In this document: piece by piece, positions 1-64,000 of the stretch
Layout: every line of letters begins with the position of its first letter
Position numbering within the stretch: the first letter of the stretch is position 1
Source: Candidatus Bathyarchaeia archaeon
Lineage (GTDB): Archaea > Thermoproteota > Bathyarchaeia > Bathyarchaeales > Bathycorpusculaceae
Reading direction: 5' to 3'
Assembly: GCA_049970895.1 (NCBI GenBank)
Contig: JBMFMB010000006.1
Span: 1 to 64,000, forward strand
Length of the DNA: 64,000 nucleotides
Notes under the pieces: model-generated
Database searches by the model: none
Told to the model about the DNA's origin: nothing
The model's input: the letters and a program-made list of their open reading frames with translations, nothing else
Program-made: the position numbers and the translations under genes

Positions 1-138
1 TTCTTTTCACAAGGAGCTAAATGTAAAATTGAGGTTTGCAGCCATCTATGGTGTGTGGATAAAGAAAAGGTTTTTAGTTAAGTTGTTATATGAGTGTTCT
101 GCAAGTGTTTAGTTAGCGTAAAATGTGAGGTTGAGTTG

Positions 139-867
139 ATGTCGGTGTTTGCGGCCCCGGGAGCATATGATCGTGCCATAACCGTTTTCTCACCGGATGG
201 CAGGCTTTTCCAAGTTGAGTATGCCATGGAACTTGTTAATCGTGGAGCGACAATTTTGGGGATAAAGTGTTCTGAAGGTGTTGTTTTAGGGGCTGAGGAA
301 ACTGTTGAGCCCCTTGAGGAAACTGGTTCTTCGTGGAAGATTTTCAAGATTGATGAGCATATTGGCGCAGCAATAGTTGGCTTAAGCTCCGACGCGAGGG
401 TTTTGATAGACCAAGCGAGGATTTATGCTCAGAGTAATAGGCTAACTTATGATGAGCCCATAGACGTTGAGGTTGTGACCAAGCGCATATGCGACATACA
501 GCAGCTTTACACACAGCACGCCGGCGTCAGGCCCTTCGGCGTTTCACTCATATTCGGAGGAGTCGATAAAACTGGAAATCGCCTTTTCATAACGCATCCT
601 AGCGGGACGTATAAGGGGCATAAGGCTACTGCTGTTGGTGCTGGAAGAGAAACAGTGATGAACATTTTGAAGGAGGAGTACCGCGAGGACATGAGCCTTG
701 AAGACGCCATAAAGCTTGCAGTGAAGTGTTTGGTTAAGGCTCTTGAGGCTAGGCAACTTCCACCAAGGATAAAGATTGCTGTTATACCGTCGGCGACAAA
801 GAAGATGGAGATGCTCAGCGACGAGAAAGTTGAGGCTTATGTGAAGAAGTTTGTTTCAGGCAAGTGA
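139..867 (+). CDS. psmA: Proteasome subunit alpha
   Basis: YDRAITVFSPDGRLFQVEYA signature and RPFGVSL motif; ATG at 139 chosen over the longer ORF start. Confidence 0.97.
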   Translation: MSVFAAPGAYDRAITVFSPDGRLFQVEYAMELVNRGATILGIKCSEGVVLGAEETVEPLEETGSSWKIFKIDEHIGAAIVGLSSDARVLIDQARIYAQSNRLTYDEPIDVEVVTKRICDIQQLYTQHAGVRPFGVSLIFGGVDKTGNRLFITHPSGTYKGHKATAVGAGRETVMNILKEEYREDMSLEDAIKLAVKCLVKALEARQLPPRIKIAVIPSATKKMEMLSDEKVEAYVKKFVSGK

Positions 868-874
868 AGAGGGG

Positions 875-1564
875 ATGAGTGAAAAATACACAGTTGCACG
901 CATCACGAAGGATAACGAGCATTTTGAGGTTCTCGTTAAGCCAGATAAGGCGCTTGACTACCGCCTTGGCAAAATATCCTCAATAACCGACGTCCTAGTC
1001 GCAGAAACAATATTTTCAGATGCAAGCAAAGGAACAAAAGTTTCTGAAGAAGCCATACGCAAAGCCTTCGGGACAACAGATCCCCTAAAGGTGGCGGACA
1101 TAATCATAAAGAAGGGAACATTGCAGCTTACAACCGAACAGCGGAGAAAAATGATTGAAGAAAAGCGGAGGCAGATAATAGCCTTCATATCAAAACAGTG
1201 TGTAGACCCGAGGACGAATCTTCCACATCCACCGCTGAGGGTTGAGCAAGCCATGGAGCAAATCCACTATTCAATAGACCCCTTTAAGCCCACAGAGGAA
1301 CAGGCAAGAGAGGTAATAAAACTGTTAAGGCAGATTCTGCCCCTAAAAATGGAACAAGTCTCCGTCAGCGTACACATACCAGCCGAATACGCGGCAAGGG
1401 CCTATGGAACTCTAAAGGCCTTCGGAACGATAAAGCGTGAAGAATGGCGAGCCGACGGTTCATGGCATGGAGTCCTTGAAATGCCCGCCGGCCTTTACGG
1501 GCCATTCTTAGAGAAGATTGGAGAAGTGACTAAGGGAAACGCTGAGGCGAAAGTAATATCCTAA
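875..1564 (+). CDS. Ribosome maturation protein SBDS/Sdo1
   Basis: HFEVLV, IFSDASKG, QLTTEQRR and PHPPLRVE motifs; canonical position after psmA. Confidence 0.96.
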   Translation: MSEKYTVARITKDNEHFEVLVKPDKALDYRLGKISSITDVLVAETIFSDASKGTKVSEEAIRKAFGTTDPLKVADIIIKKGTLQLTTEQRRKMIEEKRRQIIAFISKQCVDPRTNLPHPPLRVEQAMEQIHYSIDPFKPTEEQAREVIKLLRQILPLKMEQVSVSVHIPAEYAARAYGTLKAFGTIKREEWRADGSWHGVLEMPAGLYGPFLEKIGEVTKGNAEAKVIS

Positions 1565-1593
1565 TTTATGGTTAAATTGTTGGATGTGTGTTT

Positions 1594-2295
1594 ATGCCGA
1601 CATTTTTTGAAAGGAGACAGATTGTGACTCCTGGCGACCTGCTTGCTGAGGGCGACTACATAGCTGGTGAAAACACGTATAAAGTGGATAACCGAATCTA
1701 CGCCGCGAGAGTTGGGCTTGTGGAGTATGAGGATAAGAAGGTAAGTGTTGTCGCGTTAAGGGCCTTCTACATTCCAAGGGTGGGCGATACGGTTATAGGA
1801 ACAGTGGTTGAGGTCGGATTCAGCGGATGGGTCGTCGATATAAATGCTCCATACCTGGCCATATTGAGGGCTTCAGACGTTCTTAATAGGCCATTCAAAC
1901 CGCAGAAAAACGATTTAACCGAGGTACTGGATGTTGGAGACCTTGTTGTTGCGAAAATAGTCTCCTATGACAGAACCCACAACCCGCAGTTAAGCGTGGA
2001 TGAACCCGGGCTTGGAAAAATCACCCGTGGGCAAATTGTGAAGATAACGCCTACAAAAATTCCCCGCGTTATCGGGAAGAAGGGTTCAATGATATCCATG
2101 ATAAAACAGGAGACCGGATGCCACATAATATTGGGGCATAATGGAATAATACTAATCACTGGGAAAAGCCTTGAAGATGAGGAGTTGGCGATGATGGCGA
2201 TCCACAAGATTGAGGAGGAATCCCATACAACTGGGTTAACGGACCGCATATCCCAGATGATTAAGAAGGAAAAGGAGAAGAGAGGAGGTAGTTAA
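1594..2295 (+). CDS. rrp4: Exosome RNA-binding protein Rrp4 (S1+KH)
   Basis: [16 protein letters not shown] and KH motif [10 protein letters not shown]; operon context. Confidence 0.96.
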
Positions 2296-2296
2296 A

Positions 2297-3031
2297 ATGA
2301 GTCAAAAACCTGAAAAACTAATCGATAAGAAGGGTTTAAGGCTTGATGGAAGAAGGCCAGACGAGCTTAGGCCAATAAAGATTGAGGTTGGTGTTTTATC
2401 AAACGCTGATGGTTCAGCCTACATTGAACAAGGGAAAAACAAAATTTTGGCCGCAGTTTACGGTCCCAAAGAGCTGCATCCCAAACACTTGGCTTTACCA
2501 GACAGGATGGTTTTAAGATGCCGCTATCACATGGCACCATTCTCCGTTCAAGAACGCAAATCACCAGCCCCGTCCAGAAGAGAAATAGAATTGTCGAAGG
2601 TTATTAGGGAGGCTATTGAGCCGGCCATTTTCGTTGAATATTACCCGCGAACAGCCACGGACGTTTTTGTTGAAGTTTTGCAGGCTGATGGAAGCACAAG
2701 ATGCACAAGCATAACAGCCGCCTCATTGGCGTTGGCGGATGCTGGAATACCCATGCGCGACCTGGTGGTTGCATGCTCAGCTGGAAAGGTTGAGGACACC
2801 ATAGTCTTAGATTTGATGGATGTTGAGGATAAGGTTGGCTCAGCAGATGTGCCGGTGGCTTACATGCCGAATCTTGGCGTTATAACGCTTCTTCAGATGG
2901 ATGGAATTTTAACGCTTGAGGAGTTTGAGAAGGCTGTTAACCTCGCCATCGAGGGGTGCAAGAAAATTTACGCTATGCAGAAGGAAGCCTTAAAAGCAAA
3001 ATATGTAAGCGTTAAGGAGGTTGAAGAGTAA
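2297..3031 (+). CDS. rrp41: Exosome exonuclease Rrp41
   Basis: [24 protein letters not shown] and QADGSTR RNase PH motifs. Confidence 0.97.
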
Positions 3032-3822
3032 TGTCAACAATAATTGTCCGCGTAAAACAGAAGCAAATTGCCCAATTAATCGCTAAGGGAAAGAGGCTTG
3101 ACGGAAGAGGCCTAACCGACTATAGAGAGATAAAAGTGGAGCAGGGAATAATTGAAAAGGCCGAGGGTTCCGCAAGGGTTCTCCTTGGAAAAACAGAGGT
3201 TATGGTTGGGGTTAAAATTGAAACTGGGGAGCCCTTTCCAGACACGCCTAATGAAGGGGTCTTAACGGTAAATGCTGAACTTGTGCCTTTAGCGTCGCCA
3301 ACTTTTGAGCCAGGACCACCAGATGAAAATTCAATAGAGTTGGCAAGGGTTGTCGACAGGGGAATAAGGGAGTCAAAAGCTATAGACTTGGAAAAGCTCT
3401 GCATAACACCGGGTAAAAAGGTCTTCGTTATTTTTGTGGATATTTACGTGCTTAACCATGATGGAAACCTAATTGATGCATCGTCGTTGGCTGCTATGGC
3501 TGCACTGCTTAACACAAAAATGTTTAACTACGAAATTGAGGAAGGCGAAATAAAAATTAAGCCTGGATATGTTTCGCTTCCGGTTAGGAGGCATCCGGTG
3601 TCGGTTACTTTTGCAAAGATAAATGATAGGCTTGTTGTGGATCCTTGGCTTGAAGAGGAGCAGATAATGGATGCGAGATTGACCATAACGGTAGATGATG
3701 ACGGCAACATATGCGCGGTCCAGAAGGGTGGAAGCGGTTACTTCACGCCTAAACAGGTTTTTGAGGCTGTCCAGATCGCCAAAGAAAAAGCTGCAGAAGT
3801 TAGGAAGAAGCTAGGGTGGTGA
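3031..3822 (+). CDS. rrp42: Exosome component Rrp42
   Basis: RLDGR, AEGSARV, PFPDTP, FEPGPP and HDGN motifs. Confidence 0.97.
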
Positions 3823-3829
3823 AAAGGGG

Positions 3830-4132
3830 ATGGGGAAGAGAACAAAGAAGGTTGGCCCAACAAGAGGATTAGGAGCCAGATACGGAGCCACCGTTAGAAA
3901 GCGCTACATAAAGATAGTTACAGAGATGAAGAAGAATCACAAGTGTCCTCAATGTGGACTTCCAAGAGTAAAGCGGGTGAGCGTGGGCGTCTGGAAGTGC
4001 AGAAAATGTGGCTACACATTTACTGGCGGAGCCTACACTCCATCAACAAAGCTTGGCATTGTAGCTAAACGTGTTGCTAAGGGTGCTCCGGTTGAAGAGG
4101 TTGAGGCTTCAGCAGCAACTGAAGAAGAATAG
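3830..4132 (+). CDS. rpl37ae: 50S ribosomal protein L37Ae (eL43)
   Basis: RTKKVG...RYG and zinc ribbon CPQC...GVWKCRKC...GGAY. Confidence 0.96.
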
Positions 4133-4141
4133 GATGAAATC

Positions 4142-4705
4142 TTGATACTTCTAACAACTTCGCGGAGACCAACAAAGGGCATAAGAACCTTCTGCAAAGA
4201 TTTGTCGCATACAATTCCAAACATTTTAAGGATAAACCGTGGAAAACTAAGCCTTGAAGGCGTAGCAGCGAAAGCCCTTGAGCTTAGCGCGGAAAAGGTT
4301 GTTATTGTTGACCGGTGGAAGGGTGGACCCGGAAAAATAGAGCTTTACCACGTGGATGGAAAACTGCAGCCAACACCGCCAATAATATACTTAAGGGGTG
4401 TGAAACTTCGCAGAGAACTTCAAACAATGCCGAGAGGGAGAAGGATAAAGTCTGTTGCTATTGCAGCTTCGCCGAAGCCATCCCAAGAGGTTAGTAGGCT
4501 TGAAAAAGCCTTTTCAGATTTCTTTGACATTCCAATAGTTTCCAGCGAAGACGAGTATAGGGGCTATGGTGCCATAATGCAAATCGCCACCAATCCGGCT
4601 GGAGAAATTGTAGCAACTTTTAGGCTTCTTCCGGAAAATGTGGAAGCAGGTCCAAGGATGAGGATATCCCATTTAATATGGGACTTGGCGGTTCATGAAG
4701 GCTAA
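4142..4705 (+). CDS. Brix-domain (Imp4-like) ribosome biogenesis protein
   Basis: LTTSRRPT...RTF...INRGK motif; superoperon position. Confidence 0.9.
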   Translation: MILLTTSRRPTKGIRTFCKDLSHTIPNILRINRGKLSLEGVAAKALELSAEKVVIVDRWKGGPGKIELYHVDGKLQPTPPIIYLRGVKLRRELQTMPRGRRIKSVAIAASPKPSQEVSRLEKAFSDFFDIPIVSSEDEYRGYGAIMQIATNPAGEIVATFRLLPENVEAGPRMRISHLIWDLAVHEG

Positions 4706-4949
4706 AGCTTTTGTCCGCTTAAAACTTCCTTCAAGGAGGGTTTTGGAAATAGTTTATGGGGCGCTTATGCCGGAGGCAGCCAAACCAGCAACAACCCGTT
4801 CTAAGGCGGATTTAAAAATTGAAGATGCCTTTCTGGTTTTGGTTGTTGAGGCTAGGGATACTGTGGCTTTGCGGGCAGCCTTAAACGCCTACTTAAGGTG
4901 GATTTCAGCCGTTTGTAATGTCCTTTCCCTTTTGGATAAGCTTGGCTAA
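4695..4949 (+). CDS. pcc1: KEOPS complex subunit Pcc1
   Basis: Small protein with ARDTVALRAALNAYLRW motif following the Brix gene. Confidence 0.9.
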   Translation: MKAKAFVRLKLPSRRVLEIVYGALMPEAAKPATTRSKADLKIEDAFLVLVVEARDTVALRAALNAYLRWISAVCNVLSLLDKLG

Positions 4950-4962
4950 AACCTTTCAGCAT

Positions 4963-6042
4963 TCAGCGTTCTCTTTTGCCCTTAATGTATTCTTCCACCC
5001 ATTCTTTCGCTGTGGGGTCTGGGACCTGCACTGGCGGGTGTTTGAAGGCGTAGGATGATATGCTTATTAATGGTCCGGCTATTTTTCTATCTAATGCCAG
5101 TTTTACAGCCCTTATTACGTCTATTACTACTCCTGCGCTGTTTGGCGAGTCTTCCACTTCAAGTTTGACGGTTATTGTTAGGGGTCTGTCTCCGAATTTT
5201 CTCCCCTTAAGCCATATGTAGCATATCTTTTTGTTCCCTAGGAATGGCACGTAGTCTGATGGTCCTATGCGGGTTGGCACATCGTAGGGCACTAGGCTTT
5301 TAACGGCTTCTGTTTTGCTTATGCGTTTTGTTTTTAGGCGTTCTTCAACTGTCATGTTTAGGAAGTCTGTGTCTCCGCCTAAGTTCAGCTGGTACGTTTC
5401 GTCTACAATTACACCTCTGTCTACGCATAATTGGACAAGGTTTCTGTGGAGTATGGTTGCGCCAAGCTGGCTTTTAATGTCGTCGCCGGCCACTGGTAGT
5501 CCTCGCTCCTCAAATTTGCGGCTCCATGCTGGATCTGAAGCTATAAACTCTGGTATGCAGTTTATGAAGGCGCATCCAGCGTCTAAAGCGGCTTGGGCGT
5601 AAAAGCGTGTAGCGTTGTGGCTTCCAACAGGCAAGTAGTTGATGAGGATTTCTGCATCAGCCTCTTTTAGGACACTTGCAACGTCTGCTGGCTTAACCTC
5701 TTTTTCGCTATACACGCTGAAGGGTTCTCTCATGTGTTTTGCAACTCCGTCTAGAACTGGTCCAGGTGAGACTTTCACGCCTAATGGTGGCACGTTTGCG
5801 AATTTGGCGCAGCAGTTTGGCTCTGTGAAGATGGCTTCAGCCAAGTCCTTTCCAATTTTGTTTTTATTCACATCAAAGGCTGCAACGAACTTTATGTCTC
5901 TAACATGGTATCCGCCGAAATTCACGTGCATTAGTCCCGGGACTGTTTCGCCTTCCTTTGCATTCTTGTAGTATTCTACTCCTTGGATTAGGGCTGATGC
6001 CGAATTGCCAACGCCAACCAATGCTACGCGGATTTCAGTCAA
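4963..6042 (-). CDS. ino1: myo-inositol-1-phosphate synthase
   Basis: GVGNSAS, NYLPVGS, GDDIKSQ, QLNLGGDTDF and VEDSPNSAG motifs. Confidence 0.95.
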   Translation of the reverse strand: MTEIRVALVGVGNSASALIQGVEYYKNAKEGETVPGLMHVNFGGYHVRDIKFVAAFDVNKNKIGKDLAEAIFTEPNCCAKFANVPPLGVKVSPGPVLDGVAKHMREPFSVYSEKEVKPADVASVLKEADAEILINYLPVGSHNATRFYAQAALDAGCAFINCIPEFIASDPAWSRKFEERGLPVAGDDIKSQLGATILHRNLVQLCVDRGVIVDETYQLNLGGDTDFLNMTVEERLKTKRISKTEAVKSLVPYDVPTRIGPSDYVPFLGNKKICYIWLKGRKFGDRPLTITVKLEVEDSPNSAGVVIDVIRAVKLALDRKIAGPLISISSYAFKHPPVQVPDPTAKEWVEEYIKGKRER

Positions 6043-6165
6043 GCTTTGCTCTCCCTTTCGTGTTTTGCGTTGAATGGGTTTTAGCTTTTGCTCTCTATAA
6101 CCTTTCTGGTTTATGGCAAGATTAAAAGGGAACCTTCAACAAAACTATCAAAAAGGCGAAATGTT

Positions 6166-6540
6166 ATGGCTGAGGCTGAAGTAGACGTCAAATTTGAACC
6201 CTTCAAAGAAATAGTCATTATGGAACGCAACTTCTTCGCATCACCGGAAGACATTGCAAGGTTCGCATCCATAATAGCTGGCGGAAAAACGGCTGGCTTA
6301 TACTGGGCTGAAGGCGTCGTATTCCTATACTTCCCCCTTCCAGCAACAACGGAAACCGCTGCGAAGGCACTTGTCGAAAATAAGAGGGTTTACTGGACTT
6401 TTGTTGGGTACGCACTTATGCCAAAATACCAGCCGCTAATCGAGACTAGGGAGAAAATAATTGTTCCAGTTATAGATATGTCGTCGAACCCCATGTTCCG
6501 GAAGGTTGCAAACTGGCTGAAAGAGCAGAGAAAAACATAA
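6166..6540 (+). CDS. Conserved archaeal hypothetical protein
   Basis: Clean ORF with LYWAEGVVF and IVPVID motifs, divergent from ino1; function unknown. Confidence 0.7.
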   Translation: MAEAEVDVKFEPFKEIVIMERNFFASPEDIARFASIIAGGKTAGLYWAEGVVFLYFPLPATTETAAKALVENKRVYWTFVGYALMPKYQPLIETREKIIVPVIDMSSNPMFRKVANWLKEQRKT

Positions 6541-6560
6541 AGTCCAAAAGCTGGAGCAAA

Positions 6561-6986
6561 ATGTCCTCGACCAGAGAAAACAAGGAGCTAACAAAAATAG
6601 TTCACGTGAAGGGTAAAATCTTCTCCGGCTCTGGAAAAGGCACATATTTCACTGCGCTCCCTTGGGTTAGAAGGCAGATGAGGGAAAAGCTTGGCTTTGA
6701 GCCTCATCCAGGGACGCTTAATGTGAGATTGGCTGGAGAGTCCGTGGAGGTTAGGAAGCTTTTGGAAAATTCAAAAGCCTTGAAGATTTCGCCGGAACCC
6801 GGATACTGTGGTGGGAAGTGTTTTAAAGCATGTATTGGGAGGCAAAACGTGGCGTGCGCTGTTGTTTTGCCGTGTGTCGAAAATTATCCGATGGATGTTT
6901 TGGAAGTTGTCGCGTCTTCAAATTTGAGGGGAATGTTGAAGCTTAAAGACGGGGACGAGGTGGAAGTTAGGATAGTTCTTGAATAG
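6561..6986 (+). CDS. ribK: CTP-dependent riboflavin kinase
   Basis: GKIFSGSGKG, LGFEPHPGTLN and EVVASSNLR...LKDGD motifs; no N-terminal HTH. Confidence 0.92.
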   Translation: MSSTRENKELTKIVHVKGKIFSGSGKGTYFTALPWVRRQMREKLGFEPHPGTLNVRLAGESVEVRKLLENSKALKISPEPGYCGGKCFKACIGRQNVACAVVLPCVENYPMDVLEVVASSNLRGMLKLKDGDEVEVRIVLE

Positions 6987-6992
6987 GGCTCG

Positions 6993-8495
6993 TTAAGCTT
7001 GTTTGCGTTTTTCTTTGAAGAAGTTTCGTAGATATTCTTTAAGATAGCCCTTCTTCTTCAAGTATAGTCCATATTTTGCGAGGGCGCTCATGGCTCTAGC
7101 TGCATCCTCTGGGGAGGAGTATGCTGGGATTCCAAGCTTCTCGAATCTTGAGCGTATGTGCAGTGCCATTTCGGTTTCTCCAATGTCGCATGCAACTATG
7201 GGCTTTTCATATTTGCTGGCAACTTTCGCCACTCTGTCTATGTAGTCTTCTTGCAGTGCTGGCGTGTGGTGCAGTCCAAGGAGCAATATTCCGTGAATTT
7301 CCGGGTCTTGGAAAGCTATGTCTGCGGCTAACTCAAACATTTCTGATGTAGCAGAGCCAGTCACGTCCACGGGGTTAAGGTTTGTTGCAAACTTTGGCAG
7401 TTTTCCCTCCCGCTTAAGCTTTTCAAACTTCTGGAGGGTTTTCTCTGAGAAACGCTTAACCACTAGCCCTTGTGTTTCGCATTCGTCAGCCGCCAAAATT
7501 CCGGGACCACCAGCATCGGTTATTATTGCCACATTTTTTCCAGCGGCTGGCGGTTGCATTACCAAGGCTTTTGCCGCGTCGAAAAATTCTTCCATGTCCC
7601 TAACCCTTAGGATTCCGGTTTGGGCAAAGGCGGCGTTATAAATTTGGTCTGAGCCAGCCATGGCGCCTGTGTGGGATGCTGCTGCTCTTGCTCCGGCTTC
7701 TGTTTTTCCGGCTTTGAGGGCGATTACAGGCTTTTTTCTTGTAACTTTTGAGGCCGCCTCTATGAAGGCTCTCCCATTCTTGATGTCTTCAACATATAAC
7801 AGTATCACTTTGGTTTCGTCATCATGGTATAAGTAGTGGAGTATTTCGGCTTCGTCCACATCGCTTTTGTTTCCAAAACTTACAAATTTACTTACGCCTA
7901 TCTGCCTTCCAGCCAAATAGTCTAAAGCTGCCACTCCGAAGGCTCCGCTTTGGGTTACTACGGCTATGTTCCCCCTCATGGGCCTGGGAGTTGCAACAAC
8001 CTCTTCGCCGGTTGTCAAAACCTTTGTTTCTGGCAGGAAGAGCATGTCAACGCCCGTCTTGGAGTCATAAACTCCAAGGCAGTTTGGTCCAAGAACCCTT
8101 ATCCCAGCCTTTTTGGCGATTTCAACAACCCTCTTTTCCAATTCGTGGTTTCCGATTTCCCCAAAACCTGAACTAATTATGACGACAGCCTTAACCTTCT
8201 TTGCTGCGGCGTCCTCCATGATTTCTGGGACTATTTCTGCTGGGACAACTATTACGGCGAGTTCAAGCTCCCCCAGAATTTTCGTCAATTTTGGATGGCA
8301 TTGGAAGCCTAAAATGTAGTCTTCATGAGGGTTTACGGGATAAATTTCCCCCTTAAAAATTCCTCTTCTCTTGTTTTCAACAAAATTTTTGAATATGACG
8401 TGTCCAGCCTTGTTTATCTTTTTAGTGGCGCCAACAACAGCCACAGACCTAGGATTAAAAAAGGCGTCAAGCTGTTTAATAGAAGCCTCCAACAC
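6993..8495 (-). CDS. acdA: Acetate/acyl-CoA ligase (ADP-forming) alpha subunit
   Basis: PRSVAVVGA CoA-binding domain, GPNCLG, QSGA, phospho-His motif SHTGA and NPVD. Confidence 0.92.
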   Translation of the reverse strand: MLEASIKQLDAFFNPRSVAVVGATKKINKAGHVIFKNFVENKRRGIFKGEIYPVNPHEDYILGFQCHPKLTKILGELELAVIVVPAEIVPEIMEDAAAKKVKAVVIISSGFGEIGNHELEKRVVEIAKKAGIRVLGPNCLGVYDSKTGVDMLFLPETKVLTTGEEVVATPRPMRGNIAVVTQSGAFGVAALDYLAGRQIGVSKFVSFGNKSDVDEAEILHYLYHDDETKVILLYVEDIKNGRAFIEAASKVTRKKPVIALKAGKTEAGARAAASHTGAMAGSDQIYNAAFAQTGILRVRDMEEFFDAAKALVMQPPAAGKNVAIITDAGGPGILAADECETQGLVVKRFSEKTLQKFEKLKREGKLPKFATNLNPVDVTGSATSEMFELAADIAFQDPEIHGILLLGLHHTPALQEDYIDRVAKVASKYEKPIVACDIGETEMALHIRSRFEKLGIPAYSSPEDAARAMSALAKYGLYLKKKGYLKEYLRNFFKEKRKQA

Positions 8496-8629
8496 AATTC
8501 CACCTTTCTCAATGATGATTAGCGGCTTTCTTTTGCTGTTTATCCCTCAACATTTATTTCCTTTTCCCTCTCAAGAAGTTGAACACAAATGGCTTTCTAG
8601 TCATATTTGTGCTTGCGAAAAGCGCGCGC

Positions 8630-9025
8630 GCCTCAATGCTTGCCAACCTTCCCAAAAAATCCATGAAAGTCTTCACATACAAAAATAAGTTCTACCTTAG
8701 AAAAAGCTTTAACAAACAAAGGAAAAGGGTGGCTCATAAGCTTGGAAACCCAAGGTTGTTGCAAATAACCTTTCATACATTTCGGCATTGGAAAGCTACA
8801 ATGGAATACTATAAAACCAAAGACATCCTTCACGTAATGCAACTGCTTGGACACAAAAACATAAAAAACACGTTAATCTACACCCAACTCGTCAAAAATA
8901 TAAGCGACGACGAATACGTATGCAAAGCTGCAAAAACTCTAGAGGAAGCAAAGAAACTTATTGAGGCTGGCTTCGAATACATTTGCGAAATGGAAGGCTA
9001 TAAACTCTTCAGGAAAAGAAAATAA
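8630..9025 (+). pseudogene. 5'-truncated tyrosine recombinase/integrase fragment
   Basis: HTFRH, LLGH and TLIY catalytic motifs are present, but the N-terminal domain and the first catalytic Arg/Lys are missing. Ends 24 bp before tRNA-Pro. 5' boundary approximate. Confidence 0.85.
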
Positions 9026-9049
9026 ATTGGGGTACTCAACTATTCCTGT

Positions 9050-9128
9050 GGGGTAGTCGTCTAGCTTGGTCTAGGATACCAGCCTGGGGCGCTGGCGATC
9101 CTGGGTTCAAATCCCAGCTACCCCACCA
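9050..9128 (+). tRNA. tRNA-Pro(GGG), CCA encoded
   Basis: Acceptor stem GGGGTAG/CTACCCC, anticodon arm CCAGC-CTGGGGC-GCTGG, T arm CTGGG-TTCAAAT-CCCAG. Confidence 0.97.
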
Positions 9129-9284
9129 CTATTTTGATGACTATTTAAAAACTAATTCGATGCTTTGAAACCTCTCATATTACAATAACAGTTTGCTTAT
9201 TTCCCTTTCGGAATATTGTGGAAAACGTAATTATGCGTAAAGCAAAAAAGCCAAACCATTAATTTAGGATCGGAGACTTGCAGT

Positions 9285-10427
9285 ATGGATGATGTGCACG
9301 AAAGCGGTGCATCTGATTCTGATGGTAGGAGAATTAGTGTTTTCATACCTGTTTATAGGGATTCTGATTTGCTGGAGGAACTTCTTGAGGACTTGATCAA
9401 TGACCCCTACAGAAATAGGGAAATTTTTGTTACTATAGATGAGCCTACGGCTGAGACGTACAAAGTTGTTGAACGTTTTCGGGATAGGGTGCATTTTATT
9501 TTAAGCAGTCAAAGGAGGGGGAAGGTTGAGGCTTTAAACGATGCTGTTAAGGCTTCCAGTGGGGAAATTCTTGTCTTTCTGGACGCGGATGTTAAGATTG
9601 GCGAATGTAAGGATTTTTTGGGAACAATCGTCTCGGAGATGGAGGATACGGATATTCTTGACATAAAGAAGAAGATTGTTAAGGATTCTTTCATATCAAG
9701 AATGGTGAACTACGAGTTTGTAGGCTCAAACTTTTCAAGCCTCTTATGCTCAAAGCTTGTGCGGAAATGTTTTGCTGTTGGCGGCACAGCCTTTGCCATT
9801 AAAAGGGAAACCTTCGAGGAAGCGGGTGGATTCGCCAAGGTGATTTCAGAAGACTTGGACTTGGCTGCCAAAGCCTTCTTTCTAAATAAGCGATTCAAGT
9901 TTACTGATAAAGTTGAAGTTTATACAAGGGCTCCTTCAAAGTGGAGAAGCTGGCTGGCTCAGAGGAAGAGGTGGGGTATTGGAACGGGGATTTGGATTAA
10001 AACTCACGGAGGAAGGGTTGCCAAGTACATTGCGAGGTATCCATACATAGCTTTTCCATGCGCCCTCATGCTTTTCCCAACAGTCACCCTCATGCTTTTC
10101 AACTACATTTGCTCCCTTTTCCCAAATGCCCAGCTATTCAACCTCATCCCAAGAGCTTTAGCGTCCCAATTAAACCTTACAAGCGTGCCCATGCTTCCTC
10201 CTTCCATAACCTCCATATTGTTTACAGCGTCAACAAACTTCTTTTTGGGATTCATCGCCTTTTCAATAATTTTTTACATCGCCTCAAAAAAGCTCAAATT
10301 CCAATTTAATATTGCCGAATTCATAACATATTATTTCTTTTATCAGCCTTTATCCTTCATTGTCCTCTTGGCTGGCATAATTGCTGGAATCCTCTTCAAG
10401 AATCACAAAATAGACTGGAAATTGTAG
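9285..10427 (+). CDS. Family 2 glycosyltransferase, processive type with C-terminal TM helices
   Basis: VFIPVY, GKVEALN, FLDAD, SED and QRKRW (QxxRW) motifs; hydrophobic C-terminus. Confidence 0.9.
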   Translation: MDDVHESGASDSDGRRISVFIPVYRDSDLLEELLEDLINDPYRNREIFVTIDEPTAETYKVVERFRDRVHFILSSQRRGKVEALNDAVKASSGEILVFLDADVKIGECKDFLGTIVSEMEDTDILDIKKKIVKDSFISRMVNYEFVGSNFSSLLCSKLVRKCFAVGGTAFAIKRETFEEAGGFAKVISEDLDLAAKAFFLNKRFKFTDKVEVYTRAPSKWRSWLAQRKRWGIGTGIWIKTHGGRVAKYIARYPYIAFPCALMLFPTVTLMLFNYICSLFPNAQLFNLIPRALASQLNLTSVPMLPPSITSILFTASTNFFLGFIAFSIIFYIASKKLKFQFNIAEFITYYFFYQPLSFIVLLAGIIAGILFKNHKIDWKL

Positions 10428-10486
10428 GCGTCGGCTAAACAGCAACTATTTTAAGGGTATTTGTAAACGTTTTCTGCGAGGTTTCG

Positions 10487-11218
10487 GTGATGTTGGCTGT
10501 TGAAGCGCATAACGTTACCAAAGTTTTTGGCAATATCCACGCTTTAGATGGACTAAGTTTCAGCGTTAAGCCAGGCGAGGTTTTTGGGCTCATCGGTCCA
10601 AATGGTGCTGGTAAGACAACAGCTTTGCGAATAGTTTCAACATTGCTCCTGCCAACTTCTGGCAATGTTAAGGTTTTTGAACTTGACGTAGTGCGGGATG
10701 CGGCTGATGTTCGCCAAATAATCTCTTACCTCCCGGAGGAGGCTGGCGCCTACCGTTATCTTTCAGGCTGGGAATATCTCGAATTTATGGCTAAGTTCCA
10801 TACGAAGGACAGGGCTGAGGCACGCAGGATGGTCATGGAGGCTGCGGAAATATCAGGGCTTGGGGAGAGGCTTAAAGACAAAACTAAAACCTATAGTAAG
10901 GGGATGAAGCGCCGCCTCCTCGTTGCCAGAGCCCTTATGCCTAAGCCAAAATTAGCCATTCTCGATGAGCCTACAAGCGGTTTAGACGTGCTCCACTCGT
11001 ACTATGTTAGGGAAATAATAAAAGGCTATGTTAAAAAGTATGGCGTGACTGTTCTTCTTTCAAGCCACAACATGCTTGAGGTTGAGTATCTATGCGATAG
11101 AGTCGCCCTAATAAATAAGGGCAAAATAGTCGCCGAAGGAGAGCCCCAAGAACTTAAGGAGAAGTTTGGAAGCACAAACTTGGAAGAGGTCTTCGCTAAG
11201 GTGGTTAAGCTTGCTTAA
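10487..11218 (+). CDS. ABC-2 type transporter ATP-binding protein
   Basis: Walker A GPNGAGKT, signature YSKGM, Walker B ILDEP, H-loop SSH. Confidence 0.95.
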   Translation: MMLAVEAHNVTKVFGNIHALDGLSFSVKPGEVFGLIGPNGAGKTTALRIVSTLLLPTSGNVKVFELDVVRDAADVRQIISYLPEEAGAYRYLSGWEYLEFMAKFHTKDRAEARRMVMEAAEISGLGERLKDKTKTYSKGMKRRLLVARALMPKPKLAILDEPTSGLDVLHSYYVREIIKGYVKKYGVTVLLSSHNMLEVEYLCDRVALINKGKIVAEGEPQELKEKFGSTNLEEVFAKVVKLA

Positions 11219-12545
11219 GGGGTTCGGCAACTTCCTACTAAAGGAACTCAAAGAGCTCGTAAGGGACCCGAAAATACTTTTGGGAATGATCATCGTTCCA
11301 CTGGTGATGTTTCCATTTTTAGGCTTCGTCATAAACTACGCAATGAAATCCGCGCAAGAAAAAGCTGCAAAAGCCGCTCTTATCGTAGTGGATAATGATG
11401 GTGGATATTGGGCTAACAATTTTACAGAGACGCTTCAGATGGCGGGAATGAGCGTTTTCATTGAAAGGAATATTGTTTTAAGTGATGAAAACATAACAGG
11501 GCTGCTTTCAAAATACAATGTTGCGCAAATTCTCGAAATTCCCAGAGGCTTTAATGATACTATTAACAAGTATCTCGGCGGACAACATGTGAGCATTAAG
11601 TTGAACTTTTATGGAGTGCTTTCAACAATAGGCGCCTTCGAAAGCATGGGATCATCAGTTATCGATGCTTGGATTGAACAATTTAATAGGCGGATTGCCC
11701 CAAATGTTGTGGCAGTTGAAAAGTCAACAATTATAAAGGGTAAGGTTAAGCGCGGCGTTGACCCAGCCATGCTTTCTGGTCTTCTCATGTACCAGTCAAT
11801 CGCATTACCAGTAACAATAATGATTTTGCTCACTTATTCGGTGCAGATAGCAGCCACTTCTGTGGCTATGGAAAAGGAGGAGAAAACCCTTGAGACCTTG
11901 TTAACACTGCCAATGGATCGCCTTTCAATACTTTGGGGGAAGCTTTCCGGCTCAATAATTGTTGCCGCTGTAGGCGCCGCAGCTTACATGATTGGCTACA
12001 GCTATGTATTGGGTTCTATAATGTCGGGGGTCCCAGCCAACATAAACTTGGATTTAGCTGCCTTGGAGCTTGCGCCCTCCTTTTATGGCTATCTGCTTTT
12101 GGGCATCTCCCTCTTTGTGACAATACTCTCAGCCTTGGCTTTGGCTGTAATAATGTCGGCTTTCGCCGAAGATGTTAGAAGCGCCCAATCCCTCGTCGGC
12201 TACATTTATCCAATCGTATTCCTCCCATCCTTCGCCCTAATGTACTTGGACATCAACACTTTGCCATTGGCTGTAAGAATAATTTTTTACACTATTCCCT
12301 TCAGCCACCCAATAATAGCTTCTAAAGCCATCATAATGGGCGACTACTGGACTGCAGTGTTTGGCATAATCTACGTTTCAGCCTTCACAATGGTGGTGAT
12401 GTATGCAGCCTCAAGGCTTTTTGCCACAGAGAAAATCCTAACAGCAAAACTAAGGTTCAAGAAAAAGGGAAAACATGGCGAAAAACAGCTGAGGAACTCC
12501 AGTAAAACTTTTCATAAGAAAGCACCACAACCAATCAGCCGGTGA
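11211..12545 (+). CDS. ABC-2 type exporter permease (NatB-like)
   Basis: KELKELVRD start, large extracellular loop, EKEEKTLETLLTLP motif, multiple TM segments; TTG start at 11211. Confidence 0.9.
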   Translation: MLKGFGNFLLKELKELVRDPKILLGMIIVPLVMFPFLGFVINYAMKSAQEKAAKAALIVVDNDGGYWANNFTETLQMAGMSVFIERNIVLSDENITGLLSKYNVAQILEIPRGFNDTINKYLGGQHVSIKLNFYGVLSTIGAFESMGSSVIDAWIEQFNRRIAPNVVAVEKSTIIKGKVKRGVDPAMLSGLLMYQSIALPVTIMILLTYSVQIAATSVAMEKEEKTLETLLTLPMDRLSILWGKLSGSIIVAAVGAAAYMIGYSYVLGSIMSGVPANINLDLAALELAPSFYGYLLLGISLFVTILSALALAVIMSAFAEDVRSAQSLVGYIYPIVFLPSFALMYLDINTLPLAVRIIFYTIPFSHPIIASKAIIMGDYWTAVFGIIYVSAFTMVVMYAASRLFATEKILTAKLRFKKKGKHGEKQLRNSSKTFHKKAPQPISR

Positions 12546-12554
12546 TCGGCAACT

Positions 12555-13658
12555 TTGGGAATCCGAAAAATAGAGGTTTATCCCGTCACTTTGGCTTACC
12601 GTGAACCGTTTAGGATTGCGCCGGGTGCAAGCACCGAAAGCCACAATGTTGTCGTAAAAATAGTTACGGATTATGGTGTTCATGGCTGGGGAGAGGCTTC
12701 GCCTTCTGAGCGGGTTACCGGCGAAACGGCAGAAACTGTTATAAAAGCCTTGGATAGGATTGCGCCAAAGCTTATTGGCATGTGCCCACTAAGAATTGAG
12801 CAAGACGTTGAGCTTATGGACTCCATTGTGGCTGGAAACCCTTCTGCGAAGGCAGCCATAGACATAGCCCTCCACGACATTTTCGGCAAAACTGTTCGAA
12901 AGGAGCTCTATCGCGTGCTGGGCGGATACCGAACAGAAGTCCTAACCGACATCACTTTAAGCATAAAGTCATCAAAGGAAATGGCAAAAGACGCCGTCAA
13001 AGCCGTAAAGAAGGGATTTAAAGCCCTAAAGGTCAAGGTTGGTGTAAACCCGGAAGAAGACATCGAGCGGATTAGGCTCATCCGCGAGGCTGTTGGCGAA
13101 AAAATAGAGATAAGGATTGATGCAAACCAGGGCTGGACGCCGAAACAAGCCATAGAGGTCCTAAACAAGATTGAAAAGTTTAACATTCAGTTTGCGGAGC
13201 AACCAGTCCCTGCGGAAGACTTGAAAGGCTTAATTGAGGTTAAGCGAAACTCGCCAATACCAATAATGGCGGATGAAAGTGTCCACTCGCCAGAAGACGC
13301 CCTCCGCCTGATAAGGGCTGAAGCCGTAGACCTTATAAACATAAAATTGATGAAAAGCGGGGGCATCCACAAAGCAGTGAAAATAGCAGCCATAGCAGAA
13401 GCCGCTGGAATACCATGCATGATAGGCTGCATGGGAGAATCAGAGATAGGCATAGCCGCCGGAGCCCACCTAGCTGCAGCGGTGAAAAACATACAATATG
13501 CTGACCTAGACTCAGATTTATTGCTTAAAGACAAACTAGTCACGAGAGGTGGAACAAAGGTCAAAAATTCAATGCGCACATTCCCAAAATGGCACGGCTT
13601 GGGAATAAGAGAGTTGAACAGCAAAATCCTTGGAAAGCCGCTAAAGGTTTACCAGTGA
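12555..13658 (+). CDS. Dipeptide epimerase (L-Ala-D/L-Glu epimerase family, enolase superfamily)
   Basis: KVK, DANQ, EQP, DES, NIK and family-diagnostic DLD motifs. Confidence 0.9.
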   Translation: MGIRKIEVYPVTLAYREPFRIAPGASTESHNVVVKIVTDYGVHGWGEASPSERVTGETAETVIKALDRIAPKLIGMCPLRIEQDVELMDSIVAGNPSAKAAIDIALHDIFGKTVRKELYRVLGGYRTEVLTDITLSIKSSKEMAKDAVKAVKKGFKALKVKVGVNPEEDIERIRLIREAVGEKIEIRIDANQGWTPKQAIEVLNKIEKFNIQFAEQPVPAEDLKGLIEVKRNSPIPIMADESVHSPEDALRLIRAEAVDLINIKLMKSGGIHKAVKIAAIAEAAGIPCMIGCMGESEIGIAAGAHLAAAVKNIQYADLDSDLLLKDKLVTRGGTKVKNSMRTFPKWHGLGIRELNSKILGKPLKVYQ

Positions 13659-13671
13659 ATGGTTGGAGAAA

Positions 13672-14640
13672 TTAGCTTAGTTCTTGAAGGGCTTTTAGGC
13701 GTTTCACTATGTTTGGATGAGTTGAGAAAATTTCGATTATTCTGTCCAGCGTTGTCACCTTTGTTGAAAGGAGCTCTTGGACCAGTTTTTGGTCGCTGGA
13801 GGCTGCCGCTGACAACACCATAGAGTCTGTTTCTGCACGGTCTGGGTCTGTTATGAATAGGGCTTTGAAGGCGTTTAGATGCTGTGTCTGCTTCCTTAGT
13901 CTCCCCATGTTTCTTGTTGCATGAACTATTTTGGCTAAGCCAACCGAGAGTTTTTGCGCCCCATTCTCAACTATTTGGGCGCTGTGCCTGTCAGCATAAT
14001 ACTCGCGGAGGCGGCTTAAGTAGAGTATGAACATGTTTAGAATCCATGAGAATGCCATGAAACCAAAGCCTAGCGCGGCTGTTCCTCCACCCTCCTCCCT
14101 TTGTCTTCGGTACATTGATGAGATTATCAGCGAATAGCCAATGTAGTAAAACAGTGCTGGCAGTAGCGAAACAAACATCATTATTTGCACGTCCTTGTGC
14201 TTTAAGTGGCCCAGCTCATGTCCTATGACGGCTTCAACCTCCCCCTCATTGAGGGTTTTTAGAAGCCCGCTGGTTACGGCTACACGGTTTCCAGCGATAG
14301 GCGAGCCGTAGGCGAAGGCGTTTGGTATTGGGATTTGGGCAAGCATAAGCCTAGGCTTTTTCAAGCCACTTTTTCTGCTTAAATCCTCAACTATCTTGTG
14401 TAGTCTTGGGTTTTCGTCTTCTGGTATCTCGCGTGTACTGTAAAGAGCGTCAATGATGTATGGTGAGATGAGCCACTGTCCAACATTAAAAGCCACAACT
14501 AAAACTCCCAAAAACAGTATGTCCACAACGCCGATTAGGCTTAGGATTAGCGCAAACACTAGCGTGGACAAGCCTATTATTAGAGCTAATGTACCAATCA
14601 TGGATAAACGGAGTTTCCATACACTCGGCATTTCTTTCAC
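13672..14640 (-). CDS. htpX: Zinc metalloprotease HtpX (M48)
   Basis: PNAFAYG, HELGH, SRLREYYAD and STHP motifs. Confidence 0.94.
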   Translation of the reverse strand: MKEMPSVWKLRLSMIGTLALIIGLSTLVFALILSLIGVVDILFLGVLVVAFNVGQWLISPYIIDALYSTREIPEDENPRLHKIVEDLSRKSGLKKPRLMLAQIPIPNAFAYGSPIAGNRVAVTSGLLKTLNEGEVEAVIGHELGHLKHKDVQIMMFVSLLPALFYYIGYSLIISSMYRRQREEGGGTAALGFGFMAFSWILNMFILYLSRLREYYADRHSAQIVENGAQKLSVGLAKIVHATRNMGRLRKQTQHLNAFKALFITDPDRAETDSMVLSAAASSDQKLVQELLSTKVTTLDRIIEIFSTHPNIVKRLKALQELS

Positions 14641-14741
14641 CAGTCAATCTTCACAGAAAGGAACATGCTTATATCCGTTGCTCTTCGGGTTTAGGTTTTA
14701 AGATTAACTTTTATTGCTGAAAGCTGCAATAAACTCCTCCT

Positions 14742-15770
14742 ATGGAAGTATTAATTGACGATATAGGAAGTTTCCCCCTGCCCCAATCTGTAGAAAGAAA
14801 AAGGTTTGATGAAGCCTACAGGCTGGCAAGGGAAAAAATTGCCGATGGAAAAAACTTGAAGGAGGACATTTTCCTACTTAAAAACTTCTATGAAGTTGTG
14901 GTGGATTCATTTCTTAAAAAGCTTAAGACTGGTCTGGATGTTGCTAATTACCCACAACACTATGATATTTACAAGCAGTTTGCCGAACCAATCCAAAAGG
15001 CAATGGAAAGGGGCACATACATTATTGATGAGAAAGAGGCCATCATACCAGAAGTGCACGTTATCCATGAAGAGGCGAAAAGAATCTATGAAAGCTTGGG
15101 AAGGAAAATTGCCCTCCGCGTTTGTGTCACAGGCCCATTAGAGCTTTACTTAAGGGAAGTTGGAACAACATTATATAAGGACGTGTTATTCATGTTTGCG
15201 GAAACCGTGAGGAGGTTCGCCAAAAACTCCATCCTAAACTCAAAATACATTAAGACAGAGGTTGTTTCCCTAGACGAGCCAAGCTTTGGCTTTCACGAAA
15301 TATCGGCAGATAAAGACACAATAGTGGAAGTTTTAGAAAAGGCCTTAAATTTTGAAGGAGACGTACAAAAGCATATTCATACGCACTCTCCAACCAGAAT
15401 CATGGACATTTTAGAGGTTAAGAATCTCAACGTGGTGTCCATAGAGTATGCAGCTTCCCCGCGTAATCTTGAATGTATTTCAAAAAGCATGCTTGAAAGA
15501 ATGGACAAGTACATTCGTGTGGGAATATCCCGAACAGACATAGACTCCATCATCGCCGAGCTCTACGAGAGGGGTATAACAAAACCAGAAACCTGGCAAC
15601 TTGTCGAAGACAAAGAAACCATCAGGAAAAGGTTTGAAAAGGCAAAGGGAAAGTTTGAGGAAAGAATGACCTTCACGGGACCAGACTGCGGTCTTGGCGG
15701 CTGGTCAACACAAGAGGCAGCCCAACTTCTCCTAGAAAGGACTGTTAGGGCTGTAAAATCTGCTAGTTAA
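14742..15770 (+). CDS. Single-domain MetE-like (core methionine synthase / URO-D-MetE family) protein
   Basis: IGSFP, TGP, DEP, HTH, E and GPDCGL motifs. Confidence 0.8.
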   Translation: MEVLIDDIGSFPLPQSVERKRFDEAYRLAREKIADGKNLKEDIFLLKNFYEVVVDSFLKKLKTGLDVANYPQHYDIYKQFAEPIQKAMERGTYIIDEKEAIIPEVHVIHEEAKRIYESLGRKIALRVCVTGPLELYLREVGTTLYKDVLFMFAETVRRFAKNSILNSKYIKTEVVSLDEPSFGFHEISADKDTIVEVLEKALNFEGDVQKHIHTHSPTRIMDILEVKNLNVVSIEYAASPRNLECISKSMLERMDKYIRVGISRTDIDSIIAELYERGITKPETWQLVEDKETIRKRFEKAKGKFEERMTFTGPDCGLGGWSTQEAAQLLLERTVRAVKSAS

Positions 15771-16412
15771 GGACGGGCAACTTAAAATGTAGGTTTTTAT
15801 GTTTAGTGTTGAGGGGTTTGGTTGGCCATGTATTTTCAGTTTTCAAGTTTTAGGAGGGTGGCTAGGGTTTTATCCGAGTATTGCATTGTTTCTAAGACTG
15901 CTGTTTGGAGGTGGGTTGTTAAGCTTAGGGAGAAGCTTAACATAGCCTCTAAAAAGAAGCCTAGACGTTTCATAGCTGTTGATGAGACATGCGTAAACGT
16001 TAACGGCGAACAATATTGGGTTTACTAGCCTTAGACGTTGATGGGATCGAGCTAATATCCATGAGGGTTTATCCAACAAGGAACTTCCTAACTTCCGAAT
16101 CCTTCTTCAAAGGTATTTTAAAATACTGTGAGGGAAAACCAGAATTCATCGTGAATAATGCTCATGGCTTAAGGATGCCCTTAAAACGCTTGTGCTGGCC
16201 TATCACCATTAAACCCGGACTGAGAAGCCTAATAGAATAGCCTCCTTATTCTTCAAAACAACGCATAAAGACATTCCTCAACAAGATAACAGTCAACCTA
16301 AAACACAACACACACCTAAAATGGAAAAGGGCCGCTAAATGCTGGAACCTATCCTGTAAAACATTCACTTACTACAACCATTTAAGGGGGTAAGCCTTAA
16401 GTCGCCATGTCC
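15771..16412 (+). mobile_element. Degenerate IS6-family insertion sequence with frameshifted transposase
   Basis: Fragments SFRRVA..SKTAVWRWV, IAVDET..WVY/ALDVD and RSLIE. Imperfect inverted ends GGACGGGCAACTTAA (15771-15785) and TTAAGTCGCCATGTCC (16397-16412). Flanks TAGTTAA and TAGTTGAA. Confidence 0.85.
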
Positions 16413-16581
16413 TAGTTGAAATAGAAAAGCTTTTATATTAGTGCTTCTCTTCTTTCCCTTTTCCATTGAAAGAAGGGAGCGGGAGCCAAAAACGGGTTCG
16501 GTGGTTCCTATTTTTGGAACTCCCTTCTCTCCTTTCTCCCCTCTAAAAACTCGCCGAGCCCGTTGGTAAATCCCTCCAATT

Positions 16582-17154
16582 TTAAAAGGAGCAAACAGTG
16601 TTTGGATTATCAGTTTGCAGAAACCTCTGAAGGCTTGAATAGCACACATTACAAAACACGCCTTTCTTTCTGTCGGTTTCAAAAATGGAGTTGGAAAAAT
16701 ACATGACGCAATAGGGGTTTTTGCAGTGCGCCAAGCCAAAAGTGTGTCCAAGCTCGTGCACAGCCTCCTTTGTGCCTCTCTCAATGAAAAGCTCAAAATT
16801 TGGAGAAGCACCATAAAATTCTGGTCTTAGCCTCCAAAGGGATATTAGGGCGGCTTTTCCCGGGCATTCAGCCTCTCCAAAAACAAAGTTTAATCCCGAA
16901 ACATAAATGTCAGCGTCAACAACGCCTAAAACACGGTTTAAGTTTTTGGCTTTTTCCGCATAACTTGCCACCCTGCCCAAAATCATGTCTGAACGGTACT
17001 GTCCCCTCGCTTCGTCAAAAGCTTCATGTGGCAAAGCCAAAGTTTCAGGAGTTATGTGGCACTGCGTCTTTGGGAAAGCCATGTTTAGGTTTTCGCAGAT
17101 TCTTTTAAGAAAACCTAAGTCAACTTGACCTATGCGTAAAATTCCTATTTTCAT
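16582..17154 (-). CDS. amzA: Archaemetzincin zinc protease
   Basis: RGQY, LNFVFGEA, HELGHTFGLAHC..CVM and C-terminal CxxC. Confidence 0.94.
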   Translation of the reverse strand: MKIGILRIGQVDLGFLKRICENLNMAFPKTQCHITPETLALPHEAFDEARGQYRSDMILGRVASYAEKAKNLNRVLGVVDADIYVSGLNFVFGEAECPGKAALISLWRLRPEFYGASPNFELFIERGTKEAVHELGHTFGLAHCKNPYCVMYFSNSIFETDRKKGVFCNVCYSSLQRFLQTDNPNTVCSF

Positions 17155-17160
17155 GGCTTA

Positions 17161-18426
17161 TTAAACCTTAAAGGTGTCTCCGGGTTTTGGCGCCACAGCC
17201 TCTAGTCCGGCTTCTTTCTCTATCCACTTTGCCAGAAGTTCGCAGTTCCCCTCGGCACCGTGAATCACATAAAACTTTGCTTTACCATTAATCCTTTTTA
17301 CCGCCTCTCTAAGCTCTTTTGCGCCACAATGTGATGAGAAGTCAAAGTGCTTAACTGTTGCCTTAACCTTCCGCGGTTTTCCATCAATGACGCATACGCC
17401 CTTCTCTAGGAGCTCCCTTCCAGGTGTGCCAGGAATCTGATAACTAACAAGGAAAACGGCGTTGTTCGCCTTTTTACCAACTTTTGATATGTAAAATGCG
17501 GCTGGACCGCCCTTTAGCATGCCGGCGGGCGAAATTATTACGCATGGAATTTTTGCTGCTTTTCTGCGGTCCCGCCAGCCTTCAACCCAGTTGACTGAGT
17601 GGATGGCGTCCATGAAAAGTTTTGGGTCCCTTAAGAATTGCATGTGGTTCATCATCATTCTGCTGGCTTCCCTCGCCATCCCGTCAAGATAAACCGGATG
17701 CTCAAAATGGTAAGCGGCTAAAATGCACGCGATTTCTTGGGATCTTCCAATGCTGAAGGCTGGTATAAGAACGGTTCCCCCTCGCTCAACAATCTCTGTC
17801 ACTTCCTCAACGAAGCGTTTTTCAAGTTCTGAACGCTCTGGATGGTCTTCGTCTGCGTATGTGCTCTCAATTATGACGGCGTCCAAGTCGCCGTAATCCA
17901 TTTTCGCCCCTTCCAGAAGCCTTGTGTTTATCAGGTTGAAGTCGCCCGTGTATAGGAGTCGCCTTCCCTCAGCCTCTATTAGGACTTGGGCGCTTCCTGG
18001 AATGTGCCCAGCGTTGCGGAGTTCAAAGGTTATATCTCCAACGGTTTCTTTAACGCCGAAGTCTAAGTGCTTAATATGCCTCATCATTGTTCGGAGCTCA
18101 AGATACTCATATGGAAGATAATAGCTTGAGAGGTGTATGAAGTCTGAAATCAGCAGTTGGCTGAGCTCCGCCGTAAGCTTATTCGCGTAAACGGTTTTTT
18201 TCCCCTGAATGAAGAATATGGGAATGGCGCCGGAATGGTCAAGGTGGCTATGCCCCAAAATTATCGCGTCCACCTCTTTTGGAGGGACATGCATTGGGAA
18301 GCCAGGCTCATGGTTTAACATTACACCGTAGTCTAGCAAAACCTGCGTTTTTTCAGTCTTTACGGATATGGCTGCTCTACCAACCTCGTGGGTTGCGCCA
18401 AGAAACCTTATTTGAAGGGAACTCAT
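17161..18426 (-). CDS. Metallo-beta-lactamase beta-CASP ribonuclease (aCPSF2-like)
   Basis: EVGR, HSHLDH, AGHIPG, YTGD, ESTY, SPAGML, FSSH and HG motifs; no KH domains. Confidence 0.9.
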   Translation of the reverse strand: MSSLQIRFLGATHEVGRAAISVKTEKTQVLLDYGVMLNHEPGFPMHVPPKEVDAIILGHSHLDHSGAIPIFFIQGKKTVYANKLTAELSQLLISDFIHLSSYYLPYEYLELRTMMRHIKHLDFGVKETVGDITFELRNAGHIPGSAQVLIEAEGRRLLYTGDFNLINTRLLEGAKMDYGDLDAVIIESTYADEDHPERSELEKRFVEEVTEIVERGGTVLIPAFSIGRSQEIACILAAYHFEHPVYLDGMAREASRMMMNHMQFLRDPKLFMDAIHSVNWVEGWRDRRKAAKIPCVIISPAGMLKGGPAAFYISKVGKKANNAVFLVSYQIPGTPGRELLEKGVCVIDGKPRKVKATVKHFDFSSHCGAKELREAVKRINGKAKFYVIHGAEGNCELLAKWIEKEAGLEAVAPKPGDTFKV

Positions 18427-18467
18427 GCTTTTCAACCATTAACGCACTTAAAATTGGCACAGCTATT

Positions 18468-19091
18468 TTAAAAATGTATTGACTTTTCGGCATAGGCGAC
18501 TCTAACAAGTCTACGCTTAATAGCCCTCAAAATCTCATCCAAATCGGTTGAAGCTTGAATTTCAGTATAAACTGTCCAAAGCTCCTCCGCCCTATGGGCA
18601 TCGCTTCCAGCCACACCGGGCAAAGCCATGGCCCTTGCCAGTTCCTCGGCTAACATGTTAAGCTGGCGGGAGCATCCACCATTCAAGATTTCAACAGCGT
18701 CAATTTTGTAGTTTTTGGCTGAATCGCCTAAACCATAAGCTCTGTAGGGGTGGGCTGCAACCACCAAACCGCCTCTCTCATGTGCAAAGTCTATGACGCC
18801 CCCGACTGTCCATGGTTGAGGCGGTATTTCGGCTATCCCCAAGAGGATTAGGTCGCCACCATAAGAGCTGATTTCAACGCCTGGAATGATTAGTATATCT
18901 GGGTAGGCTTTGGCTAACTCCAAAACTTTGTAGTATCCTCTGACGGTGTTGTGGTCTGTTATTGCAGCCGCCTTTATGTAGGGGTGAGCGAAAAGCTGCT
19001 CCACTATGATTTTTGGATGGATTGAAGAATCAGGCGAAAACATCGTGTGGATATGCAAGTCTGCGCGAATCAAGACTGACCGCCTAGCCAA
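18468..19091 (-). CDS. PHP domain phosphoesterase
   Basis: DLHIHT, ITDH, GVE, AHP and GSDAH motifs. Confidence 0.9.
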   Translation of the reverse strand: MARRSVLIRADLHIHTMFSPDSSIHPKIIVEQLFAHPYIKAAAITDHNTVRGYYKVLELAKAYPDILIIPGVEISSYGGDLILLGIAEIPPQPWTVGGVIDFAHERGGLVVAAHPYRAYGLGDSAKNYKIDAVEILNGGCSRQLNMLAEELARAMALPGVAGSDAHRAEELWTVYTEIQASTDLDEILRAIKRRLVRVAYAEKSIHF

Positions 19092-20698
19092 AACGCGTTC
19101 TTCTTTAAAAAGTTTTGAAGAGATTTAACCCATTTCCCATCCATATTGAAGGATTTAAAGGCTATGCCCTTAGCCGCACAACCCTTTTTGCACGCTTTAA
19201 GGACATCCTCGTCCCAGTCCTCAACATTGTGGAGAAGCAAGACCCCTTTGTAATCGCTTCTGCCTACGTAGTCCGCCACTTGGGAAGCTACATACGCTAT
19301 GGTTTCCTTGTCAAGTGGCAGGGCTGTCTCATGCTGTGAAAGTGGATAAACCTCATCAAGCTCTAATGGAATTACCCCAAAAGGTGCCTCATAAAAACAA
19401 ACGTGAAGCTTCCGCAGATGCTCTTCCGGAAATTCCCGAAGCGTTTTCACCAGCTTTTTATACTCCTCAGATTTGTGGTAGGGCTTGGCTCTGGCTTGTG
19501 GCATTAATATGAGAATTTCAGCCTCCTTTGGAGGAGCATATCTCTTGGACAACCTAATTCTGTGGCGCACAACCTCCGGGCGGACTAAACCAACAGAATC
19601 AAAATAGAAGAGTCCGCTGCGCTTTACGGTTGGGCTGTGCTTCTCAATAAACTCCTCATATTTTTTCAGCTTTTTCAACGCTTGTAATAGTGCTGGGTGC
19701 CCATGAGCCCTAAACTCCAAATGCTCCCAAAGCCTTCCCTCCTTTATTGCCTGCTTTATCCGCTTGATTTCAGCGGAGCAAGCGTAGAGGTTGTGTTCCG
19801 CAATGAAAGCCTGCCTATCTTTAGGAGGTAGTTCCGCCACCTCCTTTGGATTTTTGCCTGAACATTTTGGGCATGCACATGGGAAGAATTCAAGCTCTTC
19901 AAGCCTAACGGTTCCGGTTTCCGTCATGTAGCGGTTTTCTTTGGCGTATATGGCGTAGGCTGCAGAATCGAAAAAGTCGCATCCCAAAGCGACAGCCAAG
20001 GAGAACATGAAGGGGTGCCCAGCGCCGAAAAGGTGGAAGGGCCGCTCAATGGGCAGGTTTATCTTAGCCGTTAAAATCATGTCCACCAAAACGTCGAAGC
20101 GGTAGTTTTCCATAACCTCTGTTGGGCTTCCCAAAGCGTGTATATCAAATGGAAGCTTAGCCATCTCAGAGGCTGACTTTGCCACTAAATCCAGGTAGCG
20201 TCCACCTTGAATAGGTCCAACCCAGAGAATATCATCTCGCCTTTTAACCTTGAACAGCTCTGCAGCCCTTTTCAGCGTCTCATTTACGGTTTGCTCTGCA
20301 TGTTTCCTCGAAACCCTCCATCCCGTCGGCCAATCAAGTATTGTGGCTATGTCCGTGTCTATCCGCTCTTGGTAATCCACAATTTCTTCTGGGGTTATTT
20401 CCACGTCTCCATAAACCAGGATTTGATAGGCGCCAGAATCAGTCATTATCACGCCTTTAAAGCCTAGAAAGTTGTGTAAGCCCTTTTCGGCTGGCTGGTT
20501 TTGGAAGCGCTTTTTTAGTATGTAGGCATTAGTTATTAGGGCTCCGAAGCCAAACTCCTCGCGGATTCGCCTCGGCGGGATTGGCTGCATAGCCGGGTTT
20601 ATAACTGGGAAAAGGAGGGGAGTCTCCACCGTGCCGCTTTTGGTCCGCAGTCTCCCAATTCTTGCAAGTAAGTCTCTTTCCCTTACCTCGAAGCTCAT
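19070..20698 (-). CDS. tgtA: Archaeosine tRNA-guanine(15) transglycosylase
   Basis: ETPLLFPV, MTDSG, HLFGAGHP, FDSAAY and Zn site CACPKC...HN. Confidence 0.95.
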   Translation of the reverse strand: MSFEVRERDLLARIGRLRTKSGTVETPLLFPVINPAMQPIPPRRIREEFGFGALITNAYILKKRFQNQPAEKGLHNFLGFKGVIMTDSGAYQILVYGDVEITPEEIVDYQERIDTDIATILDWPTGWRVSRKHAEQTVNETLKRAAELFKVKRRDDILWVGPIQGGRYLDLVAKSASEMAKLPFDIHALGSPTEVMENYRFDVLVDMILTAKINLPIERPFHLFGAGHPFMFSLAVALGCDFFDSAAYAIYAKENRYMTETGTVRLEELEFFPCACPKCSGKNPKEVAELPPKDRQAFIAEHNLYACSAEIKRIKQAIKEGRLWEHLEFRAHGHPALLQALKKLKKYEEFIEKHSPTVKRSGLFYFDSVGLVRPEVVRHRIRLSKRYAPPKEAEILILMPQARAKPYHKSEEYKKLVKTLREFPEEHLRKLHVCFYEAPFGVIPLELDEVYPLSQHETALPLDKETIAYVASQVADYVGRSDYKGVLLLHNVEDWDEDVLKACKKGCAAKGIAFKSFNMDGKWVKSLQNFLKKNAFWLGGQS

Positions 20699-20776
20699 TA
20701 TGAGTCTAAACAAAATCGGTTAAACATGCTTATAAAATGTAGAGCCGCAAACTTATATTTAACACGCGTTTCTATA

Positions 20777-21547
20777 ATGCCAAAGAGGAACACACAAATG
20801 GCTTTAACAGTTCAGATGGAAGAGAAGCCGAAACTTGAAAACCCAATACTAATCGAGGGATTGCCCGGGATAGGCTTTGTAGCCAACATAGTGGCATTAC
20901 ACTTAATCCACGAACTGGAGGCGAAACGCTTTGCAAGAATTTTTTCGGCATCCTTTCAAGACTTGGCGGTAACAACAGAGGCTGGTGGCACCCGCTCCCC
21001 AATAAACGAGCTATACTATTATAAGAGTAAGGGAGAAGGCCGAGACTTGATTATTTGGTATGGCAACACCCAAGCCCTAACAACTTTTGGGCAGTATGAG
21101 CTTTGTGGAAAAGTTCTCGACATCGCCGAGGAGCTTGGATGCCGCTTTCTCATAACCATCGGAGGATTCAAACAAGAGGAGGTTAAGGAAACTCCAGAAA
21201 TCTACTGTGCAGCCTCAGACCCAGAAGCCTTGAAGGAGGCTTTAAACTTGGGTGCAAAAATTATGGTTGGTAACATTTTTGGAGTAGCTGGAATACTTAT
21301 AGGGCTTGGAAGCCTTAGAGGCTTTAAGGGCTTTTCGCTCTTGGTGGAGACTTTGGGCACTTATCCAGACGCAAATGCTGCTCGCTATGCGCTTTTAGCC
21401 CTAAACAAGTATCTGAACTTAAAAGTTGATCTGTCGAGGCTTGATGCTGCGGCGGAAAAGACAACGAAGATTTTGGAATCCTTCGGTTGGGTTAAAACCG
21501 TTAAGGAAGAAAAGAAAAGGGAAGAGCAGTTCCGCTGGTTTGTCTAA
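20777..21547 (+). CDS. Proteasome assembly chaperone PAC2 family
   Basis: LIEGLPGIGFVANI, ITIGG, ET..YPD..AA motifs. Confidence 0.9.
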   Translation: MPKRNTQMALTVQMEEKPKLENPILIEGLPGIGFVANIVALHLIHELEAKRFARIFSASFQDLAVTTEAGGTRSPINELYYYKSKGEGRDLIIWYGNTQALTTFGQYELCGKVLDIAEELGCRFLITIGGFKQEEVKETPEIYCAASDPEALKEALNLGAKIMVGNIFGVAGILIGLGSLRGFKGFSLLVETLGTYPDANAARYALLALNKYLNLKVDLSRLDAAAEKTTKILESFGWVKTVKEEKKREEQFRWFV

Positions 21548-21966
21548 CCCCTGGTTTCGCTGATAAACTGTTCATAGACCTTCTGCACTCTTTCAGCAGC
21601 CGGACCAGAGCCTTCAACAACGCCTTTTTCGGTTACTTTAACCTTGTCCATAACCCAGATGAAACCCTTATCCTCATAAAGCTTAACCATGGTTGGGAAA
21701 ACCCTTTCTAGACGTTCAGCCAAAGCCTTCAAGTCGAAGGGCTTTTCAACACTTAAAATTTGAGCGACAACATTACCGTTTAAGAAAACCCTATGGAGCT
21801 TTTTTCCCTCCTCGTCTTTCGCATCTGCTAGGCACAGGCTTAAATTGTCAGGATTAATCCCTATCAATGTTCCATTGTATGTTTTGCCAGCCGTTGTGGT
21901 AACAATTACAGTTTTGTCTATTAAGGCTGAAACTTCGGTGAAGAACCTCCTCTGAGCCACTGACAA
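21544..21966 (-). CDS. Sm-like protein with C-terminal domain (SmAP3/Lsm)
   Basis: Sm1/Sm2 motifs (GKTYNGTL...LADA...VFLNG) plus C-terminal FDL...GVVEGSGPAAERV domain. Confidence 0.88.
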   Translation of the reverse strand: MSVAQRRFFTEVSALIDKTVIVTTTAGKTYNGTLIGINPDNLSLCLADAKDEEGKKLHRVFLNGNVVAQILSVEKPFDLKALAERLERVFPTMVKLYEDKGFIWVMDKVKVTEKGVVEGSGPAAERVQKVYEQFISETRG

Positions 21967-22059
21967 TGCTTATCCTCCTCTACGTACACGTTATAAGAAC
22001 ACATATTTTAGAGTTTAACCCCGCACACAAGCATTATTTAGGTAAACGGCAAAATAGTT

Positions 22060-23127
22060 TTGGCGAGCGAAATGGGGGAGGTTGACAGGGAAAGGGAAGC
22101 CCTATACTCGAGGCTTAGTTCCATAGAATCCGACCTCTCAAGTGCCTTGGCAGCAATAAGCGATGTGGAAAGTAAATTTGCCCGCATCGACGGAGCCACG
22201 GCTTCTCTTCCAAGTAGGCTTATAACCGTTCGTGGGCGCAGCTACGCTGCCATGGGGCATCTTGAAAAAAGCATTGAGCTTTTTACCAAAAAGTGGATGG
22301 AGGTTTCCCAAACAATAAAGCAGAACTTTTACAGCAACATCCAACCATTAACGGGTCAGATTCGCGCGCTCCAGGCTGAGGTTCAGAGGCTAAAGACTGG
22401 TGCAAGTTTCGGCGGAACGGTTTTCGGCTGGGCTTCGGTGGGGCGTCTCTCAGCCGAAGCCTCAACTTTGAGGGCACGTGTTGCTGCTGAAACAGCCAAG
22501 ATTAACGCTTCCCTCGGCGAGTTTTTGGGAAGCATAGACGCCATAGACAGAGACCTAAAAATAGCTGAAAAAACCATGGAACTCTTCTCCCTAGCGTGTT
22601 TTCCACTAAGGCCCGGGGAAAGCCCAGTACTAGCCATTGAAGGGAAAATTATGACTAAGGAAAAATGCGATGGAACATTATACTTCACAAATCAGAGGTT
22701 CATCTTCGAGGGGAAGAAGGAAGTTGTTCTCGAAAAGAGGCTTTTCATAGCCACCAAAAAGAAGACGGAACGCACAGTGCTAATAGAACAGCCCATAGGG
22801 GCACTTCAAGAAATCTCAAAAGGGAGGGTTGGGCTAATAGCGTGGACAGGCGTTTACATTCGATTTAAGCCAGAACGCGGATTGGAGGAAACACCCTTCG
22901 ACGTTAAGGATTGGGAGGCCGACGTGATAACAAGGTTCTTCCAATACATTATAGGTGGCGAAGCGGATAGGGACATAGCAATGATAAGGGGAATAACTCC
23001 TAAAGAGGCGCCGACAATAAGGGTTATCCGTTGCCCAAACTGTGGGGCACCATACACGAAGGAAATTTACAAGGGGCAGACGTCTGTACAGTGCGAATAC
23101 TGCGGAACCGCCATAATGATCGGCTAA
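22060..23127 (+). CDS. Hypothetical protein: coiled coil, PH/GRAM-like domain and C-terminal zinc ribbon
   Basis: Heptad-rich N-terminus, GTLYFTNQRFIF motif, CPNCGA...CEYCG. Confidence 0.7.
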   Translation: MASEMGEVDREREALYSRLSSIESDLSSALAAISDVESKFARIDGATASLPSRLITVRGRSYAAMGHLEKSIELFTKKWMEVSQTIKQNFYSNIQPLTGQIRALQAEVQRLKTGASFGGTVFGWASVGRLSAEASTLRARVAAETAKINASLGEFLGSIDAIDRDLKIAEKTMELFSLACFPLRPGESPVLAIEGKIMTKEKCDGTLYFTNQRFIFEGKKEVVLEKRLFIATKKKTERTVLIEQPIGALQEISKGRVGLIAWTGVYIRFKPERGLEETPFDVKDWEADVITRFFQYIIGGEADRDIAMIRGITPKEAPTIRVIRCPNCGAPYTKEIYKGQTSVQCEYCGTAIMIG

Positions 23128-23137
23128 ACCGCTTAAA

Positions 23138-24415
23138 TCAGCCCATTCTCTTTTCTTCTAGGCTTTGCTTTAGGAATACAGCAGTGTTCGACGGCAAGTC
23201 ACGTTTAACTATGACGTTTGGGCCAATCCAACAGTTGTTTCCAACCTTTACGCCGGGCATTAAGAGTGCACCTATCCCTGTTTTAACATCGTCCCCGAGA
23301 ACTGCGCCCAGCTTTGTTCTTCCAGTGTCCACAAGTCTATCCTTAACCATCATTTTTATTGTTCCAGCGTCAAGCCGATAGTTGGCTGTTATTGTTCCAG
23401 CGCCCAAGTTGCATTTTTCACCAATTATGCTATCTCCAACATAGGACAAGTGTCCAATGTGCACTCCATCCATAATTATGCTGTTCTTTATCTCACAAGC
23501 ATTTCCTATCCGCACGTTTTTGCCAATACTTGTGCATGGTCTTATGTAACAGTTGGGCCCCACATCGCTATGCTCACCTATATAGGCTGGACCTTCAATG
23601 TAAGCTCCAGAACGTATGCGTGCACTTTCAGCAACGGTTACCGGGCCAATTATGTAGGCGCCTTCCTCAACGTTTCCAAGAACATTGTGCTCCATCCTCG
23701 TGAGCGCCCAACGATTAGCCTCAAGCAAATCCCAAGGTCTACCTATGTCAAACCACTCATCCTTCGGAATTTCTATGGCAAAAACCGGTTTCTCCTCCTT
23801 GAGGAGGAGTTGGATGGCATCTGTTATTTCCCATTCGCCCCTTGAAGAAACCGATATCCTCTTAACTTTTTCAAAAATTTCGGTGGAAAAAACGTAAAGC
23901 CCAGCATTAGCCAAGTTTGTTGGCGCCTCCTCTCTGCGGGGCTTTTCAATTATGCGCTTCACTTCTCCATCATCTTTAAGCTCAACTATGCCATAATCCT
24001 CTGGACGCTCAACGGGCACCACGGAAAGCGTTGCAGAGGGCTTCTTACGGTTGTGGGTTTCCAGAACTCTTCTGAGGGCTTCTGCTGTGAATAGTAAGTC
24101 GCCATAGACCAGCAGAAAGTCCCCATCAACATATGGTTCGGCAATGCCAGCAGCGTTCCCAGTTCCAAGAACCCCCCTCTGATAGGCGTATTCAATTTTT
24201 AGCCCCAGTTTTTCTCCAGAACCGAAATATTTGCGGATGACATCAGCCATATAATGCACAACTATCACGATTTCGCTTATTCCACAAGCCTTAATGGCAG
24301 TTAAACAATGCTCAAGGATGGGCTTTCCGCCAACACTGATTAAGTGTTTGGGACGGGTCAAAGTGATGGGCTGAAGCCTTACGCCTTCGCCAGCAGCTAA
24401 AACAACAGCCTTCAC
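23138..24415 (-). CDS. glmU: Bifunctional sugar-1-phosphate nucleotidyltransferase/acetyltransferase
   Basis: LAAGEGVRL..PK, RGEWEITD, left-handed beta-helix repeats and HLSYVGDS; follows glmM. Confidence 0.9.
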   Translation of the reverse strand: MKAVVLAAGEGVRLQPITLTRPKHLISVGGKPILEHCLTAIKACGISEIVIVVHYMADVIRKYFGSGEKLGLKIEYAYQRGVLGTGNAAGIAEPYVDGDFLLVYGDLLFTAEALRRVLETHNRKKPSATLSVVPVERPEDYGIVELKDDGEVKRIIEKPRREEAPTNLANAGLYVFSTEIFEKVKRISVSSRGEWEITDAIQLLLKEEKPVFAIEIPKDEWFDIGRPWDLLEANRWALTRMEHNVLGNVEEGAYIIGPVTVAESARIRSGAYIEGPAYIGEHSDVGPNCYIRPCTSIGKNVRIGNACEIKNSIIMDGVHIGHLSYVGDSIIGEKCNLGAGTITANYRLDAGTIKMMVKDRLVDTGRTKLGAVLGDDVKTGIGALLMPGVKVGNNCWIGPNVIVKRDLPSNTAVFLKQSLEEKRMG

Positions 24416-25773
24416 TTTCCCAAATCCCCCAAAGCCCTTTTAACAGCGGCTAAAGCCCTATCCATTATTGCTTCAGCAGTCTTTAAAGATTCACCTTCCA
24501 CAGTCAGCCTTATCAAAGGCTCTGTGCCAGAAGCTCTAACCAAAACCCAACCATCCTCAAGGGACAAGCGGACGCCATCAGCGGTTGAAATCTGTCTATA
24601 ATCCGGAAAAACCCTTTGCAGCAATTCTTCAGTCCTTTTAATAACCGCATGCTTTACCTCATTCTTACAATGAATGTTCTTTCTAATAATTGGGTATGAT
24701 GGAACATCAGCAACAAACTCTGAAAGGCTCTTGCCCTCATCCTCTAACGCCCTCAATAAGAGCGCCGAGGAAAGAATTCCGTCTGGACAATAGTGGTGTT
24801 TTGGGTGTATCCATGCACCGCACGGCTCGCCGCCAAAAACAGCCCTAAACTTTTTAACAGCCTCAGCAACATAAACATCCCCAACCCTGGTTCTGACAAC
24901 TTTCCCGCCCAAAGGCTCAACCATTTTCTCAAGACACATGGAAGCCTCAACATTTGTAACAACAGTACCGCCGCCACCCTTCTTTAAAACATAAGCTGCA
25001 TATGCCGCCAAAACTCTGTCAAAATCCACGATGACGCCCTTCTCATCTATGAAGGCAGCTCTATCGCCGTCCCCATCATAGGCTATTCCAACATCAGCCC
25101 CAAGCCCTCTAACAATTTTTGATAATGGCTTTAAGGACTCGGCATTCGGTTCTGGGCTTCTGGATGGGAAGAAGCCGTCGGGTTGGCTGTTTACGGCTTT
25201 AACCTCACATCCCAGATTTTGGAAAATTTTTTCTGCAATATGGCTTGTGGCTCCACAGCCAGGGTCAACCACAACCCGCCACTTCTCGCCAAGCCTTACA
25301 CTTTTCAACACCATATCCATGTATAATTGGCTTTTATCGCTATATTCGACTCTGCCGAGGTTCCGCCAATCCACAAGCCCAAAATCCCCACAGTCAATAA
25401 TTTTTTCAAGCTTCTCCAGCCGCTTTTCGTCATACGCCATACCATCCCCGTCGAAGATTTTTATCCCATTGTATTGGGGTGGGTTATGGGAAGCGGTAAC
25501 CATCAAACCAGCATCAGCCCACAGTTGCCTCGTCAAATAAGCTAGAACTGGTGTGGGCAGAACACCCAAGCAATAGGCGTCTATTCCACAAGCCATTAAA
25601 CCAGAAACCAAAGCGTCCTCAAACATTAAACCAGAATTCCTCGTGTCCCTAGCTAAAAGAACCTCACCAGCTCCGATGAAAGTGCCCAAAGCCATCCCAA
25701 CCCTAACAGCCAGGCTGGGGGTTAAATCTGCACTAACCAAACCCCTTAAGCCAGAAGTGCCAAACAGCCCCAT
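24412..25773 (-). CDS. glmM: Phosphoglucosamine mutase / phosphohexomutase
   Basis: FGTSG, TASHNP, DGDGDR, GGE and RASGTEP motifs. Confidence 0.9.
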   Translation of the reverse strand: MGLFGTSGLRGLVSADLTPSLAVRVGMALGTFIGAGEVLLARDTRNSGLMFEDALVSGLMACGIDAYCLGVLPTPVLAYLTRQLWADAGLMVTASHNPPQYNGIKIFDGDGMAYDEKRLEKLEKIIDCGDFGLVDWRNLGRVEYSDKSQLYMDMVLKSVRLGEKWRVVVDPGCGATSHIAEKIFQNLGCEVKAVNSQPDGFFPSRSPEPNAESLKPLSKIVRGLGADVGIAYDGDGDRAAFIDEKGVIVDFDRVLAAYAAYVLKKGGGGTVVTNVEASMCLEKMVEPLGGKVVRTRVGDVYVAEAVKKFRAVFGGEPCGAWIHPKHHYCPDGILSSALLLRALEDEGKSLSEFVADVPSYPIIRKNIHCKNEVKHAVIKRTEELLQRVFPDYRQISTADGVRLSLEDGWVLVRASGTEPLIRLTVEGESLKTAEAIMDRALAAVKRALGDLGK

Positions 25774-25849
25774 AGAACACACCTAACATAAACTTCCAAC
25801 CATAATTGACCAAAGCAACTATAAAAGTTTAACAAAGCCTCATTGGAAG

Positions 25850-25954
25850 TGGGCCGGACCGGATTTGAACCGGTGACCTTCGCCGCGTGAGGGCGACGTC
25901 CCTAGGCCTCAACATTCTCGCTTTATCATTGTTAGCCAGCTAGACTACCGGCCC
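25850..25954 (-). tRNA. tRNA-Val(CAC) with a ~31-nt D-loop intron (about 25902-25932)
   Basis: Acceptor GGGCCGG/CCGGCCC, anticodon arm TCGCC-CTCACGC-GGCGA, T arm ACCGG-TTCAAAT-CCGGT. Removing 31 nt restores the D arm GTCT-AGCTGGCTA-GGAC. Confidence 0.92.
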
Positions 25955-26049
25955 AAATTCAAAATGCTTCATCCTAATCCATAAATCTTTCTAAACCTAA
26001 AAAGCCAGATAGGGAGGGGTTAAACAGTTTATCCTTATCGCTGTTTTCC

Positions 26050-26280
26050 TTATTGTCCTTCTTGGATAACTATGCTTTTAAGCTCTTTCACCCAAGGAAT
26101 TGAAACAGCATCTTCTTGAAACCACTCAACAAGCTGTTGTTTAATAACGTCGTTTCTCTCCTCAACTGTCTCATCCACTAACTCAACAACTATAACAGCC
26201 AATTTGCGCTTTATCCTCAACACCTCTTTTATTGCTACAAAAAATGTGTGAACGCGTGACGCGTTTAGCCCAGGTAACAT
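26050..26280 (-). CDS. Small hypothetical protein
   Basis: Globular-looking ORF between two tRNAs; true start probably downstream near the GAGG motif. Confidence 0.55.
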   Translation of the reverse strand: MLPGLNASRVHTFFVAIKEVLRIKRKLAVIVVELVDETVEERNDVIKQQLVEWFQEDAVSIPWVKELKSIVIQEGQ

Positions 26281-26510
26281 TGTTTTTTATATGCGTTTTT
26301 AGGCGGGTAAAATTTTGGGAGGGATGATGGAGGCCTTCTCCCTTTCTCCCTTCTGGCTGGGTTATTTTTACTTTGAATTTTTATAAATGGCTTACTGTTG
26401 TTGTTGGTATATATCCCCTTTCAAAATATGATTGTTTGGGAGTTTATTTCATGCATGGAAACTTGGCTTTTAAGCTCTTAATCGAACATTTTGTTGGAGA
26501 GGTTTAGGGG

Positions 26511-26639
26511 ATGTTTGAGGAGATGGTTTCAGAAGCAGTTAAAATGTTGCTGTTTATCTTCTGGACCACGCTGGCTTTCGCCATAATTTGGGGCGCCCTC
26601 TGGCTTAGGGTTTGTAAAAAGTCTAAGTGGTATGGCTAA
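26511..26639 (+). CDS. Putative 42-aa single-pass membrane protein (below ORF-track cutoff)
   Basis: MFEEMVSEAVKMLLFIFWTTLAFAIIWGALWLRVCKKSKWYG; purine-rich RBS-like GGAGAGG upstream; one TM helix with basic tail. Confidence 0.5.
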   Translation: MFEEMVSEAVKMLLFIFWTTLAFAIIWGALWLRVCKKSKWYG

Positions 26640-26643
26640 ACCA

Positions 26644-26657
26644 CGAAACATATAAAT
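26644..26657 (+). promoter_or_regulatory. BRE/TATA promoter of tRNA-Tyr
   Basis: CGAAACATATAAAT about 30 nt upstream of the tRNA 5' end. Confidence 0.6.
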
Positions 26658-26684
26658 CAGTTTTATTCCACTAGAATTTATTTG

Positions 26685-26866
26685 CGGGCGGTAGCTCAGC
26701 TTGGTAGAGCTTCCGAGCCTGCTAGCGGCGACTAGCAGGCGGAGATGCTGTAGGCGTCCACCATAGGCGGCATTTGCCGTTCTGGTGGGCGTCACCCAGC
26801 CTACCAAGCGTACATTTGGGTGCAGAAACCGGAGTGTCGCAGGTTCAAATCCTGCCCGCCCGACCA
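26685..26866 (+). tRNA. tRNA-Tyr(GTA) with two introns: 30/31 (26716-26746, 31 nt) and 37/38 (26754-26827, 74 nt)
   Basis: C1:G72 acceptor CGGGCGG/CCGCCCG-A-CCA. Splicing restores TCCGG-CTGTAGA-CCGGA. BHB central helices are CTTC/GGAG and CTGT/GCAG with 3-nt bulges. Confidence 0.93.
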
Positions 26867-27149
26867 CCACTTTTAACGAAATCATAGGGTTTTCAGCCTT
26901 CTATTTTCGCAGAAAATTAAGTGCCCCATTGAAAATTTAATGTTATTCTGGGATGAGGGTTGAGTTCTCCGTGGAAATATCAAGGGTGACAACCTTAACT
27001 CTACTTAATTTTTCTGACAATAATTTTGTGTAGATATTGTCAGTTTCCCTTTCCGTATCAGTCTCAAGGATAACTGAAATGTTGTCGAGAGTGAGGCTCC
27101 GATAAAAGGAGACTAAGGAAAAATAGGAAAATGGGTGATAATTTAGTGT

Positions 27150-27795
27150 TCGTTATGCTTCTTTTTTGTTTTTGCTACAATAAGTGTTGTTATCGTTATT
27201 AATGCTGCAGCATCAAGCTTGGGGATAGTTCTAGGACTATTGTTACTTCTTTGGTTGAGTGCTGGTATTGAAAGTATATGTACGTGGCTCCCGATGTCCA
27301 GTTCCGCATGTAAAGGGGCTCCTGATTGTTTACTAAGACTTTGTAGTTGTTTTGCTACAAGCCGCTGACGATAATGTTTGGTATGTCAACTCTGCAGAAC
27401 CTACTCCCGCGTCTCCGGGTATATTGAAATTTATTTGGAAAGCAGATATTGAAGAGTTGCTTATGACTGAAATCTCTTGGTCGGTATTGGGCCAAATTGC
27501 ACTTCAAAATAGTTACATGGATTTGCAGTAATATTAACAACTGCGTCGACGACACCGTCTCCTTCGATAATTGCTTCTCCCTCCCCAACAAGAAATACGG
27601 CCTTGTTCACAACAATATGCGAGTAGGAACCGCCACAACATGAATAACGTCTCCGGGATTCGCCACGTTTATGGCCGCCTGTATCGTTGAGTAATCGTAT
27701 GGAACCCGAATGTCGCCAGGATGAGCATCAACTAGTTTAAGCCTAAAAGCAAACATTAGAACACATAATAAAAGTTTTTCAATTTTTTACTACCA
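27150..27795 (-). pseudogene. Decayed NosD/parallel beta-helix surface protein with PEF-CTERM-like anchor
   Basis: Hand translation gives a signal-like segment, then IRVPYDYSTIQAAINVANPGDVIHV, several frameshifts, and TYIYFQYQHSTKEVTIVLEL with hydrophobic and basic tail. Boundaries approximate. Confidence 0.7.
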
Positions 27796-27920
27796 AAATC
27801 TATCATTCACGCGTCCTTTAATAAGCTTTGGTTAACATGATGACACAATATCCAATTCAACGAATTAAAAATTGCTAAAATTCTTATAGTTGTTTTTCTG
27901 GAAATGTATTTGTGGTTTGT

Positions 27921-28331
27921 ATGGAGAGGTTTAAGTTTCCAAGCGAGGAGTGGATTAAAGCCTACAAAGAAGAGCTTAACAAGAATGAGGCTTATGCTGA
28001 AGCTGCCAAGGACTGGGAAGGCGATTTCCTCTTCATAGTAACCCCAGACGAGGGCTTGGAAAAGGAGATGGTTTTTTACGTGGATCTTTGGCATGGGAAG
28101 TGCCGCGAAGCCTACATGTTGCCCAGCAGGGAGGCTAAAACTGCTGAGTTTGTCTATGAAGGGCCATACTCGAACTGGAAGAAGCTTATAATGGGACAGC
28201 TAGACCCCATCCAAAGTTTGCTCATGCGGAAGTTCAAGCTGAAGGGGAACATGGCCAAAATTATGCGGTACACTAAGGCTGCTTCGGAGCTTGTGAAAAC
28301 AGCCAGCAAAGTCCCAACAGAGTTTATTTAG
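27921..28331 (+). CDS. SCP2 sterol/lipid-binding domain protein
   Basis: FPSEEW...WEGDF...G.Y.NW...LDPIQ...KLKGNM pattern. Confidence 0.85.
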   Translation: MERFKFPSEEWIKAYKEELNKNEAYAEAAKDWEGDFLFIVTPDEGLEKEMVFYVDLWHGKCREAYMLPSREAKTAEFVYEGPYSNWKKLIMGQLDPIQSLLMRKFKLKGNMAKIMRYTKAASELVKTASKVPTEFI

Positions 28332-28345
28332 AGGCTCTGATCTTA

Positions 28346-29512
28346 ATGTGGGAGTTTACATCCCCCAAATCCATAGTTTTCGGTGAGGGCGCACTCGAAT
28401 ATTTGAGGGAGATCGAAGGCAGAAAAGCGTTAATAGTAACAGACAAGGTAATCCGCGATTTGGGCTTCGTCGAAAAAGTTGCAAACCACCTTATAGATGC
28501 AGGATTAAGCATAGAAATCTTCGATGAAGTGGAGCCCGAGCCTTCAAAGGAAACAATAACAAAATGTGCAAAACATGCGGAACTTTTTGAACCGGACTGG
28601 ATTGTTGGGTTAGGCGGTGGAAGTTGCATTGACGCGGCTAAGGCTTCGTGGGCGCTATACGAAAGGTCAGACATTCAAATTGACGAGATAAGCCCATTAC
28701 AGAAGCTTGGCTTAAGGAAGAAGGCGAAGCTTATAGCGATTCCAACCACAAGTGGGACGGGGTCTGAGGCCACATGGGCAATAGTCATCACCGACACGAA
28801 GGAGAGGAGGAAGATGGAGCTCGCCTCAAAAGAGCTTGTTGCCGACATTGTTATCCTTGACCCCCAGTTTCCCTTAACCATGCCAAAGAGGCTTGTGGCT
28901 GACACCGGAGTTGATGCACTTGTAAATGCGTTAGAGGCTTATATCTCACAGTGGCGAAACTATTTTTCAGACTTTCTGGCCATAAACGCCGTGCGAGCCA
29001 TTTTCAAGCATCTTCCAAGGTCTTACAGCAACAGCCAAGACAAGGAAGCAAAGGAGAATATGCATTATGCAGCCACCATAGCGGGACTTGCCTTCAGCAA
29101 CTCCCAAATATGTGTTGCCCATGCCATGGGCCACGCTTTGGGCGCCTTATTCAAAATTTCCCACGGCAGAAGCGTGGCCGCGGTCTTAACATTTGCAGTT
29201 GAGTATATGGCGAAAGAGGCGATGGAAAGGTTTGGAGCCCTTGCCGATGCTGTTGGAATAAAGGCGGAAACAGGCAAGGAAGCCTTGGAAAAGTTTGTCC
29301 AAGCCTTAAAGAGGCTTTTGAAGGATGTTGATGAGCCAACTTCAATAAGGGAGTTGGGAATAAACTGGAGCGATTTCCAAAGCGAGCTTGATAATCTTGT
29401 GGAAAGAGCTTTGGGTTCCACTGGCACAATAGCAAGCCCAAGAGTCCCAACAGCAGAAGATTACAGAAGGCTGTTTGTCTACGCATATGAAGGGAAAACA
29501 GTGGACTTCTAG
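28346..29512 (+). CDS. Iron-containing alcohol dehydrogenase
   Basis: GGGSCIDAAK, PTTSGTGSE, DAL and HAMGH...HG metal ligands. Confidence 0.93.
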   Translation: MWEFTSPKSIVFGEGALEYLREIEGRKALIVTDKVIRDLGFVEKVANHLIDAGLSIEIFDEVEPEPSKETITKCAKHAELFEPDWIVGLGGGSCIDAAKASWALYERSDIQIDEISPLQKLGLRKKAKLIAIPTTSGTGSEATWAIVITDTKERRKMELASKELVADIVILDPQFPLTMPKRLVADTGVDALVNALEAYISQWRNYFSDFLAINAVRAIFKHLPRSYSNSQDKEAKENMHYAATIAGLAFSNSQICVAHAMGHALGALFKISHGRSVAAVLTFAVEYMAKEAMERFGALADAVGIKAETGKEALEKFVQALKRLLKDVDEPTSIRELGINWSDFQSELDNLVERALGSTGTIASPRVPTAEDYRRLFVYAYEGKTVDF

Positions 29513-29576
29513 ATAGGCACCTCTTTCCCTTTTTCTTTATTCGTGGCGTGTTAAAAAATGGAAGGTTTAGTGATGT

Positions 29577-31343
29577 TTAGCGTTGTACGATTTCCGTTAT
29601 TTCTTTCATTGTTTCCTTTTCTTCTTCTGGAAGCTCGCATCCCTCAAGCCATATGGAAGCCAGAACAGCAAAGTCTGGGGGTATAACTTCCCTATCAATT
29701 CTAATGTCTAGAACCGCTGGTTTTCCGGAATCAACAGCCCTCTGCAGTGCTGGTCTTATCTGGGATGGCTCAACAACCCTCTCGCCGTAACAGTTCATTC
29801 CCCGTGCAATCTCGTCATACCTTATGTCTGAAAAATCAACCCCAATATACCTCTTCGAATAGAACATTGTTTGCCCAGCCCTAATCATTCCCCAAGCACA
29901 ATCATTTAAAACCACAAACACTACTGGCAGTTGGAGACGGCTTGCAGTTTCAAGCTCCTGAATGTTTAAGCCGAAGGCTCCATCACCAGTTATGCAATAA
30001 ACCTGCCTATCTGGATAGGCAAGTTTCGCAGCAATAGCGTATGGGATTCCGGCGCCCAAGTGTCCAGAATCGCCACTCACACAACTGATGTAAGTGTTCG
30101 GTTCATAAGCCCTATTTAGGTAGAAGCACCAAACAGCGGTATTTCCTCCATCAACAACTGTTATGGCATTTCTTGGAAAGAACTCCCTAACTTCCCTCAC
30201 AACACGCAATGGATGAATTGGCACAGTATCCAGCCGTGACATTTCCTCAAAGTTTTCAAGCCACATCTTTTCCAGTCGCTTATAATCCTGAAGGAAGGGA
30301 TTCTCTTTTCTAGGAGGCGTATGCCTTTTAACGGCCTCCAGCAAGGCCTTAAGGGTTGGTTTTGCATCGCCCACAATCCCCAAATCAACAGGTCTGTTCA
30401 AACCAATCATGTTGCCTGAAATGTCTATCTGGATAATCTTCTGCTTTGGTGGTTCACCCCACGCTGGCGGTTTCCCCCACATGTCCAGGGCGCCAAGCCT
30501 GCAGCCAACAACGAGAACCACGTCAGCCTCAGCCTGAGCCACTATGGCTCCATTGCCAGGAGCTGCTGGGATAAGGCATAAAGGATGGTCTTCAGGTACG
30601 GCTCCTCTCCCACTCATTGATGTGGTGACTGGGGCTTGCAGGTATTCAGCCAACTCTATAAGCTCCATTGAGGCTCCAGATCTAAGAACCCCGCCGCCAG
30701 CGTGGATTAGAGGTGTTTTTGCTTCCGCAAGCATTTTTGCGGCTTGCTCTATGAGGGCTTGGCTTCCGACGGGTTTTTCCATAGCCCTATAACTTTTTGG
30801 AGGCAAAATTTCTAAATCCGCTTCTTCTCCTGTTTGGAAGAGAACGTCTGAAGGGAGGTCGAGGTGCACTGGACCCGGCTTCTCAGACATAGCCATCCTA
30901 AAAGCCCATTGCGTAAGTTCGGGTATGCGCCTCCAATGGGATACTACGGCGTTCCATTTTGTAACAGCCTTAAAAAGCGAAAGCTGATCTAGCGCTTGTT
31001 GAGAGCCCGGGTCTGGGTATGAACGCCAAGACTGGTTTTGGGCCGTAATCACAATGATTGGTATGCTGTCTGCAAAGGCTGGATAAACGCCCCCGATAAG
31101 GTTTGCAGCTCCTGGGCCGACTGTTCCTATGCAGACTCCGGGTTGTCCAGTTGTCCGTGCCCAGGCATCAGCAGCATGGGCAGCCGCAGCCTCGTTACGC
31201 ATAGTTATAAATTCGATACGTTCATCCTTATAGATGGCATCCAAAAGTGGATAAAGCTGATCTCCCGGAACGCCAAACACATATCGGACGCCCTCTTGCA
31301 CTAGGCAACGTTTCAGAACCTCACCGCCAGTTAAACGAGCCAT
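29577..31343 (-). CDS. Thiamine diphosphate-dependent enzyme (acetolactate synthase-like / lyase family)
   Basis: FGVPG, RNEAAA, GPGAAN, GPVHLDLP and ThDP motif GDGAFG-x-LND; no regulatory subunit or ilv genes nearby. Confidence 0.88.
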   Translation of the reverse strand: MARLTGGEVLKRCLVQEGVRYVFGVPGDQLYPLLDAIYKDERIEFITMRNEAAAAHAADAWARTTGQPGVCIGTVGPGAANLIGGVYPAFADSIPIIVITAQNQSWRSYPDPGSQQALDQLSLFKAVTKWNAVVSHWRRIPELTQWAFRMAMSEKPGPVHLDLPSDVLFQTGEEADLEILPPKSYRAMEKPVGSQALIEQAAKMLAEAKTPLIHAGGGVLRSGASMELIELAEYLQAPVTTSMSGRGAVPEDHPLCLIPAAPGNGAIVAQAEADVVLVVGCRLGALDMWGKPPAWGEPPKQKIIQIDISGNMIGLNRPVDLGIVGDAKPTLKALLEAVKRHTPPRKENPFLQDYKRLEKMWLENFEEMSRLDTVPIHPLRVVREVREFFPRNAITVVDGGNTAVWCFYLNRAYEPNTYISCVSGDSGHLGAGIPYAIAAKLAYPDRQVYCITGDGAFGLNIQELETASRLQLPVVFVVLNDCAWGMIRAGQTMFYSKRYIGVDFSDIRYDEIARGMNCYGERVVEPSQIRPALQRAVDSGKPAVLDIRIDREVIPPDFAVLASIWLEGCELPEEEKETMKEITEIVQR

Positions 31344-31499
31344 AAAGACCCCATAATATTAACGAGTCTCTACCTTATAATTTTCGTCTTCAATTCAAAT
31401 CGTGAAGTTTACATAACCCGTAGATTCGATACGGTGCATTCAGCCCATTTCAATAGGCGCTGTAGACTTCTTTTCATATATTCACTGATAAACATCTGA

Positions 31500-31825
31500 G
31501 CGTCTATACAGCCTCTGGCGCAAAGACCGCTTTCTCTAAACAGGCCAACCCTTTCTTAAAATTCTTAACAAAACCAAGATGATGGAGGCCCTCACCATTT
31601 TCTTTTAGAAATTTTGTATGTTTCCCCCTTCATGAATTAATTCTAGCTGACCTCACCCAATTGGAAAACACGATTTTCAGTTTCACATCATCCTTTTCGA
31701 ACTCTATAGGCGGCAGCAACTCTTGCTTCAAAATTTTCACATAACCTTGCGGCTTTTTCTAAGTCCTCGATGACAACCCCTATCTGATCGATTTTAGAAA
31801 ACATGTTCATTCTATTTTCAGTCAT
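31500..31825 (-). pseudogene. VOC/glyoxalase (methylmalonyl-CoA epimerase-like) pseudogene
   Basis: Fragments KIDQIGVVIEDLEKAA, QLELI and FLKENGEGLHHLGF separated by frameshifts; 3' boundary approximate. Confidence 0.75.
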
Positions 31826-31916
31826 ACGCCAACTGTAAGGATGTTTTAAAATAATCCTGATTAAAAATTACCCCAGATCTAATCCACGCAATGTACCATT
31901 TATGCGCTATGTCCAT

Positions 31917-33107
31917 TTATAGGGTCCTGGTTTCTGTTTCAGCCAATTCTATTTTGATCTCCTTTTTGATGCTGTCTATGAGTTTTTCGACGCTAATAAT
32001 GTTTGCTTCTGGCGGATAAACCCCTGCCTTAACATCTTTTGCTTTTGCAAGTTCTAGGGCGGCAAGAGCCGCTGGTAAGGCTGTTGCTTTGGCTGCGTCT
32101 TTGCATGCTATGCGATATTTGATAATGTGTTCCTTTCTCTCCTTGACGCCTTTAACAACTGTTGCTAAGCCTACGCCTCCTAATGCATAATCACCTAAGC
32201 GCTCGTAAAGAGGTCCGATTGACTTTTCTGTTTCTTCAGGCGGCGTTATTTCAGATAGCGCCAACGTTATGGCAACTGCGATTTCTCTTGCCTTAAACGT
32301 GTGATCTCCTACTTTGATTTCTTTGAGGCTTGTTAACCCAAGTGAAGAGAAAACTTTTGCTACATCGTTTAGATCTGAGGGCCAGACTCCTCCCTTGTTG
32401 CATACATTCTTTACTTTAATATATCTTGGAATCGTAATGGGTTCCGGATGACCTGCATGGGCAACTTCCCAAACGCCTATTGGTTCTGGAAACTCAAAAT
32501 GCTCCGGCTCTGAAAGAGCTTTAATCATCATCCATTCTCCATTTTTATAGGTTGGAATCATGCCTGTTATCGCGTGAAAATAGTGGTCCACGATGGCTGG
32601 CCCCATTGTGGGGTCTATGGCTGTCCAAATCCAATAGGTTCTAATTTCGAAAACTTCGTCGAGCTTTTGCGCTCCATACCAAGCTAGTAGGTTTGTTATT
32701 CCTGGCGTTGCTCCCAACCCAATGATGGCTGTAATCTTTCTCTTTTGCGCTTCTTCATGAAGTTTCAAGGCTTCCTCTGTGGCGTCATAATCATCATTTA
32801 TATCAACAAATTTAACGCCAGCCCTTAATGCAGCTTTCAAAACGGGAACACCAAATCTGTGGAAGGGGCCGAGTGCGCTGACAGCTACATCAAAGCCTTT
32901 TATGGCTTTTACTAAAGAATCTTCTGATGCAGCATCAACATGAAGAGTATCAATGTTGCCACCGATTATTTCCGCTGTTTCCTTAGCCTTCCCAATGTTT
33001 TTGTCGCCTATGGTTATTTCCGCTGTTGGGTCAAGGTGTTGCAGTTCAGAAACTATTACCGAACCAATGTGGCCTGCTCCACCAAGAACAAGTATTTTCG
33101 TTGGCAT
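31917..33107 (-). CDS. Saccharopine dehydrogenase-fold oxidoreductase (paralog 1)
   Basis: LGGAGHIG Rossmann motif, GPF, VDINDD, GLGATPG and HPEP. Confidence 0.85.
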   Translation of the reverse strand: MPTKILVLGGAGHIGSVIVSELQHLDPTAEITIGDKNIGKAKETAEIIGGNIDTLHVDAASEDSLVKAIKGFDVAVSALGPFHRFGVPVLKAALRAGVKFVDINDDYDATEEALKLHEEAQKRKITAIIGLGATPGITNLLAWYGAQKLDEVFEIRTYWIWTAIDPTMGPAIVDHYFHAITGMIPTYKNGEWMMIKALSEPEHFEFPEPIGVWEVAHAGHPEPITIPRYIKVKNVCNKGGVWPSDLNDVAKVFSSLGLTSLKEIKVGDHTFKAREIAVAITLALSEITPPEETEKSIGPLYERLGDYALGGVGLATVVKGVKERKEHIIKYRIACKDAAKATALPAALAALELAKAKDVKAGVYPPEANIISVEKLIDSIKKEIKIELAETETRTL

Positions 33108-33177
33108 GATGAAATTGATTAGGGCAAAGAACTTATAAATTTTTGCTGATTCAAGCTTACCATTACGATGCTCAAGA

Positions 33178-33400
33178 ATGTTTGGATACATGGAAAAATT
33201 CGCAGAATTAATCTATCAACAAACAAGATAACCGAGGAATTTCCAGACCAGAATACTCTTAAGATGTTTCTCGGTGGGAATGAATCGGCAACATTATTAT
33301 ATTTATTTTAAAGAAGTTAAAGAGGGAATTGACCCATTGAATCCAGAAAACAAGTTAATATTCATGACAAGTCCTTTAACTGGAACCCTATCCGAGCAAG
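33178..33400 (+). pseudogene. N-terminal remnant of a second aldehyde:ferredoxin oxidoreductase
   Basis: MFGYM.K / RINLST / FLGG / IDPLNPENKLIFMTSPLTGT across frameshifts, matching the N-terminus of the intact AOR downstream. Confidence 0.75.
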
Positions 33401-33754
33401 GGAGATATGTAGTGGAGCGCCCTGACAGTGAGAGGGTCAAATCCTTTATAGTGTTGAAAAGGAAATATGAGAGCCAAGGTCACAGCCGAATATATAAATC
33501 AATTTATTGTATTGTAGGATAAACTTCCATCTTATGCTGTGCCGACATTTATTTAACTCCAAAAGGATTTGCGCTAACTCACAATTGTGAAATTTTCAAA
33601 AGGAAAACCAAAGAAGAAGAAATATCTAAAATGGAAGAAGCGAAAGACAGCCTGTTAGAAATTGTGAGCGTAATATTTTCTTAAAATACCAAAATCCTTG
33701 AAAATAGGCAAGTATTAAATCTGTTTGCCACAGAATTTTAAAGCCGGTGGTTAA

Positions 33755-35602
33755 ATGTCAGGGGGTTATATGGGGAAAATTCTGAGAGTGAACATGACCA
33801 CTAAAAGCTTGAAGGTTGAGCCAACTTCTAAAGAGGTTGCAAGAAAATACTTAGGCGGTAAAGGTTACGCCACATACCTACTATACAAGTATTTAAAGGA
33901 GTATGAAAAGGCAGGGATTTCGCCAAAAGACATTGACGCATTGGATCCAGAAAACGTCCTAATATTTGCAACAGGCCCGGGGACTGGTGTTCCGGGCTTT
34001 CCGTCGTCTGGCAGATACCATGTGATGGCTTTGAAATCGCCTCTGACCGGCTCTATTGGAAGCGCAAATTCTGGTGGGGAGTTCGGGCCCTTCCTAAAGT
34101 TTTCAGGGTTTGACGCTGTTATAATTGAAGGAGACTCAGAGACTCCGGTGTACTTGGCCATTGTGAATGGCGAAGCCGAGTTAAGGGATGCAAGTAGCCT
34201 ATGGAGCAAAAACGTTTTCGACACTTGCAGAATATTGAGGGATAGGGTTGGCGGCAAAAACACAAGCGTAGCCTGCATCGGGCCTGCTGGGGAAAATTTG
34301 GCGTACATGGCATGCATAGTCAATGACGAGCATAGGGCTGCGGGTAGAACAGGCTTAGGAGCTGTTATGGGCTCGAAAAGGCTTAAGGCGATTGTTGTTT
34401 CCGGAGAGGAAAAGGTTCCGGTTGCCGAACCTAAAAAATTTGCTGAAGTTTCAAGAAGATGCCTAGACGCGATGAAGAATAATGCTGTTACGGGTGTTGG
34501 ACTGCCAACATATGGCACAGCCATCCTCATAAACATAATTAACACTGCTGGCGGGTTGCCTTACAAGAACTGGCAGACAGGCGTGAATCCGGACGCGGAG
34601 AAAATAAGTGGAGAAACTCTTGCAGAAACATATCTGACAAGCCGAAGGGCATGCTGGGGCTGCCCAATTGGATGTGGAAGAGTCACCAGCGTCAAATCTG
34701 GGCCATTCCAAGTTTTAGCGTCAGAAGGTCCCGAATACGAGTCAGTTTGGGCTTTGGGAAGCAGCACAGCCGTAAAAGACTTAGACGCAGTTGTTAAGGC
34801 CAACCACTACTGCGATGAACTTGGACTGGACCCGATAAGCATGGGCTCAACAATAGCAGCAGCTATGGAACTCAATGAGAGGGGATACATTCCACAAGAA
34901 GATTTGCAAGGCTTAGACTTGCGCTTTGGCAACGCTGCAGCGCTTGTGGAAGCGGTTTGGCGAACAGCCTATAAGACCGGATTTGGAAAATATTTGGCTT
35001 TAGGTTCGAAGAAGCTCTGCGAAATTTACGGGCATCCAGAACTCTCTATGAGCGTTAAGGGCCTAGAAATGCCAGCCTACGATCCTAGAGCCATTAAAGG
35101 CATAGGCTTGAACTATGCAACAGCCAACAGAGGAGGCTGCCATGTAACAGGATACACCGTTTCGCCTGAAGTCTTGGGAATACCGGAGAAAATTGACCCG
35201 TTGAAGGCTGAAGGAAAAGCGAAATGGGTTAAAATATTCCAAGACTTCACATGCGTGGTTAACTCAACCGTAAACTGCTTATTCACAACATTCGCCCTAG
35301 GCGCAAAGGATTATGCAGAGCTTTTGTCGGCTGTCACTGGCTGGGAATTAACAGAGGATGAAATCCTAAAAATTGGAGAGCGCATCTATAACCTAGAAAG
35401 GGTTATAATCAACAAGTACGGATTCGATGGAAAAGACGACGCACTGCCAAGACGCTTGCTAGAAGAGCCCATGCCAGAAGGTCCAGCAAAAGGCCAAGTA
35501 ACAGAACTTGAAAAAATGAAGGATGAGTATTACAAGCTTCGCGGCTGGGTTAACGGCGTACCAACAAGGGAGAAGTTGGCTGAGCTTGAAATAGAAATTT
35601 AG
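33755..35602 (+). CDS. aor: Tungsten-dependent aldehyde:ferredoxin oxidoreductase
   Basis: GYMGKILRVN, KSPLTG, GRTGLGAVMGSK, CWGCPIGC, GPEYE, DELGLD and YYKLRGW motifs. Confidence 0.95.
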   Translation: MSGGYMGKILRVNMTTKSLKVEPTSKEVARKYLGGKGYATYLLYKYLKEYEKAGISPKDIDALDPENVLIFATGPGTGVPGFPSSGRYHVMALKSPLTGSIGSANSGGEFGPFLKFSGFDAVIIEGDSETPVYLAIVNGEAELRDASSLWSKNVFDTCRILRDRVGGKNTSVACIGPAGENLAYMACIVNDEHRAAGRTGLGAVMGSKRLKAIVVSGEEKVPVAEPKKFAEVSRRCLDAMKNNAVTGVGLPTYGTAILINIINTAGGLPYKNWQTGVNPDAEKISGETLAETYLTSRRACWGCPIGCGRVTSVKSGPFQVLASEGPEYESVWALGSSTAVKDLDAVVKANHYCDELGLDPISMGSTIAAAMELNERGYIPQEDLQGLDLRFGNAAALVEAVWRTAYKTGFGKYLALGSKKLCEIYGHPELSMSVKGLEMPAYDPRAIKGIGLNYATANRGGCHVTGYTVSPEVLGIPEKIDPLKAEGKAKWVKIFQDFTCVVNSTVNCLFTTFALGAKDYAELLSAVTGWELTEDEILKIGERIYNLERVIINKYGFDGKDDALPRRLLEEPMPEGPAKGQVTELEKMKDEYYKLRGWVNGVPTREKLAELEIEI

Positions 35603-35649
35603 AAAAGCAAAAATCCCCCTTTATTCTCCCTTTATTTTGCCGGAAGCGC

Positions 35650-35937
35650 TTGGCTTTGGTATCCGTAAAAATAATTCTTTTCGCAACCCTGCGAGGCAAA
35701 TACAAAACTAGAGAACTTGCTGTCACCTGTAATGGAACCCTTCAAAACATGATTGAGAATGCGTCTAAAATTTTAGGACCAGAATTTGTTGACGATGTTT
35801 ACGATAAAAAGCGAGGAAAAGTTAGAGACGACATGATTATTATGGTGAATGGGCGAAACATCAAAGACTTAGAAGGAGAGATAACCCTAAAAGACAACGA
35901 TGTAATAGCCATATTTCCACCCTTAGCCGGGGGCTAA
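35650..35937 (+). CDS. MoaD/ThiS ubiquitin-like sulfur carrier
   Basis: FATLR...VNGR...IFPPLAGG with C-terminal GG; adjacent to aor. Confidence 0.92.
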   Translation: MALVSVKIILFATLRGKYKTRELAVTCNGTLQNMIENASKILGPEFVDDVYDKKRGKVRDDMIIMVNGRNIKDLEGEITLKDNDVIAIFPPLAGG

Positions 35938-35949
35938 ATTCTTTAGGAA

Positions 35950-37225
35950 AGCATTCATATAAGTGATAAGTTCCCAGAGGCACTGCAGATAGAAGTTACA
36001 AACAGGTGCAACTTTAACTGTCAAATATGCATTAGGCGTGTTTGGAACGCAAAACCCCTAAACATGGACATAGCCTTATACAAAAATCGCAGAGGAGTGT
36101 TTCCTATTTTTGAAGAGGCTTATGCTCTACGGTTTTGGTGAGTCCTTCATCCACCCAAAATTCTTGAAAAGCTCCGAATAGCCAGAAAACGCCTTCCAGA
36201 CAGTGGAGAAATCCTCATAAGCACAAACGGCTCGCTGATAAATCCGGAAATTGCCAGCAAAATTGTGAAGGAAATAGGCGTGGATTCCGTATCCTTTTCT
36301 ATAGATACTGTTAGCCAAGACAAACTGAACCGTTTAAGAGAAGGCTCTGACTTCAACTTGATAGCCAACAACATTGAAACGTCGGCGAAAAGCAAGGATG
36401 AAGCTAAAAAAGATTCCACGCTAGGTTTGGAAACAGTCATCATGAAAGACAACTTTTCAGATCTTCCAGAACTCGTCAAGTTTGCAGCTGAGAATGATGT
36501 TGATTATATTCTAGCGTCCCATGTTGTGTTATACACGCCTAAAATTTTTGCAAAACCATGTATCTAACTTTGAGCAAAACAACCATTAAAATATTAAAGC
36601 CTTCTTTAAGGCATGACGCTTTATACGCGAATCCGCCATAGAGCTTTTCGGCAAAGCCTACAGCATGAAAATGGAGACAGCCTCAACAGAGCTTATCGAA
36701 GCTTTTGGACCGAAGCTGAAAAGGTTATTGGATTAATCTGCCATTGCTCTTAAGTTCAACAGATAAGCTTGAGGCATTAACCAGTTTATAAGAGGTTTTC
36801 CATGAAAGCGTAAAGATTGCCTATGAATACCAAATCGATTTGAGGCCGCCAAACTTGTACTCCGATGCCAAGGAAAGGAAGTGCCCCTACATGGAAAAAA
36901 GACTTTGGTTGTAAGATGGGGCAGTCTTCCATGCCAAGAATTCATGTACTCCCATCCAGTCTATGTTAACGCCCACAAAAAGACGTTCATGAAGTAATTT
37001 TGGAGATGCAATAAAAGAAGGATTAAAGATGTTTGGCAGAGGAAGCCCACGCCAACTTTAGAGAGGTTAGGCTAGACATAGCTACAAACTTTCCTTGGTG
37101 TGAAGACTGCCATATTCGACTCAGGATGCTTTTACACAAAGGCTAATGAAGTTGACTGTTATGCAAATGCACCAACATGCGACGAATGCCTATACAGCGT
37201 CGGTTTGGCACAATGCAACATCTAA
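35950..37225 (+). pseudogene. Radical SAM/SPASM protein (tungsten-oxidoreductase maturase type), multiply frameshifted
   Basis: IEVTNRCNFNCQIC, YGFGE..HP, STNGSL and Cys-rich C-terminus DCYANAPTCDECLYSVGLAQCNI spread over several frames; follows aor-moaD. Confidence 0.8.
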
Positions 37226-37230
37226 AAGGC

Positions 37231-38541
37231 TTATTCGAGGAGAAGCGAGACCGGCCCAGCCTTCCATGCTTCTATGGCTGCTTTCAGTTCGGGATGCTGC
37301 TCGGCGTATTGCTCCAGCGGAATCTTATTCATTACGGCTTCTATGGCTTGTCTGAAGGCTTTAGCTCCAGCCCTAGGTCCCATGGGATGGGCGTGGATTG
37401 CCCCGCCAGCTCCTATGGCTATGTCTGTGCCCAAATCGCTTATTAGTTGTGGGACATGAAGCTGCGTTATTCCACCTGATGGCATAGGCAACGTGGGCTT
37501 AATGTTGTGCATTGGGAATAGCATGGTTCTGCCAGCTTTCAGGTACTTCTCCCTTAGGAAGAAGGGTTGCTTTCCATAGGGTGCCGGATAAACCAGTATG
37601 TCCGCACCCGCAAGCCTCGGAAGCTTCGCCAAGGTCAAGTGGGATGACATACCCGACTCTGGATCCTCGTAGATGGCTCCAGCGAAGTCCATGTGGCCTA
37701 AAATTGGAACCTTTATGCTTGGATCTTCCGCCAAGGCTTTTAAAACGCCTATTCCAGCCACTAGGTGGTTGACCATTATGGCGTTTGCCCCAAGCTCTAT
37801 GACTTTCTCTGCAAACTCGAAGATTTTGGGCGCGTCCGCAGTCACATTTATCGTATACATTTTCTTTTCCCCAGTTTCTTGGGTGGCCTTGTCAACAACC
37901 TCCATATACTTAACGATTCTGTCTTCGACAGTGTTGAAGGGTGCATTAGCCAAAAGTTCATCATCTTTAACAAAGTCTGCGCCACCCACTAAAGCTTCAT
38001 AGGCGAGTTTTGCGCCCACATCTGGCGGGTAGCCAGTGCACGGCTTAATCATGTTGTTAAGTATTGGTCTTGCCTTTATTTTCAAGTATTCCCTTAAGCC
38101 TTGAACCCCGAATTTGGGGCCTTTAAACATTTCAAGATAGCTTTTTGGAAAGGTTAAATCCACTAATTTTAGCCTTCCAGCCATGGAAATGTTTCCGATA
38201 ACCGTTGTAAGAAGCATTGAAATTTCGTTCATGAAATTTTCGTAGGGGTAGGCTATCTGAACAATATAACGCCTCAATTTCACGTCGGCTGGGATCTCAT
38301 ACTCAAAGTCTGGAACCTCGTTTATGGCGATCACTTTGGCTATGTGCCTTTTCCGCAGCTCAACGGTTTCGCCTGGAACACGAATCCACGTTCCAGTGCT
38401 CTGCTCAACAGCCACAGCCATGGCAATCTTGTCCACGGGCCAGTCTCTTGGAACAGCCGCGTAGTATGTGGCTATAACATATTTTTCCGAGTCTATCCCC
38501 TCTGGCAAAGCTAATGGAAGGGCTTCAATTTCTTCTGACAT
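37231..38541 (-). CDS. RuBisCO-like protein (form IV)
   Basis: EQSTGTW, GN, KPCTG, DFVKDDE, GHMD, YGK, PSGG and GAGGAIHAHP. K177, R295 and H327 equivalents are substituted. Confidence 0.92.
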   Translation of the reverse strand: MSEEIEALPLALPEGIDSEKYVIATYYAAVPRDWPVDKIAMAVAVEQSTGTWIRVPGETVELRKRHIAKVIAINEVPDFEYEIPADVKLRRYIVQIAYPYENFMNEISMLLTTVIGNISMAGRLKLVDLTFPKSYLEMFKGPKFGVQGLREYLKIKARPILNNMIKPCTGYPPDVGAKLAYEALVGGADFVKDDELLANAPFNTVEDRIVKYMEVVDKATQETGEKKMYTINVTADAPKIFEFAEKVIELGANAIMVNHLVAGIGVLKALAEDPSIKVPILGHMDFAGAIYEDPESGMSSHLTLAKLPRLAGADILVYPAPYGKQPFFLREKYLKAGRTMLFPMHNIKPTLPMPSGGITQLHVPQLISDLGTDIAIGAGGAIHAHPMGPRAGAKAFRQAIEAVMNKIPLEQYAEQHPELKAAIEAWKAGPVSLLLE

Positions 38542-38608
38542 GAAACTTCACCAATTTAAATTCTGATAGATGAATTGTTTGCAGTGGTAAATATGTGTAT
38601 GTGTGCTT

Positions 38609-40162
38609 TTATTCAGCTCTTAAGTTTAGCCTCCGATACATTTGCCTATTATTCTTGTAGATACCCTTAAACTCTTTGAAGACTTTCTCATAAATGGCAG
38701 CGTTCTGCATGTTCGGCTTATAAACAGCGTCTATTTTCACCAGCTTTTCCGCATCCTCAAAGCTTTTGACATAGCCCAGAGCAATCATAGCTATTATTGC
38801 GGCTCCTTTTGCGCCAGCCTCTTTCGGGTCGCTGACCCTGTTTATTCTCTTGTTTAGGACATCTGCAAATATTTGGCACCAAACGTTGGATATTGCGCCG
38901 CCGCCTATGATGTTTATGCTTTCAGCTTTTCCGGCAAGCTTTTCCATATAGAACAATGCCCACTTCATGTTTAGGGCTACGCCTTCAAAAACAGCCCGAA
39001 CCATGTGCTCTCGTGTGTGTTCTAGGCTGAGGTTGTGGAATCCTCCTCTTACAGTTGGGTCGTCCAGCGGGGCCCTTTCGCCGAAGAGCCATGGCGTAAA
39101 TATTAAGCCGTCCGCGCCAGGGTTGATTCTCGCTGCCATTTCACCAAAAAGTTCATAGACATCTTCTCTGCTTTCCTTAAACATTGTGTTTTTCAGCCAG
39201 TCTAAGCATGCCCCGGCTGTTTCTTGTTCCGCCACGCAAAGGTACATTTCTGGGTTTGCACTGCAAATGCAGCCAATGTAATGGAACAAGTCCTTCTTCC
39301 TTTCCGAGAGGTGGCAGCCAAGCCAACCGCTTGTTCCAACATAGGCGTGGATTTTCCCCTCTTTTACTGCACCTGAGCCTACAGCTGCTGAAGCCACGTC
39401 CCCGGCTCCAACGACCACTGGTGTGCCTTCCAGCAGTCCTGTCTCTGCGGCTGCTTCCGCCGTGAGTTTGCCAGCTATGTCTGTTGCCTTCATTATTTCT
39501 GGAAGTTTGGCTCTGTCTATCCCATACTTTTTGAGGATTGCCTCTGACCAGTTGAATCTTCCCATTCTTGTGTCCATCATCCACCATATGTTGGCGTAGT
39601 CTCTGCTTATTACGAAGTTTCCAGTGCACTTGTAGACGAGGTAGTCTTTGCAGTCGAGGAACTTGTAGGTTTCAGCGTAAATTTTCGGCTGCTCCTCTTT
39701 AATCCATAAGATTTTGCATATCGGATCTTTCCCAACATGCCCGTAAATCCCGCCAGTTACGCTTAGAAACCTTATTAGGGTGAGCAGCCCATATCCGGCT
39801 ATTTTTATTATTCCGCGGCTCATTTTTTCAGCTTGCCCTTTCGCTCTTGTGTCAAGCCATATCATGCACGGCATTAGCGGCTCGCCGTCTTTGTCCACTG
39901 GAAGCGTTCCAGACATTTGAGTTGCAAATATGATGGCAGCAATGTCGGAAGGCTTAACATTCGTCTTTTCCAGAAGTGCCTTTGTGGTTTTTGTGACGGC
40001 GTTCCACCAGTCTAACGGTTTTTGTTCTGCATATCCGCTTTTTGGAAAGTATACTGGATATTCTGCAGAGGCATGTCCAACTATTTCGCCATCTAACCGC
40101 ACCAGCACAGCCTTATTGCTTGTTGTCCCAGTGTCGTGGGCGAGTATATATTTGCCTTTCAA
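38609..40162 (-). CDS. FGGY-family carbohydrate kinase (xylulokinase-like)
   Basis: HDTGTT, WLDTR, GAGD, GTSGW, PWLFGERAP, RAVFEGVA and GGGA motifs; start overlaps the upstream stop codon. Confidence 0.92.
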   Translation of the reverse strand: MKGKYILAHDTGTTSNKAVLVRLDGEIVGHASAEYPVYFPKSGYAEQKPLDWWNAVTKTTKALLEKTNVKPSDIAAIIFATQMSGTLPVDKDGEPLMPCMIWLDTRAKGQAEKMSRGIIKIAGYGLLTLIRFLSVTGGIYGHVGKDPICKILWIKEEQPKIYAETYKFLDCKDYLVYKCTGNFVISRDYANIWWMMDTRMGRFNWSEAILKKYGIDRAKLPEIMKATDIAGKLTAEAAAETGLLEGTPVVVGAGDVASAAVGSGAVKEGKIHAYVGTSGWLGCHLSERKKDLFHYIGCICSANPEMYLCVAEQETAGACLDWLKNTMFKESREDVYELFGEMAARINPGADGLIFTPWLFGERAPLDDPTVRGGFHNLSLEHTREHMVRAVFEGVALNMKWALFYMEKLAGKAESINIIGGGAISNVWCQIFADVLNKRINRVSDPKEAGAKGAAIIAMIALGYVKSFEDAEKLVKIDAVYKPNMQNAAIYEKVFKEFKGIYKNNRQMYRRLNLRAE

Positions 40163-41388
40163 GGTCCTTTAACCAGCGATTCTAGGCTTAATCTGTGAAC
40201 TTTGCCATCTTTATCGATGTGCTCGACACGGATGGGCAAGCCCACAGTTCCGCCTATTCTTATCTTCTCCTTTGCAAGCGTAAACAACTCAATCGGGTCC
40301 ACGGCGGCTTCTGGTGGAAAAACGCCCTTCAGCTTTATCTTCCCCATAGCCATAAGCATGGTTCCCAAGGCGGCTGGCACACCTGTCCCTTCCCGCATTC
40401 CCATGCCCCTCGAAGCCATAGAAAACACATATGTGCTTGGCTGACCTTTCTTCTTGCCTTTAACAACTATTTTTAGACAACCCATGGGCTCAGTTATCCC
40501 GGCTTCCTTCAAGAGTTTAGGCCTCTGATGCAAAGCGAAAGCCACTGCAAAATCTATTGGCGCAATCTTCTTCCCGTCAACTTCTATTGGCTCCTCGCTT
40601 GTCATTCCGAGGCGCACAATACCCTTAATAAGCTCGGCATATGCTGGGGGCAAAACCAAGCCGAGGTTTGTTACGCGGCGAACACCCTTAATATACCTTG
40701 GAAGAGTTATCGTCTCTGGATGAGGATAGGCGTAAACCCTATATGTTCCGACGTCTGCAAACTCAACATCCTCTTCTAAGGCTTTGCCGCTTTCCTCCAA
40801 AACCTTAACAGTCTTAAATTCTCCATCAAGAAACATCGGAACTGGTATTATCATGGAGTGTATCCTATGCTTAACAACCGCTGGCCCTTCGGTTTCCTCC
40901 CCTCCGTGAGCATGATAAATGTCTATGGCTTCAACCTCGTCCAGAAGCATGTCAGCACAAAATCTAACAAGAACATTTGCAACGCCTGGAGAGCTGCCCA
41001 TTCCTATAAGGGCTGAAATCCCAGCCTTTTTGGCTTCACCATCCATTTTTAAAAGCGCCTCAGTGGCGTCAACATCATCACATATATCCACATGGTTTAC
41101 CCCAGCCGCGATGCATGCTTTCAAAACTATTGGGGCGTACTTGTAGAATGGGCCAACGCAGCTTAATATGACATCAGAACCCTTAATCGTCTTTTGAAGC
41201 CGGCTTGAATCTGTAACGTCAATTTTTACCGCTGAAACGCCTTTAACGCCTATTTCTGATGCAAACTTCTTCGCCCTTTCAAAGGCGACATCTCCTATGA
41301 CAACTTCTGAAAACATTCCGCTTGATGCTAGAATTCTGGTGGCCATGCTTCCAATGGTTCCAGCTCCACCCAAAACTGTAACTTTCAT
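40159..41388 (-). CDS. Saccharopine dehydrogenase-fold oxidoreductase (paralog 2)
   Basis: LGGAGTIG, CVGPFY, VDICDD, GMGSSPG, HPET and GVFPPEA motifs. Confidence 0.87.
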   Translation of the reverse strand: MKVTVLGGAGTIGSMATRILASSGMFSEVVIGDVAFERAKKFASEIGVKGVSAVKIDVTDSSRLQKTIKGSDVILSCVGPFYKYAPIVLKACIAAGVNHVDICDDVDATEALLKMDGEAKKAGISALIGMGSSPGVANVLVRFCADMLLDEVEAIDIYHAHGGEETEGPAVVKHRIHSMIIPVPMFLDGEFKTVKVLEESGKALEEDVEFADVGTYRVYAYPHPETITLPRYIKGVRRVTNLGLVLPPAYAELIKGIVRLGMTSEEPIEVDGKKIAPIDFAVAFALHQRPKLLKEAGITEPMGCLKIVVKGKKKGQPSTYVFSMASRGMGMREGTGVPAALGTMLMAMGKIKLKGVFPPEAAVDPIELFTLAKEKIRIGGTVGLPIRVEHIDKDGKVHRLSLESLVKGP

Positions 41389-41499
41389 GTCATACACCAA
41401 CCTTTCAGAAATTAATGTTAGTCTTAAGATTATTTAGCATTTGTGGAACATAGACAAACAGCAAAACATATCAATTAAAATTCGTAAAACAGAGGAAAC

Positions 41500-42744
41500 A
41501 TGGGAAAAGCAGAAGTACATTCTTACCGTTGGGTTGTCCTGTTCACGTATATGCTTGTGGCTGTTGTTTCCCAAATCCTTTGGCTAAACTTTGCCCCAAT
41601 AACAACGCCTATAATGACATCCATATTCAGAGTAACAGAGTCTGACGTTGGACTCTTATCAATGGTTTGGCCATTGCTCTTCATTCCCGTATCCATTCCA
41701 GCTGGAATGCTCATAGATAAGAAGGGCTTCAAGTTTGGGGTTTCGATAGGAGCCCTAATAATGGCTGTTTTCGCTGTTCTGCGAATCTTTTCAGGAGAAA
41801 ACTTCACAATACTTCTCATATTCCAATCCTGCGCCGCGCTGGGTCAACCATTTGTTTTTAACGCTGTATCAAAACTCGTAACGTTATGGTTCCCCTTTGA
41901 AGAGCGTGCATTAGCCACAGGAATAGGCATAATGGGCCAATACATTGGAATGATAGTGGCTATGATGCTCACACCTTTTCTTGTGCCAAAGCCAAACATC
42001 GCATTATTGACCAACATGCTTGTAATCTATGCGGCAGTATCCGTGATAAGTGCAGCTCTCTTCATCATATTGGCTAGGGAAAAACCAAAATCTACCAGTC
42101 ATGAGGCAACAGCAGAAGAGGTTAAGGCTTCCATCGCATTCAAGGACATTAAGGGGTTCTTTGGGAAAAAGGATTTCATAATCCTTGAAGCCCTATTCTT
42201 CATTGGGGTTGGACTTTTCACGGCACTACTCACATGGCTAGAAACAATCTTAAACACACGGGGATTAGGCGCCACAGACGCCGGGCTAATCGGCGGAATA
42301 ATCATCATTGGAGGAATATTCGGTTCTCTAGCCATTCCTGGAATTTCCGACAAAACAGCACGGAGGAAACCCTTCATAATTATAGACTTGGCGGTTGCCG
42401 CAGTCATACTTTACTTTTTTGCTGAAACTGGTGATTTCCTAATTTTGGCCGTTATGGGCTTTATTTTGGGCTTCTTCCTCATGTCAGCCCTGCCAATAGG
42501 CCTAGAAATGTCAGCTGAAATTGTCGGTTCAGCTTTAGCTGGAAGTGCATCAAGCTTTCTTTGGCTATTCTCCCAGGCTGGCTCAGTAATTTTAATCTTC
42601 TTCATGGACGCTGTTAAATCTGCGACAGAAAGCCTCTACCCGTCAAATCCCTACTATCTTTCAGTTATATCCATATTCATATTAGACATAATCGCTTTGG
42701 TGCTTTGCCTACTGCTTAAAGAAACAGCGAAAGCCAAGGGTTAG
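41500..42744 (+). CDS. MFS transporter, FLVCR/SLC49-like
   Basis: About 12 TM helices; YRWVVL...WLNFAPI, GQPF and WFPFEERALAT motifs. Confidence 0.85.
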   Translation: MGKAEVHSYRWVVLFTYMLVAVVSQILWLNFAPITTPIMTSIFRVTESDVGLLSMVWPLLFIPVSIPAGMLIDKKGFKFGVSIGALIMAVFAVLRIFSGENFTILLIFQSCAALGQPFVFNAVSKLVTLWFPFEERALATGIGIMGQYIGMIVAMMLTPFLVPKPNIALLTNMLVIYAAVSVISAALFIILAREKPKSTSHEATAEEVKASIAFKDIKGFFGKKDFIILEALFFIGVGLFTALLTWLETILNTRGLGATDAGLIGGIIIIGGIFGSLAIPGISDKTARRKPFIIIDLAVAAVILYFFAETGDFLILAVMGFILGFFLMSALPIGLEMSAEIVGSALAGSASSFLWLFSQAGSVILIFFMDAVKSATESLYPSNPYYLSVISIFILDIIALVLCLLLKETAKAKG

Positions 42745-43430
42745 ATTCTGAAAACCTTAAACTTGCTCTTAAGAGCCTCCAAATCTGTGCTTCCAAACTT
42801 GGACTGGAGCTTTCGCTTTAGGGCTTCCCAGCTCACAGCATCCTTTCCGCCAAGCATTGTGGCAACAAACTGAACTTTTGCACATTCCTCCACCATCCTA
42901 TTTAAGAGAGATGCTTCCTCAACCGTTGAGCCAACAGTGATAATACCATGATTCTCCAAAATGACAGCGTTAAAGTTCCTAATCAGCCTTTGAACAGCCT
43001 CAGCTAACGCTTTAGACCCTGGCAACTCAAAGGGCACTATAGGCACTCCATTGGGAATATAAAGAAACATTTCCACCTGCAACGGAATTATCTCAACCCC
43101 AGCTATCCCGAAAGCTGTGGCAAATGGGGCATGCGTGTGAACAATCCCGTTGACATCATTTCTGACACGGTAAATTGCAGTATGTAAAGGTGTCTCTATT
43201 GAAGGCTCTTTAGCACCCTCAACCTTATTTCCATCTAAATCTACAACAATAAAATCTTCAGCCTCCAAGAAACCCATAGAAACACCCGAAGGTTTTATCA
43301 AAACCCTATCTGTTCCAGTAATTCGCGCGCTAACATTCCCTTCAGTTCCAACCACAAGGCCATAATTATATAATTGTCTACCAACATTTACTAAACTTTC
43401 CCTTAAAGCGTAAACAACATCCTTGCTCAT
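42741..43430 (-). CDS. Class II aldolase/adducin family (FucA-like)
   Basis: EGNVS, KPSG, PSIETPLH, HTH and NHG motifs. Confidence 0.9.
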   Translation of the reverse strand: MSKDVVYALRESLVNVGRQLYNYGLVVGTEGNVSARITGTDRVLIKPSGVSMGFLEAEDFIVVDLDGNKVEGAKEPSIETPLHTAIYRVRNDVNGIVHTHAPFATAFGIAGVEIIPLQVEMFLYIPNGVPIVPFELPGSKALAEAVQRLIRNFNAVILENHGIITVGSTVEEASLLNRMVEECAKVQFVATMLGGKDAVSWEALKRKLQSKFGSTDLEALKSKFKVFRI

Positions 43431-43588
43431 AATAAACCTCCCTATAGCGCACAAAATCATATTTTTAATTTACCTTTTAGTTTTTGCTAAGATTTCCGTT
43501 CAACGTTACTAAACTTTCAAGTGATATCTAGGTTTTATCCAAACCTCCGCAAAGTTTTATTTTCACCTCTGTAGAGATGAAAAGTGCA

Positions 43589-45118
43589 TTAATACAAGGT
43601 TTTCCCAATCAGATGTATTATGTCGCTTCTTGTCAATATCCCTATTAATTTATTTTTGTTTGTTTTGTCAAATACTAAAATTCTGCCAATGTTGTGTTTA
43701 TTCATTTTTGCAAGGGCTTCAGCGATGGAGTTGTCAGGGTAAATTGTGATCAGTTTTTTAGTGCAGATTTCACCGATGGAAACCTTGTTTCGCTTTTCTT
43801 CTACAATTTTCATTGCATCTTGGAGTGTTACTATTCCGATGACGTTGCCCGATTCGTCTGTAACTGGAAAGCCTACATGGTGGTATGTGACTATTTTTTC
43901 AAGAAATTGGTTAACAGATAAAGTCGAAGGCAACGTCATCACGTCTCTTGTCATAACTTCTTCCACTTTAACTCTTCTTAGTAGGCTGATTTCGCTTAGT
44001 TTGGGCTTGACGAAGAGTTCCGCCGCTGGGATTTGCATGCCTTTTTCCCTCATAGTTTTCATTTCCTGCAATGCACTGTTTCTTTTGTACGCTGACAATT
44101 GAAGTAGGTGCACTAATGCTTGAGGCTCCTCTTCAATATTCTTGGTTATTATGACACAGCTGGCTAAAGCCCTTTTAAAAAATTCCTCACCTTTTCTGGT
44201 CCTGATAATTACAATTGACCACTCTTTTAACGGGCTTGCTCCACCAAGGCTTAAGTCGGCATATTCTGAGGTGAAGTCTACACATGTTTTGCAGCGGTTT
44301 AGGATATGAGGCTTAACTTTAGAAATGGAGATGCTGATCTGCCGATTTTCCATGTTTACAATGTACGAGTCTGCGGACAAATCGATGCTTTGAATTTCAT
44401 TAGCAGCGATATAATACTCATCTAAGAGATACTCCAACAGCGTGCTTAATGAGAAGCCCCAAAGGCAGAAAAGTCCAATAACTATTTCAAGGCTTTCCAT
44501 GATTTTGTGCTGCCATGCTTCAAGTTTCCTAAGTCCAAGAACATGGCATGGTATGCCCACGAAGGCAATATGGGTCTTGCCATGTTCAAAAACAGCGCGT
44601 CCGTATGCTTGGGCAACGGCCGAAGGCACAATTTTAGAGTCTACAGCGGAGAGCATGTCATCTGGCACAAGACTTATGGAAGACTTAACCTTCAGGGATG
44701 TTATTGGCGACGCTTCAGAAGTTATGGCGCAATCAATAATTTTTTCGTTAATGGCATAATTAAGAAGCGCATTGACAACTCCTCCGCTTTTTGTTGCGGC
44801 TCTTATGCATGGATTGGCAGCTTGTGCGAGCAGAATTTCCCTATAGTAACCCAAGTTTTCTCTTCTTCTTGGTGCATCGGCAACGAACCTTAATGCTTCA
44901 TAGGTAAGTGCGTCGGTGTGGGGGCATATGTCATAGCAAATTGGGCATGTATCGATATGTTCGGAGCAGTCGTAAAGTCTTTGCGGCTTTTCATGCTCTA
45001 CTTTTATTGCGTGGATGGGGCATGCGGCTTCACATGCACCGCACACCGTGCAAAAACCGGGCTGTATTATCATGCGCTCCAAATCGTTAAAGGCTATTAG
45101 TTTATTGCTTGGCTGCAT
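43589..45118 (-). CDS. FrhB/FpoF-like F420-interacting subunit with N-terminal ferredoxin domain and C-terminal CBS pair
   Basis: CTVCGACEAACP, CPICYDICP, SGGVV, VGIPC, IGLFC and CKTCVDFTSEYADLSLG, followed by two CBS repeats. Confidence 0.88.
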   Translation of the reverse strand: MQPSNKLIAFNDLERMIIQPGFCTVCGACEAACPIHAIKVEHEKPQRLYDCSEHIDTCPICYDICPHTDALTYEALRFVADAPRRRENLGYYREILLAQAANPCIRAATKSGGVVNALLNYAINEKIIDCAITSEASPITSLKVKSSISLVPDDMLSAVDSKIVPSAVAQAYGRAVFEHGKTHIAFVGIPCHVLGLRKLEAWQHKIMESLEIVIGLFCLWGFSLSTLLEYLLDEYYIAANEIQSIDLSADSYIVNMENRQISISISKVKPHILNRCKTCVDFTSEYADLSLGGASPLKEWSIVIIRTRKGEEFFKRALASCVIITKNIEEEPQALVHLLQLSAYKRNSALQEMKTMREKGMQIPAAELFVKPKLSEISLLRRVKVEEVMTRDVMTLPSTLSVNQFLEKIVTYHHVGFPVTDESGNVIGIVTLQDAMKIVEEKRNKVSIGEICTKKLITIYPDNSIAEALAKMNKHNIGRILVFDKTNKNKLIGILTRSDIIHLIGKTLY

Positions 45119-45170
45119 GGCTTAATCCTAACTATAATTGGGAAAAACATGCTTAAATATGCATTTAGGT

Positions 45171-46670
45171 TTAGGGCATCAGCTGGAATTGCTGTATAAC
45201 TGGTTCTATAAGGTTTAAAACTATGTTTGGGTAAACGCCCAAAACAACTATTGTAGCGGCAAGGATGAAGATTGGAATAAGTAACTTTTTTGGTTCTTTG
45301 ATCTTGCCTTCCTCTTTTGGCTTTTTTGCATACATGTAGTTTATCAGCCTTAACAGATATGCAGCTTGGATAACGCTGGTTAGTACGCCTACAATGGCTA
45401 ACCAACCCATATTCGCCTCTATGGCAGATGTGAAAACCAAGTATTTTGCTATAAAACCGGCGAAAGCCGGAACTCCTGCGAATGAAAATGCTGCTAGAAC
45501 TAGGGCTAGGCTTGTAAGCGGCATTCTTCTGCCAACTCCGGAAAAATCTTCCATGTTTTTAATTCCCATGCTGTTGAAAACTCCGATGATCATGAATGCG
45601 AGGGCTGTTGTAATTCCGCCAGCAAGAAAGAAGTATAGGTTTCCCATTATTCCAAGAGGTGTCACGCTTGTTATTGCCACAAGATTGTAGCCCACGTCCG
45701 CAATGCAAACATATGCAATTAAACGTTTAACATCCCTTTCCGTTAGCGCAAGTAGATTGCCAACAATCATGGTTAATGCGGAGAGAACTGCAAACATAAA
45801 ATTCCATGGCAAAACTGTTGGAGGCGTTAAAATATAAATTAGCACCCTTAACAGCACATAGTAACTTGCCTGATCAACGAGTGCCGATAAGAACGCCGAA
45901 GAAGAAGCTGGAGCTGCTGTGTATGCGTCTGGGAGCCACATATGGAATGGCACAACTGCAGCCTCGATGGAGTAACCAGCCGCAATGAAAACGAATACTA
46001 TTTCAAGCAGACGCTTATCAGCAAGAGCTGCGAGGGCGTGTTTCACCTCCCAGAAATTAAGTGTGCCAGTAATAGCGTAAATCACTGAGAGTCCATAGAT
46101 TATGAAGGCCGAAGCCATTATTATCATAACCAGATACTTTATTGTGGCATGCAGAGACCTTGCAGTTTTTTGGTATAGCATCAAGAAGCTTGAGCCGGCT
46201 GCCGTTGCCTCCCAGAAAATAAATAGTGTTAAAAAGTCGCCGGCCAGAACGGTTCCAGTAACACAGCCAATAATCATTAAAGTAACAGCGTAATAGCGTT
46301 CTGAAAGTTCCTTGTCAGAGTCTATGAAAAACAGGCTGTAAAGGATGGTGACTGCGCTGACACCAGTGAATATTATCGCCATATAAACTGATACTGCATC
46401 CACCAAAAACATGCTTGAGAAAATGGCTGAGGCATCTCCAGTTAATGATAAATTTAGGAAGGGTCTAGGCGATGGCTCGGCAAAATATTTCAACGCCAAG
46501 TTTGCCACAGCCACGCCGGTAACAATGAAAATTATTAGAAACCAAAAGAGTTTTAAGAGAATATTTTTCCCGCCTTTCACTTTGTTGATAATTTTAACGA
46601 CCGGTATTGTTAAAAGAGAAAATAAAACGAACGCAATTATTGGTAAAGAGGCATCCAGAAGCTCTATCAT
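45171..46670 (-). CDS. Antiporter-like membrane subunit (NuoN/FpoN-like)
   Basis: FIFWE, PFHMWLPDAYTAAP, KRLIAY and GVPAFAGFIAK; third antiporter gene of the series. Confidence 0.85.
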   Translation of the reverse strand: MIELLDASLPIIAFVLFSLLTIPVVKIINKVKGGKNILLKLFWFLIIFIVTGVAVANLALKYFAEPSPRPFLNLSLTGDASAIFSSMFLVDAVSVYMAIIFTGVSAVTILYSLFFIDSDKELSERYYAVTLMIIGCVTGTVLAGDFLTLFIFWEATAAGSSFLMLYQKTARSLHATIKYLVMIIMASAFIIYGLSVIYAITGTLNFWEVKHALAALADKRLLEIVFVFIAAGYSIEAAVVPFHMWLPDAYTAAPASSSAFLSALVDQASYYVLLRVLIYILTPPTVLPWNFMFAVLSALTMIVGNLLALTERDVKRLIAYVCIADVGYNLVAITSVTPLGIMGNLYFFLAGGITTALAFMIIGVFNSMGIKNMEDFSGVGRRMPLTSLALVLAAFSFAGVPAFAGFIAKYLVFTSAIEANMGWLAIVGVLTSVIQAAYLLRLINYMYAKKPKEEGKIKEPKKLLIPIFILAATIVVLGVYPNIVLNLIEPVIQQFQLMP

Positions 46671-46683
46671 CACGCGTTCCTCG

Positions 46684-48162
46684 CTAAACAAGGCTTGCAC
46701 TTGATATTAGTTGTGTGAAAAATGTGGGCCATACTCCAAGGGCAACGGTGAGCACGGCTAGAATAATCATGGCTGTCTTCATGAAGGATAAGGGGTCTGT
46801 TGCCTTTTCATGTTTTGTTGAGCCTAAAAAGACGTGGCTTAAGAACCTTAATGCGTAGGCTAGTGATAAAACCGTGGCTACTAACATTAGTGCTGTTGGG
46901 ATTAGATAGAAGTTGTCAATGTTGATCGCTTGAAATGCTCCAACAAATATTAGGAATTCGCTCATGAAACAAGCGAATGGTGGTACTCCCGCGATGCTGA
47001 GGGCTGCCACTGTTGATGATGTAGCTGTTATGGGCATTTGCCCCGCTAACCCGCCCATCTCCCTAATATCGCGAATTTCAAGTTGCTTCATAACCGCGCC
47101 TGCAGACAAGAAGAATAAGCCTTTACTCACAGCATGATTTACAAGGTGTAAAACCGTTCCCGTCACTGGTTCTTGGAATGGGAAAAGTGAGAGCCCAAAA
47201 AGAACGTAGCCCATGTGGGCTATGCTGGAATAGGCAATTATCCGTTTTATATCCGTCTCCACCAAAGCAATGAGGGAGCCGAAAAAGGCGGATATTATTC
47301 CAAAAATAGTTAATCCATGCAGAAACATGCTTCCGAAACTTGTTGCCATGACAGCTGGAAAAACCGTCCCTAAGGATACACGTAGTATCGCGTAGGCACC
47401 AGCGCTGATTATTACACCACTTAATAATGCGGACATGGGAGCCGGAGCCTCAGAATGCGCATCTGGCAACCACATGTGGACTGGAACAGCGGCCATTTTG
47501 ACGGCAAAGCCTACCGTGAGCGAGAGCAGAATCCATTTGACAAGTTCTGGGTTCGCCGCCTTTAATGCGTTTTGTGTTTGGAACATGTCTAAGTCGCCTG
47601 TAACCATGAATATTGCGCCTATACCCAGTAAGACGAAGATTGCGCCCGCGTGTGTGAATATGAAGAATTTGAAGGCTGCCCTGTAGGGCTCTCTGTAGCC
47701 CCATCCGCCTATTATGAAGTATGATGGCAAAAGCATTAGTTCCCAGCAGAAATAGAAGAGCATTAGGTTTGATGTTATGAAGACGCCGACGAGCCCTATT
47801 GAAAGTAATGTTAAAAGAGTGTAGTATCCAGCTAGTCCTTTCTTCTCTTGCATGTAATTTATGGAAAAGAGTGCGGCTGCCAAAATCAGTATTAGAGTTA
47901 TGATTGCCATTGAGAGGCTTATTCCATCAGCGAAAAGTGTGAAGGATGCGTGGAGAACTGGAATCCAATAGTAAGATTCAACATACTTGTGGTTTGCTCC
48001 GTTAAGGATTGTTGGCACGATTATTGAAAGAAGTGCGATGTTGATCACGCAGATTAGTGCTATAATAAAGGCTGGATATCTGGAAGATTTTTTGCCCAAA
48101 AAGTAAACGAATGGAGCAGCTGCTGCGGGCAATATTATTGTTAATAGAAGTGTGTTCTGCAT
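46684..48162 (-). CDS. Antiporter-like membrane subunit (NuoM/FpoM-like)
   Basis: FCWE, VKMAAVPVHMWLPDAHSEAP, KRIIAYSS and NHAVSK motifs. Confidence 0.9.
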   Translation of the reverse strand: MQNTLLLTIILPAAAAPFVYFLGKKSSRYPAFIIALICVINIALLSIIVPTILNGANHKYVESYYWIPVLHASFTLFADGISLSMAIITLILILAAALFSINYMQEKKGLAGYYTLLTLLSIGLVGVFITSNLMLFYFCWELMLLPSYFIIGGWGYREPYRAAFKFFIFTHAGAIFVLLGIGAIFMVTGDLDMFQTQNALKAANPELVKWILLSLTVGFAVKMAAVPVHMWLPDAHSEAPAPMSALLSGVIISAGAYAILRVSLGTVFPAVMATSFGSMFLHGLTIFGIISAFFGSLIALVETDIKRIIAYSSIAHMGYVLFGLSLFPFQEPVTGTVLHLVNHAVSKGLFFLSAGAVMKQLEIRDIREMGGLAGQMPITATSSTVAALSIAGVPPFACFMSEFLIFVGAFQAINIDNFYLIPTALMLVATVLSLAYALRFLSHVFLGSTKHEKATDPLSFMKTAMIILAVLTVALGVWPTFFTQLISSASLV

Positions 48163-48175
48163 TCACTTCGCCCCT

Positions 48176-50212
48176 TCATCTTAGCATTGTAATTATTAAC
48201 AGTATAAGTATTGTTAAAAACCCGATTATTGCTGCCGCCACATAATGTTCTATTGAGCCAGACCCGACTTTTTTGATTCTGGATGCCGAAGCCAAAGTTT
48301 TGTTTGTTACCACGTATAATAGTTCATCCACAAGAACGTCCAAATATTTTTGAGTTCCATGAGCCACGCGTATAACTCCATTCGCAAAAAAATATGGTAG
48401 ACGGCTAAAGAAAGCGTTTTCGACCCGCTCATAAAGTGCACAAGAAAATCGTATAATACCATTGGCAACGGAGTTGGGCAACCTTTCAAGGAAGGCTAAT
48501 TCCAGACGTCTAAGACCAGATGAAAGCAACAAGACTCCACGCGGAATTGTTTTTTCATATAGGACGTCAAAGAAGTATCCATTCTCCAAAATTTTGTTTA
48601 GAGAAATGCGTAATCGCCTTATTTGTTTCGGCAACGAAAGTCTGCCATAATAGGTGAAGTATACAGGGAATCCTCCAACTAAGAGGGTGAAGAGAAAAAT
48701 CAAAGTTGACAGATTTAATATTTCGCTAAAGCCTATTTCCACATCGACACGCACGAACTGAGAAATTGTGTTTCCGAGTAATGATAAGATTAGGCAAACA
48801 ATTGCAAGGGCTCCGGATGAGAAAAGCATTATTTTTGGGGCTTCATGCACATGAATTTGCTTCAAGTAGTCGGATTTCTCGCGTAAATATACCAGTGTAA
48901 TGACTCGTAGGGTGTAGGCAAAAGTAAAAGCTGTGGAAATATAAAGCATTAACGCGGCGTAAAAGTTTCCAGACGTTAGGACGCTTTGGAAGATTAGTTC
49001 TTTGCTGAAAAAGCTTATGAGGGGCGGTATTCCGGCGCGAGCTAATAATACAATGAGGTTGAAGGCAAAGGTTATTGGCATTGCTTTTCTTAATCCGCCC
49101 ATTAATCGCATATCTCTTGTTTTTGTTACGTGAATTATTCCGCCTATCAATAGGAAGTCAAGACCTTGAAAGAATGCGTGGCTTACTAGGTGGAGTAGGC
49201 TTGCAAACCAGCCAGCCGATGGGGCGGTGGGAGCTGTGCCTAGTGCGGCGAACATAAAGCCTATTTGGCTTATTGTTGAGTAGGCAGCTACACCTTTAAT
49301 GTCTGTTGTGGATAAAGCCAAAGTGGCACCAATAAAAGCGGTTATTGTGCCGGTCCAGAGGATGGACGGCAACAACATCGGAATAGAAGCCGTTAAAGAG
49401 CCAAACAAGAGCATTAATCTGGCAATCAAGTAAACGCCTGCCTTAACCATCGTTGCAGAGTGCAGAAGTGCGCTTACTGATGTTGGTGCTTCCATGGCAC
49501 TGTAAAGCCATGTGTGAAGCGGAAGTTGTGCCGATTTTGCGATGGCTCCTGCCAGCATTAGAAAGGCTGAGGCTGTTAAATATGGCATTGGCACATTTCC
49601 CATGTTAGCTATAATGTGGTGGAAGGAAAACGAGCCTAAGTTGGCGTAAAGTATGCCTATTCCACCCAATAGACAAGCATCGCCTACACGTGTCATAAGG
49701 AAAACTTTAACGGCTGAGCGAACCGTTTCTGGACGTTTATACCAGAAGGAAACGAGCGAATAGGAACAGAGTCCAACCATCTCCCAGAAAATGAAAAATT
49801 GAAGAAAATTGTCCGACATAACCAAGCCAGTCATCGAACCTACGAAAAGGAGCATGAAAAAGTAGTATCGAGTTAAGCCTTCCTCGCCAGCCATATAACC
49901 CAAAGAATAAACGATTATTATGAGACCAAAGAAGATGACTAAACATGCTAGCAAAACGCTTAATGGGTCAAAGTAAACGCCTACGCTAATGCCGAAAGAA
50001 GGAATCCAAGGCACCGTTAAACTGAAGCCTTCTGAAGCGTTGAAGTAAACATCTGGAACCATGGAAAAAGCAAACGTTAGGGCTATCAAACATACGGCTA
50101 CAGCGAAGTAATCCCTAGCCTTCTTGCTGAAACGCGCAACTAATGGAACCAGCAGACTGGAAACAATTGGAAATACCCAAACAAGCCAAGGCGCGTATGG
50201 AAGCAAATTCAT
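48176..50212 (-). CDS. Antiporter-like membrane subunit (NuoL/FpoL-like)
   Basis: WEMVGLCSY, KSAQLPLHTWL, AMEAPTSVSALLHSATMV and long C-terminal lateral helix. Confidence 0.92.
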   Translation of the reverse strand: MNLLPYAPWLVWVFPIVSSLLVPLVARFSKKARDYFAVAVCLIALTFAFSMVPDVYFNASEGFSLTVPWIPSFGISVGVYFDPLSVLLACLVIFFGLIIIVYSLGYMAGEEGLTRYYFFMLLFVGSMTGLVMSDNFLQFFIFWEMVGLCSYSLVSFWYKRPETVRSAVKVFLMTRVGDACLLGGIGILYANLGSFSFHHIIANMGNVPMPYLTASAFLMLAGAIAKSAQLPLHTWLYSAMEAPTSVSALLHSATMVKAGVYLIARLMLLFGSLTASIPMLLPSILWTGTITAFIGATLALSTTDIKGVAAYSTISQIGFMFAALGTAPTAPSAGWFASLLHLVSHAFFQGLDFLLIGGIIHVTKTRDMRLMGGLRKAMPITFAFNLIVLLARAGIPPLISFFSKELIFQSVLTSGNFYAALMLYISTAFTFAYTLRVITLVYLREKSDYLKQIHVHEAPKIMLFSSGALAIVCLILSLLGNTISQFVRVDVEIGFSEILNLSTLIFLFTLLVGGFPVYFTYYGRLSLPKQIRRLRISLNKILENGYFFDVLYEKTIPRGVLLLSSGLRRLELAFLERLPNSVANGIIRFSCALYERVENAFFSRLPYFFANGVIRVAHGTQKYLDVLVDELLYVVTNKTLASASRIKKVGSGSIEHYVAAAIIGFLTILILLIITMLR

Positions 50213-50421
50213 CGCCTCACTTGAAACATAGCATTTGATTTCGCTTGTTTACCCCTCGTGTTTTGCGCCTTCCTAACCTTTTAAACCAGCTTTTTGAGAT
50301 ATAAGTCAACAATTTAAATTTTGTCTGGCATAATGCGACGTTTAAGCATTTCACCATAAAATCGTGGAATTATCAGCGAAACGGTTTTATTGCGAGCATA
50401 AAGTCTGCATCGCTGATAACC

Positions 50422-51789
50422 ATGGAATACCATTCAGTGACTGCGTTAGCGATTTTCATAGTCACACTTTACTTGATGATTAAACGTCCTCGTGGTATAA
50501 GCCTAGGCTTGGCTGCTGGAATAGGTGCTATGGCTTCGCTTCTGCTTGGCACAATAACGTTGAGCGACGCAGCTGCGGCTTTTGCTGACATTTGGGATGC
50601 AGCTTTAGCCTTTATTGGAATTGTAACCTTATCGGTGACATTAGATGCTATGGGATTTTTCAAATGGGCAGCCATAAAAGTTGTTAAATTGGCAGGTGGA
50701 AGCGGCTTAAAACTTTACTTTTACGTTTCCTTGCTTACTGCCTTTGTAAGTATACTTTTTGCAAATGACAGTGCCGTGCTTATACTGACGCCAATAGTTC
50801 TCGAAATCATAAGTCAGTTAAAAATAGATGCTAAAGAAAGACTAGCCTACCTTTTCTCTGCTGGGCTAATTGCTGACACCGCGGCAATGCCGCTTATCAC
50901 AAGCAATCCAATAAACATTGTGAGCGCCGACTTTTTCAAATACAGCTTCATCGACCATCTAATATTTATGGGACCAGTAGCCGCAGCCACCATAATTAGC
51001 AGTCTCCTCCTAGTTTACGCCTTTTTTAGAAAAAAGATTCCAAAATCTTATTCAATGGAGCTTGTGGAAGCCTTAAATGCTGGAGGGCAGCTTATAACGC
51101 CTTCACTTTTGAAGGTAAGCATAGCAACATTAATTATAATCGATGCCGGCTACGTTTTAGCTTCCTTGAACAGAATTCCAGTTTCAATTGTTATATGTTC
51201 CGGAGCACTGTTCCTATTAGGGGTTTACATGGCAACTTTAAACAAGCCTTCAATGTTGAAAGAGAAGCGTAAAGGTGTAAAAGACATAGCCAAGGATGTT
51301 AACTGGGACATATTGCTCTTTATGATAAGCATATTCCTAGTCGTCCAAGGATTAAGGCATACTGGCGCCGTGGAATTCTTTGCATACCTCTTCATAAAGA
51401 CCCTAGCATTGCCGCAAATTCTTTCTGTGCTCGCACCGAGCATGATTGTCACGATAGGCGCGAGTCTAATGAATAACTGGCCAATGACAATTCTCGGTCT
51501 TTTATCGATAAAACAAGCAGCAAACAATGCCAGCCTAAACGCGCAGAATCTTACAAGCTTAGTATTCTCAAACATCATTGGAAACAACCTTGGCCCACAC
51601 TTTTTCCCTCTAGGATCTCTGGCGATTCTAATGTGGCTTGAAACAATGCGTAGAAAAGGCGCCACAATAAGGCTTAGGGATTATTTAAAAGTTGGCTCAA
51701 TTGTGTCAATTCTTGAGGTTACGGTGGCATCCTTGGTTTTGTGGTTAGAACTCAACTCCTTAAATTTAACCCTGAACATTCAACCTTAA
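50422..51789 (+). CDS. ArsB/NhaD-family ion permease
   Basis: FANDSAVLILTP, ADTA..PL..SNP.N, MNNWP and GSLAILMW motifs. Confidence 0.85.
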   Translation: MEYHSVTALAIFIVTLYLMIKRPRGISLGLAAGIGAMASLLLGTITLSDAAAAFADIWDAALAFIGIVTLSVTLDAMGFFKWAAIKVVKLAGGSGLKLYFYVSLLTAFVSILFANDSAVLILTPIVLEIISQLKIDAKERLAYLFSAGLIADTAAMPLITSNPINIVSADFFKYSFIDHLIFMGPVAAATIISSLLLVYAFFRKKIPKSYSMELVEALNAGGQLITPSLLKVSIATLIIIDAGYVLASLNRIPVSIVICSGALFLLGVYMATLNKPSMLKEKRKGVKDIAKDVNWDILLFMISIFLVVQGLRHTGAVEFFAYLFIKTLALPQILSVLAPSMIVTIGASLMNNWPMTILGLLSIKQAANNASLNAQNLTSLVFSNIIGNNLGPHFFPLGSLAILMWLETMRRKGATIRLRDYLKVGSIVSILEVTVASLVLWLELNSLNLTLNIQP

Positions 51790-53069
51790 GTGAAGCCTTG
51801 CCTACTTAGTTTGTTTAAAAGCTGACTCCAATAGAGGGATCTAGTTCCCGTTAGGAAATAGCTCACAGCAGCCGAAACAACCGTGGGAATGATAAAGCTT
51901 GGACCCATAGTTTCAGCAACCAAGGTTATGCTTGTCAAAAGGCTTTTACTTGTTGCAGCTAGCACCGCAGCCATAGCCAACATAACACATAGAACAGGAG
52001 GCTCAAGGTTCAAAATCTGCGCATAAATAAGCCCAAGTGTTCCACCAATGTATAGCGATGGAATGAAAAGGCCGCCGCTTCCTCCAAAATTCAACGTTAT
52101 GCTTGTGGCTATCATTTTTAAAATTAAAAGTGCTGTTAGGGTTGCCAAACCAAATTCTCCTAATTTGGTTATGGTGATTTTGTGGATGAAATCATAACCT
52201 AGCCCTAAAGCCTCCGGGTAAAGCAAGCCCATAACTCCAAGAAGTAATCCGGCAATTGTGGTCGTGACCCACATTGGAAATTCGCCAAGAAGCCTTTTGC
52301 TTATGGCTTTTGTCCTTTCAAAGGTTTCCATGAAAGCCAAAGCAACCAGTGCCGCCAAGATTCCTAGAAAAATCGCATGCACAAGAATGGGAAGTGTCGG
52401 CATTAGAAATGTTGGGGTTGGAAAAATTGTTTCTGTTCCGAGGGTTATGGCGGATGTAAAATAGGCGGTGATAGAGGCTATAGAAGCTGGAACAAAAACC
52501 TCAGTTTCAACGTCTCTTTTGTAGGGTATTTCAAGCGCGAACAGTATCCCCGTTAATGGAGCCTTAAAGATTGCTGAAAATCCCGCTGCTGCTCCGCATA
52601 AAAATAGTGTTTTAACGTCTTTTTGACTTAACCTTAGCCTTCTTGTGATGAATGAAGAGATTCCTCCGCCTAGTAAAAGGCTTGGACCTTCCAAACCAGC
52701 GCTTCCGCCAAAACCTATTGTTATTGCAGAAGCCAAAGTTTTGCCTATGGTATCTCTCAAGCTGACAAAGCCGCTTTTAAAATGGTATCTCTCTATTACG
52801 AGTTCCGTTCCGCAGCCGCACTCTTTACTTTCCGCCAAAAGCCTTATTGTTAGATATCCACCGAGAAGCGCGATGGTTGTGGACGCTAGAAGAAGCAGAG
52901 GATTCCAGTTTACAATAAGAAGTGACGCGGAATTTAGCATTTTGTAAATGTTAACTAGGAGGAATATGGATAAACCAATTACAAGACCTAAAATTATGGG
53001 CAACAACCAGTACTTTGCCAATTCGAGAAAACTTTCACGCCTCAGCCTCAACGCTTGCCGGCTCCTCAT
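51786..53069 (-). CDS. CLC-family chloride channel/antiporter without CBS domains
   Basis: GCGTE, GGSAGLEGP, FKAPLTG..FALE and GGSGGLFIP motifs; start uncertain, overlaps the NuoK-like gene. Confidence 0.88.
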   Translation of the reverse strand: MRSRQALRLRRESFLELAKYWLLPIILGLVIGLSIFLLVNIYKMLNSASLLIVNWNPLLLLASTTIALLGGYLTIRLLAESKECGCGTELVIERYHFKSGFVSLRDTIGKTLASAITIGFGGSAGLEGPSLLLGGGISSFITRRLRLSQKDVKTLFLCGAAAGFSAIFKAPLTGILFALEIPYKRDVETEVFVPASIASITAYFTSAITLGTETIFPTPTFLMPTLPILVHAIFLGILAALVALAFMETFERTKAISKRLLGEFPMWVTTTIAGLLLGVMGLLYPEALGLGYDFIHKITITKLGEFGLATLTALLILKMIATSITLNFGGSGGLFIPSLYIGGTLGLIYAQILNLEPPVLCVMLAMAAVLAATSKSLLTSITLVAETMGPSFIIPTVVSAAVSYFLTGTRSLYWSQLLNKLSRQGFT

Positions 53070-53364
53070 CAGCGCTTCGTTCCATTTCTGCCAGTTTTCT
53101 AATGTCGCATGTCCCATACTTCTTAGTAGCTATAACAAGCAAAGCCAAAACAATGGCAGTTACACAAGCGTCAGTGGAAAAAGCAAGCACCAGAAACGCT
53201 TCACCCAAAGCTCTATTCGCTGATGACGCAAACAAAACAAAATTCATTGACGCTGCCACAGCAATAATTTCGATGGAAATTAATACCTTCACGAGGTGAC
53301 GCTTGGCTAGTAAGCCGTAAATACCAACAGCAAGCAAAACAACCGACAAAATAATGTAGTCCAT
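53035..53364 (-). CDS. NuoK/4L-like subunit
   Basis: Three TM helices; GIYGLL..RHLVKVLISIE motif. Confidence 0.85.
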   Translation of the reverse strand: MDYIILSVVLLAVGIYGLLAKRHLVKVLISIEIIAVAASMNFVLFASSANRALGEAFLVLAFSTDACVTAIVLALLVIATKKYGTCDIRKLAEMERSADEEPASVEAEA

Positions 53365-53828
53365 CAGCTTTCACCCTCCTTTCGCTCATGGAGAACTATG
53401 GCAATACCCAAAGCAACAGTCATTATGACCAAACCCTGCAGTACCACGTCTATAACCCTCAAATTCCAAAGCGCATCCGCAAACGATAAACCAGAAAAAA
53501 TATTGGCTGGCATAACTGCAACGGAAAAGAAAATCGAAGGAAGAGACAGAACAACCGCGAGCAAGGCAACAAGAAAAATTTTCTTTAAAGGCTTTTCCTT
53601 TTCTGGCTTCTCACTCAGCATTTCACCAGCCAAGAAGAGAACAGCCAAGGTTCCAGCACCTACGGCCAACTGAAAAACAGCCACAAAAACTGCACCGTTT
53701 AAAGCATACAAAACAGCCATCAAAACAAGCATAGAAGCCAAAGAGGCTATGGAGTATACTGCCTCATCAAGGTAAATTGCCAAACAAGCCGAAACAACCA
53801 ATCCAACAGCAATCAGCTCAACAATCAT
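53364..53828 (-). CDS. NuoJ/6-like subunit
   Basis: Five hydrophobic segments; LNGAVFVAVFQL motif; position between I and K. Confidence 0.8.
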   Translation of the reverse strand: MIVELIAVGLVVSACLAIYLDEAVYSIASLASMLVLMAVLYALNGAVFVAVFQLAVGAGTLAVLFLAGEMLSEKPEKEKPLKKIFLVALLAVVLSLPSIFFSVAVMPANIFSGLSFADALWNLRVIDVVLQGLVIMTVALGIAIVLHERKEGES

Positions 53829-53831
53829 ATG

Positions 53832-54209
53832 TTATGGGCTTCCCCCAGCGCTCATATGGTTTGTTTTAGGTTTAACAACCAAATCGGATTTATTTATTGC
53901 TGCCAGCTCAAAAATTTCAGAACTTTTAATTGCATTTCTAGGGCAGCTCTCAGCACACTGGTAACAGAATATGCAACGGTCCAAATGAAAAAGCGGTCTC
54001 AACTTACCATTAACCTCAACCATCTCAATAGCCTTTGCTGGGCAGTCCCTAGCGCATAAGCCACAACTAATGCAAAGACTTATGTCAAACACTTGTCTAC
54101 CGCGAAAACCTTCTGGAACACGAGGCCTCTCTTCCGGATATTTGCGAGTTGCAGGCTTCTTAAAAAGGTGGACAAGCACTTCCTTCAAAATTGGCGATAA
54201 CCTAGCCAC
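53832..54209 (-). CDS. NuoI-like 2x[4Fe-4S] subunit
   Basis: TRKYP...FRG, CISCGLCARDCP and CIFCYQCAESCP. Confidence 0.92.
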   Translation of the reverse strand: MARLSPILKEVLVHLFKKPATRKYPEERPRVPEGFRGRQVFDISLCISCGLCARDCPAKAIEMVEVNGKLRPLFHLDRCIFCYQCAESCPRNAIKSSEIFELAAINKSDLVVKPKTNHMSAGGSP

Positions 54210-54215
54210 TCCACT

Positions 54216-55205
54216 TCACCCCAACGGATAAAACAAAAAGCCAACACCAACAGTCGCAGCGAGAGAAAGCAGAGATAAAGGCAGAAGCAACCTCCAGTTA
54301 ACAACCAAGACCTGGTCAATCCGCAGCCTCGCAAAAACGCATGTCAAATACTCAGTAAGCACAACAACAAAGAGAAGTTTAAGCACAAACCATAAAGTAT
54401 ACCACACGAAGGATGGACTGTAAAAAATGGGACCGTAAGGTCCGCCTAGAAAAAGCTCAACAGTGATAGCTGCTCCAAGAACTATTTGCACATCCTTAGA
54501 TAGCTTAAGAAAAGCTAACCTCCTACCTGTATACTCGGTTTCATAGCCACCAACTATCTCAGTTTCAGCATGCGGAATGTCAAAGGGGTCCTTCTCCAAC
54601 TCTGCCTGAAGCGTGATTATAAACAAAACAAAAACCCATGGAACCACAAGCGCAAACGGGATGGACTGACTAGCCGCTATCGTTGATATGCTGAGGCTTC
54701 TAGCCAAAAAGGCTGGAGCCAAAGCAAGAATGAATAATGGGATGTCATAGCCCAAAAACTGTGTCAAAACCCGTGCAGCACCAGTTGCACTATAGGGGTT
54801 TGTTGAAGACCATCCGGAAAGAAAGAGAAAGAAGTTGGCAATTGAAACCAACGTCAGAACGAGAACAAGGTCACCTTCAAAATTTGAATTGAAAATAGTA
54901 TTAGCTCCGTCAATTGGCAAAAATGCAAATGAGAAGGCAAAAATTGAGAAGGATAGAATTGGGGCGAACCTAAAAATGAAATCTCTTACAGTGAGCGGAA
55001 CAATGTCCTCCTTAGTCAAAAGTTTGATAAAGTCGGCAAACGGTTGAAGAATACCAGCTGGACCAGTATATGTGGGTCCCATCCTATTCTGCATTCGAGC
55101 CTCAATTTTCCTCTCAACCCAATCGCAAAAAAGCGTGAAAAGGACGATGAAGGTGAAACCTGGAAAAATCAGCACACGAAACAGAAACTCCAAATCCAAA
55201 TTCAT
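54216..55205 (-). CDS. NuoH-like membrane subunit
   Basis: ERKIEARMQNRMGP, QPFADFIKL, PFDIPHAETE and ARLRIDQ motifs. Confidence 0.93.
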   Translation of the reverse strand: MNLDLEFLFRVLIFPGFTFIVLFTLFCDWVERKIEARMQNRMGPTYTGPAGILQPFADFIKLLTKEDIVPLTVRDFIFRFAPILSFSIFAFSFAFLPIDGANTIFNSNFEGDLVLVLTLVSIANFFLFLSGWSSTNPYSATGAARVLTQFLGYDIPLFILALAPAFLARSLSISTIAASQSIPFALVVPWVFVLFIITLQAELEKDPFDIPHAETEIVGGYETEYTGRRLAFLKLSKDVQIVLGAAITVELFLGGPYGPIFYSPSFVWYTLWFVLKLLFVVVLTEYLTCVFARLRIDQVLVVNWRLLLPLSLLSLAATVGVGFLFYPLG

Positions 55206-55216
55206 CCTTAATCCTC

Positions 55217-56806
55217 CTAACGGTCTGTGCATGAGAAGCACGGGTCAAGGCTTACAAAGCTTGCTGGCACATCTGCTATGTTGCCGCCTTCAGCAATCTT
55301 AACAAACGCTAAAATATTGGCAAAAGTTGGGGTCCTTACTTTAACACGTTCCGGATAGGCTGTCCCATTACTCTTCACATAATAAAATAGTTCACCCCTC
55401 GGCGCCTCAACACGTCCAATAGCCTCGCCTGCTGGCACAATTCTGGGGACTCTAACCCTGTAAGGTCCGCTTGGCAGATGTTCTAGGGCATAGTGTATTA
55501 TGTTAATGCTTTCAACAATTTCGTCTAAACGAACCATAAGCCTAGCCCAAGAATCGCCATCATCATAAGTAACTACTTCAAAGGGTATTTCACCATAGGC
55601 TGCATATGGCTCATCTCTTCTAACATCCATATCCACACCTGAACCCCTCGCCACAGGACCAACAACACACAATTTTAACGCATCCTGCCTGCTCAAAACA
55701 CCAACATTCTTTGTCCGCATTTTTAATGTTGAATCATTTTCAAAGACCTGCCTATAAAAGTTCATCCTTTCCCTTAAAGCTTCAAGTTCTACCTTAATCC
55801 TTGGAACCACATCTTCTTTCAAGTCTCTTCTGACACCACCTATGGTTATGAAGGATGCAATAATTCTGTTGCCAGTAAGCTCCTCAATAATATCCAATAC
55901 ACGTTCTCTATCCCGCCACATGTAATGGAACAATGTTTCATATCCAATCTCAAATCCAGCATGACCCAAAAGAAGCATGTGGCTGTGAATCCTATTCAAC
56001 TCCAAAATTATTGTGCGCAAATATCGGGCTCTAGGTGGCACATCCACCCCCATTATGGCTTCAACCGTCTGACAAAAACAATTAGCATGACAAGCATTAC
56101 AAATGCCACAAATCCTCTCAACCAAATATATATCCTGCAAATAGGTGCGATTTTCAGCGGCCTTCTCGATCCCCCTATGGACATAGCCGATTCTGGGCTT
56201 AACTTCCTTAACAATTTCTCCCTCAACTTTTAAGGTGAACTTTTCAGGCTCTATCAAGGCTGGATGCTGAGGCCCTAACACAATATTCACCAGCCTCTCA
56301 TCGCCGAAAACTTGCTCATTATCCTTTAAAGCTTCAGAATTCTCGGTTTTGCTTTGAAAATCTGGCGCTACAAAATCTTTTCTAAGTGGGAAAACGTTTT
56401 CCGGCCAATCCTCCGGGAGAATAAGCCTCTTCGGGTTTGGGTGTCCCTCAAAGGTTACGCCAAAGAGGTCGGAGACTTCTCTTTCATGGAAGTTTGCTCC
56501 TGGAATTAGGTCTGTTATGCTTTCAATTTTCGCATTTTCCTTTGGCAAGTCAACGCCTATAGTAATTATTGTGTTGCGCATGCGAACATGATACATTAAT
56601 TCGATTGTTTTGCCAAGGTCAACACCCGTGATTGCGGAAATCCCTGCGTTTTCATCCTGTTTCAGCAAGAGTTTTAAGGCATCTCTGTGGGCGCCAATTT
56701 TGACTTGAACACATACCTTTTCGGGGCGAAGGGTTCTGGTTTGAAGTATCCTATCCCCAAGTGCACCATTTAAAGCCTCCAAAATCTTATCAGTGTTTTT
56801 CGACAT
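55217..56806 (-). CDS. Group 4 [NiFe]-hydrogenase large subunit fused to a NuoC-like domain
   Basis: EREVSDLFG..F.GHP (NuoC), GPQHP, L1 motif ERICGIC and L2 motif DPCFSCTDR at the C-terminus. Confidence 0.93.
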   Translation of the reverse strand: MSKNTDKILEALNGALGDRILQTRTLRPEKVCVQVKIGAHRDALKLLLKQDENAGISAITGVDLGKTIELMYHVRMRNTIITIGVDLPKENAKIESITDLIPGANFHEREVSDLFGVTFEGHPNPKRLILPEDWPENVFPLRKDFVAPDFQSKTENSEALKDNEQVFGDERLVNIVLGPQHPALIEPEKFTLKVEGEIVKEVKPRIGYVHRGIEKAAENRTYLQDIYLVERICGICNACHANCFCQTVEAIMGVDVPPRARYLRTIILELNRIHSHMLLLGHAGFEIGYETLFHYMWRDRERVLDIIEELTGNRIIASFITIGGVRRDLKEDVVPRIKVELEALRERMNFYRQVFENDSTLKMRTKNVGVLSRQDALKLCVVGPVARGSGVDMDVRRDEPYAAYGEIPFEVVTYDDGDSWARLMVRLDEIVESINIIHYALEHLPSGPYRVRVPRIVPAGEAIGRVEAPRGELFYYVKSNGTAYPERVKVRTPTFANILAFVKIAEGGNIADVPASFVSLDPCFSCTDR

Positions 56807-57239
56807 GCTCTGCCTCCCTAATCAAGTTAAGCAATTTTACAATGCCGTCAATTATCGCCTCTGGTTTCGGTGGGCATCCTGGGATGTAGACATCAACTGG
56901 AATGACTTTGTCGACGCCGCCAACTACGTTGTAGTTTCCTTCAAAAACCCCGCCTGAACAGGCACAGGCGCCTATGGCAACAACAAATTTGGGTTCAGGC
57001 ATCTGCTCGTAAATGCGCCTCAGTCTATCTGCGCATTGGCGAGTGACAACGCCTGTGGCTAATAGAACATCAGCGTGCCTCGGAGAAGGTTCAAGCATTA
57101 TTCCAAAACGTTCAACATCATACCTAGGCGTTAAAAGCGCAACAACTTCAATGTCGCATGCGTTGCATGCTCCAGAATTGAAATGGAGAACCCATGGCGA
57201 TTTCCGCCTAGCCCACTTTAAAAGGCTCGCACCGCCCGT
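56790..57239 (-). CDS. Group 4 hydrogenase small subunit (NuoB-like), apparent ACG start
   Basis: The frame stays open upstream of the ORF-track start and encodes KSPWVLHFNSGACNACDIE...PRYDVERFG; also IGAC and IPGCPP. Confidence 0.88.
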   Translation of the reverse strand, partial: TGGASLLKWARRKSPWVLHFNSGACNACDIEVVALLTPRYDVERFGIMLEPSPRHADVLLATGVVTRQCADRLRRIYEQMPEPKFVVAIGACACSGGVFEGNYNVVGGVDKVIPVDVYIPGCPPKPEAIIDGIVKLLNLIREAEHVEKH

Positions 57240-57568
57240 TAATGGTCGCCTCCCTCTAAAAGCAGCAAGCCAGATATAAAAACAATCAGTAAGTAGAGTA
57301 TTAAAAATAAGACGTTTGATAAGCGAAGCGCCATCGACGCAAATGCCGCCAAAAGCACCGATGAATCCAAAATTACAAAGTATATGAGATACCTATAATA
57401 GGAGATGTTGATTTTGAGTCCACGGAAGTCGGCTTTCTCACCACAAGCATAAGCGGATTTGCCATCCCCATTACGCATAGATTTAGCTGAAAACAATCGC
57501 CCAAGCAAATAAATTATGCACGATGCAGCAAGAATCAAAACGAAAGCAACCCCTAACTCAACAATCAT
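57239..57568 (-). CDS. NuoA/3-like subunit
   Basis: Three TM helices; K.AYACGE loop; YY...FVILD motif. Confidence 0.87.
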   Translation of the reverse strand: MIVELGVAFVLILAASCIIYLLGRLFSAKSMRNGDGKSAYACGEKADFRGLKINISYYRYLIYFVILDSSVLLAAFASMALRLSNVLFLILYLLIVFISGLLLLEGGDH

Positions 57569-57758
57569 ACACTCGTCCCCACCATAACCGCGATATTAAG
57601 CTTTAACAATCGCGTTATAAACACCTTCTTCAATCAAGCTTTTCTCGGGCTATAACAATACTTTCATTGTTCGTGAAAACAAACGGCAAGATTTAAATTT
57701 TATCAATAGCCCTTCAACCTTTCCCTTGAACGTTTAAGTCACCCAGTTTTTGTTGTAG

Positions 57759-57843
57759 TGCAGGGGGTGGGATTTGAACCCACGAACCCCTACGGGACAG
57801 GCTCCTGAAGCCTGCGCCTTTGACCAGGCTCGGCAACCCCTGC
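57759..57843 (-). tRNA. tRNA-Leu(CAG)
   Basis: Acceptor GCAGGGG/CCCCTGC, anticodon arm CAGGC-TTCAGGA-GCCTG, long variable arm, T arm GTGGG-TTCAAAT-CCCAC. Confidence 0.96.
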
Positions 57844-57918
57844 TCGCTATTAGAGGCTTTTCATGAAAAGGTTTAAGAGTTACTGTTCCGATTATGGTTT
57901 TCGGAGGAATTTGCCTAA

Positions 57919-58080
57919 ATGCCGACGCATGGTTCGCTTTCAAAAGCTGGAAAAGTTCGTTCTCAGACGCCTAAGGTTCAGCCTTTGGATAAGAGGAGGC
58001 CTGCGCCTAGGTTTAGGAATAGGCGTAATTATGAGAAGCGGATTATGCTTCAGAGGAAGCCTGGGCAGAACTGGGTTTAG
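57919..58080 (+). CDS. rps30e: 30S ribosomal protein S30e (missed by ORF track)
   Basis: [20 protein letters not shown]...[12 protein letters not shown] (53 aa); GGAGG upstream. Confidence 0.95.
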
Positions 58081-58129
58081 CCTTTTAAACATTTAAACCT
58101 TTTATTTGCTTTTGGCATAGTTTTAGGTT

Positions 58130-59704
58130 ATGCGGTGTGTAGATGTTGCTATTCTAAATGCCAATGTTGTTACCTTAAATGCCGGGCAGCCTAGGGCTAA
58201 AGCCATAGCCATCCGTGATGGCAGGATAGTGGCTGTTGGCTCCGAGGCTGAAATCCGCAAATACATTGGCAGCGAAACAAAGGTTTTGGACGTGGGCGGC
58301 AAAACTGTTGTTCCAGGTTTTGTTGATTGCCACGTTCACATGACTGGTTTTGGGCAGCACTTGCAGACGCTAGACTTACGGAACGTCGGCTCCATAGAGG
58401 AGATGAAAGGGAAAATCCGCGAGTATGCGGAGCAGCATCCGGAGAAGAGTTGGATTCTAGGCGGAAGGTGGGATCATGAACGCTTCAGTGAGAGGCGGTT
58501 TCCCACTCGTTGGGATTTGGATGAGGCTGTGCGGGATAAGCCCATCTTCCTCATTAGGGTTTGTGGGCATATTGGTGTTGTGAACTCTAAAGCCTTGGAG
58601 TTGGCTGGGATAGACGGGAAAACTGTTGTGAAGGGTGGGGCAATAGATAAGGATGTTGCCAGTGGCGAGCCTAATGGGGTTTTGAGGGAGAATGCCCTAA
58701 ACCTTGTTTGGCGGGTTATTCCAAAGCCAGGCTTGGCGAAGCTTGAGGAGGCTTGCGTGCAGGCTTGCCTTAAGGCTGTTGAGAATGGCTTGACTGGTGT
58801 GCACTGGATTGTTGACTCTGCAGATGAGATTCGCATAATTCAGAAGCTTAACAATGAGGGGAAACTGCCACTACGCGTTTATTTGGGGATTCCAGTCAAG
58901 CTTTTAGACGAACTTGTTGGGCTTGGCTTGGTTACTGGCTTTGGAAATGACATGGTTCGCCTAGGATTTGTCAAGATTTTGGCTGATGGCTCTCTTGGGA
59001 CGCGAACGGCAGCCTTAAAACAGCCCTATGCGGACAAGCCTGAAACAAGTGGCATGCTGATTTACTCTCAACGCAAGCTCAACAAGCTTGTTTTGAAGGC
59101 TCATAGGGCTGGTTGGCAGTTGGCTGTCCACGCCATAGGCGACAAAGCAATAGAATCGGTCTTGAAGGCTTTTTCCAAAGCCTTGAAAAGGTTTCCGCGA
59201 AAGGACCATAGGCACAGAATCGAGCACTGTTCAGTGCTTAATCCAGGGCTTATTCGGCGTATGAAAAGGTTGGGCTTAATAGCTTCTGTTCAGCCTCATT
59301 TCATTGTTTCCGATTTTTGGGTTGTGGACCGTGTTGGCAGTGAAAGAGCAAGATGGGTTTACCCCTTCAAAACGTTGTTTAAGTCGGGTGTGGTGGTGGC
59401 TTCTGGCTCGGATTGTCCCGTTGAGCCTATAAGTCCAATTCTTGGGGTTTGGGCTGCTGTGGCGAGGAAAAGCTTCGTCGAGGAAAGCCTAACTGTTGAG
59501 GATGCCCTTAAAGCCTATACTTTGAATGCTGATTATGCCTCCTTCAGCGAGAAGGTGGCTGGCACAATTGAGCCTGGAAAGTGGGCAGACCTTACAGTGC
59601 TTTCTGAAGACATATTTAGAGTCCCGCCGGATAGGATTAAGGATGTTAGGGTTGAGATGACCATTGTTGGCGGAAGGGTTGTTTATGAAAGGGAAAGCCT
59701 TTAA
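58130..59704 (+). CDS. Amidohydrolase (YtcJ-like)
   Basis: PGFVDCHVH, KILADGSLG, HAIGD, RIEH and GSDCP motifs. Confidence 0.92.
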   Translation: MRCVDVAILNANVVTLNAGQPRAKAIAIRDGRIVAVGSEAEIRKYIGSETKVLDVGGKTVVPGFVDCHVHMTGFGQHLQTLDLRNVGSIEEMKGKIREYAEQHPEKSWILGGRWDHERFSERRFPTRWDLDEAVRDKPIFLIRVCGHIGVVNSKALELAGIDGKTVVKGGAIDKDVASGEPNGVLRENALNLVWRVIPKPGLAKLEEACVQACLKAVENGLTGVHWIVDSADEIRIIQKLNNEGKLPLRVYLGIPVKLLDELVGLGLVTGFGNDMVRLGFVKILADGSLGTRTAALKQPYADKPETSGMLIYSQRKLNKLVLKAHRAGWQLAVHAIGDKAIESVLKAFSKALKRFPRKDHRHRIEHCSVLNPGLIRRMKRLGLIASVQPHFIVSDFWVVDRVGSERARWVYPFKTLFKSGVVVASGSDCPVEPISPILGVWAAVARKSFVEESLTVEDALKAYTLNADYASFSEKVAGTIEPGKWADLTVLSEDIFRVPPDRIKDVRVEMTIVGGRVVYERESL

Positions 59705-59768
59705 TCCCTACCTTTAAATTTTGAAAGGTTTATTCATACCGCAAAAACTGGTTTAGTGGCTGACTGGC

Positions 59769-60521
59769 ATGGTTCAAGATGAAAGCTTTCAGGAGAGAAT
59801 TACTTGGGAGGTTAAGCAGTTTGCCCTAAAGTCTGGTGCAAGCCTTGTTGGGGTTGTCCCTGCAGAGGTTTATGATTCTCAGCCAAGGGTTTTGGTGACT
59901 TGGAAGGTTCAGGAGTATTCAAAGAGGGCTTTGGAGGTTTTGCCCGAAGCCAATTCCATAGTTGTTTTTGGCTATCATGTTTGGGATGACATGCTTGAAC
60001 TCGCCATTAGGAAGGGTCAAGACTGGGTTTATCCGGGGTATTTCCCCTTAAATGTGGTGGTGCAAACGGTTAGGAGTTATCTTGAGGGGAGGGGTTTCAA
60101 AACAGCTTCGGCTGAGGGCTTGTCTTATAAGCGTTTGGCTCAACTTGCTGGTTTTGGATGTTATGGCAAAAATACTTTAATAATTAATCCTGTTTTTGGT
60201 CCTTGGATTCGCTTTGCCGCTATTTTGACGGATGCTAAGCTTTTGGCTGACGAGCCTTTCAAAAGGGACCTTTGTGTTGGCTGCGAAGAATGCGTTAAGG
60301 CTTGTCCTACCATGGCTTTGTCTCCCTACAAAATTGATGTCAGCAAATGTCTTGTGGGTTTGCGTCTCTTAAATAGGGGTGGGGCTGAGGCTGATGAGGG
60401 GTTCAGGCTTTATGAGCCTTCCTTCACTGAGAACGCCCACTTAATGTGTTTGGAGTGCCAGAAAGCTTGCAAGTATGGGAGAAACGTTCACAGTTCTCTT
60501 TTCAAGCGTTTGCAGTTTTAG
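59769..60521 (+). CDS. QueG/reductive dehalogenase-like Fe-S protein
   Basis: SYKRLAQLAGFG..GKN...FGPW, CVGCEECVKACP and CLECQKAC motifs. Confidence 0.8.
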   Translation: MVQDESFQERITWEVKQFALKSGASLVGVVPAEVYDSQPRVLVTWKVQEYSKRALEVLPEANSIVVFGYHVWDDMLELAIRKGQDWVYPGYFPLNVVVQTVRSYLEGRGFKTASAEGLSYKRLAQLAGFGCYGKNTLIINPVFGPWIRFAAILTDAKLLADEPFKRDLCVGCEECVKACPTMALSPYKIDVSKCLVGLRLLNRGGAEADEGFRLYEPSFTENAHLMCLECQKACKYGRNVHSSLFKRLQF

Positions 60522-60577
60522 AGTGTTTATGTTTATTTACAAGTCTATGTTAGAGTGTATTTGGTTGAATTTGGCTG

Positions 60578-62173
60578 ATGTCTGAAGGGGCTATTAGGGA
60601 AATTGTAGAGGCTTTGATGCTTATTCCTTCGCCTAGCCCAGAGGATGTAAACCGCGTTAAAATGCGTGTTGCCGCCAAGTATCGCCTTGGAAGGATTCCT
60701 TCAAACCCCGAAATAATTGCGGCTTTGAAAACGCCTGAGGAGAGGGCTAAGCTTCTTGGTGTTTTGAGGAGGAAAGCCACTAGAACTATTTCTGGTGTGA
60801 CTGTTGTGGCTGTTATGACCCAGCCTTATCCGTGTCCTCAGCCTGAGCCCTGCGCCTACTGTCCTGGCGGTCCGCCTTTTGGTGTGCCACAGAGCTATAC
60901 TGGTTTTGAGCCTGCCGCCATGAGGGGTTTGCAGAACGCCTTTGACCCATATTTGCAGGTTAGGAGCCGCATTGAACAGTTGGGGGCTATTGGGCATAGG
61001 GTGGATAAGGTTGAGCTCATTATTATGGGTGGGACTTTTCCAGCCACCCCAGAAGAGTATCAAAGATGGTTTGTTAAGCGTTGCCTAGACGCCATGTGCG
61101 GTGTGGATTCCAAAAATCTTGAGGAAGCTAAGAGGTTGGCGGAAACAAGCCGCATAAGGAATGTTGGCATCACCGTTGAGACCCGCTCAGACTGGGCTAA
61201 GGAAAGGCATGTGGACATGATGCTAGATATGGGTGTTACTCGCGTTGAGTTAGGCGTTCAAAATCCAGATGATGAGATTTATCGTCTTGTTGGTAGAAGG
61301 CACACGGTTCAAGACGTGATTGAGGCTACGCGGATACTGAAGGATGCTGGATTAAAAATTGTTTATCATATGATGCCCGGCTTACCCGGCTCCAGCATGG
61401 AGAAGGATTTGGCTGTTTTCCATGAGATTTTCTCTAATCCAGCTTATAAGCCAGACATGATTAAGATTTACCCTTGCCTTGTTTTGAAGGGCACAAAAGC
61501 CTATGAGTGGTATTTGCGGGGCGATTATAAGCCCTACACGACTGAGGAGGCTGCTAGGCTTATTGTGGAAGTTAAGAAGATGGTTCCGCCTTGGGTTCGG
61601 ATAATGCGGGTTCAACGCGACATTCCAGCACCATTGATAGTGGCTGGCGTTAAAATGAGTAATCTTAGACAGCTTGTGCAACAGAAGTTGAGGGAGCAGG
61701 GTTTAAGGTGCAGATGCATAAGATGCCGAGAGGTTGGGCATAGGCTTTTGGCAGACGGCATAAAGCCAGACCTGGAAAAAGTTAGGATTTTAACCACTCG
61801 TTATGAGGCTTCTGAGGGCGAGGAAATATTCATTTCAGCCGAAGATAATGAAAACGATGTTTTGATAGGCTATTTACGCTTGCGTATTCCATCCGAGAAG
61901 GCGCACAGACTAGAGATAAGGGCGGAGCCATGTAGCATAATCCGCGAACTCCACGTTTATGGACCAGTCGTGCCAGTTGGCAAACACATGCCAAAGGCTT
62001 GGCAACACAAGGGCTACGGGGGTGTTTTGCTTTCTGAGGCGGAACGCATAACCCGAGAAGAATACGGTTTCCGAAAGATACTTGTTATAAGTGCGTTGGG
62101 CACAAAACAATATTATAAACGGTTTAGATACACATACGAAGGACCGTACATGTCAAAAAGATTGGAGAATTGA
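60578..62173 (+). CDS. elp3: Elp3 tRNA uridine(34) carboxymethylation radical SAM/GNAT enzyme
   Basis: RTISGV, C..CAYCPGG, QSYTG, KIYP, RVQRDIP, IRCREV, RELHVYG and QHKGYG motifs. Confidence 0.96.
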   Translation: MSEGAIREIVEALMLIPSPSPEDVNRVKMRVAAKYRLGRIPSNPEIIAALKTPEERAKLLGVLRRKATRTISGVTVVAVMTQPYPCPQPEPCAYCPGGPPFGVPQSYTGFEPAAMRGLQNAFDPYLQVRSRIEQLGAIGHRVDKVELIIMGGTFPATPEEYQRWFVKRCLDAMCGVDSKNLEEAKRLAETSRIRNVGITVETRSDWAKERHVDMMLDMGVTRVELGVQNPDDEIYRLVGRRHTVQDVIEATRILKDAGLKIVYHMMPGLPGSSMEKDLAVFHEIFSNPAYKPDMIKIYPCLVLKGTKAYEWYLRGDYKPYTTEEAARLIVEVKKMVPPWVRIMRVQRDIPAPLIVAGVKMSNLRQLVQQKLREQGLRCRCIRCREVGHRLLADGIKPDLEKVRILTTRYEASEGEEIFISAEDNENDVLIGYLRLRIPSEKAHRLEIRAEPCSIIRELHVYGPVVPVGKHMPKAWQHKGYGGVLLSEAERITREEYGFRKILVISALGTKQYYKRFRYTYEGPYMSKRLEN

Positions 62174-62177
62174 ATAT

Positions 62178-63518
62178 ATGAGCCAAAACCGAGTGCTTTC
62201 AGGGTATAGGGGGCTAGCTCTTAAAACTCTCCAAAGCATTAACGCGGAAATTGGTGATTTGGTTCGTATTACTAAGGGTGGTCAAGTTTTTGAGGGTATT
62301 CTTATTCCTCGTTCTGAGTATGGTGATGACAAACACATTGTTATTAAGTTGCATAGTGGCTACAATATTGGTGTTCGCCTAACCCCAGACGCCAAAGTGG
62401 AGAAGGTTGGAAAAGGCGAAAAGCCAGCTTTTGTTGCTCCACCTTTGCCGGAGCAAAATCCGCAGTTGCCAAAGGTCTCCATTATTAGTACTGGCGGCAC
62501 CATTGCTAGTCGTGTTGATTATAGGACGGGGGCTGTTCGTCCCGCTTTGTCTGCCAGCGACTTGTACAGTGTGGTTCCAGAATTGGCGGACATTGCTCGC
62601 ATAGACGCCCAAATATTGTTTAGCCTCTACAGTGAGAACATAACGCCAACTCACTGGACGGAGATGGCAAAAACTGTGGCTAAAAAAATCGAGGAGGGCG
62701 TGGACGGCGTAGTTATAGCTCACGGAACGGACACTATGGGTTATTCTGCTGCAGCCCTAAGCTTCGCACTACAAAATCTCCCAGTCCCAGTAATTTTTGT
62801 CGGCTCGCAGCGTTCAGCAGACCGTCCCAGCTCAGATGCAGCCACAAACTTGATAGGGGCTGTTTTAGCCGCTGCAAAGGCGCCTTTCGCAGAAGTTGCC
62901 GTAGCCATGCATGAAACCATATCTGACACGTCCATAGTGCTTCACCGAGGCACAAAAGTGCGCAAGTGCCACACAAGCCGCCGCGACGCCTTCAAAACAG
63001 TAAACGCTCAACCACTAGCCAGAATAGTGGAAAACCGCATAATCATGCTTACAGACGACTACCAAAGGCGCTATCCGTCCCGCAAGCTTGTGGTTAAGGC
63101 AAACTTCAGCGAAAAAGTCGCCCTAGTCAAGTTTTATCCGGGCATAAACCCAGCAGTAATAGACTGGTTTGTGGATAACGGCTACAAAGCCATAGTCTTG
63201 GAAGGCACAGGTTTAGGGCATGTGGCAAGCAGCCTCTTCCAACCAATAAAGCGAGCAGTGGACAAGGGCGTATTGGTGGCTATGGCTTCCCAGTGCATAT
63301 GGGGACGAGTAAACATGAACGTCTACGACACTGGAAGGGACCTGCTGGCATTAGGCGTAATTCCATTAGAGGATATGCTGGCGGAAACAGCCACCGTCAA
63401 ACTCATGTGGATTTTCGGGCAAACCAACAACCCAGAAGAAGCAAAAAAACTATTGAAAACGAACATTGCTGGCGAATTTTCCCAACGCACAACATACGAG
63501 GAGGAAGCCAAACAATGA
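62178..63518 (+). CDS. gatD: Glu-tRNA(Gln) amidotransferase subunit D
   Basis: KLHSGYNIG, STGGTIASRVDY, HGTDT, SQRSADRPSSD and RKCHTSRRDAF motifs. Confidence 0.97.
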   Translation: MSQNRVLSGYRGLALKTLQSINAEIGDLVRITKGGQVFEGILIPRSEYGDDKHIVIKLHSGYNIGVRLTPDAKVEKVGKGEKPAFVAPPLPEQNPQLPKVSIISTGGTIASRVDYRTGAVRPALSASDLYSVVPELADIARIDAQILFSLYSENITPTHWTEMAKTVAKKIEEGVDGVVIAHGTDTMGYSAAALSFALQNLPVPVIFVGSQRSADRPSSDAATNLIGAVLAAAKAPFAEVAVAMHETISDTSIVLHRGTKVRKCHTSRRDAFKTVNAQPLARIVENRIIMLTDDYQRRYPSRKLVVKANFSEKVALVKFYPGINPAVIDWFVDNGYKAIVLEGTGLGHVASSLFQPIKRAVDKGVLVAMASQCIWGRVNMNVYDTGRDLLALGVIPLEDMLAETATVKLMWIFGQTNNPEEAKKLLKTNIAGEFSQRTTYEEEAKQ

Positions 63519-64000
63519 CAAACGGCGGAATAGACTACACACGGATAGGCTTAAAAGTGGGATTGGAAGTCCACCAGCAACTCGAAACGCAGATAAAACT
63601 ATTCTGCCACTGCAAGCCGGAACTCTTCATAGAAGAACCAGAAATCACTTTTCTAAGGCGTTTGAGGCCAACCCAAAGCGAACTCGGTCAAATAGACCCA
63701 GCAGCCTACTTCGAATTCCAAAAGGGCGTAAAAATCCTATATGAGGCGGACAGGTATACAGCCTGCCTAGTGGAGATGGATGAGGAGCCACCACACCCGC
63801 TGAACATGAAAGCCGTAGAAATAGCCCTAACAGTAGCTTTAATGATGAACGCAAACCCCGTAGACGAAATCCACGTAATGCGCAAAACCGTTATAGACGG
63901 CTCCAACACGACTGGTTTTCAACGCACATGCATCATAGCCCTAAACGGACAAATAAAAGTTGGCGAAAAAACAGTCCCAATACAACACATAAGCCTAGAA
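63515..64000 (+). CDS. gatE: Glu-tRNA(Gln) amidotransferase subunit E (runs off the window)
   Basis: IDY..IGLKVGLEVHQQL..KLFC, DEEPPH and MRKTVIDGSNTTGFQRT; ATGA overlap with gatD. Confidence 0.95.
   Translation, partial: MTNGGIDYTRIGLKVGLEVHQQLETQIKLFCHCKPELFIEEPEITFLRRLRPTQSELGQIDPAAYFEFQKGVKILYEADRYTACLVEMDEEPPHPLNMKAVEIALTVALMMNANPVDEIHVMRKTVIDGSNTTGFQRTCIIALNGQIKVGEKTVPIQHISLE

Follow-up and report, generated by a model that had tools for sequence, protein, structure and literature searches.

A three-module gene island of Bathyarchaeia with a possible role in oxygen-free breakdown of fatty amino-alcohols

A 15-kb gene island in a Candidatus Bathyarchaeia genome contains three separable modules that we believe, with somewhat less than even confidence, to serve a single catabolic theme. 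They would convert a fatty vicinal amino-alcohol or diol to an α-hydroxyketone, then to an aldehyde, and finally to a fatty acid, and the best substrate candidate is possibly a sphingoid-type long-chain base. Observed directly are the modules themselves, with their active-site patterns, as well as the way they move together in close kin and occur together in four classes. A literature search, with most subscription journals and supplements outside its scope, returned no publication on an RLP–FGGY–aminotransferase, AOR–SCP2–ADH, or Bathyarchaeia RLP system, sphingoid routes included. Module A comprises SCP2–Fe-ADH–ThDP(–VOC–SDH2), module B AOR–MoaD–radical SAM, and module C aldolase–MFS–SDH1–FGGY–RLP. 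In the window, by which we mean the whole 64,000-nucleotide stretch analyzed, the features are:

27921-28331, plus strand: SCP2-domain lipid carrier (module A; PF02036 46.7 bits, cut-off 21.3)
28346-29512, plus strand: iron-type alcohol dehydrogenase, Fe-ADH (module A; PF00465 and PF25137)
29577-31343, minus strand: ThDP enzyme of an uncharacterised clade (module A; under every NCBIfam cut-off shown)
31531-31825, minus strand: VOC (methylmalonyl-CoA-epimerase-like) pseudogene (two frames and one stop relative to the intact copy in genome G265)
31917-33110, minus strand: SDH2, saccharopine-dehydrogenase-like (module A accessory; PF03435)
33178-33639, plus strand: remnant of a second AOR (AOR′) N-terminus and an acyl-CoA synthetase C-terminus (tblastn with G265 proteins; PF02730 match)
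33755-35602, plus strand: aldehyde:ferredoxin oxidoreductase (AOR) of the P. furiosus AOR type (module B; best PDB match 1AOR)
35650-35937, plus strand: MoaD/ThiS sulfur carrier (module B; PF02597; TIGR01687 47.2 bits, just under the cut-off of 49.5)
35959-37222, plus strand: radical SAM/SPASM pseudogene (module B; 12 and 8 stops in two frames)
37231-38541, minus strand: form IV RuBisCO-like protein (RLP) of the MIKPCTG / HMD / PAPYGK clade (module C; PF00016)
38609-40162, minus strand: FGGY kinase (module C; PF00370 and PF02782)
40159-41391, minus strand: SDH1, saccharopine-dehydrogenase-like (module C; PF03435 and PF16653)
41500-42744, plus strand: MFS transporter (module C; PF07690)
42741-43430, minus strand: class II aldolase (module C accessory; PF00596)

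The original prediction placed SCP2, Fe-ADH, the ThDP enzyme, SDH2, AOR, and MoaD directly beside the RLP module, and all are present and intact at these positions, as are the RLP, FGGY, SDH1, MFS, and aldolase genes. Gene orientation gives six separate transcription directions across the block and rules out a single operon. A scan for sigma-70 promoters and terminators returned chance levels (31 vs 25.4; 13 vs 18.3), archaeal promoters being outside its scope, and between 25500 and 46000 no Rfam family reached its gathering score.

Several genes of the island are in decay. The VOC gene, already called dead from the sequence alone, is confirmed as such: aligned with the intact VOC of G265 (140 aa), it shows 58-73% identity, falls in two frames (31825-31531), and contains a stop. 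Two further ruins had been overlooked. In one, the N-terminal part of AOR′ (33178-33414) is joined to the C-terminal part of an acyl-CoA synthetase (33415-33639); the present AOR has replaced this older AOR′. The other is the radical SAM/SPASM gene, which carries many stops and frame changes and is related to metalloenzyme and tungsten-cofactor maturases; relatives retain an intact 430-aa copy, which scores 274 bits with TIGR04311 and 267 bits with TIGR04317, below both cut-offs. This decay, the tRNA-like genes to the left of the block, and the behavior of the hydrogenase block described below would fit a pile-up of unrelated genes at a tRNA integration site that hitch-hike together. We regard adjacency of this kind as highly improbable: it is weakened by co-occurrence in three other classes in which the genes are non-adjacent, and the ThDP–ADH–SCP2 and SCP2–ADH–AOR pairings are conserved across phyla.

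Only among near relatives within Bathyarchaeia are the modules joined, and there the block moves as a unit between several flanks. It is continuous through the ThDP gene in loci L041, L042, L044, L149, L150, L151, L154, and L157 and also spans contig breaks in genomes G259 and G301, with five or more different flanks; in G305 the block is split, which is a derived state, and a 24-aa tip of the radical SAM gene still lies beside the RLP. Of 80 RLP loci, 6 have an AOR nearby and 3 the ThDP gene, and outside close kin the RLP is near ThDP in 0/38 loci. RLP and ThDP are unlinked in G265, in G163, in almost every bacterium, and in G648, where a single contig carries them ~465 kb apart. The claim that the 15 kb may form one pathway is supported in part, in its conserved SCP2–Fe-ADH–AOR unit, its ThDP–ADH/SCP2 association, and RLP–ThDP co-occurrence, but not as obligatory linkage. 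Synteny goes halfway against it, because linkage of the AOR/ADH/SCP2 block to the RLP block is confined to a narrow clade and 20 of 50 RLP genomes have no ThDP ortholog.

Of 35 genomes with the RLP in four classes, 24 also carry the ThDP clade, compared with 19 of 656 genomes that have no RLP; setting aside the search centers, which were chosen for carrying both genes, leaves 20 of 31. Kin are not independent in these counts, and the comparison includes no neutral control gene. The figures with and without the RLP are 4/6 and 0/295 in Bathyarchaeia, 11/13 and 9/138 in Anaerolineae (the class of G327), 7/10 and 9/78 in Archaeoglobi (the class of G323), and 2/6 and 1/145 in Dehalococcoidia (the class of G341), where the signal is weak without the search center (1/5 vs 1/145, p 0.07). 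An Anaerolineae sister group of the RLP (47-49% identity) has different neighbors and was excluded from the counts. Between groups, RLP identity does not track ThDP identity (rho 0.07 over 554 pairs), and the two trees conflict (FastTree for ThDP), so the two genes are not one co-transferred block. Because modules A and C co-occur in distant anaerobes too, they likely constitute one oxygen-free route that was previously undescribed.

The same co-occurrence profile could also arise from a shared lipid-scavenging lifestyle, in which modules A and C act on different substrates as two parallel pathways that meet only at the AOR sink and have been gathered in this clade. We consider this possible, if somewhat unlikely. 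It accommodates the separation of the modules outside close kin, the occurrence of RLP and ThDP each without the other (19 genomes have ThDP and no RLP), the six transcription directions, and the replacement of AOR′. It sits less well with the MFS family and SDH paralogs common to both modules, with the same 4 of 48 genomes of family f1 carrying both RLP and Fe-ADH, and with a block that stays intact through several moves. Homologs of the island MFS (37-47%) lie in the Archaeoglobi ThDP-ZnADH operons of L315, L317, and L323; among five control Archaeoglobi without RLP and ThDP, one has the MFS, in a broken ZnADH-MFS-rSAM cluster.

Within module A, the ThDP enzyme is a predicted α-hydroxyketone (acyloin) lyase of its own clade. 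Its fold matches the benzaldehyde lyase / HACL-HACS / HKA synthase group with TM-scores of 0.84-0.88 at 25-31% identity, and it would share with that group C-C cleavage beside an α-hydroxy carbonyl. Against BAL and formolase, TMq is 0.86-0.88 and identity 25-26%, and Gln116 of the active-site Gln loop is invariant in the clade, as are Trp289, Trp295, and Trp405. No structural match listed, HACL/S, HKA synthase, and benzaldehyde lyase included, exceeds 31% identity. Assignment as a biosynthetic acetolactate synthase was rejected (TIGR00118, 402 < 538). The top match among those listed is DhcHACS (8vzj), and in G265 the ThDP gene adjoins an acyl-CoA synthetase, a LarA-family racemase, and the VOC epimerase-like gene. 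Module A might thus carry out anaerobic α-oxidation, with the ThDP enzyme as a 2-hydroxyacyl-CoA lyase: a 2-hydroxy fatty acid would become a CoA ester and be cleaved to formyl-CoA and an aldehyde for AOR. We think this very unlikely. The CoA-binding arginines of HACL/S are given as R260 and R400 (ApbHACL/S numbering) in PMC11271303, and sequence-only mapping through 8vzj finds no conserved Arg of the ThDP clade at the aligned places, which sets the clade apart from that group. Arg411, three residues on, is present in 36/37 sequences and occurs also in acetolactate synthase. The G-I-P and F-E/Q motifs of HACL/S differ as well, and LarA-like genes are near ThDP in just 2/39 loci.

An ADH lies within 5 kb in 26/39 ThDP loci and SCP2 in 14/39; the partner may be Fe-ADH, one of two Zn-ADH types that belong with polyol/threonine dehydrogenases, or an SDH. 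Around Fe-ADH, SCP2 is found ≤1.5 kb away in 16 of 21 Bathyarchaeia loci and AOR in 9 of 21, and 37 of 50 RLP genomes have SCP2 homologs. The Fe-ADH of the island need not be a general aldehyde sink, since it is a ThDP-associated variant with Asn194 at the position of a metal-ligand His; relatives without the ThDP link mostly have His in a residue table. SDH2 is 35-40% identical to SDH1 and 81% to its G265 copy, and both are likely amine dehydrogenases. Their structural matches in the PDB are weak (best E 2e-22), and the assignment as saccharopine or carboxy(nor)spermidine dehydrogenases was rejected (NF043000, 51 and 28 < 800).

AOR in module B is an AOR sensu stricto, with four 4Fe-4S cysteines (CxxCxxxC at 300-307 and Cys508), the pterin motifs EYES, DELGLD, and RGGCH, and 1AOR from P. 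furiosus as its best PDB match (E 2e-195). With the P. furiosus enzyme and the AOR-ADH acid/alcohol route it shares the AOR-MoaD pairing and cofactor motifs; unlike that route, it is coupled here to SCP2, acyl-CoA synthetase, and β-oxidation, a context suggestive of long-chain aldehydes as its substrates. The genome has four AOR-family matches, and the ortholog is absent from G265, G163, and G294. A search for a tungsten transporter did not find WtpA; it did find a TupA-like ABC transporter (G000 C12:14080-15030) with the TTTS motif.

The ferredoxin reduced by AOR had been proposed to be re-oxidised by a neighboring group 4 [NiFe] hydrogenase. That enzyme is real: its large subunit (55217-56806) has RICGIC and DPCFSC, and the two CxxC nickel motifs are accompanied by antiporter-like subunits. 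The gene set starts 1.7 kb past the aldolase, behind an FrhB-CBS gene. Its tie to the block did not hold, as 3 of 10 relatives have the hydrogenase, on other contigs and never adjoining the block. A fixed electron sink is likewise rejected (0/80 RLP loci, and absent from this site in L042); the neighboring hydrogenase is not a fixed part of the system.

The RLP of module C retains the fold and much of the active site of its family. Among 85 clade members, KDDE, K175, H294, K334, and the Gly phosphate loops are kept, leaving the metal and P1-phosphate sites in place; the P2-phosphate residues are lost. K177 is replaced by C in 85/85 (IKPC), R295 by M (HMD), and PAPYGK is a further clade motif. 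The catalytic set of RuBisCO forms I-III, which we take to include K177, R295, H298, and H327 (spinach numbering), is incomplete, and TIGR03326 (293 < 497) agrees in rejecting these forms. Structure models place the RLP at 32-36% identity to RLP structures. It shares the fold, KDDE metal site, and P1-phosphate site with the DK-MTP-1-P enolase MtnW (2oek, 2zvi, 4nas) and with OiaX, but at 34-36% identity, below cut-offs, and with invariant MIKPCTG and HMD. MtnW (NF007095, 349 < 409; TIGR03332, 300 < 514) and 3-oxo-isoapionate-4-phosphate decarboxylase (OiaX, 198 < 700) were rejected as assignments. So was methionine salvage (MtnB-MtnW): the aldolase scores 89 < 137 against MtnB, and the conserved RLP partners are FGGY and amine enzymes, unlike the methionine-salvage genes around MtnW. 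Enediolate chemistry, described for characterised RLPs in PMC10176493, would likewise be shared.

An FGGY gene accompanies the RLP in 66 of 80 loci, and an amine step is filled either by SDH (35/80) or by one of three different class III aminotransferase types (29/80), with both in a single locus; the class II aldolase is present in 12/80 and keeps PSxE, HxH, and NHG. L-fucose and L-rhamnose catabolism pair an FGGY kinase (FucK/RhaB) with a class II aldolase (FucA/RhaD). Module C would share this kinase and ketose-1-phosphate aldolase logic, yielding DHAP and an aldehyde, and the metal and acid-base motifs of the aldolase are kept. Both enzymes fall below the Fuc/Rha curated cut-offs, however, and the proposed ketone comes from an amine enzyme rather than an isomerase, with RLP and a ThDP lyase added and the aldehyde probably passing to AOR. 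FGGY, class II aldolase, and RLP families normally act on sugars. Module C might accordingly break a small polar amino-polyol (an amino-tetritol or amino-pentitol, e.g. a lipid head group) to DHAP and a short aldehyde, with SCP2 in an unrelated fatty alcohol route. RuBP-like substrates are ascribed to characterised RLPs in PMC10176493, and neutral ceramidase (PF04734) was found in 0/5 kin and 0/151 Anaerolineae-class genomes by a search run without a positive control; both would favor such a substrate.

We nevertheless judge a small amino-polyol improbable, given the SCP2 homologs in most RLP genomes and co-occurrence of the RLP with the SCP2-linked ThDP clade. One of the class III aminotransferase types also occurs in RLP-free FGGY-aldolase-aminotransferase operons (L308, L312, L103), and the one in L312 also contains a class 3 ALDH gene and a fragment resembling Mpo1, a further point for a fatty substrate. 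Mpo1 acts in yeast phytosphingosine breakdown (PMC10398889). A related kinase-aldolase-aminotransferase operon of an aerobe ends in a class 3, fatty-aldehyde-type ALDH, the aerobic counterpart of AOR. In L325, a paralogous MFS (TIGR00903, 28-30% to the island MFS) overlaps a group II PLP gene that looks S1P-lyase-like by its motifs; curated models gave no support, and the gene is left out of the evidence. Acyl-CoA dehydrogenases near RLPs were rejected as a lipid-substrate marker, as they are not one clade (23-54% between lineages).

For the fatty amino-alcohol theme, the steps might run as follows. MFS would import the amino-alcohol, SDH1 or SDH2 would deaminate it at C2, leaving a 2-oxo-1,3-diol, and the FGGY kinase would phosphorylate C1. 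With a 4-hydroxyl, as in the phytosphingosine type, the aldolase could release DHAP and a fatty aldehyde; otherwise, the RLP would enolise C3, with epimerisation or 2-oxo/3-oxo isomerisation as the outcome, after which breakage of the acyloin bond by the ThDP enzyme would release a fatty aldehyde and a C2 fragment; the Asn-type Fe-ADH would make or dispose of the alcohol/carbonyl partner of the ThDP enzyme. SCP2 may carry the aldehyde to AOR, which would oxidise it with ferredoxin as electron acceptor; the acyl-CoA synthetase and β-oxidation cluster of this genome (C2:41361-49261) could complete fatty acid breakdown. In its most specific form, a tentative one that we think rather doubtful, this would be an oxygen-free sphingoid-base route that spans Bathyarchaeia, Archaeoglobi, and Chloroflexota and in which the RLP enolises a lipid-tailed ketol-1-phosphate for a new ThDP acyloin lyase and SCP2 and tungsten AOR feed β-oxidation while reducing ferredoxin.

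Eukaryotic sphingoid-base degradation uses a kinase, S1P lyase, and ALDH3A2. It would share with the island the proposed substrate class and a fatty-aldehyde intermediate, but the block has no PLP lyase, the amine would be removed first, cleavage would fall to the aldolase or ThDP enzyme, and oxygen-free AOR would replace ALDH. The genome's PF00282 match is MfnA, above the MfnA cut-off. HACL2 or Mpo1 also belongs to the eukaryotic route (PMC10398889).

Two widespread uncharacterised clades, the RLP and the ThDP enzyme, thereby gain a shared, testable job, and genes for the onward route are named. If the proposal is true, a lipid is the substrate of a RuBisCO relative, one of the genome's many AORs has a concrete long-chain substrate, and anaerobes of sediments and hot springs would degrade amino-alcohol lipids by a means other than the PLP-lyase route.

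The original prediction saw in the 15-kb block at 27921-43430 a possible single pathway that delivers aldehydes to a tungsten AOR and an ADH, with a neighboring hydrogenase re-oxidizing ferredoxin. The window is contig C6 in a genome of 1.34 Mb, the nearest relatives of which are labelled Bathyarchaeia. All listed genes are present and intact apart from the VOC gene, which is broken, as had been claimed. Transcription runs in six alternating directions: SCP2-FeADH (+), SDH2-VOC-ThDP (-), AOR-MoaD-rSAM (+), SDH1-FGGY-RLP (-), MFS (+), and aldolase (-), where RLP is a form IV RuBisCO-like protein and SDH1 and SDH2 are saccharopine-dehydrogenase-like, likely amine dehydrogenases. None of the block's catabolic enzymes reaches the NCBIfam cut-off for a named function. 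The block also holds two ruins:

33178-33639, N-terminus of AOR′ (an older second AOR) fused to the C-terminus of an acyl-CoA synthetase
35959-37222, radical SAM/SPASM gene

Directly left of SCP2 lies another broken gene (27170-27790, minus strand); judged by eye, it has a start resembling a signal peptide and looks like a parallel beta-helix. Two intron-bearing tRNA-like genes just left of the block (25849-25954 and 26685-26866) were seen by eye and only in a relaxed ARAGORN run, and were missed by default ARAGORN and Rfam.

Synteny resolves the block into three modules: A (SCP2-FeADH-ThDP, with VOC and SDH2), B (AOR-MoaD-rSAM), and C (aldolase-MFS-SDH1-FGGY-RLP). Module C stands alone in two genomes, G265 and G163, with unrelated genes on either side. 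Module A of G265 lies on a different contig and reads acyl-CoA synthetase, AOR′, VOC, ThDP, Fe-ADH, SCP2, a LarA-family gene, and SDH2, an arrangement similar to that in genome G294. From this layout, the window's ruins are remains of the older module, and module B took the place of AOR′. All three modules run together as far as the ThDP gene at eight loci (L041, L042, L044, L149, L150, L151, L154, and L157; L148, a 100% match, is the window itself) and, across contig breaks, in genomes G259 and G301. The joined block turns up with at least five different sets of flanking genes (identified by eye from their translations) and so moves as a unit. In genome G305 the block is split, and a 24-residue rSAM tip still sits beside RLP, so the split there is secondary. 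Loci L049, L051, and L055 stop at RLP and are uninformative on linkage. The modules are thus joined in close kin, but the physical link is gone beyond that clade. Several Bathyarchaeia carry a nitroreductase-family gene inserted between FGGY and RLP (L046 7209-7745, L049, and L055), and a 75% copy of it lies on contig C8 of the window's genome.

The neighboring hydrogenase does belong to group 4. Its proposed role as the block's ferredoxin sink fails in the relatives: it was found in three of ten, on other contigs, and is missing from the site at L042, where the amidohydrolase that follows it in the window directly abuts the aldolase. Given this absence and a bounding tRNA-Leu (57758-57843), the hydrogenase region is probably a separate island; the hydrogenase is a bystander to the block. 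The region (43589-57600) comprises an FrhB-CBS gene and the group 4 operon, in which ArsB-like and ClC genes interrupt antiporter genes.

The best 80 of 422 RLP matches (56-99% identity) span Asgard and other archaea, Chloroflexota, Bacillota, and Actinomycetota. Near RLP at these 80 loci are FGGY (66), SDH (35), and class III aminotransferases of three distinct types (29), with SDH and aminotransferase together only once; aldolase (12/80), AOR (6/80), and ThDP (3/80) follow, and hydrogenase subunits are near none of the 80. These counts define the core of module C as an amine enzyme, a kinase, and RLP. On a Hodarchaeota contig (L052 4044-11308), two divergent RLP-FGGY units lie back to back, each from a different clade, and in one Geothermarchaeales genome (L053 8417-12766) an aminotransferase-FGGY-RLP unit runs on into DUF2848 and a nitrilase-family amidohydrolase. 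A sister RLP group in Anaerolineae (L288-L290, 47% identity) has as its neighbors, judged by eye, HAD phosphatases, an FAD oxidoreductase, and an RpiA-like gene. Several genomes have alpha/beta hydrolases next to an RLP or ThDP unit (L111 1683-2522, which is lysophospholipase-like; L293 7565-8410; L317 8639-9418).

We searched the same genome samples with the window's RLP and ThDP proteins. ThDP orthologs occur in 4/6 RLP genomes versus 0/295 others in Bathyarchaeia, 11/13 versus 9/138 in Anaerolineae (leaving out four RLP matches of 47-49% and seven genomes whose ThDP matches reached just 45-49%), 2/6 versus 1/145 in Dehalococcoidia, and 7/10 versus 9/78 in Archaeoglobi. The sum is 24/35 versus 19/656, or 20/31 RLP genomes without the four search centers, which were chosen for carrying both genes. 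Fisher p values are small but overstated, as kin are non-independent, most genomes are incomplete, and there is no neutral control gene. Among 50 RLP genomes picked from the 80 loci, 30 have a ThDP ortholog (≥50%) and 37 an SCP2 homolog. Common ancestry of one block does not account for this: across 37 genomes with both genes, RLP and ThDP identities show no correlation between groups (rho 0.07), and in genomes G338 and G538 the ThDP genes group with Bathyarchaeia while the RLPs do not. A functional RLP-ThDP link survives at the genome level, although the physical link is lost beyond close kin.

Within 5 kb of ThDP at 39 loci (38 genomes) lie ADH (26), SCP2 (14), and AOR (5), and RLP at none of the 39. 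These ADHs belong to the Fe-type or to one of two Zn-types, which resemble polyol and threonine dehydrogenases. Module C's MFS family sits in ThDP-ZnADH operons at three Archaeoglobi loci (L315, L317, and L323), the first of which is also adjoined by an rSAM gene and MoaD, and ThDP is flanked by SDH-like genes both in the window and in genomes G265, G294, and G480. At a metal-ligand position where His is the usual iron ligand, Fe-ADHs directly beside ThDP have Asn or Thr (window 28346-29512, L139, L166, L244, and L261), and those beside SCP2-AOR without ThDP have His or Gln; L166 has both an Asn-type beside ThDP and a His-type beside SCP2-AOR′. This Fe-ADH clade is present in 21/301 Bathyarchaeia genomes, including all six with RLP. 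On metagenome contigs L158, L160, and L163, ThDP-FeADH-SCP2 adjoins genes for ribosomal proteins and EF-1alpha, and RLP is absent from the 10 kb examined. Another Archaeoglobi locus (L325 125-2640) has a group II PLP gene, which looks S1P-lyase-like by its motifs, overlapping a TIGR00903 MFS gene.

In RuBisCO numbering, 85 members of the RLP clade retain the P1-phosphate loops as well as the carbamate and metal site and have lost the P2-phosphate residues; a 1-phospho-2-oxo substrate whose tail is uncharged fits this pattern. All characterized RLPs form an enediolate from RuBP-like substrates (PMC10176493). Structural matches of the ThDP enzyme model (pLDDT 88) include HACL/S, HKA synthase, and benzaldehyde lyase, with identities of 25-31%, and the positions aligned with the CoA-binding arginines of HACL/S named in PMC11271303 have no conserved Arg; PMC8760513 lists the AcHACL contacts. 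Because of these matches, the arginines, and the dehydrogenase partners, the ThDP enzyme is predicted to be an acyloin lyase.

One of the aminotransferase types that stand in for SDH is also a member of FGGY-aldolase-aminotransferase operons without RLP, which lie on plasmids of Butyrivibrio and Burkholderia ambifaria and at L103. The Burkholderia operon ends with an ALDH; among its best solved relatives are class 3 and fatty aldehyde dehydrogenases, but also benzaldehyde dehydrogenase, and an Mpo1-like fragment adjoins it. The aldehyde product of the original prediction gains support from this single locus, which also hints at a long chain. The window's genome has an ACAD-HADH-ACAD-thiolase-synthetase cluster on contig C2. 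A search without a positive control found no ceramidase (PF04734) in five kin or in 151 Anaerolineae genomes. We consider the specific sphingoid route, in which RLP would feed ThDP, unlikely; the substrate could equally well be a free long-chain amino-alcohol or a diol derived from other lipids. The observation behind a single pathway is confirmed, and its interpretation is borne out in part, by the genome-level RLP-ThDP link but not by physical linkage outside close kin or by the hydrogenase. Tentatively, and with slightly more doubt than conviction, we propose that the island may serve one theme with a common aldehyde sink.

Follow-up and report, generated by a model that had tools for sequence, protein, structure and literature searches.

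The window, a 64,000-nucleotide stretch on contig C6 of a hot-spring archaeon, contains one intact copy of a compact gene cassette that is patchily distributed among anaerobic archaea and bacteria. The constant part of this cassette is a kinase of the FGGY family together with a RuBisCO-like protein (RLP) from a distinct clade. The third member is interchangeable; it is either an oxidoreductase of the saccharopine dehydrogenase (SDH) fold, as here, or one of two types of class-III aminotransferase (AT3a and AT3b). The cassette is likely to specify a pathway, so far undescribed, that acts on a sugar-like compound in which an amino group is either already present or introduced. No description of a gene set combining an SDH-fold or class-III enzyme, an FGGY kinase and an RLP was found in the published literature searched, in agreement with an initial annotation of this DNA that knew of no such pathway.

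Five genes were placed here by the initial annotation, and their positions are all borne out by open reading frames, strands and Pfam matches. Three of them form an operon on the minus strand. The first (40159-41400) encodes a 413-aa SDH-fold NAD(P) oxidoreductase (Sacchrp_dh_NADP, 62.7 bits; Sacchrp_dh_C, 48.6 bits), the second (38609-40162) a 517-aa FGGY kinase (FGGY_N, 185.5 bits; FGGY_C, 109.8 bits), and the third (37231-38541) the 436-aa RLP (RuBisCO_large, 192.2 bits; RuBisCO_large_N, 52.6 bits). The reported overlap of stop and start is real: in the motif TTGA, the TGA stop of the SDH-fold gene is shared with the TTG start of the kinase gene, an arrangement predicted to couple their translation. 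A 67-nt spacer separates kinase and RLP, and a GGTGA a few bases 5' of the RLP ATG resembles a ribosome-binding site. A gene for a 414-aa MFS transporter (41500-42744, plus strand; MFS_1, 121.4 bits) is divergent from the operon, with 99 nt between the two, and the adjacent gene for a class II aldolase/adducin-family protein (42741-43460, minus strand; Aldolase_II, 181.3 bits) converges with it. The aldolase reading frame starts at 43460; the previously given end, 43430, is a second in-frame ATG. Its convergent orientation to the MFS gene leaves the aldolase gene outside the transcription unit of the SDH-fold, kinase and RLP genes, and the true unit is a three-gene operon, smaller than the five-gene module first proposed.

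Gene neighbourhoods were compared within 4 kb of the RLP gene at 66 distant loci, 47 of them with full flanks, and in a sample of 151 Bathyarchaeia genomes. A kinase homolog accompanies the RLP at 39 of the 47 distant full-flank loci, in several phyla. An amine gene is found at 37 (AT3a at 17, SDH-fold at 16, AT3b at four), and at none of the 47 do an SDH-fold gene and a class-III aminotransferase gene occur together. At ten full-flank loci an amine gene is missing from the 4-kb range, and at three of these (L021-L023) the RLP stands alone; kinase and RLP only are present at L050, L052 and L058. Within Bathyarchaeia, close orthologs of the three genes are confined to the same three of 151 genomes and are always adjacent; this holds for SDH-fold orthologs of at least 58% identity, which lie beside the RLP gene, and for kinase orthologs of at least 63% identity, which adjoin it. 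The initial annotation had made its proposal depend on co-occurrence in other genomes; with the trio found together in three of 151 Bathyarchaeia genomes and across phyla, its adjacency exceeds chance. The window carries the defining combination, namely an RLP with Asn117, Cys168, Met284 and Lys324, an FGGY kinase, and one amine-handling enzyme. The flanking genes are heterogeneous and often have housekeeping functions (gyrB, tRNA ligases, glutamine synthetase, dGTPase), and transporters occur at only some cassette loci, which fits salvage as well as catabolism.

The five-gene module with transporter and aldolase is not supported by this comparison. Among close relatives, 12 loci extend far enough upstream to be judged and 10 of these have both genes, but an aldolase homolog occurs at only two of the 66 distant loci (31% and 42% identity). 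Aldolase homologs are found in 68 of the 151 Bathyarchaeia genomes, and 55-58% orthologs occur in four of them (G309, G236, G330, G303) where the cassette RLP was not found, flanked there by genes for F420-0:gamma-glutamyl ligase and an SCP2 protein. The best NCBIfam matches of the aldolase are PRK06557 (174.2; cut-off 251) and OtnC, 3-oxo-tetronate-4-phosphate decarboxylase (128.1; cut-off 250); it exceeds none of the curated cut-offs for FucA, AraD, MtnB, OtnC or Ru1P aldolase. A 76% MFS ortholog lies beside the cassette in G351, but the cassette-bearing G213 gave no MFS match at E<=1e-30, and homologs of 52% identity are encoded in two genomes that yielded no RLP match at E<=1e-60. The transporter shows weak NCBIfam likeness to organic-anion-type subfamilies, all far below cut-offs. 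Both genes are lineage-specific neighbours; the transporter may provide an uptake step and its membership of the module is uncertain, while that of the aldolase is doubtful. The fuculose and rhamnulose routes and the DHAP shunt, in which an FGGY or MtnK kinase is followed by a class II aldolase that yields DHAP and an aldehyde, recall the present kinase and aldolase genes, which are less than 4 kb apart. Those routes, however, involve no RLP and no amine enzyme, and the aldolase here lies outside the conserved cassette and under all equivalog cut-offs.

The RLP is the only RuBisCO-family protein encoded in this 1.34-Mb genome. Its best sequence match is MtnW (YkrW; PDB 2oek, 2zvi), which in Bacillus and Geobacillus is the enolase for 2,3-diketo-5-methylthiopentyl-1-phosphate (DK-MTP-1-P), with 348.7 bits against NCBIfam PRK09549 (cut-off 409), 300.1 against TIGR03332 (cut-off 513.6) and 253 bits against 2oek; for comparison, genuine MtnW genes sampled from Bacillota reach 547-792. 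Scores against the models for form III RuBisCO (TIGR03326, 293.5; cut-off 497.45) and OiaX (197.7; cut-off 700) are also too low, as for every NCBIfam equivalog. In a tree built by a quick method with a midpoint root, the protein falls in a kinase-linked clade of 80 rows (support 99), apart from the MtnW rows L096-L099. Judged by its sequence, the RLP is of form IV and belongs to an uncharacterised, kinase-linked clade. Its position outside the characterised clades, which the initial annotation had treated as decisive, is thus upheld by the scores, by the separate, supported clade, and by an exchange at the MtnW catalytic lysine. Asn117 aligns with Lys98 of Geobacillus kaustophilus MtnW (2oek), the catalytic general base; all 83 clade rows carry Asn at this site, and the four MtnW rows over cut-off have Lys. 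Assignment to MtnW was therefore rejected, as was assignment to OiaX, on its score.

The remaining active-site residues give a more differentiated picture. Invariant in all 83 rows are Asn117, Lys166, Cys168, Lys192, Asp194, Glu195, His283 and Lys324, with Met284 in 81. The residues kept comprise the carbamate lysine Lys192 and the metal ligands Asp194 and Glu195 (aligned with Lys173, Asp175 and Glu176 of 2oek), as well as Lys166, His283, Ser-Gly-Gly 355-357, Glu46, Asn117 and Lys324. MtnW shares the fold, the Lys-Asp-Glu site and the equivalent of Lys166; the carbamate lysine and its Asp/Glu neighbours are common to the whole superfamily and so do not discriminate MtnW membership. MtnW likewise has non-basic residues where RuBisCO binds the second phosphate. 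Cys168, Met284 and Ala287 of the RLP occupy the positions of Lys, Arg and His/Tyr in form III rows (L089, L111, L013_3569), the first being the lysine two residues past the first catalytic lysine; these exchanges, together with the TIGR03326 score, led to rejection of a form III carboxylase. The residue pattern suggests that the metal and enolisation core and one phosphate site are retained and that the second phosphate site is lost. The retained site is the one that in RuBisCO lies beside the reactive carbons. In contrast to the present clade, the MtnW rows have lost Glu46, Asn117 and Lys324, with Gly and Ser in place of Glu46 and Lys324. The RuBisCO counterparts of these three residues act in CO2 addition, and a plain isomerase does not explain their conservation here.

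As for the first enzyme, its best NCBIfam match is carboxynorspermidine synthase (50.7; cut-off 800). The closest solved folds to its AlphaFold model (pLDDT 93.1) are carboxyspermidine dehydrogenases, with TM scores of 0.76-0.80 at 19-23% identity, followed by L-lysine dehydrogenase, saccharopine reductase, BioU and homospermidine synthase; among the best 44 ranks, all solved neighbours of known function are C-N oxidoreductases. Pfam matches to the NAD(P)-binding N-domain and to the C-domain, together with the model, place the protein in the saccharopine/carboxyspermidine dehydrogenase fold family, although the low score and identity argue against a carboxy(nor)spermidine synthase or dehydrogenase itself. 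The protein is predicted to be the amine- or imine-handling member of the cassette. AT3a is a class-III enzyme of GABA-aminotransferase type (Aminotran_3, 270.7 bits), with a Leu/Met racemase and an ammonia-lyase among its best matches; AT3b is of glutamate-semialdehyde-aminomutase type and related to GSA aminomutase, but its score as HemL (291; cut-off 527) is insufficient for that assignment. SDH-fold, AT3a and AT3b partners interleave on the RLP tree, in its archaeal and bacterial halves. This mutual replacement with two class-III subtypes, never both kinds at one locus, together with the structural neighbours, lends independent support to the amine-handling idea of the initial annotation. 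The class-III fold also includes racemases, lyases and mutases, so that chemistries other than an amine-to-carbonyl conversion are also conceivable. A precedent by analogy for such an interchange may be seen in biotin synthesis, where the SDH-fold enzyme BioU does the job of the class-III aminotransferase BioA, albeit with another substrate and in another pathway. BioU is a distant structural neighbour of the window's SDH-fold model (TM about 0.5), and an SDH-fold paralog at 31917-33191 has a weak NCBIfam match to it.

The kinase carries both FGGY domains and is nearest to xylulokinase and gluconokinase in NCBIfam; its best match, XylB, scores 354.2, below the cut-off of 380.25 but near enough that the substrate may be xylulose-like. 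Xylulokinase and gluconokinase place the phosphate on a hydroxyl distant from the carbonyl, which sits uneasily with an RLP phosphate site near the reactive carbons. The presence of a kinase suggests a substrate that starts unphosphorylated, which would make uptake or salvage likelier than de novo synthesis.

From family assignments and active-site residues, the likeliest reading, which we put at even odds, is that the trio turns a free, sugar-like primary-amine compound (an amino-polyol or an amino-deoxy-ketose) into a common type of sugar phosphate. The families of the amine enzymes and their mutual replacement suggest that the amine would first be exchanged for a carbonyl; a hydroxyl would then be phosphorylated at the expense of ATP, as expected of the kinase family; and the kept and lost residues of the RLP point to Mg2+- and carbamate-dependent enolisation of the mono-phosphorylated ketone, to yield either an epimer or an isomer whose carbonyl has moved. 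In this one Bathyarchaeia lineage, synteny suggests that the transporter might add uptake and the aldolase cleavage to DHAP and an aldehyde. In a bolder form, which is doubtful and put forward only tentatively, the trio would be a self-contained three-step route, new to biochemistry, that feeds a free amino-polyol or amino-deoxy-sugar to central metabolism, with the RLP catalysing a fifth kind of RLP reaction. This would be either a shift of the carbonyl in, or an epimerisation of, a ketose monophosphate, or else CO2 addition or release on an amine-derived keto phosphate, the latter option being included because Glu46, Asn117 and Lys324 are invariant here and lost in MtnW.

Known RLPs offer partial parallels. 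The kinase of the OiaX/OiaT route belongs to another family than FGGY. OiaX and OiaT are RLPs of D-apiose catabolism, described in PMC6302742 as a 3-oxo-isoapionate-4-phosphate decarboxylase and a transcarboxylase/hydrolase; as that text presents it, the route likewise runs from oxidation through phosphorylation to an RLP step. An amine step is not known in the apiose route. According to PMC6302742, the RLP of Rhodospirillum rubrum is a 5-methylthioribulose-1-phosphate 1,3-isomerase of the MTA-isoprenoid shunt, and enolisation-driven carbonyl migration on a mono-phosphorylated ketose is also the kind of reaction judged most likely here. This likeness is one of described function only, and the partners of the R. 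rubrum enzyme (MtnP, MtnA, cupin) are absent from the cassette.

The steps might also run towards an amine. After phosphorylation of a free ketose or polyol, the RLP would rearrange the product, and the aminotransferase or SDH-fold enzyme would add the amine. The resulting amino-polyol phosphate could serve, for instance, as a precursor for iminosugars, compatible solutes or lipid head groups, with the MFS protein as exporter. We think this direction unlikely. In its favour, class-III aminotransferases and SDH-fold enzymes readily aminate, the nearest folds here being carboxyspermidine dehydrogenase and BioU, and azasugar biosynthesis includes amination of fructose-6-phosphate by a class-III aminotransferase. 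A gene for a Nit-family C-N hydrolase, a family that can pull glutamine-dependent aminations, follows the RLP at L014, an MFS_3 'secretion effector'-type transporter starts some Anaerolineae loci, and HAD or SurE phosphatase genes flank L033, L043, L048 and L076. However, biosynthesis would usually start from phosphorylated metabolites and need no FGGY kinase, the flanks show no recurrent phosphatase or dehydrogenase partner, and the cassette sits in a streamlined genome. The pathway could also be a variant of methionine or 5-deoxypentose salvage for anaerobes, in which the kinase acts on a 5-substituted pentulose from MTA or 5'-deoxyadenosine, the RLP rearranges the product, the amine enzyme forms an amino compound as the last product, and the class II aldolase would give a DHAP-shunt branch. 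MtnW is, after all, the closest match; genes for an aminotransferase and a class II aldolase-family protein are likewise found at canonical mtnW loci (L096, L098); and Met284, Ala287 and Tyr/Phe318 are hydrophobic at form III second-phosphate positions, much as in MtnW rows. In line with the initial annotation, a search for the IF-2B and PNP_UDP_1 families placed no mtnA or MTA phosphorylase gene in the window; the genome does hold an isomerase of the IF-2B family (its only one, on contig C14) and PNP-family phosphorylases (PNP_UDP_1 genes on C10, C13, C19 and C70). Alternative fates of MTRu-1-P are known, as reviewed in PMC6302742. Such a variant is nevertheless improbable given the Asn at the MtnW catalytic position, the separate clade and the scores below both MtnW cut-offs. 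Moreover, the kinase is FGGY rather than MtnK-type, the cassette is without MtnA, MtnK, MtnX and MtnD and encodes neither an isomerase nor a phosphatase or dioxygenase, the aldolase stays below the MtnB cut-off (89.2; cut-off 137), and occurrence in three of 151 Bathyarchaeia genomes would be odd for salvage of universal SAM by-products.

Equally little credence is given to an RLP that acts as a carboxylase or decarboxylase, whereby an amino hydroxy acid would be deaminated to an oxo acid and phosphorylated, and the RLP, like OiaX in the breakdown of apiose, would remove (or add) CO2 at a beta-keto-acid phosphate to give an aldolase-cleavable ketose phosphate. To our knowledge, FGGY kinases are not the kinases of known acid-sugar routes; furthermore, similarity to OiaX is low and a carboxylate substrate is without direct evidence. 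The invariance of Glu46, Asn117 and Lys324 argues for this chemistry, as do the transporter's faint resemblance to organic-anion subfamilies, an amino-acid permease after the RLP at L041, and the aldolase's second-best match to a decarboxylase; among RLPs, both decarboxylases and transcarboxylases have been described (PMC6302742). Finally, the three genes could be mere neighbours with no common pathway, in keeping with the widely varying flanks and the ten full-flank loci lacking an amine gene. This is scarcely credible in view of the stop/start overlap of the SDH-fold and kinase genes, the kinase beside the RLP at most of the distant full-flank loci in several phyla, and the adjacency of all three close orthologs in the same three Bathyarchaeia genomes.

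In the window, the region 37231-43460 contains five open reading frames, all of them intact. These are the genes noted in the initial annotation, and their families are verified by Pfam: a RuBisCO-like protein (RLP), homologous to the RuBisCO large chain (37231-38541, minus strand, 436 aa); an FGGY kinase (38609-40162, minus strand, 517 aa); a saccharopine-dehydrogenase-fold (SDH-fold) protein (40159-41400, minus strand, 413 aa); an MFS transporter (41500-42744, plus strand, 414 aa); and a class II aldolase-family protein (42741-43460, minus strand, 239 aa). None of the five window genes reaches a curated NCBIfam equivalog cut-off. The SDH-fold gene, the kinase and the RLP form one operon. The TGA stop codon of the SDH-fold gene overlaps the TTG start codon of the kinase (TTGA), and a 67-nt spacer separates kinase and RLP, with GGTGA right ahead of the RLP ATG. 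The MFS gene is divergent from this operon; the aldolase gene, which faces it in convergent orientation, therefore belongs to another transcription unit. The host is a member of the Bathyarchaeia, and its genome (1.34 Mb, 97% complete) has this RLP as its sole RuBisCO-family gene.

A scan with one genome per species confirmed 422 RLP relatives, of which the best 80 loci were retained: 14 close Bathyarchaeia relatives and 66 distant loci. Among these best 80 of 422, the loci nearest to that of the window are 88-97% identical, and the distant ones belong to archaea (Hodarchaeota, Baldrarchaeota, Theionarchaea, Archaeoglobi and Methanolliviera) and bacteria (Chloroflexota, Bacillota, Actinomycetota, Acidobacteriota and Cryosericota). 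One carrier, Tepidanaerobacter acetatoxydans (locus L048), is in culture. Full flanks, i.e. at least 3.2 kb upstream and at least 1.6 kb downstream of the RLP gene, are available for 47 of the 66. Within 4 kb of the RLP, these 47 loci (from the best 80 of 422) harbour an FGGY kinase in 39 cases and an amine-handling gene in 37. The latter encodes an SDH-fold protein (16 loci), a GABA-aminotransferase-type class-III enzyme (AT3a; 17 loci) or a glutamate-semialdehyde-aminomutase-type class-III enzyme (AT3b; 4 loci). In none of the 47 is an SDH-fold gene accompanied by a class-III gene; L051, a partial locus, combines an SDH-fold gene with an ArgD-like one. Before the kinase, three Baldrarchaeota loci (L017, L018, L020) carry AT3a together with a HisC-type aminotransferase. 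Ten of the 47, again from the best 80 of 422, are without an amine-handling gene within 4 kb. AT3a lies slightly past this limit in L024 and L041, and a class-III gene is found farther away on the opposite strand in L064 and L065. Only kinase and RLP are present in L050, L052 and L058, and L021-L023 have the RLP with neither kinase nor amine gene.

The same grouping is apparent within the Bathyarchaeia, for which 151 genomes of at least 80% completeness were evenly drawn. RLPs at least 62% identical to that of the window are found in three of the 151 (G000, G351 and G213), other matches reaching at most 46%. SDH-fold orthologues (at least 58% identity; remainder at most 40%, among them the paralogue in the window itself, 39% over 31950-33104) adjoin the RLP in the same three genomes, and kinase orthologues (at least 63%; remainder at most 38%) are adjacent there as well. 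These co-occurrence counts carry no statistic, since related genomes are not independent samples. Because the three orthologues are confined to the same 3 of 151 genomes and lie side by side, the cassette is an accessory trait of patchy distribution, inherited as a block. Co-occurrence of its genes thus extends to other genomes, both in distant lineages and among the Bathyarchaeia.

The nature of the variable partner gives an indication of the chemistry. AT3a belongs to the GABA-AT/archaeal type of class-III aminotransferases (Pfam Aminotran_3, 270.7 bits; no equivalog reached). AT3b resembles glutamate-1-semialdehyde aminomutase, D-phenylglycine aminotransferase and beta-phenylalanine aminotransferase; its identification as HemL was rejected (score 291 versus a cut-off of 527). 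The AlphaFold model of the SDH-fold protein in the window (pLDDT 93.1) is nearest to carboxyspermidine dehydrogenases (TM 0.76-0.80), followed by L-lysine dehydrogenase, saccharopine reductases, BioU, homospermidine synthases and meso-diaminopimelate dehydrogenases. All of the named structural neighbours are C-N oxidoreductases; a protein atlas look-up returned generic 'saccharopine dehydrogenase family' clusters only. The partner types interleave on the RLP tree, as judged by eye. The SDH-fold type is seen in the archaeal Bathyarchaeia, Archaeoglobi and Methanolliviera and in the bacterial Actinomycetota and Dehalococcoidia. AT3b goes with bacterial RLPs of Bacillota and Anaerolineaceae, whereas AT3a accompanies those of other Anaerolineae and, on the archaeal side, of Baldrarchaeota, Scotarchaeum and UBA186. 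Since three unrelated or distantly related amine/carbonyl enzymes fill the same slot beside kinase and RLP, we take this shared slot as the strongest evidence that the pathway includes an amine-carbonyl interconversion, and the link to amines drawn in the initial annotation holds. The window also contains a second SDH-fold gene (31917-33191, minus strand), 7 kb away, 39% identical to the operon copy and without an adjoining kinase or RLP. SDH-fold paralogues of 33-40% identity are present in four other sampled Bathyarchaeia genomes where the cassette RLP was not found.

The top matches of the RLP are MtnW enolases (PDB 2oek, 253 bits; PRK09549, 348.7 bits). Its scores nevertheless lie below both MtnW cut-offs and below those for form III and OiaX. 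For closer comparison, 101 distinct RuBisCO-family sequences were aligned, including four MtnW genes above the TIGR03332 cut-off and three form III-type genes. Five sequences were omitted on the way from alignment to tree; of 106 found, five exact duplicates were discarded, and the fragment L015 and L081, a duplicate of the window gene, were excluded thereafter. Asn117 of the RLP lies opposite Lys98 of G. kaustophilus MtnW, which we take to be the general base of that enzyme, and MtnW Lys147, Lys173, Asp175 and Glu176 align with RLP Lys166, Lys192, Asp194 and Glu195. Residues were counted over 83 rows at least 55% identical to the window RLP, including five re-fetched duplicates and two rows from a Bacillota sister group. 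Asn117, Lys166, Cys168, Lys192, Asp194, Glu195, His283, Lys324, Gly356 and Gly357 are invariant in all 83; Glu46, Thr51 and Trp52 occur in 82, the odd row being a fragment, and Met284 in 81. At the positions of Glu46, Asn117, Cys168, Met284 and Lys324, the MtnW rows have Gly, Lys, Met/Val, Pro and Ser; the form III rows carry Lys at 168, Arg at 284 and His/Tyr at 287. By this alignment pattern against MtnW and form III rows, the RLP retains the carbamate, metal and enolisation core and one phosphate site, with the basic residues of form III replaced. The replaced positions presumably represent the second phosphate site of RuBisCO.

In a maximum-likelihood tree (quick method, midpoint root), the kinase-linked sequences form a clade of 80 rows (support 99) that is separated from MtnW by small Bacillota groups whose gene contexts differ. 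Taken together, residues, tree and sub-cut-off scores exclude MtnW, OiaX and carboxylases, and the RLP clade does lie outside the characterised groups. It is probably the A. fulgidus-type lineage of older classifications. The nearest sister group (L100-L103, from four Bacillota genomes, G120, G195, G112 and G079) has Leu at the position of Met284 and Gly at that of Ser355. Its RLP genes sit between GlpP-like antiterminator and PEP_hydrolase-like (PF09370) genes, followed by ComB-like or UPF0261 genes, a context for which we know of no function. In the Bacillota genome G159, an RLP from another small group adjoins a nitrogenase-component-1-type (Oxidored_nitro) gene (L104:1456-4206). In a Hodarchaeota locus (L013:2044-4840, minus strand), another RuBisCO-family gene, showing the Lys/Arg/His pattern of form III, is divergent from the cassette and followed by an FGGY-like kinase with 27% identity to that of the window, an unusual partner for a carboxylase-type RuBisCO.

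The transporter and the aldolase are less firmly tied to the cassette. The complete aldolase-MFS-SDH-kinase-RLP block is found in 10 of the 12 close-relative loci with sufficient upstream sequence (out of 14 close relatives in the best 80 of 422); MFS and aldolase are missing from the other two, L010 and L012, though 8 kb upstream are covered. An aldolase homologue is present in only 2 of the 66 distant loci from the best 80 of 422 (L064, 31%; L080, 42%). The aldolase family itself occurs in 68 of the 151 Bathyarchaeia genomes. A 72% orthologue adjoins the cassette in G351; orthologues of 55-58% (L118-L121) lie between F420-0:gamma-glutamyl ligase and SCP2 genes in G309, G236, G330 and G303, four genomes that yielded no cassette RLP. 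This conserved arrangement hints that the aldolase is connected with F420 metabolism and not with the RLP cassette. The MFS transporter has a 76% orthologue in G351, no match at E<=1e-30 in the cassette-bearing G213, and 52% homologues in two genomes where no RLP matched at E<=1e-60. Given this patchy linkage and the orthologues apart from the cassette, MFS and aldolase are regarded as lineage-specific neighbours; they may have a role in the pathway here, local synteny being the whole basis. The proposal of a five-gene module beginning with amino-polyol uptake and ending in aldol cleavage to DHAP and an aldehyde is thus not upheld, although the connection to amines and the distinctness of the RLP clade as a new one stand.

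The reading given an even chance is that the trio routes a free sugar-like compound, bearing or gaining an amine, through the kinase and enolisation by the RLP. The starting compound would be unphosphorylated, because a kinase belongs to the cassette. It would carry or acquire a primary amine, and one of the three kinds of enzyme would swap amine for carbonyl, whether as the first step, as in the initial annotation, or as the last. The RLP may bind the resulting monophosphate, enolise a ketone beside a C-H via the putative carbamylated Lys192-Mg2+ site, Lys166 and His283, and release an isomer or epimer. Points of tension are that xylulokinase and gluconokinase are the closest matches of the kinase, that 10 of the 47 full-flank loci (best 80 of 422) are without an amine gene within 4 kb, that transporters are near only some loci, and that the invariant Glu46, Asn117 and Lys324 suggest chemistry past simple proton shuffling.

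The same cassette could instead operate in the biosynthetic direction, the amine being gained, which is unlikely rather than far-fetched. A variant of methionine or deoxypentose salvage is decidedly improbable: 'methionine salvage' is where databases steer the clade, and the residue and tree tests contradict it. A (de)carboxylase version of the RLP carries a similarly low probability. Chance adjacency of the genes is scarcely credible beside the recurrence of the kinase in distant lineages and the block inheritance in Bathyarchaeia.

Passages of a review mention four RLP reactions, namely those of MtnW enolase, the R. rubrum MTRu-1-P 1,3-isomerase, and the decarboxylase and transcarboxylase/hydrolase of the apiose pathway (PMC6302742). 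In another paper, the span of RLP functions is called unknown and epimerases are guessed (PMC7325909); a third merely excludes RLPs from its analysis (PMC7895386). Full-text searches over the main texts of openly accessible papers brought up no description of an RLP accompanied by an FGGY kinase and an SDH-fold or class-III enzyme. The clade is widespread (422 relatives confirmed, one genome per species), its active-site pattern is strictly conserved, and the interchangeable amine enzyme provides a concrete handle on the substrate. Identification of the latter would extend the RuBisCO superfamily by a new reaction, put right the annotation of numerous anaerobe genomes, and reveal the use of a nitrogen-bearing carbon compound by uncultured Bathyarchaeia, Anaerolineae, Dehalococcoidia and Archaeoglobi of sediments and hot springs.

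Pfam scans of the flank genes gave no recurrent enzyme besides the trio, and TIM or RpiB paralogues adjoin the trio in none of the loci. Acyl-CoA dehydrogenases near seven loci share 26-34% identity with one another's representative and are taken as chance neighbours in genomes rich in such genes. Nitroreductases and FMN reductases recur in few lineages only and were rejected as general partners. Unlike the window, four close Bathyarchaeia relatives (L007:7209-7745, L010, L012 and L016) have a nitroreductase-family gene that separates kinase from RLP; a Tissierellales locus (L028:10858-11808) has a nitroreductase plus a ferredoxin-domain gene after the cassette, and FMN_red-type genes flank L057 and L080. 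In Thermoflexales, a gene for a repeat-rich coiled-coil protein that matches no family (L035:7075-7998, plus strand; counterparts in L026, L032 and L034) is inserted between kinase and RLP, its start and stop codons abutting both. In Scotarchaeum (L014:9328-10766, plus strand), DUF2848 and Nit-family C-N hydrolase genes directly follow the RLP, an addition restricted to this lineage among the loci compared.

On the other side of the window operon, an aldehyde:ferredoxin oxidoreductase gene (AOR; 33755-35602) shares its orientation with two others, a ThiS-like gene and a radical-SAM/SPASM gene with frameshifts, both of which it precedes. AOR was considered as an aldehyde-oxidising end of the pathway and rejected; the three genes converge on the RLP operon and are regarded as a separate unit. 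The radical-SAM/SPASM gene (35959-37222, plus strand) is spread over three reading frames (tblastn pieces of 63%, 48% and 40% identity) but whole in close relatives such as L001 (9318-10610), so that it represents a pseudogene disrupted by frameshifts or else a fault of the assembly. A gene (43589-45118, minus strand) for an FrhB/FpoF-like homologue of F420-dehydrogenase beta subunits, with an N-terminal 4Fe-4S motif and a C-terminal pair of CBS domains, lies upstream of the class II aldolase gene and directly downstream of Nuo/Mrp-type antiporter-like subunits (45171-48162).
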